Of a stretch of 64,000 nt of DNA, positions 1-64,000 are shown in pieces. Position 1 is the stretch's first letter. Each line of letters starts with the position of its first letter. The stretch spans positions 1,573,492 through 1,637,491 of the forward strand of contig CM074822.1 in NCBI GenBank assembly GCA_037447605.1, written 5' to 3'. The notes beneath the pieces are model-generated. The model was not told the DNA's origin and did no database searches. It saw only the letters and a list, made by a program, of their open reading frames with translations. Position numbers and translations under genes: made by a program. This stretch comes from Zygnema circumcarinatum SAG 698-1b (lineage: Eukaryota > Plantae > Zygnematophyceae).

Positions 1-113
1 TAATGCCGCACGCCTAATGTTAACACGGACACCCTTACATTTTCGCCCAATATTTGCCACCCCCGCGTTTTGTCTTTCGCACCCCCCCGTTTGAAAAAAT
101 TTCCTGCCCATTA

Positions 114-270
114 GGGGGTGTCAGACTTAACAAAATCTTATGAAAAGCGTTACGAAAAAAAAGGTTACGAAAGTACTCCGCCGCAGAAGGATCGCGATTA
201 TACTGGAGTACTCGTTCTGATGGCAAACTTACGAACACGCGTACTGAATTTTTTTAAGTCTGACACCCCC
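114..270. mobile_element. MITE (TA-flanked, Tc1/mariner-Stowaway-like)
   Basis: 17-bp TIRs GGGGGTGTCAGACTTAA...TTAAGTCTGACACCCCC, TA on both sides; second copy at 38214-38346. Confidence 0.8.
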
Positions 271-351
271 TAATATTAGGTCGTTTTGGCGTTGGCGTTG
301 CGAAATGCGTTCGCCTGGTTTTCTCTGTCTGCTCGTGCTCGGGCCGCATAA

Positions 352-1960
352 TGTTGATGTATGGGGTACATCAAGGTGTTGGTACTTAGTTCCTAGCATG
401 AATGTTGTCCGGGAGATCAATGTGTTGGTATAGGGACAATGTCATGCATGAACGGTCATGTTTGGTGTAGGACCGAACATGGGGGGTGCCCGTATCATTA
501 GGGCACGGTACGGCAGGTCTAGGAATAGTTTAGGGTCGTAGGTTTGCGGCTTTGACTTAGATCGAACCAAAGGGGGTGCGCGGAGTGCGCTTGGACGGAT
601 TGGAGCGCGGCCGTACGGACGGCGCGCGAATTGTACGGACGACGCGGAAGTTTGCGGACGCGGAGATTTGGAAGCGCGGGAGGCGGATTTGCGTGAAGCG
701 ACATGATTGGTCGCGACAGCACGCAAAACGCGGCGCATCTCTGAGCGTGACGTGACGCAGGGTTCGGCAATGTCGGTGGAGAACTTGTGAGATATTTGGA
801 GTGCGCTGATTGGTCGCAGCGCGAGTGCGGAGTACGGAGCGCAAAGCGGCTGAGTGCGCCGCGAGTGCGCGGAGTACTGACGAGCGAATCTGATTGGTCG
901 CGGCGCGAGCGCGAAACGCGGAGGGCAAAGTTGCGGCGCGGAAACGACAAGGAATGTCGGCGGCGAATCGCGACGCGCCACGTGGACACTTATATAGTGG
1001 GTCCGCTGGCTCGATTGTACGGCAGAATGGTCGGCGGGCGAAGAACGCTGAGGGCTGGCGAAGCGGCAGAATTGTACGGATGGACAAGAACTAGGTCGGT
1101 GCCATCGTAGGTTTACGAGGCGCACTAGCTGGTCGCTAATTCTGAGTGCGCCCACTCAGCGGAATGCAAGGGCCGGCCGTGACGTGACAATTGTGTCACG
1201 TCACATCGCCATGGTTGCTTAAGAGAGAGCAAGCTTGGCTCTCTCACTACTCACTCAACTCTAACTCGCTCAACTCTCTCTGAATGTAATGCTGCTCTGT
1301 CGTTGGTTGTTTAGGAAGAGCAAGCAGAGGTTGAGGCGTAGAGGAGTCCGGCCTTGTGTATGAAGGTCGTGAGAACTAGCTCTCATCATGCTAAGCTTTA
1401 GTGAAGAAGTTAGATGGTGTGTCCCTCATGTGTTGAGGTAGAGGAGGAGTTCATGGAGGCAGTTAGTGCTTGGCTACTGCAGTTGGGGTGTAAGCTATCT
1501 ATTAGAGAATAGGATAGCGCTCATGTGAGGAGGAGAATCTAGCATAAGGGATTATGTAGATTTCCTCAAAGAGCTTGTATTACACTCTTGAAGTTTAAGG
1601 AGTTTTATGGCCGTGGGCTTTCTCCTTATTACTGCATCATTTGTCATGTGAGTCCTCGTGTTGGATTGACGTGGTGGATGAGTGGAGGCAGCCATTGTAT
1701 GGGCGGTGTGTTGCTCCACATGAGGAGATCATTGAAGAAGCGTGGACTTGAGGAGCCGAGACCATGGAGGAGTTGAAGTGTTCTTGTAGGTGACGCGTTT
1801 AGTTTTCCGCTGTGCGCACCTGGCAAGGGGTGGATGGAAGGCAGTTTGTGGAGGAAGCGGTATGTGGCCCAAGTGGAAGATGAAGAAAGTTTTGAGCTTC
1901 ATCCGGGCATGTATTTATCCCTTCCTTGAAGTCTGCCCTCGGGCCCTCCTTGCACCAACA
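352..1960 (+). repeat. Family A LTR 1
   Basis: TGTTGATG...TGCACCAACA, followed by PBS at 1963-1974. Confidence 0.9.
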
Positions 1961-4900
1961 AGTGGTATCAGAGCTAACGGTTGAAGTCTTGGAGCATCTA
2001 GTGCTTAAGGTTCAGTCTTAGAGCTTATAGTTGTAATCCGAAAGAGTACCAAGTGAGAGTGAGGGTCTTGGAACATACTAGAGTGGGGGGTTTCAGATCC
2101 TTGAGAGTATGAGTTCCAAAGAGATAGATCCTTGACTAAAGAAAGAGCTGAAAGATAGTTCTTTGGGGGAGCTGAATAGTTGGCTCAAAGGTACTCAAGA
2201 GGATAGCTATGGTCAAACTCGGAGTCACGTTTATGGTTTCGTTTGTAGCAAGCAAGTTGCTGGAATACTCAGTTTTGAGTAGTCACAAGGAGAGGATGCG
2301 TTTGGAGTACTAGTCTTGGATGTACCGAGGAAAAGAGTGCGAAAAGAAAGGCTAGCTCTTAACGACATTGGATTTAACGCCGCTTTGAGAGATCCTGGCC
2401 AAGTGGGAGCTCGGCGTTCCCCGCGGGCGTGGAGGTGTTGCATCATTGAGTAGCACACACTTGAGGTGACCCAACTCAGCGGAGTTGGAGGAGGCAACGT
2501 GAGAGACGCACAAGCAAGGGTGGCCTAACCCTTTGGGAGCTTGTATGCTCGGATATGTCGAAGGCGAAGTTGCTTCATCGAAGGATTCGAGGGGAGGACT
2601 AACCAGCACTTCGAGAAGTGGAGAAGGCTCCAGTTCCATATCGAGATTGCCACGGTATGTGGAGGGGACTGCCCTCCCAAGCACGCTCTTGGGATTAGAG
2701 ACTAGCTTTGGAGTTAGAGACTAACAAACTGGAATCTTCACATCTGTTGTGGGAGAGACTAGGAGAGGTGTAGAGTGGCAAGGAGTGCCACGTAAGGAAT
2801 TAGTTCATTTCAGATGCGTCTGGGGTGAAGGAGGCCCAAGATCTAGGATCTAGGGGAGAAAGCTGCCCAGGAATCATTGCTTAAATCCTGACTAGTCTGG
2901 TGGACAGATCTAGTGGAATTGATAGTCACTAAAGATGTTAGTGAAGGACCACTAAGGAGGAGTTAAGGGAATTCCCCGAGGAGTAGTGGAGGAGATCAAT
3001 TCAGAGGTAGGGAGGTCGCAACTTTCTACAAGGAGTTTACTTCACGGAGGAGTAGATGTAGCAAAGAAGTAGAGTGGACAGAGTCAAGAGGCGTTGACAA
3101 CCATTCAAGAAGGGGCAAGGCTGAAGTCGGACGAGGAGGATTCCATTCCAAGTCGACATTATGCAGCCGGGAGCTTCTGGAGATCATTTTTGCTAACGAA
3201 CTTGCAGGGCTGATTCTTGTGGAGGGATCATTCGGATCCAAGGAGATCTCGGCATGGTGGCTCAGTCGTGTCCAGACGTGGACCTGATCTTTGTTCGAAG
3301 AGTTTGCTGGGAGTGCACGCTTAGTTTACTCGGGAACAAGGGATAGAAATTTTCAGAGGAGGAGCCAAGTTGCTGAACTCAAGAGGAGGCAAGAGGAGTT
3401 GATGGATCTCGAAGGAGAAGTGGCGTACAGCTGCCTTGAAAGACAAGGTGTAGTACTTTTAGACCACTGAATTTTTATTTGAATTTTTTTTCTTTAAAAG
3501 GTGAAATTATTTTGGAGGCAAGCAGGTGGAGCTAGATGCAGATGGAGACCCTTGTGAAGGGATAGAGCGGAGTAGCTCGTACTTCTTCGAAAAGAGGAAG
3601 GTGCAGCGGTGGACGTTGGCACGACAGCTTGTGGAGCTCGGCATCAAAGAACTCGGTCACTTAAGCTGGTAGAGCTTGAGGGTGCTTGCAAGGACTAGGA
3701 TCTTCAGAGGTGCCTAGGTCCGGAAGTCACAAGAGGACAGGGGCATCGACATGGAGCTGGCGTGGTCGCACTCATGAGGGGATGGCGCTCTGAAACAAGG
3801 TACCGCAGCCTTGCACCTTTTGTGTGATAGACTTTTGAGGGAGAGATTTCGGTTTCCCTCAAAGGAAGAAGATAGTCAGACTCAGGTACATGGTTAGAGG
3901 AGGGTGCTTCTAGTGTAGCCCGAAAGACTAATCATGCTTATCATTAGCGGAGGAGCAGCAAGACCATAGGCTGGAGATGCTGACTTCAGATGACCTTTCT
4001 CCGGAGTGGGAGAAATGAAGAAGAGGCTATGATAGTGGAGGCTGAGCAGTTTTGAAGCGTTGAAGAGAAGACCTTGAAGATTCGAGGAGCTGCAAGTGAT
4101 CATGGAGATCAAGTGGCGGCAAGGAGCGCTTGAGGGCGCGGCTGGTGGCAACGGAATCAAGGGAGAGGCAGAGTGTGGAGATTGTCATCATGATGATGGT
4201 GCAGTACACTTCCCTTCTTGGCATTCCTTAGAAAGTCACTAAGCTGGAGTGAGGTGTTTTCAAATGCATATGAAAGGTGCAGAAATTACACTCGTTGAGA
4301 TTTTGACACGCAATCAAGAAAGTGTCAAGCAGGGTTTGTAGGACACTTATAGAGGAAGAGGAACATCTAGTTTGTTGGCTCATTGATGGAGTAGGTGAGC
4401 AGAGTTAAGACCCCAAAGGTGGAGTACAAGCGGAGGGTGCCGAGATGACGAAGCTAGAGGTGGCTTTGGAGGACCAGTCCTTGTACAAGGAGGCTGTTTA
4501 GCTTAAGAGGGGGTAGGTAAGGTGTTCAGGTTTGGCCTTGGCAGATGGTGCTAAGGAGAGCTTGTCCATGGGGGATGAGTTAGTTCATAGTGTGAGGTCC
4601 CAGGATCATGTAGAGGAAGTTGTTGGAGAAGGAGGCACTTCATTTGGGTGGAGGCCTACAACAAATGGCGAGAGTACCACGAGGAAGATTCGAAGGACAG
4701 CTTAGAACGACCTCATGTTTATGAGGGGGTGAGCGGCAATGGAGAAGACGACATTTTGGATGTGTGAGTTGGGAGGAGAAGTTGGGACTTCTCGGGTTTA
4801 CCTTTGGAGAATGACTTTGCAGATGTTGAAGGTTCCAACCACATTATTGACAAGGTGTCAATTGCGCTCAAGGAGGATCTGATGTGCAATCGATGCACAT

Positions 4901-5083
4901 GCGGAGGGAAGACCATCGTTTGAAGGAGATGGCCCGGGGGAGAGTGCAATGGCTATTGCATTCACGGTGGAATCAATCAAGGGGTTGATGTGCAAGCGGC
5001 AAGGTATGCCTAAGTTAGTGTTGCTAAGCTTAGGGTGCAATGTTAGTATAGCTTGCAAGGAACTTACGTACCAAGAGGGGGAT
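1961..5083 (+). pseudogene. Internal region 1: heavily decayed Copia pol relic, no long ORF
   Basis: Short translated remnants in Copia order: GIDMELAWSHS*GDG (~3742, cf. GIRHEFSAPYSPQQNG), SCK*...KERLRARLVA (~4088-4150, cf. GCKW...DRYKARLVA), FQMHMKGA (~4258, cf. HQLDIKTA). Confidence 0.6.
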
Positions 5084-6700
5084 TGTTGATGTATGGGGTA
5101 CATCAAGGTGTTGGTACTTAGTTCCTAGCATGAATGTTGTCCGGGAGATCAATGTGTTGGTATAGGGACAATGTCATGCATGAACGGTCATGTTTGGTGT
5201 AGGACCGAACATGGGGGGTGCCCGTATCATTAGGGCACGGTACGGCAGGTCTAGGAATAGTTTAGGGTCGTAGGTTTGCGGCTTTGACTTAGATCGAACC
5301 AAAGGGGGTGCGCGGAGTGCGCTTGGACGGATTGGAGCGCGGCCGTACGGACGGCGCGCGAATTGTACGGACGACGCGGAAGTTTGCGGACGCGGAGATT
5401 TGGAAGCGCGGGAGGCGGATTTGCGTGAAGCGACATGATTGGTCGCGACAGCACGCAAAACGCGGCGCATCTCTGAGCGTGACGTGACGCAGGGTTCGGC
5501 AATGTCGGTGGAGAACTTGTGAGATATTTGGAGTGCGCTGATTGGTCGCAGCGCGAGTGCGGAGTACGGAGCGCAAAGCGGCTGAGTGCGCCGCGAGTGC
5601 GCGGAGTACTGACGAGCGAATCTAATTGGTCGCGGCGCGAGCGCGAAACGCGGAGGGAGAAGTTGCGGCGCGGAAACGACAAGGGAATGTCGGCGGCGAA
5701 TCGAGACACGCCATGTGGACCACTCGCGGAGTGGGTTCGCTGGCTCGATTGTACGGCAGAATGGTCGGCGGGCGAAGAATGCTACTGAGGGCTGGCGAAG
5801 CGGCGGAACTGTACGGATGGACAAGAACTAGGTCGGCGCCATCGTAGGTTTACGAGGCGCACTAGCTGGTCGCTAATTCTGAGTGCGCCCACTCAGCGGA
5901 ATGCAAGGGCCGGCCGTGACGTGACAATTGTGTCACGTCACATCGCCATGGTTGCTTAAGAGAGAGCAAGCTTGGCTCTCTCACTACTCAACTCACTCAC
6001 TAACTCAAGCTCAACTCTCTCTGAATGTAATGCTGCTCTGTCGTTGGTTGTTTAGGAAGAGCAAGCAGAGGTTGAGGCGTAGAGGAGTCCGGCCTTGTGT
6101 ATGAAGGTCGTGAGAACTAGCTCTCATCATGCTAAGCTTTAGTGAAGAAGTTAGATGATGTGTCCCTCATGTGTTGAGGTAGAGGAGGAGTTCATGGAGG
6201 CAGCTAGTGCTTGGCTACTGCAGTGGGGTGTAGGCTATCTACCAGAGAATAGGATAGCGCTCATGTGAGGAGGAGAATCTAGCATAAGGGATTATGTAGA
6301 TTTCCTCAAAGAGCTTGTATTACACTCTTGAAGTTTAAGGAGTTTTATGGCCGTGGGCTTTCTCCTTATTACTGCATCATTTGTCATGTGAGTCCTCGTG
6401 TTGGATTGACGTGGTGGATGAGTGGAGGCGACCATTGTATGGGCGGTGTGTTGCTCCACACGAGGAGATCATTGGAGGAGCGTGGACTTGAGGAGCCGAG
6501 ACCATGGAGGAGTTGAAGTGTTCTTGTAGGTGACGCGTTTAGTTTTCCGCTGTGCGCACCTGGCAAGGGGTGGATGGAAGGCAGTTTGTGGAGGAAGCGG
6601 TATGTGGCCCAAGTGGAAGATGAAGAAAGTTTTGAGCTTCATCCGGGCATGTATTTATCCCTTCCTTGAAGTCTGCCCTCGGGCCCTCCTTGCACCAACA
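5084..6700 (+). repeat. Family A LTR 2 (shared middle LTR)
   Basis: Preceded by PPT, followed by PBS at 6703-6714. Confidence 0.9.
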
Positions 6701-9700
6701 AGTGGTATCAGAGCTAACGGTTGAAGTCTTGGAGCATCTAGTGCTTAAGGTTCAGTCTTAGAGCTTATAGTTGTAATCCGAAAGAGTACCAAGTGAGAGT
6801 GAGGGTCTTGGAGCATACTAGAGTGGGGGGTTTCAGATCCTTGAGAGTATGAGTTCCAAAGAGATAGATCCTTGACTAGAGAAAGAGCTGAAAGATAGTT
6901 CTTTGGGGGAGCTGAATAGTTGGCTCAAAGGTACTCAAGAGGATAGCTATGGTCAAACTCGGAGTCACGTTTATGGTTTCGTTTGTAGCAAGCAAGTTGC
7001 TGGAATACTCAGTTTTGAGTAGTCACAAGGAGAGGATGCGTTTGGAGTACTAGTCTTGACAGCTCGAGGAAAAGAGTGCGAAAGAAGGCTAGCCTAATGA
7101 CATTGATTCTAACGTCGTTTTGAGAGATCCGGCTCAAGGGAGTCAAGTTCTGGCGGCGTGGATCTGGTGCATTGAGGTGCACACACTTGAGGTGACCCAA
7201 CTCAGCGGAGTTGGAGGCGGCAGCGTGAGAGACGCACAAGCAAGGGTGGACTCACCTTTGGGAGCTTGTATGCTCGGATATGTCGAAGGCGAAGTTGCTT
7301 CATCGAAGGATTCGAGGGGAGGACTAACCAGCACTTCGAGAAGTGGAGAAGGCTCCAGTTCCATATCGAGATTGCCACGGTATGTGGAGGGGACTGCCCT
7401 CCCAAGCACGCTCTTGGGATTAGAGACTAGCTTTGGAGTTAGAGACTAACAAACTGGAATCTTCACATCTCTTGTGGGAGAGACTAGGAGAGGTGTAGAG
7501 TGGCAAGGAGTGCCACGTAAGGAATTAGTTCATTTCAGATGCGTCTGGGGTGAAGGAGGCCCAAGATCTAGGATCTAGGGGAGAAAGCTGCCCAGGAATC
7601 ATTGCTTAAATCCTGACTAGTCTGGTGGACAGATCTAGTGGAATTGATAGTCACTAAAGATGTTAGTGAAGGACCACTAAGGAGGAGTTAAGGGAATTCC
7701 CCGAGGAGTAGTGGAGGAGATCAATTCAGAGGTAGGGAGGTCGCAACTTTCTACAAGGAGTTTACTTCACGGAGGAGTAGATGTAGCAAAGAAGTAGAGT
7801 GGACAGAGTCAAGAGGCGTTGACAACCATTCAAGAAGGGGCAAGGCTGAAGTCGGACGAGGAGGATTCCATTCCAAGTCGACATTATGCAGCCGGGAGCT
7901 TCTGGAGATCATTTTTGCTAACGAACTTGCAGGGCTGATTCTTGTGGAGGGATCATTCGGATCCAAGGAGATCTCGGCATGGTGGCTCAGTCGTGTCCAG
8001 ACGTGGACCTGATCTTTGTTCGAAGAGTTTGGCTGGGAGTGCACGCTTAGTTTACTCGGGAACAAGGGATAGAAATTTTCAGAGGAGGAGCCAAGTTGCT
8101 GAACTCAAGAGGAGGCAAGAGGAGTTGATGGATCTCGAAGGAGAAGTGGCGTACAGCTGCCTTGAAAGACAAGGTGTAGTACTTTTAGACCACTGAATTT
8201 TTATTTGAATTTTTTTTCTTTAAAAGGTGAAATTATTTTGGAGGCAAGCAGGTGGAGCTAGATGCAGATGGAGACCCTTGTGAAGGGATAGAGCGGAGTA
8301 GCTCGTACTTCTTCGAAAAGAGGAAGGTGCAGCGGTGGACGTTGGCACGACAGCTTGTGGAGCTCGGCATCAAAGAACTCGGTCACTTAAGCTGGTAGAG
8401 CTTGAGGGTGCTTGCAAGGACTAGGATCTTCAGAGGTGCCTAGGTCCGGAAGTCACAAGAGGACAGGGGCATCGACATGGAGCTGGCGTGGTCGCACTCA
8501 TGAGGGGATGGCGCTCTGAAACAAGGTACCGCAGCCTTGCACCTTTTGTGTGATAGACTTTTGAGGGAGAGATTTCGGTTTCCCTCAAAGGAAGAAGATA
8601 GTCAGACTCAGGTACATGGTTAGAGGAGGGTGCTTCTAGTGTAGCCCGAAAGACTAATCATGCTTATCATTAGCGGAGGAGCAGCAAGACCATAGGCTGG
8701 AGATGCTGACTTCAGATGACCTTTCTCCGGAGTGGGAGAAATGAAGAAGAGGCTATGATAGTGGAGGCTGAGCAGTTTTGAAGCGTTGAAGAGAAGACCT
8801 TGAAGATTCGAGGAGCTGCAAGTGATCATGGAGATCAAGTGGCGGCAAGGAGCGCTTGAGGGCGCGGCTGGTGGCAACGGAATCAAGGGAGAGGCAGAGT
8901 GTGGAGATTGTCATCATGATGATGGTGCAGTACACTTCCCTTCTTGGCATTCCTTAGAAAGTCACTAAGCTGGAGTGAGGTGTTTTCAAATGCATATGAA
9001 AGGTGCAGAAATTACACTCGTTGAGATTTTGACACGCGAATCAAGAAAGTGTCAAGCAGGGTTTGTAGGACACTTATAGAGGAAGAGGAACATCTAGTTT
9101 GTTGGCTCATTGATGGAGTAGGTGAGCAGAGTTAAGACCCCAAAGGTGGAGTACAAGCGGAGGGTGCCGAGATGACGAAGCTAGAGGTGGCTTTGGAGGA
9201 CCAGTCCTTGTACAAGGAGGCTGTTTAGCTTAAGAGGGGGTAGGTAAGGTGTTCAGGTTTGGCCTTGGCAGATGGTGCTAAGGAGAGCTTGTCCATGGGG
9301 GATGAGTTAGTTCATAGTGTGAGGTCCCAGGATCATGTAGAGGAAGTTGTTGGAGAAGGAGGCACTTCATTTGGGTGGAGGCCTACAACAAATGGCGAGA
9401 GTACCACGAGGAAGATTCGAAGGACAGCTTAGAACGACCTCATGTTTATGAGGGGGTGAGCGGCAATGGAGAAGACGACATTTTGGATGTGTGAGTTGGG
9501 AGGAGAAGTTGGGACTTCTCGGGTTTACCTTTGGAGAATGACTTTGCAGATGTTGAAGGTTCCAACCACATTATTGACAAGGTGTCAATTGCGCTCAAGG
9601 AGGATCTGATGTGCAATCGATGCACATGCGGAGGGAAGACCATCGTTTGAAGGAGATGGCCCGGGGGAGAGTGCAATGGCTATTGCATTCACGGTGGAAT

Positions 9701-9810
9701 CAATCAAGGGGTTGATGTGCAAGCGGCAAGGTATGCCTAAGTTAGTGTTGCTAAGCTTAGGGTGCAATGTTAGTATAGCTTGCAAGGAACTTACGTACCA
9801 AGAGGGGGAT
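6701..9810 (+). pseudogene. Internal region 2: near-identical copy of internal region 1
   Basis: Direct repeat of 1961-5083 except for a divergent block at ~7040-7250. Confidence 0.6.
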
Positions 9811-11428
9811 TGTTGATGTATGGGGTACATCAAGGTGTTGGTACTTAGTTCCTAGCATGAATGTTGTCCGGGAGATCAATGTGTTGGTATAGGGACAATG
9901 TCATGCATGAACGGTCATGTTTGGTGTAGGACCGAACATGGGTGGTGCCCGTATCATTAGGGCACGGTACGGCAGGTTTAGGAATAGTCTAGGGTCGTAG
10001 GTTTGCGGCTTTGACTTAGATCGAACCAAAGGGGGTGCGCGGAGTGCGCTTGGACGGATTGGAGCGCGGCCGTACGGACGGCGCGCGAATTGTACGGACG
10101 ACGCGGAAGTTTGCGGACGCGGAGATTTGGAAGCGCGGGAGGCGGATTTGCGTGAAGCGACATGATTGGTCGCGACAGCACGCAAAACGCGGCGCATCTC
10201 TGAGCGTGACGTGACGCAGGGTTCGGCAATGTCGGTGGAGAACTTGTGAGATATTTGGAGTGCGCTGATTGGTCGCAGCGCGAGTGCGGAGTACGGAGCG
10301 CAAAGCGGCTGAGTGCGCCGCGAGTGCGCGGAGTACTGACGAGCGAATCTAATTGGTCGCGGCGCGAGCGCGAAACGCGGAGGGAGAAGTTGCGGCGCGG
10401 AAACGACAAGGGAATGTCGGCGGCGAATCGAGACGCGCCATGTGGACCAGTCGCGGAGTGGGTTCGCTGGCTCGATTGTACGGCAGAATGGTCGGCAGGC
10501 GAAGAATGCTACTGAGGGCTGGCGAAGCGGCGGAACTGTACGGATGGACAAGAACTAGGTCGGTGCCATCGTAGGTTTACGAGGCGCACTAGCTGGTCGC
10601 TAATTCTGAGTGCGCCCACTCAGCGGAATGCAAGGGCCGGCCGTGACGTGACAATTGTGTCACGTCACATCGCCATGGTTGCTTAAGAGAGAGCAAGCTT
10701 GGCTCTCTCACTACTCAACTACTCAACTCACTAACTCAAGCTCAACTCTCTCTGAATGTAATGCTGCTCTGTCGTTGGTTGTTTAGGAAGAGCAAGCAGA
10801 GGTTGAGGCGTAGAGGAGTCCGGCCTTGTGTATGAAGGTCGTGAGAACTAGCTCTCATCATGCTAAGCTTTAGTGAAGAAGTTAGATGATGTGTCCCTCA
10901 TGTGTTGAGGTAGAGGAGGAGTTCATGGAGGCAGTAAGTGCTTGGCTACTGCAGTCGGGGTGTAGGCTATCAGAGAATAGGATAGCGCTCATGTGAGGAG
11001 GAGAATCTAGCATAAGGGATTATGTAGATTTCCTCAAAGAGCTTGTATTACACTCTTGAAGTTTAAGGAGTTTTATGGCCGTGGGCTTTCTCCTTATTAC
11101 TGCATCATTTGTCATGTGAGTCCTCGTGTTGGATTGACGTGGTGGATGAGTGGAGGCAGCCATTGTATGGGCGGTGTGTTGCTCCACACGAGGAGATCAT
11201 TGGAGGAGCGTGGACTTGAGGAGCCGAGACCATGGAGGAGTTGAAGTGTTCTTGTAGGTGACGCGTTTAGTTTTCCGCTGTGCGCACCTGGCAAGGGGTG
11301 GATGGAAGGCAGTTTGTGGAGGAAGCGGTATGTGGCCCAAGTGGAAGATGAAGAAAGTTTTGAGCTTCATCCGGGCATGTATTTATCCCTTCCTTGAAGT
11401 CTGCTCTCGGGCCCTCCTTGCACCAACA
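9811..11428 (+). repeat. Family A LTR 3
   Basis: Preceded by PPT, followed by TSD CATAA. Confidence 0.9.
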
Positions 11429-12079
11429 CATAATACCGTACAGTGGTACGTTCGTACGACCGTACATGTTGGAAAGGCGTTGTAAATAAATATATATCAG
11501 CCGTTATCTATTCGTCACAGTTGTATAATATAATATATAATATATAATCGTAACTAATCCATCCCTACTAGAGAGTCGAGGCCGCGGCGTGCGCTGCCTT
11601 CCTGGCCACGTCACTGGTCAGCACGTGCGATGGAACGCGCGCATTGGACGGAGCCCCGGAATTTGCGGCTGAAAGTGTAGGTCTGGAACGTGGCAGTGTT
11701 GGAGTGGCCGAGAAATTTGTGCACGTATAAGGGGAAGGTCTGACTGACGGAAATTTTCCAGGTCAAACCCGGGGAAGGGTCCACTGGCGGGTCAACGCGG
11801 AGGAAAGCGCGTTGCGGGTCCGGTGATGGATGAAGAAAGATCCGGGCAGGAGGGAAAGTTTTCAACGAGAGTTTAGGCGGCAGAAAACGTTTGATTTGGC
11901 GGACTGACGCGTGGTGATTGAACGATGGGGCGATTTTTATGGGGAGATTGTTTCAGGTTTGCGGGCAGACGAGTACAAATTAAATTGACGTGTCGGCGGA
12001 TTCCCGCCCGAGGGCTGAGCTAACGCGTCGGAGAATTTTCACCGATAAGGGCATGACGGGCAGACCAAANNNNNNNNNN

Positions 12080-12900
12080 GAGAAACGAGTTTCCTTAAGG
12101 AAACTGATACCCCGTCACCCCATTTTGAATATCTCTTCCCCCTGAATTATTTTTTTTGAGAGAAAAAAATATCGGCCTGCCCGAATCCGCTCAGAGAGGA
12201 AGATTCGTCCGCCACGAGATCGTTTTCGCGGGTGTCTGTTCTTTACACGTGCGGTGAATCGCAGCCGTCGATAACCTCGCAGATCGCCCCACCACAACCG
12301 TTGCACTGCAGCCCGGGCTCTGTCCCATCGAATGGCACGGGTCCACGTGTCCCGCCAAAGCGTGCCCCGCCCACCCTTCCAAAAGAGGGCCAAGACTGAG
12401 TGACCCACAAAACGACAAAATCGCTATACGCCTACGCGTACAACGCGTACGCCTACTTGCGCAATTAGCGGCAACTGGGGGCGGTGTGACCCTAAAAACG
12501 ACAAAAATATCCACCAGACCAACAGGTAAATGACGCGCAAGACGACAATTAATCTAACCGTCGTTTGTACCCGTCGTTTAATCTCCGCCATTTCCGACTG
12601 CCGTCCGCGGACTCCACTTTTGTCGCGTCTCGTTTCGTCACGTCACGGTCCCAAACATACTTGTCACGTCATATGTTGCCGCGACCAATCATGTCGCTCC
12701 ACGTGTTGCGCCCTTATACCTTGTAGACGCGCGCGCTTCGTACATTTCAAATCACTATCCGTACATCCGACGAAAAAAGGTCTGTATCTATTCTGAAAAG
12801 TATGAAACAGCGCCGGGCAACAAAAAAAAGGATTTTCTTGCTGCCCGGCGAAAACGTACACTACATTTAGAAAAAGTACACTGTAAATAGTCGCCCCCTT
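12080..12900. mobile_element. Older degenerate relative of the MULE termini
   Basis: 12110-12330 is similar to 19255-19397; 12770-12860 is similar to the MULE TIR segment 18958-19030. Confidence 0.45.
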
Positions 12901-13965
12901 CAAGAAAATACAAATTGTTTAAAAGAAGGGTAGTGATATTTCCACCCCTTTTTTGGATCCAAACACCCCTGCCCGGCCGGGCAGACATAAAAAAGGACAA
13001 ATAACGGAAAATGGCGTTTTCACACCTTTTTAGAATCCATACAACACATTTTTCCGTAGGGCAAATTTTATTTTACAAAAAAAGGTCGAAACCCTGCCAC
13101 AAGATGTACTGTACTTGCATTTCGGTACATTCCTGTACGGTATTGTACGGCATCCTATCAGTTCCGTTGAGTTAAAGCTCGATCCGAACCTCTACTCGCC
13201 CGTAAATCCAGGAACGTAAGATCCAACTGAGACACAACACGTGCACAAATTTATACACGTGGCGGATAACCATTGGCTATAGGTCAAGGCCCGACGCTAC
13301 ATGTGCAGCCGATTAACGGCCGTTTCACGGTCCTATGTTCTTGTAACTGCCCCACAGAACAAGACCAAAAATTGACTAAGATCAGTCCAAGGTTGCGAAA
13401 CTGGCTATGTTCTATGGAAATTTTCAGTCAGGCCGACATTATGGACTTATGGATGGGGTCCAGCCATGGGCATGGCTTCATATTGAGCATGGCCATCGCC
13501 AGAGCAAGCCATAGGTTGTAAGCCCCATAGGTTGTAAGGCTTAACATACATCCTTTAGAACATAAAGCTTACATTGTTTGGTGAATCGACTTCTTGAACA
13601 CAAATTATGTTCCATAGGGTTCCTGCCGCTCAGCAAGAGGCAGGCTATTCCTCAAAAGATAGAATTGGTTCTACACAGTCTGAAGCTTTGCTTCTATTCC
13701 AAAAACACTTGTCAACTGGCAGCCCACTGAGGTGTGTAAATGAGCCAAAAGATTAAGCAAGACATTACTACAATCTACAACAAACTCTTTTGTTCCTTGA
13801 TTTTGTACTCTCTTGTGATAGCTCTCTCGCCTCTAGATGGATGTTCTATTGAAGCTCTATCGCCAGATGTTGTTTTCATGACAACNNNNNNNNNNCAAAG
13901 AACTCATTGCAAAGGACTTAAGGACAAAAAAAAAAGGTAAGGGTAGAAACTTACCCTAAGCTCAA

Positions 13966-15637
13966 CTACCCTGCCCCCTCTGAAAGCAGCTCGGAAGGTC
14001 CTTCATCGATGGTGATCACTTTTTGCGAGCAAGTTCTGGAGTTATGCCCTGCTTGACTACAAACCCTACACTTAGGTCCTTCTACATATTCAAAGTGAGA
14101 TTTATCTCTGATGATGCTTGTCTTCTTCTTAGAACCTGCTGGTCTACCACGTTTCTTAACTACAACTAAAGGCTCTTGAATTTCGACTTCTGGCGTATCC
14201 AGGACTTCACTAAGGCGAGCCATCAAGCTGCCTGCACGAGGATTCCCAACACTGAGTACTTCCTGTAAAGTACCTGTCATCTTCTCCATAAATGGTTCAT
14301 ATGGTAGCGCAACTACATTGACACTTGGAAAAGCCAAAGGATTCCTGATCAATAGCCACAGCTCATGAATATCTTGTAAGTAGATTGGAGTTTTGGTTTC
14401 TAAACAGCCCCGAATATAATGATGACAGGATAGTCCCCACGACTTTTTGAACTGCATACTGCATATCTGCTCTTCATATCCCCCATTTTCAGCCAGTTTT
14501 AACTGTTCCAACAGTTTGTCCAAAGTAAATTCAGAAACCTTGAAGATCAAATCCTTGAAACAATGATGGTTGAAACGATGTGCCAATCGTTGTTTCTGCT
14601 TCTCAATAGGAGCATTGAGTTCTACCTGTTGATTAGCCAGCATAAGCCCCAACCGCTTTGTTGCCAGAAATAAGTGCAATGTTCCCACACCAAGATATGA
14701 CTTGATCTTATGATGGTTTCCCTCTACTCGAGATGTGCTAGCATTACCAAAGTGGGGAAACTCATCTACAAAGCATGCTACAAATCTCTCCTTGTATGGC
14801 ATCCATGTCTTGTTAACGTAATGCCAAGCAGCTGGGTGACTTTTTAAGTAAGTCTCTTTAAACGCACCTAAAGCCGCCTCAAAGAGTTCAACCGATTTGC
14901 TCGAGACAACCCGATTCCATCGCTTCATAAACTCCTCCCATTCGACATCAGAGAAGCTTATCTTGCAATTAGCAAGCACGTTTTTATTAATGTGCCAACA
15001 ACAAAGGAATATTGTGGCAGCCCGGAAAGACTTGTGCAATCCCGTTCATTAAAGCCAACTCTCGGTCTGTGCATAGGACCTTAGGAGTTACAACCACAGA
15101 AAATTGTTGCAAAACCCAGGTGTATGCCTCCTCGTTTTCCTCGTGCATGAACGCAAAGCCAGCATTAAATGTTGCATACGTGGATGTGATGCCAACCACA
15201 TTCAGTAGAGGCATGCCAAACTTATTAGTCTTGTAGGTGCAGTCAAGAAGGAAGACTGTATTGAATGTCTGGCACATATTGACTGATGATTGGTGCATAA
15301 AGAACACACAATCAACCACGCCTCCCACCAGCCGTACCTTACTGAAATAGTTCGTACAGGAGATTAGCTCCACTAATGCTTCAATGGGTCTGCGGTCTCT
15401 TAACTCCTCTGCTCGAGCAACCTTAAGCTCGTTGTAGATGTCCCTGGCTGTTGAGCGGCTATTTCCAAACTCTTCTCGAAGAACGCTGATAACATTCTTT
15501 GGTGCCAAGCCTTGGCCACTAAGTGCTCGCACTCTAGCCTTCTCTGGACTGCTTAAGCGTCGTGTCACTGCATGGCCTGCCAAGTTGACATCTAGCTCAT
15601 GGTTGTGACTGCCGCAAATTTTGCGAACTGCCCAAAC
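13966..15637 (-). pseudogene. MULE/FAR1-type transposase, main part (frameshift near 15010)
   Basis: HNHEL, LLDCTYKTNKFGMPL, TDRELALMN, CCWHINKNV, TSRVEGNH, C-terminal CRVCSQAGHNSRTC zinc knuckle; truncated at 15638 by a family A LTR. Confidence 0.85.
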
Positions 15638-15846
15638 TGTTGATGTATGGAGTACATCAAGGTGTTGGTACTTAGTTCCTAGCATGAATGTTGTCCGGGA
15701 GATCAATGTGCTGGTATAGGGACAATGTCATGCATGAATGGTCATGTTTGGCGTAGGACCGAACATGGGGGGTGCCCGTATCATTAGGGCACGGTACGGC
15801 AGGTCTAGGAATAGTCTAGGGTCGTAGGTTTGCGGCTTTGACTTTA
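15638..15846 (+). mobile_element. Family A LTR, 5' part, inserted into the MULE transposase
   Basis: Matches the first ~210 bp of LTR1; runs into an N gap. Confidence 0.85.
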
Positions 15847-15856
15847 NNNNNNNNNN

Positions 15857-18280
15857 TCGCTTCCCATGTGCTATGTTCAACCCCATAGCCCAACCATTTC
15901 ACGAGGTATTCGTGACGGGAAGAACGACCCTTTCTCACAATACGGTGGGCTTGAATGGTTTCAACTTCATACTCAAGTTCACCCTCAAGTTCCATTGGTG
16001 GGGGAGGTGGCTGGATCCTCCCATCGCTGCGGTAGGCCTTTAGCAATCCCACATGAAAGACCGGATGCACCTTCATATGAGCTGGTAAATCCAACCGGTA
16101 AGCGACATCATTGATTCGCTTCACGACCTTGAAGGGTCCGATGAAGCGGGGCCAAAGCTTACGTGTTCCGCCATAAGCCTTGAGTCTCAAGTGCGCCGTA
16201 CTTTACAACACCTCATCGCCCTCATTGAAGGTGAGTTGAGTACGGTGACGGTCAGCATAGGCCTTTTGTTGCGACTGGGCCGCTAGCAGGGTCTGCCGTG
16301 CCCTCTGCAGCGCCTCAGACATTAGCCGGACAAAAGATCGGACTGCGAGAGGTTGAGTCCCATCAGTTCCTCTCAGCTTCCAAGGATCGCGGGTTCTGTG
16401 GACGCCCATGTTCCANNNNNNNNNNGAGGTAAACCAAAACAAACTCGTCCATGCCGATGAACATCTCGTTCATGACAGCTTGGAAAGTTGCCGGAGCATT
16501 AGTCAGTCCAAAGGGCAATACCTTATATTGGAAATGACCAATCGGCGTCCGGAACGCAGTTTTTGGCACATGAGCGTCCGTGACGCGGATCTGATGGTAC
16601 CCTTGAGCAAGATCGAGTGAAGTAAACACTCTGGCGCCGTGAAGACGATCCAACAGATCATCAATACGTGGTAAAGCAAAACGGTTCTTTACGGTGATCT
16701 TGTTGAGTGCGCGATAATCAATGCACATCCTCAACGAACCATCTTTCTTCCCAACGCAACAGCGATGGGTGCCCCAAAGCGCTCTTAACCGGTTCCCATC
16801 CACCCTTTCACGTAAAGCGCTAACTGCTTTCGTGATCTCCCCGGGTTTCTTTCGGCTTAACCGAGTAGGATCGGGCCGCCATGCTTTTGCTCGCTCAAGA
16901 GGGATTGTGTGCCCCACCCCTCATGGTGGTAACCTCTTGGAAGGTCGTCGCGGAAAAGATTATCCGAACTCATCCAACAAAGTTGATTTTGGTGGAACGG
17001 GTCCGCATAATATCCGTGATGTGATTCGCCATTCTCGATCTTTTGGTCATGAACATCCCTCGCTGCCATGACATGCACCACATGAACAAGGTGCAACCTT
17101 CCTAATCATGGCCAATTGCATACCGAAAGCAATGATAAGGGAGGGGTTGTGCTGCTTGATACAGAGGATGTGGCTTTGCTACCGCGTTGTACCGCCACCA
17201 TCGGGTGGCAGAGAATGCAATGTGGGACGTAAAAAAGTCCATTTGTGCTTTTGACCATGGTTAACCAAGCACTCCCCAAAATAAATATCACATTCTCGTG
17301 GAGCCAGCTGTGTTAAGACACTTGACCGCCTCGAGCAGATTGAGCTTGATCTTGAGTGTGACGCTACTTTAGACCGCCCTTAAGGCCCATCCTCGAAAAG
17401 TAACACTTCTCAATGGGACTGCGGGTCAACCCAAATCTTCGGTGAACGCAGTAATCAACAAAGTTAGCATCTGCCCCAAGATTCAGCAAGAGAACCGCTG
17501 GGTGGCCATTGGCCGACCTCGGCGAAGGTCATGGCAATTCCATGGGCAAGGTGGAACATAGATCGCGACTATATGCTAAGGTTGAGGACGCAGCTGTCCT
17601 CCACACCAGCAGTGTAGGGGATCCAACTTCAGCGAACCGGGTGGATCCTTCCACCAACTTGTGCCCTTTCCTCAACTGTTTCACCAACCGCCAGTTGGCG
17701 TTGGGAAAAGTGCGAACTGCCAAGTGCTGAGGAATCAGCACATGCAGCCCAAGGATATGGGATGTGTCCCGCATGACATGCATGGCATTCGTGGCACAAT
17801 TCACCAAGACATCATTACCCATGACATTGAGGATAAACACATTCCATTGACCATGCATCACCTCATCCATAAGTCCAGAAGGAGTCACTACAGTGGCAGG
17901 GGAAAGCGAAATGGAAGAAGGAAGTACATCCAACACAAAGAGATCTTGCACTCCCAAAGGTCTGCCAATCAATTCAGGAATGTCCGAGGTTCTAAGAAAC
18001 AAATGTCCCCTAGTCATGGTAGCAGTCTCCATCCCTCCCCCTAACCTAGCATGTCCACCAGCAACGACCCCTAAGCTGCTGGTGGGTTGGGGTTTTCCGG
18101 CCCCTTGCCCTTCTTGTCCTTGGTGTTCAGAGGGCAATCCCTGGCCTTGTGCCCCTCCTTGCGGCAGCGGAAACACTTATTTTCCCGCTGCATCTTCTCC
18201 ATTTCTTCTGGAGTCAACTTCTGCGGCCGTGCAGTGGGTGGGCGGGCAGCCACTTCCGGCTGCTTCCGCTTGTTCTTTCC
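15857..18280 (-). pseudogene. Ty3/Gypsy chromovirus fragments: gag end, MTase-like insert, protease, RT, integrase C-terminus with chromodomain
   Basis: CFRCRKEGHKARDC knuckle; [11 protein letters not shown] and [13 protein letters not shown]; KLWPRFIGPF; EYEVETI...YLVKWLGYGVEHSTWE; broken by gaps and frameshifts. Confidence 0.85.
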
Positions 18281-18290
18281 NNNNNNNNNN

Positions 18291-18751
18291 AATGGCAGAC
18301 CGCCACGTGTTCCTCTCTGACTCGAATGGGTCAGAGGTGTACAACGTACGAATGCTCGCCGCATTCCGCAGCGCGCGCCGCGACGCGGCGCGCCGCCGTA
18401 CGTCGGTGCACGGTCGGATCATACGCGCGCGGCGCGGGGTCCGACTGACAGTCCGTCCGTACCAACGGTAACCCGTAATTGTACGGACGACGGTTACGTT
18501 CCAAAACGTAAGGAAGATGTGGTCGGGATTCCGTGATCCCTCGACCACATCGGCGACGCGATACATATATGTCTCGGTATACCGCGCCGCATCGAACCCT
18601 TGCAACCTTCGCAAGGTTCGATCCCAAGACCCTTCCCGGTCCTAGGTGGTCCCCGACGCCTTGGCCACTCGGCCCGCGCCCGGGGTGAGAGTACTAGGAC
18701 GGAGCGCGCCCTAAGTACAACTCCCGTGGGTGACTGTAGCGTTTCGCTACA
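18291..18751 (-). repeat. Gypsy family C LTR (5' part)
   Basis: Minus strand begins TGTAGCGAAACGCTACAGTCACC; downstream part homologous to 28330-28520. Confidence 0.8.
18610..18685 (-). promoter_or_regulatory. tRNA-like A-box/B-box module in a second Gypsy LTR variant
   Basis: GGGCCGAGTGGCCAAGGCG ... GGTCTTGGGATCGAACC on the minus strand. Confidence 0.55.
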
Positions 18752-18857
18752 CCACCCGTTTCTCCTTGCTCCTCTTGACAGTGAGTACCACTCCTTCCTG
18801 TTTATGGCTGTTCCTGAGATCTTCAATCAACTCCTCCTGCGTAGCGAACTCCATCAT
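18752..18857 (-). pseudogene. N-terminus of the MULE transposase, cut off by the Gypsy insertion
   Basis: Manual translation MMEFATQEELIEDLRNSHKQEGVVLTVKRSKEKRV resembles a FAR1-type N-terminus and lies just inside the TIR. Confidence 0.65.
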
Positions 18858-19098
18858 CTGGTGCGTCGCGCGAACTGCTTGAAGGGGGGGGTTGATGGGG
18901 CAGGGCGGACGCACTCTTTAGGGTTTCGACCTTTTTTTTGTAAAATAAAATTCGCCCGACGGAAAAAGGTGTTGTATCAATTCTAAGAATGTATGAAAAC
19001 GCCATTTTCCGTTATTTGTCCTTTTTTATGTCTGCCCGGCCGGGCAGGGGTGTTTGGATCCAAAAAAGGGGTGGAAATATCACTACCCTAAAAGAAAT

Positions 19099-19397
19099 GG
19101 TAGTGATATTTCCACCCCTTCTTTGGATCCAAACACCCCTTTCCGGCCGGGCAGATTTCAAAAAGGATTAAAAACGGAAAATGCTTTTTTCACACCTTTT
19201 TGAAATCGATACCCACCCTCCATCGGCAGATTTTGTTTTTGCGAAACAAGGAAATAACCCGTCACCCCATTTTCAATATCCCGCCTACCTGGATTTTTTT
19301 TCACGTGTGCGGTCAATCGTAGCCGTCAATTCCCTCGCAGATCGCAACACGGCAGATCACTATTTGCTCTGCAGCCGGGCTCGGTCACAGTGAATGG
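19099..19397 (+). mobile_element. Second, diverged MULE-family terminus next to the first element
   Basis: GGTAGTGATATTTCCACCCC...ACACCTTTT repeats the TIR about 10 bp after the right TIR ends. Confidence 0.7.
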
Positions 19398-19577
19398 NNN
19401 NNNNNNNAGCTACTTCTCCCCTTACTCACTACCTTGCGACACAAGCAGGGCAGCCCAGCAACACGAGCAGGCACAGAGTAAGTCACGGGTATACAGTAGT
19501 CTAATGTGGTTATCCTACATAAACAAGCTAAACCCTATATACCGCCATGGCCGTGGTTACGTGACATNNNNNNNNNN

Positions 19578-21496
19578 CCGGGGTAGGTCCCACATAATGC
19601 CGGAGGTAATCCTCCAGGATCCTGTTCACTTGTTCCGTGTGGCCATCGGTTTGCGGGTGGAAAGCTGTACTCAAGGCCTGCTTGGTCCCCACGATTTTGA
19701 GCACTTCCGTCCAGAAATGGCCGGTGAATCGTGGATCACGGTCAGACACAATTTTTGACTGAAGACCATGCTGGCTCCACACTTTGTCAACATACAACCG
19801 TGCAATCTCGTCGGCCCCAGTTGTCTTAGTAGTTGGTGCAAAGTGCACCATCTTGCTGAGCCGATCAACAAAGACAAGGATGGAGTCATGCCCCCTAGGT
19901 GTCACAGGAAGATCTGTGATCAAGTCCATGCCCACACTGTCCCATTTCCGAAAAGGAGGTGTGAGGGGTTGCAGCTGGCCAGGGATCCTGCCAGTGCGGG
20001 GTTTGTTGCGTTGACAAGTTGGACAAGCGAGTACATACGCTTTTACATCCCTCGAGAGTCCAGTTCACCACAACTCTCGGAGTAGTGCCTCACGGGTCTT
20101 GGCAACTCCCATGTGACCTCGGTACGGAGGATCATGTAGCTCACTCAGAATGAGCTGCCGTACAGTCCCGGCCTTGGGCACGACCAACTGCTGGCCGTGG
20201 TACCAGAATCCGCCCTTAGACACCACTTTGTCCTTATAGCCATTACCTTGGCCATCCAAGAACAAAGGATCACCAGCGTACCCAACCTGAATCATCTGTC
20301 TGAGATCNNNNNNNNNNCTTGATCTTTGTCATGCACATCCTCAGTGGCTGTCATGACATGCACCATAAACAAGGTGCAACCCTCCTTTACTGCTTTGGTC
20401 AGTTGCATGGCCGAACAGAGATAAGGGTCATCCAACTGTTTGGTAACAGTGGATGTGGATCTGCCAGGGTGCAAGGTTATGCGCCTGTCACCACTGTGCA
20501 GAATGCAATGTGGGATGGAGAAATCTAGTTGGGCCTTGACCATGGTTATCCAAGCACTCCCCAAAATAACATCAGTTCCAGGGGCCAGCTGTGTCAAAAG
20601 ACACTTGACTGCTCCGGAGTAGGATTGGAGCTTGATCTTGAGTGTGACGATGCCAGAGATATGGCCCTTGCGTCCATCCCCGAAAGTAACACTTTCTGAA
20701 TGGGGATCTGTGGTCAACCCAAATCTCTGGGTGAATGTAGAACTAACAAAATTAGCATCTGCCCCAGTATCTAACAGTATAACTGCTGGGTGGCCATTGG
20801 CTGACCCGGTGAAGGTCATGGCCCGATGGGCAAGATGGAACATAGATCGCACTATATGCGAGGGTTGAGGACAAATCGTCCTCCACACCAAGGTGTAGGG
20901 TGATCTAACCAGCGAACTGGTGGATCCTTCCATCAGTTGCACCATTTGATGCCCTTTCCTCAACTGTTTCACCAACCGCCAAGTAGCGTTGGGAAAGGTG
21001 CGAACTGCCATGTGCTGAGGAACCAGCACATGCAGCCCAAGGATGTGGGATGTGTCCCTCATGACATGCAAAGCATCCATGGAACATTCCACCAAGACAT
21101 CATCGCCCATTACATTGAGGATAAAGACATGCCATTGACCATGCATCACTACACCCATGAATCCAGAAGGAGTCACTACCGTGGCAGGGGAGAGAGAAAT
21201 GGAATCCGGAAGCGCATTACACACAAACAGGTCATGCATTCCAAAAGGTCTGCCCATCAATTTCACAATGTCCAGAGTTTTAAGGAACAACCATTTCCTA
21301 ACCCTGATGGCAGCCATTTCTCCCTTATCCCCTAGCCTATCCTCCCCACCAGCAACGACTCCTAAGCTGCTGGTGGGTTGGGGTTTTCCGGCCCCTTGCC
21401 CTTCCTGTCCTTGGTGTTCAAAGGACAATCACAGGCCTTGTGGCCCTCCTTTCTGCAACGGAAACATTTGTTCTCCCGCTGCATCTTCTCCATCTC
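19578..21496 (-). pseudogene. Ty3/Gypsy fragments: gag end, MTase-like insert, protease, integrase core
   Basis: [11 protein letters not shown] protease; GMDLITDLP, VDRLSKMVHF, SDRDPRF, HPQTDG integrase; gaps. Confidence 0.85.
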
Positions 21497-21506
21497 NNNN
21501 NNNNNN

Positions 21507-21748
21507 TTGGCCAGAGGGTCTGAACCGTACATCCCATCATGTGTTGAAGGAGCTTGAACGCTGCTCGTGAAAACCCTTGAGTGCGCTCGAGGACGAGCCC
21601 GGTTTAGGTGGGGAGGAATGTAGCGAAACGCTATACATGTGTTGTATGGCCTAGTACTTACATCCGCGGTTGCCTTTTAATGGTAAAGCACTGGTGTGGG
21701 TACCGGGAGGTCCTGTGTTCGAACCTTGCCAAGGGCAGGTTTGTTACA
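21507..21748 (+). mobile_element. TRIM copy 2 (internal part, PPT and 130-bp 3' LTR 21619-21748), inserted into a Gypsy C LTR
   Basis: Reverse-complement homolog of 33138-33400; PPT TTAGGTGGGGAGGAA; 5' end lies in a gap. Confidence 0.85.
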
Positions 21749-21860
21749 TCCTAGGTGGTCCCCGGCGCCTTGACCACTCGGCGCGCGCCCGGGGTGAGAG
21801 TACTAGGACGGAGTACGCCCTAAGTACACCTCCCGTGGGTGACTGTAGCGTTTCGCTACA
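21749..21860 (-). repeat. Gypsy family C LTR 5' end, inserted 18 bp into a Copia LTR
   Basis: Nearly identical to 18640-18751; abuts Copia LTR stub 21861-21878 and PPT. Confidence 0.8.
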
Positions 21861-23869
21861 AGCACACTAACACTAACAATCCCCCTCTTGGACTCAGTTT
21901 CTCATGAGCCCTAGCCCAATGAGTCTGCTATTCACTAGTAGTGTCTCCCCGCTAACTCCCTTAGTCAACATATCCGCAGCCTGCTCCTTCGTCCCCACGA
22001 ACTTCACAACAATCATCCCCTCCTCTACCAATTCTCGCACAAAATGATATTGCACTCTGATGTGCTTTGTTCTCTTATGGAACACAGGGTTTTCAACAAG
22101 AGCAATGGACGACTGGTTATCCGTGAACAAAGTCAAAGGACGTTGTGGCCTCTTACACTCATCAAAGAAATGTTGGAACCAAACTCCCTCCTTCAAGGCC
22201 ATGCGACATGCCTCATGTACCGCTTCGCTGTGACAATCTAACCGGTCTGTACTCTTCCGAAGCCCATGAGATCGCCTTCCACTTGCCGTAAACAACCGGA
22301 GTGTCGACGCGATGTGTCCACGCCACCTCCCCAGTCAAAGTCGGTGTATCCACGAATTTGTTCGCCTCGTAACGGAGTCCGCATCTAAGGTCCCCTCGTG
22401 ATGAACCTAAAAGATTCGCTTACTCGGCCCCAAATACCAGTGGCCGGATTCTTATGAACTCACTCGCTGTGCTCACAAATTAAGTCCTGGCCGGGTACCA
22501 ATCATTAGGTACATTAGACTTCCGATAGCAGATCTGTACGGCACTCCGTACATGCGCTGAACCTCCGCGTCCGTCGCGGGCTCCATATCTTTCGACAATC
22601 TCGCGCCGATCTCCATCGGGCTGGTGCACGGTCTCCACTCCTCCATATTGAATCTCGCAAGTAGATCCGCGGCGTACTTCTTTTGACTTAGGAACAGACT
22701 TCCGTCCTGCCCCCTCTTCAGCTGTATCCCCAAGAGATACTGCGCCTCCCTTAGATCCGACATCTGGAAGTTAGCTTGCAAAAGCTTCTTCAGATCATTG
22801 ATTCTCTCAAGTGAGAGACTCACCATAATGAGGTCATCCACGTAGATCCCAACGTGCGCACATGAGATCTCCTCCCTCTTGTCGACGGAATGATCCTCGC
22901 CTCAAAAGCGCCGCAGAACTGCTTTCTCCTAGAAGATCGCCAATCTCGCATTGCATCCCGGTGCTCGCTTCGCCCTCGCGGCATGCATTCTCACTAGGCG
23001 CATGCACGCAGATGCTCCCCGCCCCGGTGACAACTTTCCTTCGCCGCTTCCATGTGATCTCCTCGCCACATCTCCGCATGCAAACGCGTCTTGATATCTC
23101 CTCCAACTCCATGGACATGCATCCCTCAACAAATTAGGGCACTGAGGGAGTTAACTTCACCACCGCAAAAGTCTCCATGTAGTCGATTCCGTACTTCTGG
23201 CTGTATCCCTTTGCCACCAGCCGCGCCTTGTAACGGTCGACACTCCCGTCCGCCTTCCGCTTCACCTTGAACACCCACTTGCATCCAATGGCTCTCCTTC
23301 CCTTCGGCAGCTTCTCCAGTCGCCACGTCCCGTTCTCTATCAGACTATTCCACTCGCTATCGATCGCTGCTCGCCACTTCGCTCCATCGACCCCATCGTG
23401 AGCCTCCTCGAAGGTTTGCGGCTCAGTGATCATGTAGTAGTGGGCAACTCCTGCGAGGTCAGCAGAGTCCGTAGGCACTCTCTCCTGCATCAGGTTAGTC
23501 TGCGACGGCCTGTATCGTTCAGGCCTCCTCACAACACGGGTGCTCCTCTGCGGTCCTTGCGTTCTCCCACTCCTCGAGTTGAAGAAAATTCCGGGAACAA
23601 ATCCCGGAGGCATCCTTGCCCTCATCGCGTCTCTCTCAGCCATCTCCAAGTCCTCAGACTCCTGCCCGTGCAAAGGTACAGTTTCGACCGAGTCTTCCTC
23701 ATCCGACAGGTGAGTGTGTAGTGGGGCCGTCTCCGTCGATTTCTCTGGCTCCCCCGCTTGCGGCTCTTCGGGTTCGACTCCCGCCTCCGCCTCGACGTCC
23801 GGTGTTGCTCTCGAGTCAGCTCCTCCGCTCTCCGGCGTGCTGATCTCCTCCAAAACCGGNNNNNNNNNN

Positions 23870-26800
23870 TTGGATGTACTTCCTTCTTCCATTTCGCTTT
23901 CCCCTGCCACTGTAGTGACTCCTTCTGGACTTATGGATGTGGTGATGCATGGTCAATGGAATGTGTTTATCCTCAATGTTATGGGTAATGATGTCTTGGT
24001 GAATTGTGCCACGAATGCCCTGCATGTCATGCGGGACACATCCCATATACTTGGGCTGCATGTGCTGATTCCTCAGCACTTGGCCGTTCGCACTTTTCCC
24101 AACGCCACTTGGCGGTTGGTGAAACAGTTGAGGAAAGGGCACTCGTTGGTGCAAGAGATGGAAGGATCCACCAGCTTGCTGGTTGGCTCACCCTACACAT
24201 TGGTGTGGAGGACGGCTCGTCCTCAACCCTCGCATATAGTGCGATCTATGTTCCATCTTGCCCATCGTGCCATGACCTTCATCGGGTCAGCCAATGGCCA
24301 CCCAGCAATTATACTGCTAGATACTGGTGCAGATGCTAACTTTGTTAGCTCTGCATTTACCCAGAGATTTCAATTGACCACAGATCCCCATTCAGAAAGT
24401 GTTACTTTCGGGGATGGGCGCAAGGGCCAGATCTCTGGTAGCGTCACACTCAAGATCAAGCTCCAATCCTACTCCGGGGCAGTGAAGTGTCTTCTGACAC
24501 AACTGGCCTCTGGTACAGATGTTATTTTAGGGAGTGCTTGGTTAACCATGGTCAACGCCCAATTGGACTTTTCCATCCCACACTGCATTCTTCGCAGTGG
24601 TGATCGGCGCATCACACTGCACCCTGGTAAACCACCCACCACTGCTACCACGCAGGATGTTACTCCTTATCTCTGCTCGGCCATTCAATTGGCCAAAGCC
24701 GTAAAGGAGGGTTGCACCTTGTTTATGGTGCATGTCATGGCAGCCACTGAAGATGTGCATGTCAAAGATCAGGAATGGCAGATCACACCTACGGATGTGC
24801 TCCCGGCCGTTCCACCAAGGATCCAACCTCTGTTGGATGAATTCAGGGATGTCTTCCCTGATGACCTTCCAAGAGGGTTGCCCCCGTCGAGAGGGGTGGG
24901 GCACACAATCCCTCTTGAGCCTGAACAAAAGCCGCCTTGGCGGCCGATCTATCGGTTAAGCCCGAAAGCAACCGAGGAGATGCGAAAGCAGTTGGCAACT
25001 TTACGTGAAAAGGGCTGGATAGAACCTAGTCAAAGCCCCTTTTGGGCGCCCATCTTGTTTGTTGGGAAGAAAGATGGTTCGTTGAGGATGTGCATTGATT
25101 ATCGCGCCCTCAACAAAATCACCGTAAAGAACCGTTTTGCTTTACCACGTATTGATGATCTGTTGGATCGTCTTCACGGCGCCAAAGTGTTCACATCCCT
25201 TGATCTTGCTCAGGGGTATCATTAGATCCGTGTCACGGAAGCTGATGTGCCAAAAACTGCGTTCCGAACGCCGATTGGTCATTTCCAATATAAGGTGTTG
25301 CCCTTTGGATTGACTAATGCTCCGGCGACTTTCCAGGCTGTGATGAACGAGATGTTCATAGGCATGGATGAGTTTGTTTTGGTTTACCTCGATGATATCC
25401 TTGTCTTCAGTAAGACGGAGGAGGAACATCTTGAACACGTTCGGCAAGTGTTTGAGACCCTGAGGAAACACCAATTTTATGCCAAGAGGAAGAAGTGTCA
25501 CTTCATGCAACGTGAATTGCTATATCTTGGGCATATTCTCAATGCTCAAGGCCTTCCGCCTGACCCTGCCAAAGTTTCAGCGGTAGAAACTTGGGCACCA
25601 CCAACTGACTTGCATTAGTTGAGGTCTTTTCTGGGCTTTGCGAATTATTTTCGTAAATTCATTCAAGGGTTTAGTAAGTTGGTTACTCCCTTGACTAATT
25701 TGACACGTTCCGGTGTCCCCTTTACATGGACCCCTGAATGCCAGGATGCATTCGAAGGTGTGCGCCATGCACTTGTTACCGCACCCACTCTCCGTTTAGC
25801 GGACCCGTCCAAGCCTTATGAAGTGGTTTGTGATGCTTCGGGATTCGCCTTGGGTGCCGTCTTGTTTCAAGATGGTCAACCTCTGGCATATGAAAGTCGC
25901 AAGATGAATCCCGCTGAGCGCAACTATTCTGCAACAGAACAGGAACTGCTTGCAGTGGTCCACGCCCTGAGGACATGGCGGTGCTATTTAGAGGGGGCGA
26001 AAGCGGTCACGCTGGTCACTGACCACCGCCCGCTGACGTTCCTCTCAACCCAACAGACCCTGTCTAGGCGGCAGGCACGCTGGTCTGAGTTCCTCCAAAG
26101 GTTTGACTGCCAGTGGGTCTATCGGCCCGGAAGGCTGAATGTAGCAGACCCACTGAGTAGGCAGCCTCGGCATCTTGCCTGGATGGTGCGCTCGTCGACT
26201 CGAGTGTTGGTGGAACGAGATGACAGAGGTGAGGGGCCGGCCAACCCCGAGTCTCCGTCTCCAGTATGCTTTGTCATAGATCCCTCCACCAGTGACGCAG
26301 TCAACCCTCCTGCTCTCTCTGATCTCAGACAGATGATCCAGGAGGGGTATACTGGTGATCCTTTGTTCCTGGATGGCCAAGGTAATGGCTATAAGGACAA
26401 AGTGGTGTCTAAGGACGGATTTTGGTACCACGGCCAGCAGTTGGTCGTGCCCAAGACCGGGACTGTACGGCAGCTCATTCTGGGTGAGCTACATGATCCT
26501 CCGTACCGAGGTCACATGGGAGTTGCCAAAACCCGTGAGGCATTGCTCCGAGAGTTCTGGTGGCCTGGACTCTCGAGGGATGTGAAAGCGTATGTACTCG
26601 CTTGTCCAACTTGTCAAGGAAACAAACCCCGCACTGGCAGGATCCCTCGCCAGCTGTACCCCCTCACACCTCCTTTTCGGAAATGGGATAGTGTGGGTAT
26701 GGACTTGATCACAGATCTCCCTGTGACACCTCGGGGGCATGACTCCATCCTCGTCTTTGTCGATCGACTCAGCAAGATGGTGCATTTTGCACCAACTACT

Positions 26801-27790
26801 AAGACAGCTGGGGCCGACGAGATTGCACAGTTGTATGTTGACAAAGTGTGGAGCCAGCATGGTCTTAGTCAAAAATTGTGTCTGACCGCGATCCACGATT
26901 CACCGGCCATTTTTGGACGGAAGTGCTCAAAATCGTTGGGACCAAGCAGGCGTTGAGTACAGCTTTCCACCCGCAAACCCGATGGCCCAGGCCAGGCGAA
27001 TTGAATAGGATCTGGGTTACCTCCGGCTTTTATGTGGGACCTACCGGATGGGTGGGGCGAACTGCTCCGATTGGTACATTATGCCATCAATAATGCTTAC
27101 CCGGGGAGTCCATTGAGGTACCACCCCTTTCTTCCTGAACTTTGGTCAGCATCCCCTAAATCCCCTGCAACCAAGGGATCAGTCCCCTGATCCGTGGAAC
27201 ATGGGCGTCCACAGAACCCCCGATCCTTGGAAGCTGAGAGGGACTGATGGGACTCAACCTCCCGCAGTCAGATCTTTTGTCCGGCTAATGTCTGGGGCTC
27301 TGCAGAGGGCACGGCAGACCCTGCTAGCGGCCCAGTCGCGACAAAAGGCCTATGCTGACCGCGGGCGTGCTCACCTCACCTTCGATATTGGCACTGAAGT
27401 GTTGTTGAGTACTGCCAACTTGAAACTCAAAGCTTATGGCGGAACACGTAAGCTGTGGCCCCGTTTCATAGGACCTTTTAAGGTCGTGAAGCGAATCAAT
27501 GCTGTCGCTTACAGGTTGGATTTACCATCCCACATGAAGGTGCATCCGGTCTTTCATGTGGGCTTGCTAAAGGTCTACCGTAGCGATGGGAGGATCCAGC
27601 CACCTCCCCCACCAGTGGAGCTTGAGGGTGAACTTGAGTAAGAAGTTGAAACCATTCAAGCCCGTATTAATGAAAAGGGTCGATCTTCCGTCCACGAATA
27701 CCTGCGTGGAAGTGGTTGGGCTATGGGGTTGAGCATAGCACATGGGAAACTGAGGGCAACCTGACCAACTGCCAAGAGCTCATCAACTTG
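23870..27790 (+). pseudogene. Ty3/Gypsy chromovirus pol (MTase-like insert, PR, RT, RH, INT, chromodomain)
   Basis: [37 protein letters not shown]...CPTC, GPFKV; premature stops at ~25223, ~25616 and ~27639. Confidence 0.9.
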
Positions 27791-28002
27791 TACTGGGAGG
27801 CGCAGGCCGCAAGAGAGCGGGCGAGGGCGGCTCGGGGGGTTTCTGAGCCGTCCCGCGCAACTCGGAAAGGGACTTGACCGGGATTATCGCTGAGCCCTCC
27901 CGGTTATCACGTAGAGTTCGACGCGTGCCGTTGAAACTACGAGCTGCCTTTACTACCCCACACGTGAACGAGGGCGTTCACATTCTCACAGGGGGGGAGT
28001 AA

Positions 28003-28742
28003 TGTAGCGAAACGCTACAGTCACCCCAAGGGGGAAGGGTTACTTAGAGCCCGGCGTGGCTTTATGTTTCCATCCAATGCAGTACCTAACGGTTAGGGCA
28101 TCGGATACCCTATAGGACGACGGAGGTCCTAGGTTCGAACCGTAAGGCTGGTTCACCGTGGGGTACCGCGGCTCTCTATGGGCCCCGCGTCGTGACCCAA
28201 GGTCCCTCCTCTCGGCGTAGGGGAGGGGGATCAGGGGCCAGCAGCACCGCGGGACCAATCGGTCACCGATTGGATCTCGGGCAGCGGATCCCCTTTGGAA
28301 TTCCCGTTAGATCGTGCAATAGCGGTTTACCCGTTACTCTGGGCCGGGCTGGCTTGTCGGACCCAGCGCCGCGCGCAGAGTTCCGACGTGCACTTCAGCG
28401 TCACGGCGGCGCGCGTTCGCGGCGCCCGCCCAGCGGAAGTCACCGAGGCGTTAGATGCGTTGTACACCTGCGACCCATGCGGGTCGAGAGAGGAGGAACC
28501 TGCGATGGCGGTACGCCACTGGACGGCCCTGCTTCCATCCTCCCGTAACAGTAGGAGGTTCAGCGGGGGAAGCGTAAAGGGGCGAGGGGGACTGTGGTCA
28601 CCCAACGAACGTACCGGCATTCGGTTGCACCCCTGCCCAGGGCTGCGCCTCCCTCTGAAGCTCTCACTCTCCCTCTCTCTCTTTGCTGAACTCTGAAGTG
28701 CAATTCCGCGCAGACTGAGGAGGCGTTTTCTCAGTTGTTACA
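28003..28742 (+). repeat. Gypsy family C 3' LTR (740 bp)
   Basis: PPT AGGGGGGGAGTAA, then TGTAGCGAAACGCTACA...TTGTTACA; Copia sequence resumes at 28743. Confidence 0.85.
28078..28142 (+). promoter_or_regulatory. tRNA-like Pol III A-box/B-box module in the Gypsy LTR
   Basis: GTACCTAACGGTTAGGGC ... GGAGGTCCTAGGTTCGAACC. Confidence 0.6.
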
Positions 28743-31700
28743 TGAGAGGCTTCAATGCCTTCTTCGCTGGTCTCCGTCCTCGCCACAATCTCAATCCGCC
28801 TTTGGGGCTGGGTCTCACCCTAGCCGTGTCACGCCCTTTCGTCCACGTGATGTCCCTGAGCTCTGCACTTCCTTTGCTCGCGGGTTCCAAATCCACCCTG
28901 TAGATGCGACTATCAATGTTATGTAGAACATACCCTTCTAGCGGCTCTGGCGGGTCGAACTTCATATACGTACCTGCCCAGCCCGACTTGCGTCGACCAG
29001 CAGCGCTCGAAAACGGTGGGAAACCGTGGGTTTTCTCCCACTCCACACCTCCTCAGGAACCTGGTCCTTGAGCACAGAAGATGGGCATCTATTCCTAAGG
29101 TAGGCTGCGGTCATCACCGCCTCTCCCCAGAAAGAAGCCGGGAAGGGGGAATCTATCAGCATGGTCGCGCCATGTCCCCCAACGTCCTATTTACCCTTTC
29201 AGCAGCTCCATTACGAGTAGGGAGCAGAAAATTCATGCCTAATTCCACAAGTCTTGAGGTACTCGCCGAACTCCTTTGACTTGAACTCCCCTCTGTTTTC
29301 TGAGCGCAGAGTCTTCAGTTTCTGTCCGCTCTCTCGCTCCATCTGAGTCTGCCAATCTCTGAAGGCTCCGAAAGCCTCAGACTTGTTCTTGAGAATTTTC
29401 ACCCAAATTTTTCTCGAAAAATCATCCAAGAAAAGTGATGATGAAGTACGAGCTCCTCCACTTTCGTTGCGGTGTCACGGGGCCTGAGTCGGTGTGAACC
29501 AACTCCAGTTTCACCTGCGCATGGTACGCCTCCTCTCCGCTCCTCGCGAATGGTTTCCGATGCGCCTTCCCCTCTACACACTCCTTGCAAAAGCCGAGCT
29601 CCTTCTCCACGACATCTACGTCTAACCCACGGACCAGCCCCTTAGCGACAAGCTGTTCTGACCCACGATGGTTTAAGATGTCCCGGAAGTCGATGCTAGA
29701 GATTTGCTTGAGTTTCAGCGCAGCCATCACATCTTCATCCTCTGTCCTTCTATAATGAAGATAATACAGGCCTCCCTTCTCATACCCCTCAAACAGCCGC
29801 TTCCCCGTCACTGCATGAGTAGCTACACAAGACTTCTCCTTGAATGTGATCTCGTACCCCCTCTTACACACCTGGCTAACAGACATGAAGTTTTGTTTCA
29901 GCTCGGGGGTGTGAAGGACATCACCGATACATAGACGCTCCTCCCTCTATTCTTTGTAGATGACAGAGCCGTCTCCGAGAATCATCTTGACTACTCCTCC
30001 TTCGTGACTATCACTCCCTCTCCGGTTGGCGAGTGAACAGATCGGGTCCTCTCCAGCGTGTCCAGCGTGGAGAACATCTGCTTGTCGCCACACATGTGTG
30101 TGGAAGCGCCTGAGTCGATCAACAACGGCCGCTTCAGATCCTGAACCTGGATCTTCCCAACAAAGTCAGAATTTTCAGGCCTTTCAGACATCATCAGATT
30201 GGTCTCATTCGACCCTCTGCACTCTGTGCTCTTGTGACCTCGCTTCTTGCACTTGAAGCAGANNNNNNNNNNAGTGGCCGGTCTTGCCACACGTGTAGCA
30301 CGCTCCTGCAGGGCGTTCTCCTCGGTCCGACTTCGGCGCACCTCCTCTTCGGTCTTGTCGTGAGTGTAGCGCTAGCACCTTCTCCTCGGTGCTCCCGGTG
30401 TCTTGGACGGTGTCCTCCTCCTTGATCCTCCGCTTCACTTGCTCAAGGGTCATTTTCGAGTTCGTTAGGACAGTCCTAAGCGCTGCGACTGCTACATCAA
30501 ATCTGGAGGTCAATCCCCCTAAGAATAGGCTGACCTTATGGTCACTCTCTAACGGTTTTTGTAGAGCTATGAACCTCTCCATCAAGGTATCAAACCTGAC
30601 CATATATTCACTCAGTTTCTCATCCGAGGACATTTTCATCTTCCCAAGTTGCGTGTAAAGACTCACTATCGTAACGTTATCCTTTACATCATACATCTCT
30701 TCTAAGCACCTCTACATAGCATGTGAGGTCTTGAGATCATACAGCATGGACGAAGGACTTCCCCTCACACTCATGACGATCTGGGTGAGCGCTTTGTTGT
30801 CCTTGGCACTCCATCTGGCGAGCGCCACTTCGTGTTCCGACTGCTGCTCCGCCGTGGCTCCCTCCGGTAGCACCAATTCCTTGATGGTGCCGTTGACGTA
30901 CCCCAACAGTCCCTTGCCCACGAGCAAAGGGACCAGCCGCCATCTCCACCCCTTGTAGTCTTGACCGTCGAATGCGGGAATGCTGAACTTCACNNNNNNN
31001 NNNGATCCGTGTGAGTCTACGAGGATCCGACGGCGCAGGATTAGGATCGGGATAGGGCCCTTGCAGGCCGCTAGTCGATGTTGTGAAGCTTCGTAGCATG
31101 TTGTTATCACGTGTGTAGTGACATAGTATTTAAGGATTGTTTTTGTTGTAGGCAAACAATTCATTCAGGCTGTTGTAGTCTCTGTTATGCTGTTCGCTCG
31201 TGTTGCGACACTACACTTACTCGTGTTGTGAGGTAGTGAGCTGTGAGATTGCTGAGCGGTCGATTTGAGATGGGGTCTCTCAATGTATGAGTGAATTCAC
31301 TATTAAGGAGTTTTAGAGCCAGGAGCTTTCTCCTATTCATTTCTCTCTGTTATTCCGTTGTGCATTGTTTGCTGTGATTCACTTTGTGTGTAAAATGGGC
31401 TATGAGTGAATGTGAGGGATTTGAGTATGTCATCGTCGATTGGAACGCGAACTCCGATGGAGGGTGACCCGAATGGAGGAACTGACGGCAGCAGTGGAGG
31501 AGTCCCTGCACCAACAAGTGGTATCAGAGCTCATGGAGACTCGGAGGACCATGTCAAGTTCAGCATTCCGGCCTTTGATGGGCAGGATTACAAGGCATGG
31601 AGATGGAGGTTGGTTCCCTTTGACTGGCGGGCACTAGGTATGTTGATGGCGGCATCAAGGCGCGGAGTTACGGTTGGAACCTCGCGCCGGGCGTGAGTGA

Positions 31701-33137
31701 ACACGATATGGCGCTGCGCCGCGATGGAAAGCCAGGAAAACAAACTACTGGCCGCTGATTGTAATGGCGTAAAGAGAGGGAAGTCCGTCCTACATCAGCA
31801 TATGATTTGAAAACCTCTCATGCCATGTGGAGATGCCTACAGGAAATGTATGATGTAAAAGACAATGTGACGATCGTCAGTCTTTACACGCAGCTAGGCA
31901 AGATGAAGATGACTTCAGATGAGAAACTAGAAGCTTANNNNNNNNNNCCAGCACATCACAGAGTGAAGGAGCCGAGCCAGCAGCTGCGTCAAGCGAGCCT
32001 GCTGATGTTGGAGAGTCGCCAGAAGACGCGCATGCGGAGGAGCCGCAGAATTCGACGGAGACGATCCCACTGCACTCTCAGTCCAGTGGAGAAGAGGAGA
32101 ACTCCGTGGAGACGGTGCCGCTGCACACGCAAGAGTCTTAGGACCTTGAAGCGGCCGAGAAAGAGGCAATGTTAGCAAACATGCCTCCAGGTTTTGTACT
32201 CGGACTCTACTTCTATCCGAGAGGACGAAGCGCGAAGGAGGTTTGGAAGAGCAGTCGGGACAAGAGGCGACCAGATCGGTATACGCCTGAGAACAACCTT
32301 ATCCAAGAGAGAGTGCCTTCAGATTCAGCTGACCTTGTGGGAGTTGCCCATTGCTTTATGATCACGGAACCACAGACCTTTGAGGAAGCGCACGACGGAG
32401 TCGATGACGACAAATGGCGGGTGGCGATCGATAGCGAGTGGGACAGCTTGATAGAGAACGGCACGTGGAGGTTGGAGAAGCTGCCTCAAGGGAGGCGAGC
32501 TATTGGCTGCAAATGGGTCTTCAAAGTCAAGAGGAAGGCAGACGGAAGCGTGGACAGATACAACGCGTGGCTAGTGGCGAAGGGATACGCCCAGAAGTAT
32601 GGAGTTGACTACGTGGAGACTTTCGCTCCAGTGGTAAAGTTCAACTCCTTGAGAGCCTTGATTTCCATCGTAGCGGCTGAAGGAATGCATGTCCATCAGC
32701 TGGACATCAAGACGGCATTCCTGTACGGAGATCTAACGGAAGATATCTACATGGAGCAGCCCGAGGGGAAGGTGGTCCCAGGAAAGGAACACCTAGTCTG
32801 TCGATTAGTGAAGAGCCTATATGGTTTGAAGCAGGCGCCTAGAGTGTGGTACGAGAAGATAGATGATCTTCTGAGGAGGAATGGCTTCAACCGATTCGAA
32901 ACGGATCATTCCGTGTACCGTCAAGGAGAGGGGGCGGACATCATGTTTGTCGGGATCTATGTTGACGATCTCATAATGTATCTGCTTGGGATGCAGCTGA
33001 AGAGGGGGCAGGATGGCACCTTATTCTTGTGTCAGAAGAAGTATGCATCGGATGTCCTTGCCCGGTTCCACATGGAGGGTTCTAGGCCGTGCTCTAGCCC
33101 GATGGAGATAGGCGCTAGATTGTCAAAGGAGATGTCA

Positions 33138-33582
33138 TGTAACGAACCTGCCTGCAGCAGGGTTCGAACTCAGGACCTCCCGGTATTCACCTAAGTGCTT
33201 TACCATTAAAAGGCAACCGCGGATGTAAGTACTCGGCCATACAACCCATGTATAGCGTTTCGCTACATTCCTCCCCACCTAAACCGGGCTCGTCCTCGAG
33301 CGCAGTCAAGGTTTTTCACGAGCAGCGTTCAAGCTCTTTCAACACATGAAGGTGGCGTACGGTTCAGACCCTCTGGTCAACCGTACCATGCTCAGAGATC
33401 ACGGTGTTTTTAGGGTGGATTGCAAATACCAGTCCTTAGGCTCTGATACCAATGTAACGAACCTGCCTGCAGCAGGGTTCGAACTCAGGACCTCCCGGTA
33501 TTCACCTAAGTGCTTTACCATTAAAAGGCAACCGCGGATGTAAGTACTCGGCCATACAACCCATGTATAGCGTTTCGCTACA
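33138..33582 (-). mobile_element. Complete 445-bp TRIM with tRNA-like LTRs
   Basis: Identical 130-bp LTRs (33138-33267 and 33453-33582), iMet PBS, PPT, 185-bp non-coding interior, 5-bp TSD TGTCA; inserted in Copia RT. Confidence 0.95.
33155..33220 (-). promoter_or_regulatory. tRNA-like Pol III module in the TRIM LTR (repeated at 33470-33535 and 21666-21730)
   Basis: GCGGTTGCCTTTTAATGGTAAAGCA...GGGAGGTCCTGAGTTCGAACCC. Confidence 0.7.
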
Positions 33583-34305
33583 TGTCACCTTTGAGTGCAG
33601 CAGAGGCGCAGAAGATGTTCGGAGTGCCTTACAAGTCTGCAATTGGGAGTCTTATGTACCTGATGATTGGAGCAGCGTCAGGACACAGCAAAGCGATTCT
33701 TCGGCGGCGTTCGCGGAGAATCCAGCACCGAGCGTGGGGGCGTGAAGAGGATGACCGGTGTAGAGAGGGGCGCCTTGATTATGGGATGAGGAGTATGAGG
33801 AGGGGCCGGCGCGGGGGTGATTGGCTATCTGAGACTCGGTGGGGTGGTGATGTAGATACATCGCGCTCGACTCCAGGTTTCATTTACCTGTATGGAGGTG
33901 GAGCGATTTCGTGGAGCTCCAAGTTGCAGGACTCGGTAGCGTTATCGAGTACATGAGGCGAGTACATGGGTGCTTGTCATGCTGCAAAGGAGGGCGTGTG
34001 GTTTCAACAGTTCTTTGATGAATGCAAGAGAGAACAACGCCCAATTACCTTGTTCACCAATAATCAAGCATCGATTGCCTTGGTGGGAAACCCGGTGTTT
34101 CACAAGCAGACCAAGCACATCCGAGTGCAGTACCACTATGTACGGGAGTTGGTCGAGGAGGGTTTGATCGATGTGAAGTTCGTAAGCACGAAGGAGCAAG
34201 CCGCCGATATGCTGACGAAAGGAGTTAGCGGAGAAACCCTGCTGGTGAATGGCAGGTTGGTTGGGTTGGGGCCCATGCAAAAACTAAAGTCCCAAAGAGG
34301 GGGAT

Positions 34306-35288
34306 TGTTAGTGTATAGTAGTTAGTCACTAGACAAGTTGTTGTTAGGACATTAGTTTTGTGTGTGTGTTCTATGTGGCCCTTTGGGAGAGCAAATGCTA
34401 CACCTGAGCCGCGGCGGAGGGTGCAAAGCTTTGGTCGGTCGAGCGCGACGCGCGACGGTGGGAGTGACAAGGCGCGAATGCGACAAATCAAAATTAATGT
34501 GACGAACAGAAGGAATGAAGTGTGACGTGACACACGGAGCTCCAGCACGGATTCGGAGCTGATGCAACGTTCAGGCTTTAATGAGCGAGTCGGACTTGAC
34601 GCGATGCGGCGTCAAATTGTCGGCGCGCGATTCAGAACCATACGGAGCTGCGTCGAATTGTCGGTGGCGTGAGACGACGCGAGGATTGATGCGTCATATA
34701 TCTTGAAGGCGGGGTCAGATCCTACGGCGCAAGACGTGGATCGGATGGAAGGCTGAGTCGGATCTGACGGAAGCAAAGGGCTGGATCCGTGTGAGTCTAC
34801 GAGGATCCGACGGCGCAGGATTAGGATTGGGATAGGGCCCTTGCAGGCCGCTAGTCGATGTTGTTAGCTCCGTAGCATGTTGTTGTCACGTGTGTAGTGA
34901 CATAGTACTTAAGGATTAGCTTTTGTTATGTGGGGTAACAATTCATTCAGGCTGTAGTAGTCTCTGTTATGCTGATCGCTCGTGTTGCGACGCTACACTT
35001 ACTCGTGCTGTGAGGTAGTGAGCTGTGAGATTACTTGGGTGGCCGATTTGAGAGGGGGTCTCTCAATGTTGTGAGTGAATTCATTATTAAGGAGTTTTAG
35101 AGCCAGGAGCTTTCTCCTATTCATTTCTCTCTGTTATTCCGCTGTGCATTGTTTGCTGTGTTTGCTGTGGGCTATGAGTGAATGTGAGGGATTTGAATAT
35201 GTCATCGTCGATTGGAACGCAAACTCCGATGGAGGGTGACCCGAATGGAGGAACTGACGGCAACAATAGAGGAGTCCCTGCACCAACA
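34306..35288 (+). repeat. Copia family B 3' LTR
   Basis: Follows PPT AAAGAGGGGGAT; 3' half matches 31004-31516. Confidence 0.85.
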
Positions 35289-35490
35289 TTGCGAAGGGCT
35301 GCGTCTCGAGCAACGACGCCTTCGTGGTGCGCAGCAGGGGATAATATGGCACTGCGGTGCGGATCAGCCAATACAACGTCCCCAACAGCCATACCGAAAT
35401 GCGTACCTAGCCAATGCTGAATTCGCCTGACTGGCTTACGAAATTGATTTAGCGATAGTCAAGGTCTGACTCCCTATAATTCCAAGATTT

Positions 35491-37104
35491 TGTTGATGTA
35501 TTGGGTACATCAAGGTGTTGGTACTTAGTTCCTAGCATGAATGTTGTCCGGGAGATCAATGTGCTGGTATAGGGACAATGTCATGCATGAACGGTCATGT
35601 TTGGTGTAGGACCGAACATGGGGGGTGCCCGTATCATTAGGGCACTGTACGGCAGGTCTAGGAATAGTCTAGGGTCGTAGGTTTGCGGCTTTGACTTAGA
35701 TCGAACCAAAGGGGGTGCGCGGAGTGCGCTTGGACGGATTGGAGCGCGGCCGTACGGACGGCGCGCGAATTGTACGGACGACGCGGAAGTTTGCGGACGC
35801 GGAGATTTGGAAGCGCGGGAGGCGGATTTGCGTGAAGCGACATGATTGGTCGCGACAGCACGCAAAACGCGGCGCATCTCTGAGCGTGACGTGACGCAGG
35901 GTTCGGCAATGTCGGTGGAGAACTTGTGAGATATTTGGAGTGCGCTGATTGGTTGCAGCGCGAGTGTGGAGTACGGAGCGCAAAGCGGCTGAGTGCGCCG
36001 CGAGTGCGCGGAGTACTGACGAGCGATTCTGATTGGTCGCGGCGCGAGCGCGAAACGCGGAGGGAGAAGTTGCGGCGCGGAAACGACAAGGGAATGTCGG
36101 CGGCGAATCGAGACGCGCCATGTGGACCACTCGCGGAGTGGGTTCGCTGGCTCGAGTGTACGGCAGAATGGTCGGCGGGCGAAGAATGCTACTGAGGGCT
36201 GGCGAAGCGGCGGAACTGTACGGATGGACAAGAACTAGGTCGGTGCCATCGTAGGTTTACGAGGCGCACTAGCTGGTCGCTAATTCTGAGTGCGCCCACT
36301 CAGCGGAATGCAAGGGCCGGTCCGTGACGTGACAATTGTGTCACGTCACATCGCCATGGTTGCTTAAGAGAGAGCAAGCTTGGCTCTCTCACTACTCAAA
36401 CTCACTAACTCAAGCTCAACTCTCTCTGAATGTAATGCTGCTCTGTCGTTGGTTGTTTAGGAAGAGCAAGCAGAGGTTGAGGCGTAGAGGAGTCCGGCCT
36501 TGTGTATGAAGGTCGTGAAGGAACTAGCTCTCATCATGCTAAGCTTTAGTGAAGAAGTTAGATGATGTGTCCCTCATGTGTTGAGGTAGAGGAGGAGTTC
36601 ATGGAGGCAGTAAGTGCTTGGCTACTGCAGTCGGGGTGTAGGCTATCAGAGAATAGGATAGCGCTCATGTGAGGAGGAGAATCTAGCATAAGGGATTATG
36701 TAGATTTCCTCAAAGAGCTTGTATTACACTCTTGAAGTTTAAGGAGTTTTATGGCCGTGGGCTTTCTCCTTATTACTGCATCATTTGTCATGTGAGTCCT
36801 CGTGTTGGATTGACGTGGTGGATGAGTGGAGGCAGCCATTGTATGGGCGGTGTGTTGCTCCACACGAGGAGATCATTGGAGGAGCGTGGACTTGAGGAGC
36901 CGAGACCATGGAGGAGTTGAAGTGTTCTTGTAGGTGACGCGTTTAGTTTTCCGCTGTGCGCACCTGGCAAGGGGTGGATGGAAGGCAGTTTGTGGAGGAA
37001 GCGGTATGTGGCCCAAGTGGAAGATGAAGAAAGTTTTGAGCTTCATCCGGGCATGTATTTATCCCTTCCTTGAAGTCTGCTCTCGGGCCCTCCTTGCACC
37101 AACA
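35491..37104 (+). mobile_element. Family A solo LTR
   Basis: Full 1614-bp LTR flanked by 5-bp TSD GATTT; no PBS. Confidence 0.92.
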
Positions 37105-37354
37105 GATTTTAGTCCAATTTTGGCCAAAACCATGCTGAAAATATTAGGGGGTGGTACTGTATATTAGGATGTACGGAGATTTTTCCATTGTAATACAACC
37201 GTACTAGGACTTATAGTAGACCCCCCCAATATTTTCGCCCTGACTTTGCCAAAAACCACTTTTTTGTACGGTAAGTCTGTGTTAGCCGTACTAGCCGTAC
37301 AGACCGTTTTAGCCGTACTCCACTAGCCTTATGAACTTACTGTACAGCAACTAC

Positions 37355-38196
37355 CAGGGTTCGTCAAATAGTGGATTTCGGCTTAAGATAAGGGACTGTC
37401 CCCTAAATTGGTTTTGTAAAAACGCGTAAATATGGACTTTACGAACAAAACCGTACACGTACGGACGAGACAGGAATACAGGAAGACAGGAATTGTTTGG
37501 GAGAAAGACGAGTTTCGAAAGAGGTTGACAGACTTTTCATTGGAAGGCATTCTTCATTGCAAACAGTTTGATAGTTTGACCGCTCTTCGAGGGTCTCTTT
37601 GAGTAGTTTGCATCACTTCTATAGCTGTCTTGTTCAGCCTAACACTTCTAAGGGAGTGGGAACATTTTTCATTTCATTTCTAATTTTAGTTCCTATTTCA
37701 GTTTTTTTTTTGTGACTACACCTAGAATTTCAGAGGTTATGATTTGGAATAGAGTTTTTGTAAGGAAATTTCAAGACTATGATGGATTCTAAAGTGGTAC
37801 TTGGAGTAATTAATGATGGAAGGAAAAGGAAATAGAGAGCTTAGGATTGTATTTACAAAGTTTTTGAGCAATTGGGTTTTTGAATAAGCAACTATATGTT
37901 GTGATTGCCAAATGCACAGTTGTTCTAATTGATTGGTAAAATTTACCAATCTATAAGAGTCGAAGAGGTTGCACCAGTTTCTAAAGCCGTGTTGTAATAC
38001 CAACAAGTAAAGTTCATGTACATCATTGTTATCGTGGTTGCAAATGCAATTCATTTCCTTTTTGTTTTTAACCAAAAAAATGCTTTTTTGGGGCTTGTGT
38101 GGTATTTAAGTTGAAATCACGTAAACTAATCTCAAAATCTTACATAAATAAGCTATTTACGATATTTAGGGGATCTCCCCTATTTGACGAACCCTG
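37355..38196. mobile_element. hAT-type non-autonomous element
   Basis: 17-bp TIR CAGGGTTCGTCAAATAG and perfect 8-bp TSD GCAACTAC. Confidence 0.85.
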
Positions 38197-38213
38197 GCAA
38201 CTACTGTACAGTA

Positions 38214-38346
38214 GGGGGTGTCAGACTTAACGAAATCTTACGAACAAAAAAGTTTTGTAAGTACTCCGCCGCGCCAGGATTGCGATGTCACCGAAGTACT
38301 CGTTCTGGTCTCAAACTTACGAACAATTTTTAAGTCTGACACCCCC
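38214..38346. mobile_element. MITE, same family as 114-270
   Basis: Same TIRs, TA flanks. Confidence 0.8.
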
Positions 38347-39129
38347 TAGTAGCCGTATTGACCGTACTGTACAAGCCTTCAGATCCGCCCTAGCCGTATT
38401 AGCCTTACTGTACTAAAAATACTAGCCGTACTAGCTGCACTAGCAGTTACGGGCTCAACGACTTCTTCTCGCACGGGCCGCCGTCAGAGGCGCTCGCTCC
38501 TCTTCTCTTCTTCTTGGCTTCGATACGGTAAGATACGATACGATACGTACGGGCAAACATTAACTCTAACCTAATACCGCCCGCCTAATGTTAACACGGA
38601 CATCCTTATATTTTCGCCCAATATTTGCCGAAACCATGGCGAAAATAATGGGGGGGTCTACTGTACTTCGACTAAGTACAGTATTGATGAGTAATCGTTC
38701 CCATGACAGGTTACTCGTTCTGAAAATGTATCTTGGCGTAGCTCTGACGGATTCTTGAAACTGGCGCGCCATAGAACAGACAACTGCCATTTGTCAAATG
38801 TGCCTTACCGTACTGTCCGGAGAACACGTAAACACCCTCCCCCGGCGCAGCGACAGCCCGCCACGTGCCTTCCCCACAAACGACATTAAAGTTCGTACAG
38901 CGACGTATTAAACTCCCTCTACGTCACTTCGAACTGTATCCGCAGTCCAACTGTCCAACTATGATTCGTACAATACTGACGTCACGTGAAGCTGGCTAGG
39001 TCCGCTTCGAATATAAAAAGTCAAGACCAGAATCCGCAAGAAAACAAAAGAACGCAAAGCGACAAATGGAGGTCCGCGGGGAGGGCACGGCGTCCCCCCC
39101 GACCAAAGCCCAGGGACACGTGCACCCCT

Positions 39130-40050
39130 TGGCAAGGGAGGGAGGGAGGGAGCGAGGGAGGGAGGGAGGGAGGGAGCGAGGGAGAGAGGGAGGGAGGGAG
39201 CGAGGGAGAGAGGGAGGGAGGGAGCGAGGGAGGGAGGGAGGGAGGGAGGGAGGGGAGGGAACGAGGGAGGGAGGGAACGAGGGAGGGAACGAGGGAGGGA
39301 GGGAGGGAGCGAGGGAGGGAGGGAGGGAGGGAGGGAGTAAGAGGGAGGGAAGGTGGCGAAGTGGTTAGCCAGTTAGGCAGACGCTTGTGAGCGAGGGAGA
39401 GCTGGTTAGTCAGTCAGTCGAGTTCAGAGACGAGGGCGAGGGAGCGCAATGGGCCGGCGATGGGTCGGATGGGCCGCGCTCGTCCTCCTCGTTGTAGGAT
39501 GCTGCGAAGCGGAAGGTGAGGGGAGGGGAGGACAGGAAGGGCGAGAGGGGGATGGGGGAAGGGGAGGGGGGGAGGCAGGGGGAATGGAGGGAGGGCTGGA
39601 GGGCAGGGAAGGGGGGAGGGGAGGGGAGGGGGAGGGGAGGGGAGGGGAGGGGGAGAGGGAGGGAGGGAGGAGGGAGGGAGGGAGGAGGGAGGGAACGAGG
39701 AGGGAGGGAGGGAGGGAGGGAGGGAGGGAGGGAGGGAGGAGCGAGGAGGGAGGGAGGGAGGGAGGGAGGGAGGGAGGGAGGGAGCGAGGGAGGGAGGGAG
39801 GGAGGGAGGGAGGGAGGGAGGGAGCGAGGGAGGGAGGGAGGAGCGAGGAGGGAGGGAGGGAGGGAGGGAGGGAGGGGAGGGAACGAGGGAGGGAGGGGAG
39901 GGAACGAGGAGGGAGGGAACGAGGAGGGAGGGAGGAGGGAGCGAGGGAGGGAGGAGGGAGGGGAGGGAACGAGGGAGGGAACGAGGAGGGAGGGGAGGGA
40001 ACGAGGGAGGGAGGGAGAGGGGTGGAGGGGGAAGGAGAAGGGAAGGGGAA
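39130..40050. repeat. GGGA/GAGG tracts in the leader and first intron of the lectin gene
   Basis: Low-complexity purine tracts either side of the signal-peptide exon. Confidence 0.8.
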
Positions 40051-43000
40051 GGCAAGGGGACCAAAGTATTGTCGATCAAATAATCTCTAAAACGGATAGG
40101 AGCCACGTCTTGACACCTAGTTCTTCGTGTGCGGCTTTGCAGCACTTGGTCCAACTCCGCCAAGCCCACCGCCTAACATTCTGAGAGGTAAAACGAGACG
40201 ACTGACTAGATGACTTCATTCGTAGCATTGGTCAGGGTTGGGGGGTGGGGAGGATAAGGGAGGGACAGTGAAGGAGGGCATGGGGGGAGGGGAGGATATG
40301 TAGATGAGGACAAGGGCAAGGGGGAAGGGGGAGGGAAGACGAGAGGGGAAATGTAGAGCATCGAAGAAACTGGAGGGGAGGGTGGAGAGAGGAGGAAGAA
40401 GTAAGGCTTGTGAAAGAAGGGAGAGAGTAGAGCACAGTTGAGGTAAATCCGAGTGGATGTGGAAAAAAAGTAAGGAATATTTGGAGAGGGTGTCATTCAA
40501 TGGAGAAATGAAAAGATCGTTAGGGGCGAAACGAAATAAAAAAGAGAGAACCGGGAAGATACACAACGAAAAGGATCAACGAGAAAGAAAAAATGGCGTG
40601 GTGGGCGTTATCGATTCAATAGAAAAGAAGGTAAAGACAGGAATGGGTGGTATTTTTAGACGTAGTTATCAAGAAAAAAGGATTAAGAGAGCCAATACAA
40701 AAGATGAGAATGAATTGAGGCAGTGCGGAGGGTACATGAGGGTGGACAGGAGACGGTTGGTACTGTAAATGCGTTACATTGGCATCACATTCAATGCGTG
40801 TGTGGTTATCATGTTTGAGTTGTATCTCCCCCAGTTGTCCCTCATATAAGTGAAATCGTGTGTTTGTGTGTTATTTTTTTTTCAACTGGAGATTGCAGAA
40901 AATCTGGCTCTCAATAAGCCCGCATTTCAGCCGAGTACTTTCTGGTACTGGACCGCTAATAGGGCAGTGGACGGCTACAACGGCAATGGCAGAGCAGATG
41001 CTGGACAAGATACATGCGCGGGTGTCGACATTCAACCTCCTATTTGGTGGAAGGTGGATTTAGTTCGTAGTGCAACAGTGGACACTGTTATGTTGTATGG
41101 GAGGACGGATGTCGCCCAAGGACTGATGAATGGAGTGCAGGTGTGGATCGGACTTAACAATGCCACGTGGAAAGGAATAGGGAACACAGAGTGCGACCCT
41201 ACTAATGTTTTTGTGTACGGCCCCACAAACAATGGCTTCCCCTTCGTCAAGAGGTGTTCCAACCTTGCCGGACGTTACGTTTGGGTGTACCTTCCAACCT
41301 ACACTTACCTCTTTCTATGCGAAGTAAAGGTTTATGGAACACCTCTAGGTATGTCTTGGATTGTGCGCCTTTTTTTCTTTGATCAAAAGCCTTGTCAACT
41401 ACTCTCTAAAAACGGCTAGGAACCACGCCTTCATACTTAGTACGTCGTGTACGGCTGTGCAGAAATTGGTCCACCACCGCCATCTCCACCTTCACCACCT
41501 CCGAGACCACCTCCGAGACCACCAAAACCTCCGACTCCTCCGAGAGGTAAGGGGGTGGAGGGAAGGGAGGGGAACACAAAGGGGGGGGGAAGGGCAGGGG
41601 GGGAGGGCANNNNNNNNNNGATCGTTACTAGCGAAACGAAATAAGAAAGAGAGAACCGGGAAGTTAAACCAAGAAAAGTATCCACAAGAGAGGAAACATG
41701 GGTTGGTGGGCGTAAACAAATTAAGAGAAAAGAAGGGAGAGCGAGATTCTTAGCCGTAGTAAGCAAGAAAAAAGAACTAAGAGAGCCATGGCAAAGAATG
41801 AGAATGAATTGAGGTAATGGGGATTATGAGGAGGGACAGGAGACGGTTGGTATTGGAAATGCGTTAGATTGGCAGCACATGCATTTCATGTGTATATCAT
41901 GTTTGAGATGTATCTCCCCCAGTTTTAGGGCTGCGTTGTTGAGCCTAGGCGTAGCTTTCCGCTCCTAGCTTTCTTTTTACTTTTCCCCTTTGGTCCTTTG
42001 TGACTATTCTTTTCGGTTCCTCATGATGATTTTGTCCCTGAACTTTTTGTGGTAGATGATGATGCTGCGGGTTGTACGGGCTATTGTACGGATATGTGTA
42101 CGGAAATTGTACGGATGTGAAGGATCGCATGTGTTTTGTGTTAATGCATCAAGTATGAATGTGCTATCTTCCTTCACACTTTTGATGGCTTTGCCATCGT
42201 GAGATCAATGTCCTTTTCCATTCCCCCCTGTTGTCCCTCACATGAGTGAAACCGTGTGTTTGTATGTAATTATAATTCAACTGGAGATTGCAGACAATCT
42301 GGCTCTCAATAAGCCCGCATTTCAGCCGAGTACTATCTGGGACTGGACTGCTAATAGGGCAGTGGACGGCTACAACGGCAATGGCAGAGCAGATGCTGGA
42401 GAAGATACATGCGCGAGCACATATTATGCAAGGTGGTGGAAGGTGGATTTAGTTCGTAGTGCAGTTGTGGACACTGTTTTGTTGTATGGGAGGACGGATG
42501 TCGCCCAAGAACGGATGAATGGAGTGCAGGTGTGGATCGGTGCTAACAATGACACTTGGAATGGAGAAGGAAACACAGAGTGCGACCCCACTAATATTTT
42601 TGTGTTCAGCCCCGCAAACAATGGCTTCCCGTTCATCAAGAAGTGTTCCTCTCTGGTCGGACGTTACGTTTGGGTGCACCTTCCAACCTACACTGACCTC
42701 ACCCTATGCGAAGTAAAGGTTTATGGAACACTTCTAGGTATGTCTTGGATTGTGTGCCTTTTTTCTTTGATCAAAAGCCTTGTCAACTACTCTCTAAAAA
42801 CGGCTAGGAACCACGTCTTGATACTTAGTTCTTCGTGTACGGCTGTGCAGTTGGTTCACCACCGCCATCTCCACCTTCACCACCTCCGAGACCACCTCCG
42901 AGACCACCAACACCTCCGACTCCTCCGAGAGGTAAGGGGGTGGAGGGAAGGGAGGGGAAGACAAAGGGGGGGGAAAGGGCAGGGGGGGAGGGCAAGGAGG

Positions 43001-46000
43001 GAGTGTAGAGGGTGGAGGGCTGGGGGGCAGGGCAAGAGGGGAGGGGAGAGGGAACACAGGATGGGAAAAGGTAGGACAGCGAAGAAACTGGAGAGGATAC
43101 TGGAGAGAGGAGGAAGGTGTGATTAAGTTTTGGGAAAGAAAAGAAAAGAGCAGAGCACAGAGAGACAGACCTCTTTTCAAGGAGGTCAAAAGTTAGGAAA
43201 ATATGGATAGACTGTCATTCAATGGAGAAGATGGAAAAGAGTGGAACGATCGTTACTAGCGAAACGAAATAAGAAAGAGAGAACCGGGAAGTTAAACCAA
43301 GAAAAGTATCAACAAGAGAGGAAAAATGGGCTGGTGGGCGTAAACAAATTAAGAGAAAAGAAGGGAGAGCGAGATTTTTAGCCGTAGTAAGCAAGAAAAA
43401 AGAACTAAGAGAGCCATTGCAAAGAATGAGAATGAATTGAGGTAATGGGGATTATGAGGAGGGACAGGAGACGGTTGGTATTGGAAATGCGTTAGATTGG
43501 CAGCACATGCATTTCATGTGTATATCATGTTTGAGATGTATCTCCCCCAGTTTTAGGGCTGCGTTGTTGAGCCTAGGCGTAGCTTTCCGCTCCTACCTTT
43601 CTTTTTACTTTTCCCCTTTGGTCCTTTGTGACTGTTCTTTTCGGTTCCTCATGATGATTTTGTCCCTGAACTTTTTGTGGTAGATGATGATGCTGCGGGT
43701 TATACAGACTATTGTACGGGCATTGTACGGACTGTTGTACGGATATTGTACGGGTTGTCGTACGGAAATTGTGCTGTTGTACGGACGGGTTTACGGAAAT
43801 TGTACGGGTGTGAAGGATCGCATGTGTTTTGTGTAAATGCATCAAGAATGAATGTGCTATCTTCCTTCACACTTTTGATGGCTTTGCCATCGTCAGATCA
43901 ATGTCCTTTTCCATTTCCCCCTGTTGTCCCTCACATGAGTGAAACCGTGTGTTTGTATGTAATTATATTTCAATTGGAGATTGCAGACAATCTGGCTCTC
44001 AATAAGCCTGCATCTCTGGAGAGTACTTTATCGGGGTACTTTACCGCTGATAGGGCTGTGGACGGCTACAACGNNNNNNNNNNCCTTTCCAGAGAGTGGT
44101 AAGTGGACGCGATGACTTCATTCATAGGAACGTCGTCATTTGGGGGCAGATGCGTTGTTCCAAACGAGGTTCTATGCATGCCGAGAATCAGAAGAAATGA
44201 AGGGACGGACAGAATAGGGCGGGATTTTGAGACGGAGTCAGCAAGAAAATAGGACTAGGAGAGAGCCACTGCAAAGGAAGAGAATGAATTGAGGCAGTGG
44301 GGATGAGAAGGGGGTGGACAGGAGACGGTTGGTACTGGAAATGCGTTACATAGGCATCACATTCATTGCGTGTATGTACATCATGTTTTATGTGTATCTC
44401 CCCCAGTTGTCCCTCACATGAGTGAAATCGTGTGTTTGTACCTAATTGTTTTCCAACTTGACATTGCAGGCAATCTGGCCCTCAATAAGCCCGCATTTAA
44501 GAGAGACCCCTATTACGAGCCCGCTGACCAGGCAGTGGACGGCAACACGGACACCTGCACGACGGTTGGCCTTAGTTATGGGCCACCAATTTGGTGGAAG
44601 GTGGATTTACTTGGTACTGCAGCGGTCACCAATGTTTTGTTGTATGGGAGGACAGATAGTAACCAAAAGGACATGAACGGAGTGCAGGTGTGGATCGGTC
44701 CTAACAAGGCCATGTTTAATGGAAATGGGAACAATGAATGCGACCCCACTAATGTTTTCTTGTACGGCCCCACAAGCAGGGGCTTCCCCTTCATCAAGAG
44801 GTGTCCCTCGCTGGTCGGACGTTATGTTTGGGTGTACCTACCAACCTACACTTTCCTCTTTCTATGCGAAGTAAAGGTTTATGGAAATTTTCAAGGTATG
44901 TCTTGGATTGTTTCAGACGGATGCATTCAGGAACTCCTCGATGCAAGTTTCTTTTCTTGATGCTGGTTATGACTTACATGAGTGCGCCTTTTTTCTTAGA
45001 TTAAAAGCCTTGTCGATCCATCACTCTCTAAAATGGCTAGGAAACACGTCTTCATACTAAGTTTGTCGTGTACGACTTTGCAGCACTTCGTCCACCACCT
45101 CCAAAGCCGTCACCTCCACCTCCACCTCCAAGCCCTCCTCCATCGCCACCTCCACCTCCATCTCCACCTCCACCTCCCAACCCACCGCCATCACCTCCAG
45201 AGAGAGGTGAGAGGACAAGATGACTTCATGTGTAGCAATGTGTTCAATGAGGGTCAGATGCGATGTACCTAAAGAGGTTCTATGCATGCCGCGCTGTACG
45301 ACCTTCTCCGTCAAACCTTGCACCTCGGTTGTGTCTTTTGCTTTTAAACGATTCCTTCTCATGGTGAAATTTAAATTTCTTATCACATTCCGAAAGAAAT
45401 CTGGTGAGGGTACATTCGTCGGAGTTCTAACGAAGTCATGTTGATCCTTGTTCATTTGTGCTCCAAATTTCATGTTTGGTCAATGACGATGATTGAGAAT
45501 CGAAGAGGCGGATGAAGGTGTTTGTTTGTTTAAGTCTGACTATTTCTTGTCGAGTAGTGTCTATGTATTTGGATGAGCTACACTTTGTTTTCAAGAGTTT
45601 GATTATCTTATTTTTGTGGATGAATAAATGAATTGCATTCGTCTTATATTTCACAATATGGTGATCGCATGTACATTTCTGCTTGTTGATATCTAATTAT
45701 TCTTCAACTGGAGTTTGCAGAAAATCTGGCACTACGTAAGCCCGCATTTCAGGAGGACGATTATTACGATTGCTGGTGCGATGGATTTGGGTCGGGGCTC
45801 TACTTGACCGCTGATTTGGCTGTGGACGGCAACGCCAATGGCAATCCTCATTTGGGAGGATGTTCGGAAACAAATAGTGGGAAGTGGTGGGGGGTGGATT
45901 TACTTCGTATTACAGTTGTGGACACTGTTGCACTGTATGGGAGAACAGATGGCTACATAAGCTTGGATGGAGTGCAGGTTTGGGTCGGTCTTAACGATAC

Positions 46001-49000
46001 CGCGTTCAATGGAGAAGGGAACACAGAGTGCGACCCCACTAATGTTTTTGTGTACGGCCCCACAAACAATGGCTACCCGTTCAACAAGAGGTGTGCCTCT
46101 TTGGTCGGACGTTACGTTTGGGTGTACCTTCCAAGTGGTGGTGGACTCACGCTATGCGAAGTAAAGGTTTATGGAACATATGCAGGTAGGTCTTGGATAA
46201 ACCCAGACGGATGAATTTAGGACCTCCTCGTTGTACGTCCCTTTTCTTGATGCCGGTTATGACTTAGATTAAGTTCCAAGTGTTAGACCCACTTCAGTTG
46301 CACCTTTCTTCCTCGCTGAATTTGGAATCGGCCCCCTTTGATTATCTGCGCGTCTGCTCGTTGTGAAACTGATGTGAGAGAGGTTGGTCGTTTTCGACAA
46401 GACGAGTGTTGCCTGGGAGTGAGAGAGAGGGAGAGGCGAAAACGAGCAAGGTAAACAGTGAAAGATAAAGAGGAGAAGAGAGTAGAGAAAAGGATAGATT
46501 TAGAGAGGAGAGAGGGAAGGGAGGGTTTGAGAGAGTGTGCAGTATCTGAAGTGGCTGCGGGCAGATGCAACCTATGCATCCAAGGAGAGCATCGAAGTGA
46601 AGAAGGATTAAAGCAAGAGCAAACTAAATTCCTAGAATGTAAATGCGGAGCAGTTGATGACAAGAGAAGCAAATTCTGAACATTTCTGGTCTCATCATTT
46701 TCGCTAGCGATGGCGATAGAAATTCTCGTTTCTTTTGTCTGTCGAACACAAACAAGCTCGTACATTTTTTCAGTTTTCCAAATTATTCCAGGTTTTTCCT
46801 TGTTTAATTCAAATTCTTGTCGATCAACTACTCTCTAAAACAGAAATGAGCCACTTCTTGATACTTACTTCTTCGTGTACGGCTTTGCAGACATTAGTCC
46901 ACCGCCCCCAAGCCCACTCCCCCCAAGCCCACCCCCATCACCTCCAGCTCCACCTCCACCTCCACCGTCTCCACCTCCACCTCCAAGCCCACCGCCTGGA
47001 ATTCTGAGAGGTAAAACGAGATGACTTCCAATGTAGCAATGTATTCAATGAGGGTCAGATGCGATTTTCCAAAAGAGGTTCGATGCATGCCGCGCTATAC
47101 GACCTTCTCCTTCAAACCTTGCACCTTGGTTGTGTCTTTTGCTTTCGAACGACTCTTGTCAAGTTGAAATCTAATTCTAGTGTCCCACTCCTGACGAAAT
47201 CTGAAGGGTGCATTCGTCGGTGTTCTGGCAAAGTCATGTTTATCCTTATTGAGTTGTGCTCCAAATTTCATGTTTGGTCAATGACGATGATTGAGAATCG
47301 AAGAGGCGGATGAAGATGTTTGTTTGGTTAAGTCTGACTATCTCTTGTCGGGTAGTGGTTGTGTATTTGGATGAGTTACACTTGTTTTTTGTGGATGAAA
47401 AATTTGCAATTCTGTTTCACCATAATGTGACCTCATGTATGCTTCTGTTTTTTGTATGTAATTGTTTTCCAACTGGAGATCGCAGACAATCTGGCTCTCT
47501 ATATGCCCGCATTTCAGCCGAGTACTTACTCTTACTGGACCGCTAATAGGGCTGTGGACGGCTACAACGGCAATGGCCATGCAGATAATAGAGAAGATAG
47601 CTGCGCTAGCACCACCACTGACATTGGGCCTCCAATTTGGTGGAAGGTGGACCTGCGTCATAGTGCAACGGTCAACACTGTTATGTTGTATGGGAGAACG
47701 GATGTCGCCCAAGAACGGTTGAATGGAGTGCAGGTGTGGATCGGTCCTAACAATGACAAGTGGAATGGAGCAGGGAACATAGAGTGCGACCCCACTAATG
47801 TTTTTGTGTATGGCCCAACAAGCGATGGCTTCCCCTTCATCAAGAGTTGTTCCTACCTTGTCGGTCGTTACGTTTGGGTGTATCTTCCAACCTACACTTA
47901 CCTCACTCTATGCGAAGTGAAGGTTTATGGAACATTTCAAGGTATGTTTTGAATTGTTTCAGACTGATGCATTCAGGAACTTTTCGCTGCAAGTTTCTTT
48001 TCTTGATGCCGTTTATGGCTTCGATTCGTGTGTGACTTCACCAAGAGAGGGAGAGAGAGAGAGGTTTCCAAAATTTCCAAAAAATTGGGAAAGTTTGTGC
48101 TTGGTATCTCGAACCTTCAGCGATGCATCAGTGTGGTTAAGCATGGTTGCAGGTCTCATTTTTGTTTTTTTTTTTCTGCAAAACTATGGCTCCATATGCT
48201 GACCCAAACTTCTTCATACACTTCACGTTGATTTAAGTTTCACCGTTTCTCTGTGTGGTGTTCAGCAAGTAGCACCCCAGCCAGTTTCTCCTACCCGACC
48301 TTTAACTCTGCAAGTAAAATACTTCGTCGATATTCAGCAAAGATCGTTCCGTGGAAATTGCAACTCACAAGAGAAGACAAGAATCTTACTGGAATCGGAC
48401 TCTATCAAAGTCCAATCGAAATTTTACGAGACAATGCGGCTGGGGGATGCCAAGAGGCTTCATTCAAGACGAAGTTCTCCTTTAATATTTCCAGCAGCAA
48501 TGCACGGACCGGCGATGGTCTCACATTTTTCCTTCTCACTTCAAATGCTGTGCTGGGTTATTTCGGACAATCTAGAGGTGGAGATCTTGGATACACGTAC
48601 AACTCAACATTAAAAAACTCGGTGGGGAGTGTAGCAATTACTTTCGATACCTATCAAAACGTCGATCTTGGAGAGCCTGCCAGCCGCTTCGTGGGCGTGC
48701 GTGAAAACTTTAAGAGAACCGCCAAGCTTCAAACCACAACTCTTCTCGATGATTTTTCCACCGTGAAGTATGCTTGGATTGAGTACGACGGCGCCTTGAA
48801 ACTATGGAGTGTGTACCTCAGTGACGCCGGAGATGTCAAACCCGCGAACCCGCTGCTGACGCACTCGGCGGCGCTTTGCAGCGTGTTGCGGCCAATCACG
48901 TGCGCCGCATGTGCGGGGCTGACGAATGCTTACGTCGGCTTCAGCGCCGCGACCGGGGGCGCGACAGCATATCACGAGATATTGAGTTGGGACTTTGAGA

Positions 49001-49023
49001 GCACTTGGCCGAGCACAGCCTGA
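39449..49023 (+). CDS. Secreted multi-lectin: signal peptide, six F-type (FTP/fucolectin-like) domains with Pro-rich linkers, legume (L-type) lectin
   Basis: GT-AG exons 39449-39515, 40143-40187, 40899-41348, 41463-41546, 42294-42737, 42851-42931, 43987-(gap 44074), 44470-44895, 45084-45206, 45721-46185, 46891-47010, 47486-47941, 48266-49023; all visible junctions phase 1; frame intact. Confidence 0.8.
40899..41348 (+). CDS. F-type lectin exon 1
   Basis: NLALNKPAFQ, AVDG, WWKVDL, GRTD, GRYV, LCEVKVYG. Confidence 0.85.
42294..42737 (+). CDS. F-type lectin exon 2
   Basis: Same motifs; RTDVAQER. Confidence 0.85.
43987..44073 (+). CDS. F-type lectin exon 3 (truncated by assembly gap)
   Basis: NLALNKPASLESTLSGYFTADRAVDGYN, then Ns. 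Confidence 0.75.
44470..44895 (+). CDS. F-type lectin exon 4
   Basis: Same motifs. Confidence 0.85.
45721..46185 (+). CDS. F-type lectin exon 5
   Basis: Same motifs, with an N-terminal insert DDYYDCWCDG. Confidence 0.85.
47486..47941 (+). CDS. F-type lectin exon 6
   Basis: Same motifs; RTDVAQER. Confidence 0.85.
48266..49023 (+). CDS. Legume (L-type) lectin domain, terminal exon
   Basis: LQLT, SFKTKFSF, GDGLTF, GGDLG, VAITFDT, WIEYDG, YVGFSAATG, HEILSWDF. Confidence 0.88.
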
Positions 49024-49044
49024 GGAAGGGATGGGAAGAGATCA

Positions 49045-49420
49045 GGCGGCCACGTGGCAGATCGAACGGCGTGGAATGACTTATTCTTAGGAGGTGGCCA
49101 CGTGGCAGATCGAACGGCGTGGAATGTCTTATTCTTAGGAGGCGGCTACCTGGCAGATCGAACGGCGTGGAATGTCTTATTCTTAGGAGGCGGCCACGTG
49201 GCAGATCAAACGGCGTGGAATGTCATATTCTTAGGAGGCGGCCACGTGGCATATCAAACGGCGTGGAATGTCTTATTCTTAGGAGGCGGCCACGTGGCAG
49301 ATCAAACGGCGTGGAATGTCTTATTCTTAGGAGGCAGCCACGTGGCAGATCTTACAGCGTGAAATGGTTGTCTTATCCTTAGGAGGCGGCCAGGTGGCAG
49401 ATCGAACGGCTTGAAATGGT
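49045..49420. repeat. 48-bp minisatellite (~8 units), most units containing CACGTG in a GCCACGTGGC context
   Basis: Unit GGCGGCCACGTGGCAGATCGAACGGCGTGGAATGTCTTATTCTTAGGA. Confidence 0.9.
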
Positions 49421-49920
49421 TGCATGGTGTTCATGCCTGGTGTGGTGTGCATGTTGGCAGCAGGTGGGAGTGCAGGAAGCTGCCAATTGGTGGGTGGTGA
49501 TTGGCTGCCTTCGAATGTGAGAGGCAGACTGTCAGAGACTCTAATAGGGAGGTGTTAGTGGTAGAGGGGAATGTGAGCTTTTGGGATGGTGGGAGAGGGG
49601 GAGAGAGAGAGTTGGAGGGTGCTGGATAGGCCTGATATGATGGGTGATAGCAGGTTCTTTTACTTTATGTTGTGTGGGGGAGAAAATTTTATAGCAAAAA
49701 TCAAGCAGTAATGGTTGTGTTGTTCGGTGTGAGTGAAGGGCCNNNNNNNNNNGACAAAAGATAAAAGCTATGAGTGAAAAGCTACGCCTAGGCTCAAGAG
49801 AGAGAGAGAGAGGGAGAGAGAGAGAGTCGTTGGAGGTAGGGGAGTACCGGTAGTGGATCCATTGAACACATAGCTAGAGCCGCGATCTCAGGGAATCAGA
49901 GCGATGCGCAACGGAAGTGA

Positions 49921-50249
49921 AAGGAAAATGGCAATGATCTCACGATGGCGATGAGGCCATCAAATGTACATGGCCAACATCAGCATCATGGGGAACCACG
50001 AGGAACTGGTCTGGGCGCTGACCTAAGCACAAAACAAAAAAGCTAGGAGCGGAAAACTACGCATCGGCTCAACAACGCAGCCTTAGTTAGTGGAATAAAC
50101 GACCTAAGAAAGAAGCACGTGAGAGGGTGTTGGATACCATCACATGTGCAGGTCCTTTGCGACCAGTTCCTCGTGGTTTCCCATGCTGCTTTTGTCCCTG
50201 TACATTGGATGGCCTCATCGCCATCGTGAGATCAATGTCATTTTCCTTT
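49921..50249. repeat. Foldback element with ~90-bp inverted arms
   Basis: 49921-50010 is the imperfect reverse complement of 50161-50249. Confidence 0.75.
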
Positions 50250-51171
50250 TCTTTATTTTTCTAGTGATCATGTAAACATTGCGAGGAAGTTTGTTGGTGG
50301 AGCTGCACTCAACACACGTGGCGTCCGTTGATCCGACGTGGCGAGTTTTGAAAACGCCTGAGGACCCCGGGCCCAACTGGAAGTCGCCACGTGTCAGATT
50401 GACCACGTGGCGCTCTAAAAGTGGGTGGGATTCTCCACGTCATCCGAAGATAGTTGGGTGGCCTCGAAGCGGTAGGAGAGGCACAGGACTCCCCTCCCCT
50501 CCCGCCGGCCATGGCTGCCGGACTGGAGGGAGAGCGGGCGCGGTGCTGAAGAGGCTGCATTTGTAGCTGCAAAGGGTAAAATACGGTGTGGGGCGCTCAG
50601 GAATACAATTTCCTGAGTTGGGTCTCTCTCCAATTTTGATGATTGAGTTCCTTTCGAACCTTTCTCCTACAATTTCTTCTCCTTGACCGTCGCCCTCTCC
50701 TTTTCTCCCTATCCTTTTCTTCTTCCCTCTCCCTATATATTTTTTTGTTTCCCTCTCCCTCTGACTTTCCCTCTCCTTCTTTCTCTACTTCCCCCGCTCC
50801 TTTTCCTTGCCCCTCTCTTCCTCTTCCTCTGCCTCTCCTCTCCCTCTCCATTTCCTTTGCCTCACTCTCCCTCTTCCTCTCCCTTTCCCTCTCCCCCCCT
50901 TCCATATTTTCTTGTTTCTCTCTCCCTCTGCCACTCTCTCTCCCTCTTCCCCCCCTCCACCTTTCCTTGTCTCTCTCTTCCTCTCCCTCTCCCTCTTCCT
51001 CTCCCTCTCGTCTCCCTCTACCGACCTTGCCTCTCTCCCCCTATTCCCCTCCCGCTCCCTCCCCTACATTCGTAAGGACCCGAAAACAGCAATCGTAGCG
51101 ACTTGGGGTATCCTCCCCTTATTTCCGAAGGCTCTTCAATTTTGGTTTTTTGGGCCCTCCCTAAATCGAAC

Positions 51172-52364
51172 ATGAGCTCAGAGAAGTTGAAAAATGAGAG
51201 CGACATGCTCGATCGAACCGTCGCCTTTTTGCAGAAAAGAGACGGAATCGATAAGACTTTGAAAATTTGTCGGTATTCGGCGAAGCTTATTCTCGCGACG
51301 GCTTTGAGGGGGTCCAAAAGTGAAATTTCTTTAAAACTGAAAAATTTTGAGGCGAGCGTTGGTGTTAGCAGGAAAGCGTACCGCCTCGGAAAGTTTCTTC
51401 AAGATGTGAACACTGTACGGAAAACTCCTCTCTCTTCTATTGAGGGCATTTTGGAGCTTGTGGCGAGCACGGGAGAGGGAGTGTATTATTTTATCGAGCA
51501 GTTCGTATGGCTGGTCAGTAGACGCCCCATCAGTTGACTTTACGGTTTCCTTACTCGAAAGTCTTCGGGAAACCTCAAAAACTGCATTATTCTCTCTCAT
51601 TTCTCTCTCTCTCTCTTTTGCTGTATCTCCCCTCTCTCTCTCTCTCTTTTCTCTCGCCATCAACCTCTCTCCCACTCTCTGTCCCTCTCTCCTCTCTCTC
51701 TCCCTCTCTATGGCTCGCTCGCTCGCTTTTTCTCTCTCACTAACTCTCTCGCTGTCTCACCTTTGTCTCTCTCCCTCTCTCTCTCTCTCTCTTTCTCCCT
51801 CTCTCTATTGCTCGCTCGTCGCTTTTTTTCTCTCTCACTCTCTCCCTCTCTCGCGCTGCCTCTCCTTTGTCTCACTCACTCTCTCCTTCTCTCGCTTTTC
51901 ACACTCCCTCTATCTCTCCCTCTCCCTCTATCTAAAGGATCCCCTCCCTCTCCTCCCAACAGGTGAAAGCCGGAGCCCTCGATAAGCGCCATAGTCGGCA
52001 GCTCCAAAAGGTGAGCGCGTGGGCGGAATTCATAGGCTACTTCGGCTCAGTAACCCTAAAAAGCATGCAAATAGCAGCCCTTATGGAAGCGGAATCCAAC
52101 CTTCTTAGCAGTTTGAAAGATGTGGACGGCAAAAGTTGCCAACTTACTAAGGGGGAGAATTCTACTCTCTTGAAGAGGCTCGAGAGTGTTCGATTAAAGA
52201 GGCTTTTAAAGACTCTCTCTGTAGTGCAGGACCTTGCCGATAGTTTATTGGCTTTGAATGATATATGGGAGGGAGAGGGGTTGCTAGCAAGGCCTGCATT
52301 GCTTGCTGGAGGAGGCCTTTTATCGGCACTTATTAGCGCACACAAAAATTGGTTATCAGTTTAG
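51172..52364 (+). CDS. PEX11A: Peroxisomal membrane protein 11A-like (2 exons: 51172-51513, 51963-52364)
   Basis: KRDGIDKTLK, FEASVGVSRKAYRLGKF, GEGVYYFIEQFVWL|VKAG, QDLAD, HKNW; phase-0 GT-AG intron. Confidence 0.9.
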
Positions 52365-53148
52365 AGAGGTTGGTTGGAGTTGTATGTGAGAGAGGGGGTG
52401 TAGGAGAAGGTGAAGGAGGGATTCTTTGTTTTTTTGGGGGCTCTTTGTTGGGGAGGGTTGGAGAGGGTCCTGATTTGTAAATAAGATGTAGGGGAGTACA
52501 GAGAATACGCAGACTTTCTGTTCATTTCTCGCTCCTACTGCAATTTTTTTGTTGTTCTTTTATTTTAGTCGTATCTGTGTTGCTCTTGGCATGTTGGATG
52601 GCTATTAGGGTTTTGAGAATTGGGTTTATCGGAGAGTAGACCAATACTGGTGCTTCCATGTACTGGACAGGGAGTGGGAGAGGGAGAGGGATCGGGTGAT
52701 GTTGACGAGGGAGAGGGTGTGGGAGAGGGAGAGGAAGAAGGCGAGGCAGAGTGCGGCGTAGAGGGAGCGAGAGTGAGAGGGAAAGGCGAGGGGAGGGAGA
52801 GTGTGGAAAATGGTGTTTGAGAGGGGGAGGGAGATTTCATGGGATTGGTGTGGGAGGGAGGCTGTTGGAGAGGGAGAAGCAGAGGAAGTGGGGGAGGGAG
52901 AGAGTGTGGGGAATGGGAAAGGGAGCAAGACCAAGGGCACAATTGTATCGGCATCATCTCTTCATGTATTGATTTGACCACAAAAATATAAGAAAACGAG
53001 CGGGAGACCTCCTTTAAAATGTCTAAAAAGTGCCACTAATTAAACTCCCTCCTCTCTTAAGTGAAAAATAAGGGAACCAAAAGGAAATTAATTTTAAAGG
53101 GAAATCCTAAAACTGTAAGTAAAGCGAAACCCTAAAACTGCCATGTTG

Positions 53149-56100
53149 CTAAGGTAACAGGCTTAGCCCACTACCAAGAGAGCTCTTATTCAAAAGACCC
53201 AATTCAAAGCGAGAGAGAGAAAGTGGGAGCGTTTCTCTCCATCTCGACCTCATCTCCCTCCCTCCCTCCTCTCTACCACTCCCCTCTCTCCTGTTCTGAA
53301 ACCCATTCATCATCCCTAAAGAGACTTTCCCTAATCCCTCTGCCCCTTCATAGAGCCTCTCACTTAAGCTCCATCCTGAAGAAGAGACCCCATCAAACCC
53401 TGACCGTAACCCTAACCCTAACCCTAATTTCTCTTTCAGAATTTCTTGGGCTGCAAACCCAACAAACAAATTCCGGTCAAAGTTCCGCCACCCAACAGTC
53501 CTTCTCTCCTCCCCTTCATCTCCAAAGCCGAAGTTCTCTCCCTCCGAGTCCGCGAACCTCCTCACTCCCACTAAGGCAGCGCCCTCCCTCTCCCTCTCCC
53601 TCTCCCTCTCCCTCTCCCACATTTCTCTACCGTCTCCATGCGTAGCTTCGCTAATTGTACGTTCCGTATTCCGTAAAACTGGGCTTGCTCCTCCGTGTCT
53701 CTCCTCCTCTATCACGCTTGTCTCTCGACATTTTATTTTTTCCTCCAATTCATTTTTTAATGACTGCATTTTCTCTCCCACCCGCATCGCTATCTTGTCA
53801 AAAAGCTCCGCCCTCTCACACTTCCTCTCTCTATACTCAAGTACCAAATCGTCGATCGGAATCGGCTCTCCCACCAGCACGGTCACCTGCAGCACACCGT
53901 TCCATGTTTAAGTCTCCCTCTCCCTCTCTCCCTCTCCCTCTCCCCATCTCCTTCGACCACTTTCCCTTCCTCTCACTCTCCCCCTCCACTTTCTCCCTCT
54001 CCCCCTCCCCCTCTCCCTCTCCCCATCTCCCTCGACAACTTTCCCTTCCTCTCCCTCTCCCCCTCCCCCTTCTCCCTCTCCCTCTCTCCCTCTCCCGCTC
54101 CCCATCTCCTTCGACCTCTTTCCCTTCCTCTCCCTCTCCCCTCCCCTTCTCCCTCTCCCTCTCTCCCTCCCTCTCCCCCTCCCCCTCCCCTTCTCCCTCT
54201 CCCTCTCTTCCCCTCCTTCCCCTCCACCTCTCCTCCGCCTCCCCTTCCCCCTCCCCCTCCCCCTCCCCCTCCCTCTCCCTCGCCCCCTCCCCCTCCCCCT
54301 CCCTCCCCCTCTCCCTCTCCCTCTCCTTCTCTCATACAGTCCTCGAAAACTACTTTTCTTACCCTAACCCTACTTCAAGCTTCCACTCTGACCAAACCGA
54401 TGACCTGCTTAACCCGGTGAGTGTTCACACCTCGTTTCCAATTGTTGGAAATTTCGACCCAACAGGCATCATTTCAGCCATTCCCGTGTGAATGAAGGGA
54501 AGAACCAATGGGGCCTCCTCTGCTTCCAAAACAAGCCTGCAATTACGAAAAATAAGAAAAAAAAAAAAAAACGAAGACCCAAAGTGTAAGAAATTGACAT
54601 TTCAACTTTGGTTGAATCTGCACCAAAAAAAAAAAAAAAAGAGACCTTTCGGGGCCTTTTCAGATTTTTCAGATCTGGTGATGCTCAGGCTAAGACTTCC
54701 CCATTTTCCCCACAGAAATAAATTTCAAAAATTTGGACCTTCCTTACAGATCTGTACCTAAACAAAAGGCTAATTTGTTTTTTTAAACTGACCGTCCGAT
54801 TCCCCGTTTCATGGAGCCGAGCGTTTTCCCTCCGTTCCGTGATCGCGTTCCTTCAGGGAACACGTGGACCCAATGGCCTTGCCTCACCTTCCGTACAGCA
54901 AGATCCATGCCCTGAACCCCAGCCAAGAGCCAGTAGAAAGCTGCCACGTGTCACTAGGGGGTTACAGGGGAGGGGGAGGGGAGGGGGAGGGGAGGGGAGG
55001 GAGGGGAGGGGGGAGGGGAGGGGGGAGGGGAGGGGAGGGGAGGGGGAGGGGAGGGGGAGGGGAGGGGGAGGGGGAGGGGAGGGGGAGGGGAGGGGGAGGG
55101 GGAGGGGAGGGGAGGGGAGGGGAGGGGAGGGGAGGGGAGGGGGAGGGGAGGGGAGGGGAGGGGAGGGGAGGGGAGGGGAGGGGAGGGGGAGGGGAGGGGA
55201 GGGGAGGGGAGGGGGGAGGGGAGGGGGAGGGGAGGGAGGGAGGGGAGGGGGAGGGGGAGGGGAGGGGAGGGGGAGGGGGAGGGGAGGGGAGGGGGAGGGG
55301 AGGGGGAGGGGAGGGGGAGGGGGAGGGGAGGGAGGGAGGGGAGGGGAGGGGAGGGGGAGGGGAGGGGGAGGGGAGGGGGGAGGGGGGAGGGGGTGGGAGC
55401 AGACAGGTCTACACTATTGAAGGCAAAGGAAAGAGCAAATGAAAGAGAGTAGGGAGGGAGAGGGAAGGAAAGAAGGGTGTAGACAGTCGAATGGGTGGAG
55501 CGAGGGAGGGAGACGAGGGGAAGAAGGGAAATGGGGAGGGGGAAAGAGGCAAGAGGGAGAGAGCGGAAGAGGGAGAGAATGATTGCCGAGAGAGAGGGAT
55601 GAGAGGACGAAAGGGAGACAGATAATGAAAGGAAGGAGAGTGTGAGAGTGTGGTCCCCTACTCCTATACTTAACTCCCTCCTTTAGTGAGTGAGTGCACC
55701 TTTTGGTCCACTCCTTCTCCTCGAATGAGTGGTAGAACTTTAACTGAACGGAAAAAAGCACCCATAACGGAATTTTTGAAGCATCTGTCGGTAGCACATA
55801 ACGTCCATCTCATGTCCTCTGCTCGCGTCATCATGTGAGGGGGGATGACGGCAGCAAGGACCAAGGGGTCATCCATGGCTGCCACGTGGTTGCATACCTG
55901 CACACACCATGCCACGTGGCAAGCCATCATTCGCCACTCCAGCGTTAAGTCATACGGCAATCCGTGCTCGACACGTGGACTGCCCTTGGAAGTTCGTAGA
56001 CTGTGAGGTTAGGGCACATAAAGCTTAGAACTATAAACCGGTGCGTGTCTAAATGGTAACGGTTTCTCTTCTCTCTCCCTCTACCGTATCCCTCTCCTTC

Positions 56101-58065
56101 CCTCCCTTCCTTCCTTCCTTCCCCCATTCTCCCTCTCTCCTCGTGGGTGGGTTCCTCTATCTTCACCCTCTTCGTCTCATTCTCGTAAATGCAACCTATG
56201 AGGGTACCCACAAGCCCCGCTCTCCCTCCCTCACTTCCTCCCTCCCTCACTTTCTCCCTCCCTCACTTCCTCCCTCCCTCACTTCCTCCCTCCCTCACTT
56301 CCTCCCTCCCTCACTTCCTCCCTCCCTCACTTCTCCTTCCCGCACTTCCTCCCTCCCTCACTTCCTCCCTCCCTCACTTCCTCCCTCACTTGCTCCCTCC
56401 GTCACTTCCTCCCTCCCTCACTTCCTCCCTCCCTCACTTCCTCCCTCCCTCACTTGCTCCCTCCCTCACTTCCTCCCTCCCTCACTTCCTCCCTCCCTCA
56501 CTTCCTCCCTCCCTCACTTGCTCCCTCCCTCACTTCCTCCCTCCCTCACTTCCTCCCTCCCTCACTTCCTCCCTCCCTCACTTGCTCCCTCCCTCACTTC
56601 CTCCCTCCCTGCCGCTCTCCCTCCCTCTCGGCCAGACAAGAACAAATAAAGGCAGGAATAGCGAGGTGGATTTCCGATATTGTTAGCTGGAGGCACAAGA
56701 TAAGCCGTTCATTCATTTCCGAGTGTTTTCGAATTAAAAAACGTGAAATTATACGTAAAAACTTTACTTATGTTCATAAACAACACCAAAACTAAAAAGA
56801 AAAAAAAAACGAAATGATTATTTGAAGGTCCACCGCCCTTACTGTGATCAGCGCTTGCCCCTTTTTCCGATTCAGAATTGCCTCCTCCAAACGGACCGCT
56901 CCATGCACCTGCTCCGTTTCGATCGATCATCGGATATCCCCTCAGTTCCACGGAACTAGTTTGCAAAGAAACCAATAAACAGCAATTTAGCACTGACTTC
57001 CTCTGTAAGGAAGCGAGATGGAAAAGGACAAGGGGGAGGTGGAGGAGGGGAATTTTTTTTTAATCCGGGACCTGGTTATCCTATTCAGGACTCATTCAAA
57101 GCCGGTCTTTTCGTTAAATTCGAAAGCTTACCATATGCATTGTTTAAAGTGATTGACTAAATTGAGAGTTTTGACCAAGTAACACACCTCTGTTTTGTTC
57201 AGTCCATGCATAAACACGTGGCACATACTGCCGGCCAACGGAATTGCAACGGCTTGAACCGCACGTAACACCGTTGACTGCTCGTCTTTGAGTGCTGTTT
57301 CCACGGCTGCTAATCCCTTAGCTGCATTTGCATCCCATCAAAAATTTAAGAGGTTAATTTCGTGAATTCAGAGAAGAATACGGTTAACAATTCCCTTAAC
57401 CAAATTTAATACTGCATCCTGAAACAGAACTCACGCAATTCAACTCAATTCTGAGTCAATTGGGAAGCCAACCCACCTTCAATCGCCTTCCTCTTCACCA
57501 AAACAGACATATCTCTCCCTCCTCCTCCCTCCCTCTCCAATTTCCCTACCACCTTCTGCCCCAAAGCCCCTCCTTCCCCCTCCCTCCCTCCCGCGCCCTC
57601 CCTTTCCCCCACTCCCTCCCTCTCCCTCTCCCCCTCCCTCAAACCCAGCCGCCCCAAAACCTTCTCCGAACCCCACCCAAAAGACCAAAACTTCCGCCAG
57701 CTCTCACCCTCTCCCTCCGCCACGTGGCCCTCACTACCCTTCCTCCCCCCCTTCATCCCTCCCAACTCCCTCTCCCCCGCCGCGAGAAGCTCCTTCCTCT
57801 CCCACTTGTGCAGCGCTGCCTTCTTCGCCATTGTCTGAGAGAGGCGGCCCAAAACCACGTTCCCTTTGAACACGCGCGTGGCCACAAAGGAGGAGGCGAC
57901 GGCCGCCGCCCCTCTCCTCCTCTGAAGGGGAAAAAGGGAGGAGCCCTCCGCGCGGAGACGCGCTTTAAAGCGGTCTTTCATCTCGCGGAGGCTGCGGAGG
58001 TAGAGGGAGGAGGCGGAGGGAGAGGGAGAGGGAGAGGGAGAGGGAGAGAGGGGGGAAGGGTCCAT
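53149..58065 (-). CDS. TAZ: Tafazzin-like acyltransferase (7 exons)
   Basis: Exons 58065-57477, 57321-57188, 56908-56843, 55897-55700, 54911-54793, 54536-54431, 53886-53149 join in frame; NHVAAMDDP, RWTLCATDRCF, WVHVFPEG, PFIHTGM. Confidence 0.88.
54968..55395. repeat. Pure G/A tract in a tafazzin intron
   Basis: ~430 bp of GGGGA/GGGGGA units. Confidence 0.85.
56221..56625. repeat. ~16-bp pyrimidine minisatellite (CCTCCCTCCCTCACTT) in a tafazzin intron
   Basis: Many tandem units with variants. Confidence 0.85.
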
Positions 58066-59138
58066 GGCTGGAGGAAAGGGTGGGTTGTGGGGGTGGGTGG
58101 GGCGGGGGTTAGGGAGAAGGAAGGAGAGTGAGCGTGAGCCAGAAGAGAGGGGGCGGAAAGAGAGGTAGGGGAAGGGAGGGTGGGGGAAAGAAGGGAGGCG
58201 TGAGCCAGAAGAGAGAGGGCGGAGGAGAGGGAGGGGGAGGGAGGCTAAGCTGCAATTCTAGTTGTGAATTATCGAAATTTGGGACAATTCGCCGCGTATT
58301 CACGTCTTAGTGCTCCAATAAAACCTCTCCCACACTCGAAAAACCTTTCTATGACCATCAGCTATCCCTGATCCTCTCGTTCACAACGAGCAACCCTTAA
58401 CAAAAGGGAGAAAAACCCCTTATTTTACTAGCTGCAAAATTCGACTCAGAACCAGGTGGTTTTTATGATTAAGTATGCCCAGCCTCGGAATTTGATTAAA
58501 ATTTGGGGGAAAAAACTGCCAATTGGCGGCATTCAAGCCTCCGCCGCCGCCAAGGCTGCAGGGAGGGAGGGGCGGTAAAGGGCGTTGAAGGGGAGCGGCG
58601 CTGCCTCGAAGCTTCCCTCAAGGGTAAAACCGTACATAACATATCGCCAAGTATCGTATTGCGATATAGCGGAATATAATACTCATCAAAATATTGACCT
58701 TGTACTCCGATATGTTATTTAATATCGCAGTACAATATATGTTCCTAAATATCGTATCGCGATAAGGTGAATATGGCTCTGTTCTGTCCTGCTCCATCTC
58801 CCACTCCCTCCCTCCCTCCACGACTCCCTCTCCCTCCCTCTCCCTCCCTCCCTTGCTCCCCCTCTCCCTCGCTCTCCCTCCCTCCCTTCCCCCCTTGCTC
58901 CCTCGCCCTCCCTCTCTCCCTTCCCCCCTTGCTCCCTCGCCCTCCCNNNNNNNNNNGGGAGGGGGGGGAGGCGAGGGAGGGGGGCTGGGGAATGGTGGGG
59001 GATGGGGGAGAGGGGGGAGAGTAGAGGGGGAAGTGGGGAGTGGGGTGGGGGCGGAGAGGGGGGAGGAGGGGGAGGAGGGGGCGGGGAATGTTTACAGGAC
59101 CTTTTCGTAATTTTTTAAAATGTGGTCATTTGTTACAG

Positions 59139-61752
59139 AGCTGCTCCCAATCCTAGAACATGGAGTAGACGTAGCCTACCCTACCTCCGGCGAGGGCCCT
59201 CTCGGCTTTCTCCGAAGCCGAGGAATCGACCTGGACGCCTCTCTGCAGGAGGGAGAGAGAGCCGAACTTGAAGCATTCACTTCTCTCGTGGACTGCCCTT
59301 TGGAAGATGCTCTCCAATATATGCTCTGGATGGAGCCCTCCAATGAAGTAGTTGTGCTTCAACCCTACTCAGCTGTGCTTCCATGGCCCCTCAACCGCAT
59401 AAGTGCATGGCAAGAAATGCGAAAAATGAAGCAAAAATTTACTGTGGGGCGGAGCAAGCCGGCTGTGGCCGCAGAGGTATGTATAAAAGAAGAGGACGGA
59501 ACTGAGCCTCTCTGAAAACCCAGTTTCAGTTTTCTTGAGACAAACCCAGTTTCTTGGAGAGTGATAGTTTTCTTCCATCTTCAGTTATTTAGCTTACTAT
59601 TAAGCCCAAAGTATTATTTGCTTTTATAGTGAAGAAGTGTTAATGAATCGACGACTGTGTTTAGGGTTTAAGTTATAAGGTTATTTGCATGCTTTCGGGC
59701 CCTCTTTTTATGGATCGTTTTGAGCTTAATCGAGCCGGTTCAACTGTTCTTTGGTTGCCAGCTGTACAGCAAAGCAGAAAAGGCGTATTCAGCTCTTGCA
59801 TTCAGGCTCGGGACGCAAAAGCATTTTTTTGTAGAGAGGTAAATTTTACTGTTTATTCTGTCCTCTACTTCTTCGCCTTGTTTCCCCTATTTCCCTTTCG
59901 TACCATTTTAATCGAGCGATGTTAAATAGCACATATCTAAGGGGGGGGCTTTACGAGCGTGTGGGAGTGCTGGAGATAAGTAACTTAACGGCGATGATAA
60001 CTTTATCAAGTGGCATTTATCGGATGGTGTGACTTTGCGCACAACTCATCACATGCGTGGCACATCACGTCACGTCACTTCACGTCACATGTCCAAGTCA
60101 TCTTCCCCCCTCTATTGTTTATTTTTGGCCTCCTCCTCATCTTGGAATTGGGGAATTGGGTGTTGGAGGGGAAATTCTCAGACCTTCAAGTTTAGACGCG
60201 GCAGTTTTCGCCCATGTTATTTTCGTCCTGCGAGCACCACTGGTATGAAATCTTCCATTCCTGAACTGTTTGGGAAAGAGAGGGATCATTGTGTTTATGA
60301 GATGGGGAGTTAGATGGTTGGGGGGAGGGGAGAGGGAGGGAGAGGGAGGGAGAGGGAGGCGGGGGAAGGTGAAAGAAGGGAAGGAGAGAGGGAGGGAAGA
60401 GGGAGAGGGAGGGAGAGGGAGGCGGGGGAAGGTGAAAGAAGGGAAGGAGAGAGGGAGGGAAGCGGGAGAGGGAGGGAGAGGGAGGCGGGAGAGGGAGGGA
60501 GAGGGAGGCGGGGGAAGGTGAAAGAAGGGAAGGAGAGACGGAGGGAAGAGGGAGAGGGAGGGAGAGGGAGGCAGGAAGGTGAAAGAAGGGAAGGAGAGGG
60601 GGAGGGAAGGGGGAGGGGGAGGGAGAGGGAGGCGGGGGACAGTGAACGAAGCGAAAGAGAGAGGGAAGAAGGGGGAGTGGGAGGAGGGGAAGGGGGAGTG
60701 GGAAGGTGAAGGAAGAGACGGAGGGAGGGGGGGAGAGAAGGAGGAAAGGTGAAGGGAGGGAGAGGAGGGAGGGGGGGAAGCGGGAGAGGGAGAGGGTAAA
60801 CAAGTATTGCAATTGAGAAAAAATTCAGCAGCCAATACCTCCCTCAGTATGTTTTTAGAATCTGAGGGTCGGAGATTGGTTTTTTCCTTTTGGGGTTTCT
60901 TTGGTTGGGGAGGGAGAAAGGGCAGTCAGAAAATCCTTTGAAGGCAGCCATAGAAAAGCATCCCAACCTTCAGAAATTCGCTGAGACATTATTGGAGGAA
61001 TTGTTCAAAAGCGAAATTCCCAGAGAGGCTCCTCCCTTCAGCCGAGTTACGGCATCTTCTCAAAAAGCAGCTGCGGGTGCTTTCTTGAACCCTAAGCCCT
61101 CTTCCAATTCTCATGCTTGTAAAGAAACCCCAAAATTGGAGGGACCCCAATATACCAAAACACCCTAAAACTTTTGGATAACTCGGGCAGATTTTGAAAG
61201 CCATCTCAAAGGCTAAAGTTGTTAGGAATGGTCGAATAAGACTCTGATTTGACCTGAATGCGATGGGGTAGCTTCAACACCCTGCCTCTTAAACCTAATT
61301 CTTTAGTAGACTTTCTCTCTCTCCCTCTCCCTCTCCCTCTCTGTGTGTAGGATAACACGCTCAATCCCATGCATGTACGAATCCCCCCCCCCCCATAAGC
61401 ATCACACGCAATAGTGAGGGTGGAATCTCAGTATTCCTCTCCATACATTATCCTTTTCTCCTTCCTTCCTTCCTTACCTTCCTTCCTTTCTTGCACTCTT
61501 CACATTCTCATATAGAAAACGAGCCTCCCCTGCTCTTATTTGTGCCCTATTTTTTTTTTTTTTTTTTTTTTTTTTGCAGGTTCGGAGGGAGAGGCTCAAA
61601 AGAAGGACGAGGCATCCTCCCAGCGGAGGAGGGCTCGCTACTTCCTATTGGCCCAGGCTGCCAGCGTGGCACTCTGGGTCCTGCTTTCCTCCCTGTCGGT
61701 GGAGGTGGAGGATGCTGACGTGGCGGATGACGATGACAATGAAGACCTCTAG
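59139..61752 (+). CDS. MTX: Metaxin (mitochondrial outer-membrane import), 5' exon not visible
   Basis: Exons 59139-59476, 59762-59838, 60182-60242, 60926-(61076 or 61118), 61580-61752; LPWPL, AYSALAFRLG, PSSLDA, RRARYFLLAQ plus TM and acidic tail; first exon probably in the gap near 58950. Confidence 0.8.
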
Positions 61753-63887
61753 AGAGAGAGAGGGAGAGAGAGGGAGAGAGAGAGGGGGGAAGAGAGAGAG
61801 AGGGAGGGGAGAGAGGGGGAGAGAGAGGGGGAGAGAGGGAGAGAGAGGGGGGAAGAGAGGGAGAGAGAGAGGGCAGAGAGGGGGAGAGAGAGGGAGAGAG
61901 GGAGTTGGGGGGGGGGAGAGAGGAGGAGGGACGTGGAGAGAAAGAGAGAGTCTGTGTGGTAATGTGTGCTTGTCCAGTGGAGGTTTATGAGAGAAAAGTT
62001 GGTTCAGATTGCAGTTTTGGAGAGGGCGGGGAAGGAGGAGGGAGGGGGAAGGGAAGGGAGCGAGGAAGAGGGAGGGGGGAGGGAGGAAGAGAGAAGGGGA
62101 GGGAGCGAGGGAGAGAGGGCGAGAGGGAGATATGAGGAGCGCGCATCGATACCATAATGTAACGGCCTTCGTTTTTTTTTGTATTTGAATCTTGAGTTCA
62201 TGTTAGGTGAGATTTTTGATTCGAGATATCTCCAATTTCGTTACTATGTACAAGAATTTTACTTTTGGAGTAATTCCGTTCGAGTTAGAGCTGCAACGTT
62301 CTCTTTGACTGTGAATGTTAAATTGAGGAAAACGAGCACTGGTATTACACGAACACACCGCCACCCTCCACTCCTTCTCCTCTCCCTTCCCCCTCTTCTT
62401 CTCCTCTCTCCCTCCCTTTCCCTCCCCCTCTCTTTCCCCCCCTCTCCCTCCCTCACTTCCCCCCCCCCCTCTCTCTTTCCCCACCTCTCTCTCCCTCCCT
62501 TTCCTTCCCCCCCTCTCCCTCCCTCTCCGTTTCCCTCTCCACTCTCCCTCCCTCCCTTTCCCTCCCCCGTCTCCCTCCCTCTCCCTTTCCCTCTCCCTCC
62601 CTCCCTCCCTCCCTCCCTCCCTCCCTCTCTCCCTCCATCCCTCCCTCCCCCCTCGTTTCTCCTCTCTCTACCTCCCTTTTCCTCCCCCTCCCTCTTCCCC
62701 CCCTCTCATGCCTCCCTTCCCCCCCCCCCTCTCTGATTACCCACCTCTCCATCCCTCCCTTTCCCTCCCCACTCTACCTCCCTCGCTTTCCTTTATCCAC
62801 CTCTCTCCCTCCCCCTCTCCCTCCCCCTCTCCCTCCCCGCTCTCCATCCCTCCCTTTCCTCCCCCCCTCTCCCTCCACCCTGTCCCTCTCCCTCCCTCGC
62901 TTTCCTCCCCCCACCTCCCTTGCCCTCCCAATCTGTTTCCCCCCTCTCTCTCCCTCGCTTTCCTTCCCCCCCCTCTCCATCCCTCCCTTTCCTCCACCTC
63001 CCCCTCTTCCTCCCTCTTCCCCCCCACCAATTCCATGCCCCTCCCTCCAAGATTTCAGAAAACGACGAAACCATGAGAATTGAGCGCAAGAAAATACGGT
63101 TCAGGTGAAACCATTGTGAAAACCTTCTGGTACATTTGTACGCTGACGTGGCGTGCCCCCATTGGTCGGTTCTCGCTCTCCTTGTAGCGGGCGCGGACTG
63201 TCGTTGTCGGGGGAATCCGGTGTCACGATCCGATGATCCTGGACGGAAGTGCGAGCAAGATTCATTGCATGTCACGCGGAAAAACTTGCCCTCAAACGAG
63301 GGCCAATTTCCACGTGAATTTTGCCGCCCTGACAGAAAAAATTCATCCACGGTGCCCTGTTCTATATCCTCCAAACACAAACCGCCATGTGGCAGAACTG
63401 TACACGTGACACATTCCCATTGGCTCGGATCATTTTTTGGCAACCGAGCCCAAGTGCTTTTAGAAGTTTCGGGTGAATTTTGACCGTAAGATCTTGATCG
63501 GACGGCCATAAATCGATTCGTACGGTACGGTCCTATATGCTTAATGTATCGGTCCGGTTTCCCGCGGCCAGGGCGGGCCACCGACATTTCGGTCGCGCTG
63601 ATTGGCTGTCGTGGTCGGTTCGCACGCGCGAATCCCGTCCCTCCTAGAAGCGGTTCTCCCGAAGGGCCTCGTTCTGTATATAAAGGATTGAAGCTTCATG
63701 AATTGGCATGCCCTCTCTCTCCCTCTCGCACTCTGTCTCTCTCCCTCCATCGCTCTCCCTCTCGCTCTCGCTCTCCCCTCTCCCTCTCCCTCTCACTCGC
63801 TCTCTGTCTCTCTCTCCCACTATCGCAATCCCTCTCGCTCTCACTCTCGCTCTCCCCTCTCTCTCTCTCTCTCTGCTCCCGCAAACG

Positions 63888-64000
63888 ATGGCGCAGTCCG
63901 CACTGCTCTCAAGGGCGGCCACAATTGGCAGCAGTGGCTTCCTGGCAGGGGAATATTTAGGGCTGACGTCATTGGTACGGACATCCGTCCGCGCTGTGGC
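63888..64000 (+). CDS. Probable first coding exon of a gene running off the window (transit-peptide-like)
   Basis: TATATAAA at 63677-63684, CT-rich leader, open frame MAQSALLSRAATIGSSGFLAGE... Confidence 0.4.
   Translation, partial: MAQSALLSRAATIGSSGFLAGEYLGLTSLVRTSVRAV

Follow-up and report, generated by a model that had tools for sequence, protein, structure and literature searches.

TRIMs whose LTRs derive from small-RNA genes (Cassandra, Helenus, Ajax) were defined as a class only recently. Few of their autonomous partners have been identified, and how they arose has been explained by the insertion of a SINE into the LTR of a TRIM. The locus examined here, a 64,000-nucleotide stretch of green algal DNA (the window), raises the question of whether such a TRIM can have its LTR in common with a protein-coding element and, if so, where this LTR comes from, which proteins move the TRIM and what the tRNA-like module does. 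The explanation that we find somewhat probable as a whole is that of a single LTR domain, derived from a tRNA and present both in a chromovirus and in a TRIM that it helps, with a box-B block of TFIIIC/Pol III type.

The chromovirus and TRIM copies

The window contains three Gypsy copies, designated G1, G2 and G2b. By their predicted domains they classify as chromoviruses (Ty3/Gypsy with a chromodomain): in the plus-strand copy, Pfam matches follow the order protease, RT, RNase H, integrase, and a chromodomain is found in G1 and G2. Their features are as follows.

15857-18280, minus strand: internal region of G2, fragmentary, with chromodomain, one frame change, two in-frame stops and one N gap
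18291-18751, minus strand: 5' LTR of chromovirus copy G2, 461 bp readable, then a 10-N gap
18601-18679, minus strand: predicted tRNA-derived module of G2, comprising a D-arm 17-mer of class II (Leu/Ser-type) and the box-B block at 18615-18631, which a 13-bp hairpin follows
19578-21496, minus strand: internal region of G2b, fragmentary, with one frame change, one in-frame stop and one N gap, the RT portion missing
21750-21860, minus strand: first 111 bp of the 5' LTR of G2b, 95% identical to G2, its module cut by a TRIM insertion
23870-27989, plus strand: internal region of G1, with gag (partial), protease, RT, RNase H, integrase and chromodomain
27990-28002, plus strand: polypurine tract of G1, directly before the LTR
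28003-28742, plus strand: 3' LTR of chromovirus copy G1, 740 bp, with the shared 15-mer at its start and GTTACA at its end
28073-28157, plus strand: predicted tRNA-derived module of G1, at about positions 71-155 of the LTR, with the box-B/T-arm block at 28125-28141

All three copies are broken or fragmentary. The internal region of G1 shows two frame changes and four in-frame stops when compared to its relative P0128, and its 5' part lies in an assembly gap. The assembly is a draft, with 17 runs of 10 N within the window, and each Gypsy copy shows one LTR, the partner LTR falling in a 10-N gap. Only the G1 LTR can be read to an end, and its 3' bound was set from its terminal inverted repeat and its agreement with the end of the TRIM, without a second LTR copy. 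The family sample thus consists of three Gypsy and three TRIM LTR copies from one gap-rich window. Two metagenome scans and one viral scan for further copies returned nothing or chance matches only, and a representative search gave no protein relatives above 56% identity; one match from Closterium reaches 62% identity over 41% of the query protein. In two distant relatives, L001 and L003, the LTR follows a G-rich polypurine tract and opens with TGTAAC or TGTAGC; that of L003 lacks the tRNA-derived module.

The TRIM is present as a complete element and as a fragment.

33138-33582, minus strand: complete TRIM, 445 bp (5' LTR 33453-33582, internal domain 33268-33452, 3' LTR 33138-33267)
33463-33561, minus strand: predicted tRNA-derived module, positions 22-120 of the TRIM 5' LTR, with a second copy in the 3' LTR (33148-33246)
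33583-33587, minus strand: target-site duplication TGACA, 5 bp, with its partner at 33133-33137
21507-21748, plus strand: TRIM fragment, partial internal domain and 3' LTR (21619-21748), inserted in the G2b LTR

The complete element has everything that defines a TRIM: short LTRs, a short non-coding interior, a total length below 1 kb, a PBS, a polypurine tract and a target duplication. Its two LTRs, whose length we correct to 130 bp each, are 100% identical and flank an interior of 185 bp; the PBS (TGGTATCAGAGCC) lies one base past the 5' LTR and the polypurine tract abuts the 3' LTR. This copy is inserted in the RT region of a Copia element. The fragment is 89-91% identical to it, the remainder being lost in a gap, and it is this TRIM, inserted at 21749/21750, that interrupts the Gypsy LTR starting at 21860.

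A common LTR domain

The sequence-only reading had the Gypsy LTRs begin exactly like the TRIM LTR, and this is borne out. The 15-mer TGTAGCGAAACGCTA has six exact matches in the window, for 0.03 expected and 0 of 100 shuffles reaching this number, and they fall at the following positions.

28003 plus, 18751 minus, 21860 minus: starts of the Gypsy LTRs
21619 plus, 33267 minus, 33582 minus: TRIM LTRs

In the three Gypsy LTRs the identity extends over the first 24 nt. At the other extremity, the complete Gypsy LTR does end with GTTACA (28737-28742), as do both LTRs of the complete TRIM. Further inside, the motif TACTTA, which each of the three LTR types has at positions 35-44, and the strings quoted as "A-box" in the Gypsy LTRs were located as described:

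28081-28098: quoted "A-box" string of G1
around 18656-18672 and 21767-21782: quoted "A-box" strings of G2 and G2b

The strings GGTTCGAACC and GGATCGAACC and the AACC..GGTT hairpin are also found in the LTRs as quoted. The claim that box B and hairpin occur in two uninterrupted copies stands as far as the motifs go, but the LTR starting at 18751 is uninterrupted for its first 461 bp only.

Beyond these motifs, the 130-bp TRIM LTR aligns collinearly with the initial ~165 bp of the two Gypsy LTR types alike, with an identity of 57-62%. Shared blocks comprise 18/20 positions between TRIM and G1 (z 6.5) and 25/30 between TRIM and G2 (z 6.1). Conservation is concentrated in two nearly invariant islands, the terminus (16/17) and a 17-nt box-B block around GGTTCGAACC (13/17), while elsewhere no more than 7/17 positions are kept. 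This 17-nt block, GGTCYTNRGWTCGAACC, has five copies in the window at up to two mismatches, all of them inside these LTRs, for 0.29 expected. We conclude from these alignments that the LTR domains of the Gypsy and TRIM elements are very probably homologous. The TRIM LTR had been said to equal the first ~130 bp of the Gypsy LTR; instead, it is homologous to the first ~130-165 bp and has diverged from them. The two Gypsy subfamilies do, as proposed, keep the layout while differing in sequence, since the module is found in both G1 and G2, which are no closer to each other in their LTRs than the TRIM is to either. The module is not the product of a one-off SINE insertion, because all three Gypsy LTR starts, which belong to two diverged subfamilies, contain it.

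In our model, the first ~140-165 bp of the G1 and G2 LTRs and the whole 130-bp TRIM LTR would be diverged copies of one LTR domain with two constrained parts. The first would be the terminus of 15-24 bp, which we take as the end recognised by the integrase; the second would be a decayed tRNA-derived segment, whose variable-loop/T-arm (box B) block is nearly as well conserved as the terminus.

The probable tRNA origin of the module

Counted by themselves, box-A and box-B consensus strings do not exceed their chance frequency in the window. The significance of the module comes from the longer blocks in common and from a direct comparison with real tRNAs, and not from counts of these consensus strings. 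Among the first 60 prokaryotic matches, the 19-mer common to the modules falls at positions 43-61 of tRNAs called by ARAGORN in ~70% of cases, and the 17-mer of G2 falls at positions 10-26 of tRNA-Ser or tRNA-Leu in ~21 of 30 loci. Against 275 unselected tRNAs, which lack those motifs, the modules score z 4.6-6.5 (z 6.4-6.5 for the TRIM), a level attained by none of 60 shuffles. Ten control segments remain between z -0.4 and 2.7 in the tRNA comparison; they represent G1 LTR sequence from elsewhere, the interior of the TRIM, the Copia LTR, the 4.7-kb repeat unit and the modules in reverse complement. When both strands were scanned in 130-nt windows, the eight most tRNA-like of the 1,896 windows were LTR modules on the sense strand. 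The alignments cover nearly whole tRNAs, and the six best matches of G2 are all tRNA-Leu.

The similarity to real tRNAs is thus well above that of shuffles and controls, as the earlier claim of a tRNA-derived module requires, and it makes us confident, on sequence grounds, that the module derives from a tRNA and is now decayed. Its source was probably a class II tRNA of Leu/Ser type or the head of a SINE. In real tRNAs, the counterpart of the best-kept 17 nt is the variable loop with the T-arm, a block that includes box B, the element read by TFIIIC.

A functional tRNA gene can be rejected. ARAGORN at default settings finds no tRNA gene, and at relaxed thresholds it recovers only the TRIM LTRs before noise begins. 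Rfam reports no tRNA at the gathering score, or at E-values up to 10, in the 16 kb and three stretches of 200-520 nt that were scanned, and the module folds contain no cloverleaf. Two tRNA covariance models built from fetched tRNAs give the modules 7.9-12.3 bits and rank them high in the window; we give these scores no weight because unrelated control loci score equally, which places them at noise level.

Possible roles of the box-B block

The block could still serve as a putative TFIIIC/Pol III-type element, and any such role for the module is a tentative proposal. In the TRIM, the box-B block would be the best promoter candidate; in the coding element, it would more likely act as a TFIIIC-binding site or another U3 regulatory site than as a promoter of genomic RNA. 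The site itself reads AGTTC or TGTTC in the TRIM copies, GGTTC in G1 and GGATC in G2.

The module may instead be left over from a tRNA without serving Pol III or TFIIIC. Its block and hairpins, adjacent to the polypurine tract and to the end of the LTR, would form a cis-acting nucleic-acid structure needed to prime the plus strand, for strand transfer, for packaging or to bind the integrase. If so, the TRIM would retain the structure because the proteins of its helper need the same cis signals. The position of the block, within the first 140 nt past the polypurine tract, is consistent with this, as is the recurrence across the LTR modules of two or three hairpins that differ in stem sequence but not in order, among which the hairpin following the block in G2 is strong (z -4.1). 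The TTCGAA core is moreover located in the stem of a conserved hairpin and not in a T-loop. Box A is not conserved: each of the three LTR types has its own version, poor in both G1 and the TRIM. In the TRIM, LTR positions 28-32 read TGGCC without a YGG after it, and a second D-arm-like stretch has ATGG without TRGCY. The sole TTTT of the TRIM falls inside the module, and no T-run follows it. Against such a reading, the best-kept 17 nt fall on the tRNA variable loop and T-arm, box B included, and the literature searched gave no known role for a structure of this kind at this site of an LTR. We consider it possible but unlikely.

The candidate helper of the TRIM

The TRIM has kept the LTR ends and the polypurine tract of the chromovirus family, and we therefore suppose that it is copied and inserted by the chromovirus RT and integrase. 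Indeed, the polypurine tracts of G1 and of the TRIM are identical at 11 of 13 positions, in register and at the same distance from the LTR. Apart from this tract, no similarity was found between the TRIM and Gypsy interiors; the Gypsy PBS falls in assembly gaps. From these shared features, the chromovirus family is rather likely to be the helper of the TRIM.

The other readable LTR family of the window is Copia, and the TRIM might have been moved by it, the LTR start in common with Gypsy being a leftover of ancestry or recombination. The Copia PBS core, TGGTATCAGAGC, is the same as that of the TRIM, but this match discriminates little because PBSs for initiator-Met are common across LTR elements. 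Target duplications of 5 bp are compatible with Copia elements too. The complete TRIM is itself located inside that Copia element, and fungal Helenus elements have been assigned Copia helpers (PMC10886601). The termini speak against this alternative, as the Copia LTR starts with TGGATCC and ends with CCAACA, unlike the TRIM, whereas the chromovirus matches 15/15 and 6/6 terminal bases as well as the polypurine tract. The TRIM termini are thus not better matched by another readable LTR family in the window, in line with the original proposal, and a Copia helper appears improbable.

A recent template switch between co-packaged RNAs would account for the resemblance in another way, the start of the TRIM LTR having been grafted on a Gypsy element, or the reverse, to give a chimera. 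Perfectly identical termini (15-24 nt) followed by a diverged remainder are what one would expect from it. Past the terminus, however, the TRIM is as far from either Gypsy type as these are from one another, so any exchange of LTR sequence must be old, and the module is found in both Gypsy subfamilies. We regard a recent chimera as quite improbable.

Transcription of the coding element

In the strong form of the sequence-only reading, the genomic RNA of the chromovirus would be made by Pol III from the module. A working tRNA-derived promoter could be imagined from the conservation of box B and from the box A of G2, which matches at 10 of 11 positions and lies at a workable distance from box B. 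Nonetheless, the transcript required would be ~5 kb long, the sense strand of the internal region contains 16 runs of four or more T, and in both G1 and G2 a T-run lies inside the LTR, 3' of the module. Because of the 16 internal runs, Pol III is hardly the source of the Gypsy genomic RNA, and a processivity argument made by Kojima likewise leads to autonomous partners having to use Pol II (PMC10886601). We find a Pol III promoter of the coding element very improbable.

Finally, that the whole resemblance is a product of chance or of the draft assembly has a negligible probability: the N runs, the chance-level box-A/B consensus matches and the noise-level covariance scores could be cited in its favour, but the 15-mer and the module occur together in four separate gap-free stretches, and the modules stand out in each of the tests with shuffles, controls and the whole window, on the sense strand only.

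Relation to known elements

TRIMs with tRNA-derived LTRs have already been published as Helenus/TRIMp3 (Kojima 2024, PMC10886601), in a study where "not a few" of the LTRs in Repbase are also said to be similar to portions of tRNAs. The complete TRIM of the window is, by the organisation of its sequence, a non-autonomous element of Helenus type (TRIMp3-like). In common with Helenus, this non-coding LTR element of small size has a PBS, a polypurine tract and a 5-bp target duplication, and its LTR is largely decayed tRNA-derived sequence with the box-B region kept; three published Helenus LTRs show a similar block, of the type ggaggtcc.gggttc.a, together with D-arm strings (PMC10886601). The differences are several. 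Box A (TRGCY...YGG) and box B (GGTTC) are conserved in Helenus (PMC10886601), while box A is weak in this TRIM; the TTTT lies inside the module here and after the tRNA-like part in the three published LTRs; and the only plant Helenus reported, that of Selaginella, has an LTR of 120 bp, an interior of 85 bp and other termini. Above all, a pol-encoding chromovirus has here a homologous module and the same LTR terminus, whereas no autonomous partner with the Helenus module and no similarity to partner LTRs have been described, and such sharing was argued to be unlikely (PMC10886601). The sequence-only reading had considered a Pol III-type module in these LTRs as its most novel signal; for the TRIM side this does not hold, since it is published as Helenus, but the pol-encoding partner with a tRNA-derived module in common with the TRIM looks new.

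Cassandra is comparable as a TRIM with a Pol III promoter of small-RNA-gene origin in its LTR, the Pol III activity being putative in our case. Its insert derives from 5S rRNA, and it has no known autonomous partner (PMC10886601). Rfam scans found no 5S rRNA match in the LTRs, which rules out Cassandra. Pairs of TRIMs or LARDs with coding partners also have LTR ends and a polypurine tract in common, taken as the sign of dependence in trans (PMC10886601); in the present case the sequence in common itself derives from a tRNA, and only the 5' fifth of the partner's LTR has its counterpart in the TRIM LTR. As in SINE2 elements, the tRNA-related sequence is decayed, with box-B features kept and the cloverleaf lost. 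In contrast to them, the module occupies a constant place in an LTR, has neither a LINE-type tail nor an A-tail and moves, if at all, within an LTR element. A free-standing tRNA-derived SINE is excluded, as all five copies of the 17-nt block lie inside LTRs and have no tail.

Implications

One could go further and propose that the chromovirus keeps a TFIIIC/Pol III-type module under selection and that the TRIM arose from it, its LTR shrinking to the module and the integrase ends. We hold this to be doubtful. If true, an autonomous LTR could give rise directly to a Pol III-type TRIM, as opposed to the proposed landing of a SINE in an existing TRIM LTR. The chromovirus would be the first identified autonomous partner with a small-RNA-derived LTR module in common with such a TRIM, contrary to the expectation that these TRIMs and their partners have no LTR sequence in common (PMC10886601), and the element would be a second example on the Viridiplantae side, its host being a green alga, as the closest protein relatives suggest as well. 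Large LTR elements would then spread tRNA-like sites that possibly bind TFIIIC, which would be relevant both to tRNA gene prediction and to the annotation of chromatin.

Chromovirus and TRIM copies in the window

A single Ty3/Gypsy family is present in three copies between 15.8 and 28.7 kb of the window. These copies are chromoviruses, since the order of their Pfam domains (protease, RT, RNase H, integrase zinc finger, Tf2-type SH3, chromodomain) ends in a chromodomain. In a representative protein search, the closest relatives of their pol reach at most 56% identity; a single Closterium match shows 62% identity across 41% of the query, and the named relatives are green algae (Closterium, Tetradesmus, Volvox, Symbiochloris). 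The chromovirus copies (G1, G2 and G2b) and those of the TRIM, a short non-coding LTR element, are as follows.

Copies of the chromovirus and of the TRIM (coordinates in the window, strand, feature)
23870-27989, +, G1 interior, ending in a polypurine tract
27990-28002, +, G1 polypurine tract, with the LTR directly 3'
28003-28742, +, G1 LTR, adjoining the polypurine tract 27990-28002
starts 18751, -, G2 5' LTR, 461 bp readable, then a gap
starts 21860, -, G2b 5' LTR, cut after 111 bp by the TRIM fragment
33138-33582, -, complete TRIM, within the RT region of a Copia element
21507-21748, +, TRIM fragment, inserted in the G2b LTR, its other end lost in a gap

The window holds 17 runs of exactly 10 N, of which 9 lie at 12-32 kb, a part where the order of pieces is that of short contigs stitched together in a draft scaffold. 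Every LTR start discussed here lies within a gap-free stretch (23870-30262, 18291-19397, 21507-23859 or 31948-41609). Compared with P0128, a full-length relative, the reading frame of G1 changes twice and meets 4 in-frame stops; the other two copies, G2 and G2b, whose 5' LTRs are 95% identical, are both fragmentary, each with 1 frame change, 1 or 2 stops and an N gap. Some of these breaks may be errors of the draft assembly.

The complete TRIM consists of two 130-bp LTRs around an interior of 185 bp, with a PBS (TGGTATCAGAGCC) 1 base past the 5' LTR, a polypurine tract that abuts the 3' LTR and a 5-bp target duplication, TGACA. The 100% identity of its two LTRs suggests that it was inserted recently. 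The Copia element that hosts it (31004-35293, + strand) has LTRs of ~518 bp that are 91% identical and end in CCAACA, the first being cut by an N gap, and a PBS reading TGGTATCAGAGC; the TRIM is inserted in its RT region. The fragment, for its part, interrupts the G2b LTR within its tRNA-derived module (junction 21749/21750), and both TRIM insertions of the window sit in other retroelements.

A common LTR domain

The first 24 nt are common to all three Gypsy LTRs, and GTTACA ends both the G1 LTR and the TRIM LTR. The 15-mer TGTAGCGAAACGCTA has 6 exact matches in the window, where 0.03 are expected, and no further site appears even at 2 mismatches. A second block, GGTCYTNRGWTCGAACC, occurs 5 times at up to 2 mismatches (0.29 expected) and is confined to these LTRs within the window. 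With the first 17 nt removed, the TRIM LTR matches that of G1 over an 18/20 block (z 6.5) and that of G2 over a 25/30 block (z 6.1). The observation made on the LTR starts in the sequence-only reading is thus real and non-random, and all the motifs quoted there are found in the window. It had also equated the TRIM LTR with the first ~130 bp of the Gypsy LTR; this holds as homology, not as identity, because the TRIM LTR aligns collinearly over its whole length with ~165 bp at the start of the G1 and G2 LTRs, yet is 57-62% identical to them (MAFFT). The G1 and G2 LTR starts are themselves 62% identical (MAFFT).

An alignment of G1, G2 and the two TRIM variants has 53 invariant columns out of 175. 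Most conserved are two islands, the terminus (16 of 17 columns) and the block around GGTTCGAACC (13 of 17), while other 17-column windows have at most 7. These alignments show a common domain, with two constrained islands, in the chromovirus and TRIM LTRs. Deeper in the LTR, the homology between G1 and G2 persists, strongly diverged, and the TRIM LTR terminates right after the hairpin 3' of the conserved block. Folding gives the same series of hairpins in all three LTR types, with different stem sequences. The Gypsy LTR start itself, 28003-28019 (TGTAGCGAAACGCTACA), forms a hairpin of 7 perfectly paired bp around an AAA loop; its counterpart in the TRIM is shorter.

At two other loci, L001 (5560-5603) and L003 (6970-7374), distantly related chromoviruses with 50-55% protein identity have LTRs that start with TGTAAC or TGTAGC directly after a G-rich polypurine tract. 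The tRNA-like block is absent from the LTR of the L003 relative.

The TRIM would depend on the chromovirus family of G1 and G2, as the proposed helper and parasite pair supposes, because they have in common 15 + 6 terminal bases and, in register, 11 of 13 bases of the polypurine tract, and because the LTR ends of the Copia element differ from those of the TRIM. Two things weaken this reading: assembly gaps conceal the Gypsy PBS, and the Copia PBS has the same core as that of the TRIM.

tRNA origin of the LTR module

Standard tools do not see a tRNA gene in the module. ARAGORN finds none at default settings, and Rfam gives no tRNA either at its gathering score or, for short stretches, with E values allowed up to 10. 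The module folds without a cloverleaf, its TTCGAA core sitting in a stem. With the ARAGORN threshold lowered by 10%, both full TRIM LTRs are recovered as a 98-nt class II-like fold; lowering it by 25% yields a fold of 74 nt that spans LTR positions 46-119. Matches to the textbook consensus of box A and box B alone prove nothing, because their frequency in the window is at chance level (28 vs 25 expected, and 32 vs 36). Two covariance models built from fetched tRNAs place the modules among the best matches of the window (7.9-12.3 bits), a line that we discounted because unrelated control loci reach equal scores. The top local match of the class I tRNA model, a perfect 15-nt T-arm-like stem-loop in Copia-like coding DNA (23769-23783, + strand), is taken as an example of chance.

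The modules were then compared directly with real tRNAs. A 19-mer common to the TRIM and G1, GGAGGTCCTNNGTTCGAAC, was scanned against prokaryotic genomes with tRNAs called by ARAGORN, and it falls at tRNA positions 43-61 (anticodon stem end, variable loop, T-stem and T-loop) in ~70% of the first 60 loci matched. Of 30 loci from the viral contigs scanned, ~21 have the D-arm 17-mer of G2, GCCGAGTGGNNAAGGCG, within a tRNA-Ser or tRNA-Leu, at positions 10-26. Against an unselected set of 275 distinct tRNAs without these two motifs, taken from 230 fetched loci, the four natural modules score z 4.6 to 6.5 (mean of the ten best scores), which 0 of 60 dinucleotide shuffles reach. Ten control segments (other parts of the G1 LTR, the TRIM interior, 3 Copia LTR segments, 2 segments of a 4.7-kb repeat unit and module reverse complements) give z -0.4 to 2.7. 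The alignments pair G2 LTR 73-151 with tRNA-Leu 1-81, tRNA-Leu being all six of the best G2 matches, G1 LTR 84-155 with tRNA positions 12-74, and TRIM LTR 50-119 with positions 2-71. In a scan of the whole window by 130-nt segments on either strand (1,896 in all), the eight that most resemble tRNAs are all LTR modules in sense orientation, and G2b comes tenth. Judging from these matches, the module is derived from a tRNA or from a tRNA-derived SINE head, probably of the class II type; it is decayed and no tRNA gene.

Other features of the window

A ~4.73-kb unit is repeated head-to-tail ~2.5 times at 1-12000, with a partial copy 25 kb away (35490-36930) and a 207-bp piece at 15638-15844; its region 352-600 contains GGTACTTAG and GATCGAACC, with weak tRNA similarity (z 2.7). 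A near-perfect, MITE-like hairpin of ~125 nt lies at 19030-19158, with related copies at 12920-13095 and 18920-19212, and many Rfam microRNA-precursor models match it, all far under their gathering scores. An ORF at 14987-15706 (- strand) encodes a MULE transposase domain. Further on, ORFs carry an F5/8 type C domain (42242-43126) and, on the far side of proline-rich, PPSPP-type repeats, a legume-lectin domain (48253-49023); the ORFs of 42242-49023, the lectin one included, have no close relative in the protein collection. At 39100-40030, 53900-56530 and 62370-62920 lie long arrays of GGGA/CCCT-type units, skewed towards purines or pyrimidines and strongly GC-skewed.

Possible roles of the conserved block

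In tRNA genes, TFIIIC reads box B. Since the 17-nt block kept in all LTR types includes it, a TFIIIC or Pol III-type role would be the simplest reason for its conservation. The main rival is that the block is purely structural, beside the polypurine tract and the LTR end, and the conserved hairpins speak for it. If the TFIIIC-type role is retained, the module could serve as a promoter in the 445-bp TRIM. The sole TTTT of the TRIM LTR, at positions 57-60, lies inside the module, with none 3' of it; unless read through, it would end Pol III transcription prematurely. In the coding element, the internal sense strand has 16 runs of at least 4 T, which makes Pol III implausible as the maker of the genomic RNA. 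The block would then rather be a U3 site (a TFIIIC-bound boundary or an enhancer) or a structural cis element.

Relation to known TRIM classes

TRIMs with tRNA-derived sequence in their LTRs were described as Helenus (Kojima 2024, PMC10886601), which forms TRIMp3 together with Cassandra and Ajax and is hosted by fungi and animals and, within plants, by Selaginella only. The TRIM found here is a new member of this class: it has the structure that defines Helenus and a tRNA-derived LTR segment, and the printed Helenus LTRs, compared by reading, contain D-arm strings and 'ggaggtcc.gggttc.a' strings of the same kind. Of the box A (TRGCY...YGG) and box B (GGTTC) given for Helenus, the TRIM LTR has a TGGCC at positions 28-32 with no YGG behind it, a second D-arm-like stretch with ATGG that lacks TRGCY, and AGTTC or TGTTC at the box B site, where G1 has GGTTC and G2 has GGATC. 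It differs in the TTTT inside its module, which is placed otherwise in three published Helenus LTRs.

The same work notes a resemblance to part of a tRNA in 'not a few' Repbase LTRs, its analysis covering only TRIMs <1 kb, and states that the LTRs of a Helenus and its Copia partner are dissimilar. It holds a long LTR stretch in common with TRIMp3 to be unlikely, as autonomous partners must use Pol II (PMC10886601). In the literature searched, we found no pol-encoding element described as sharing the module with its TRIM. On the basis of three plus three copies from a single window rich in gaps, a coding chromovirus that shares both a tRNA-derived module and its LTR ends with a TRIM appears to be undescribed, and this sharing contradicts the expectation stated for such partners (PMC10886601).
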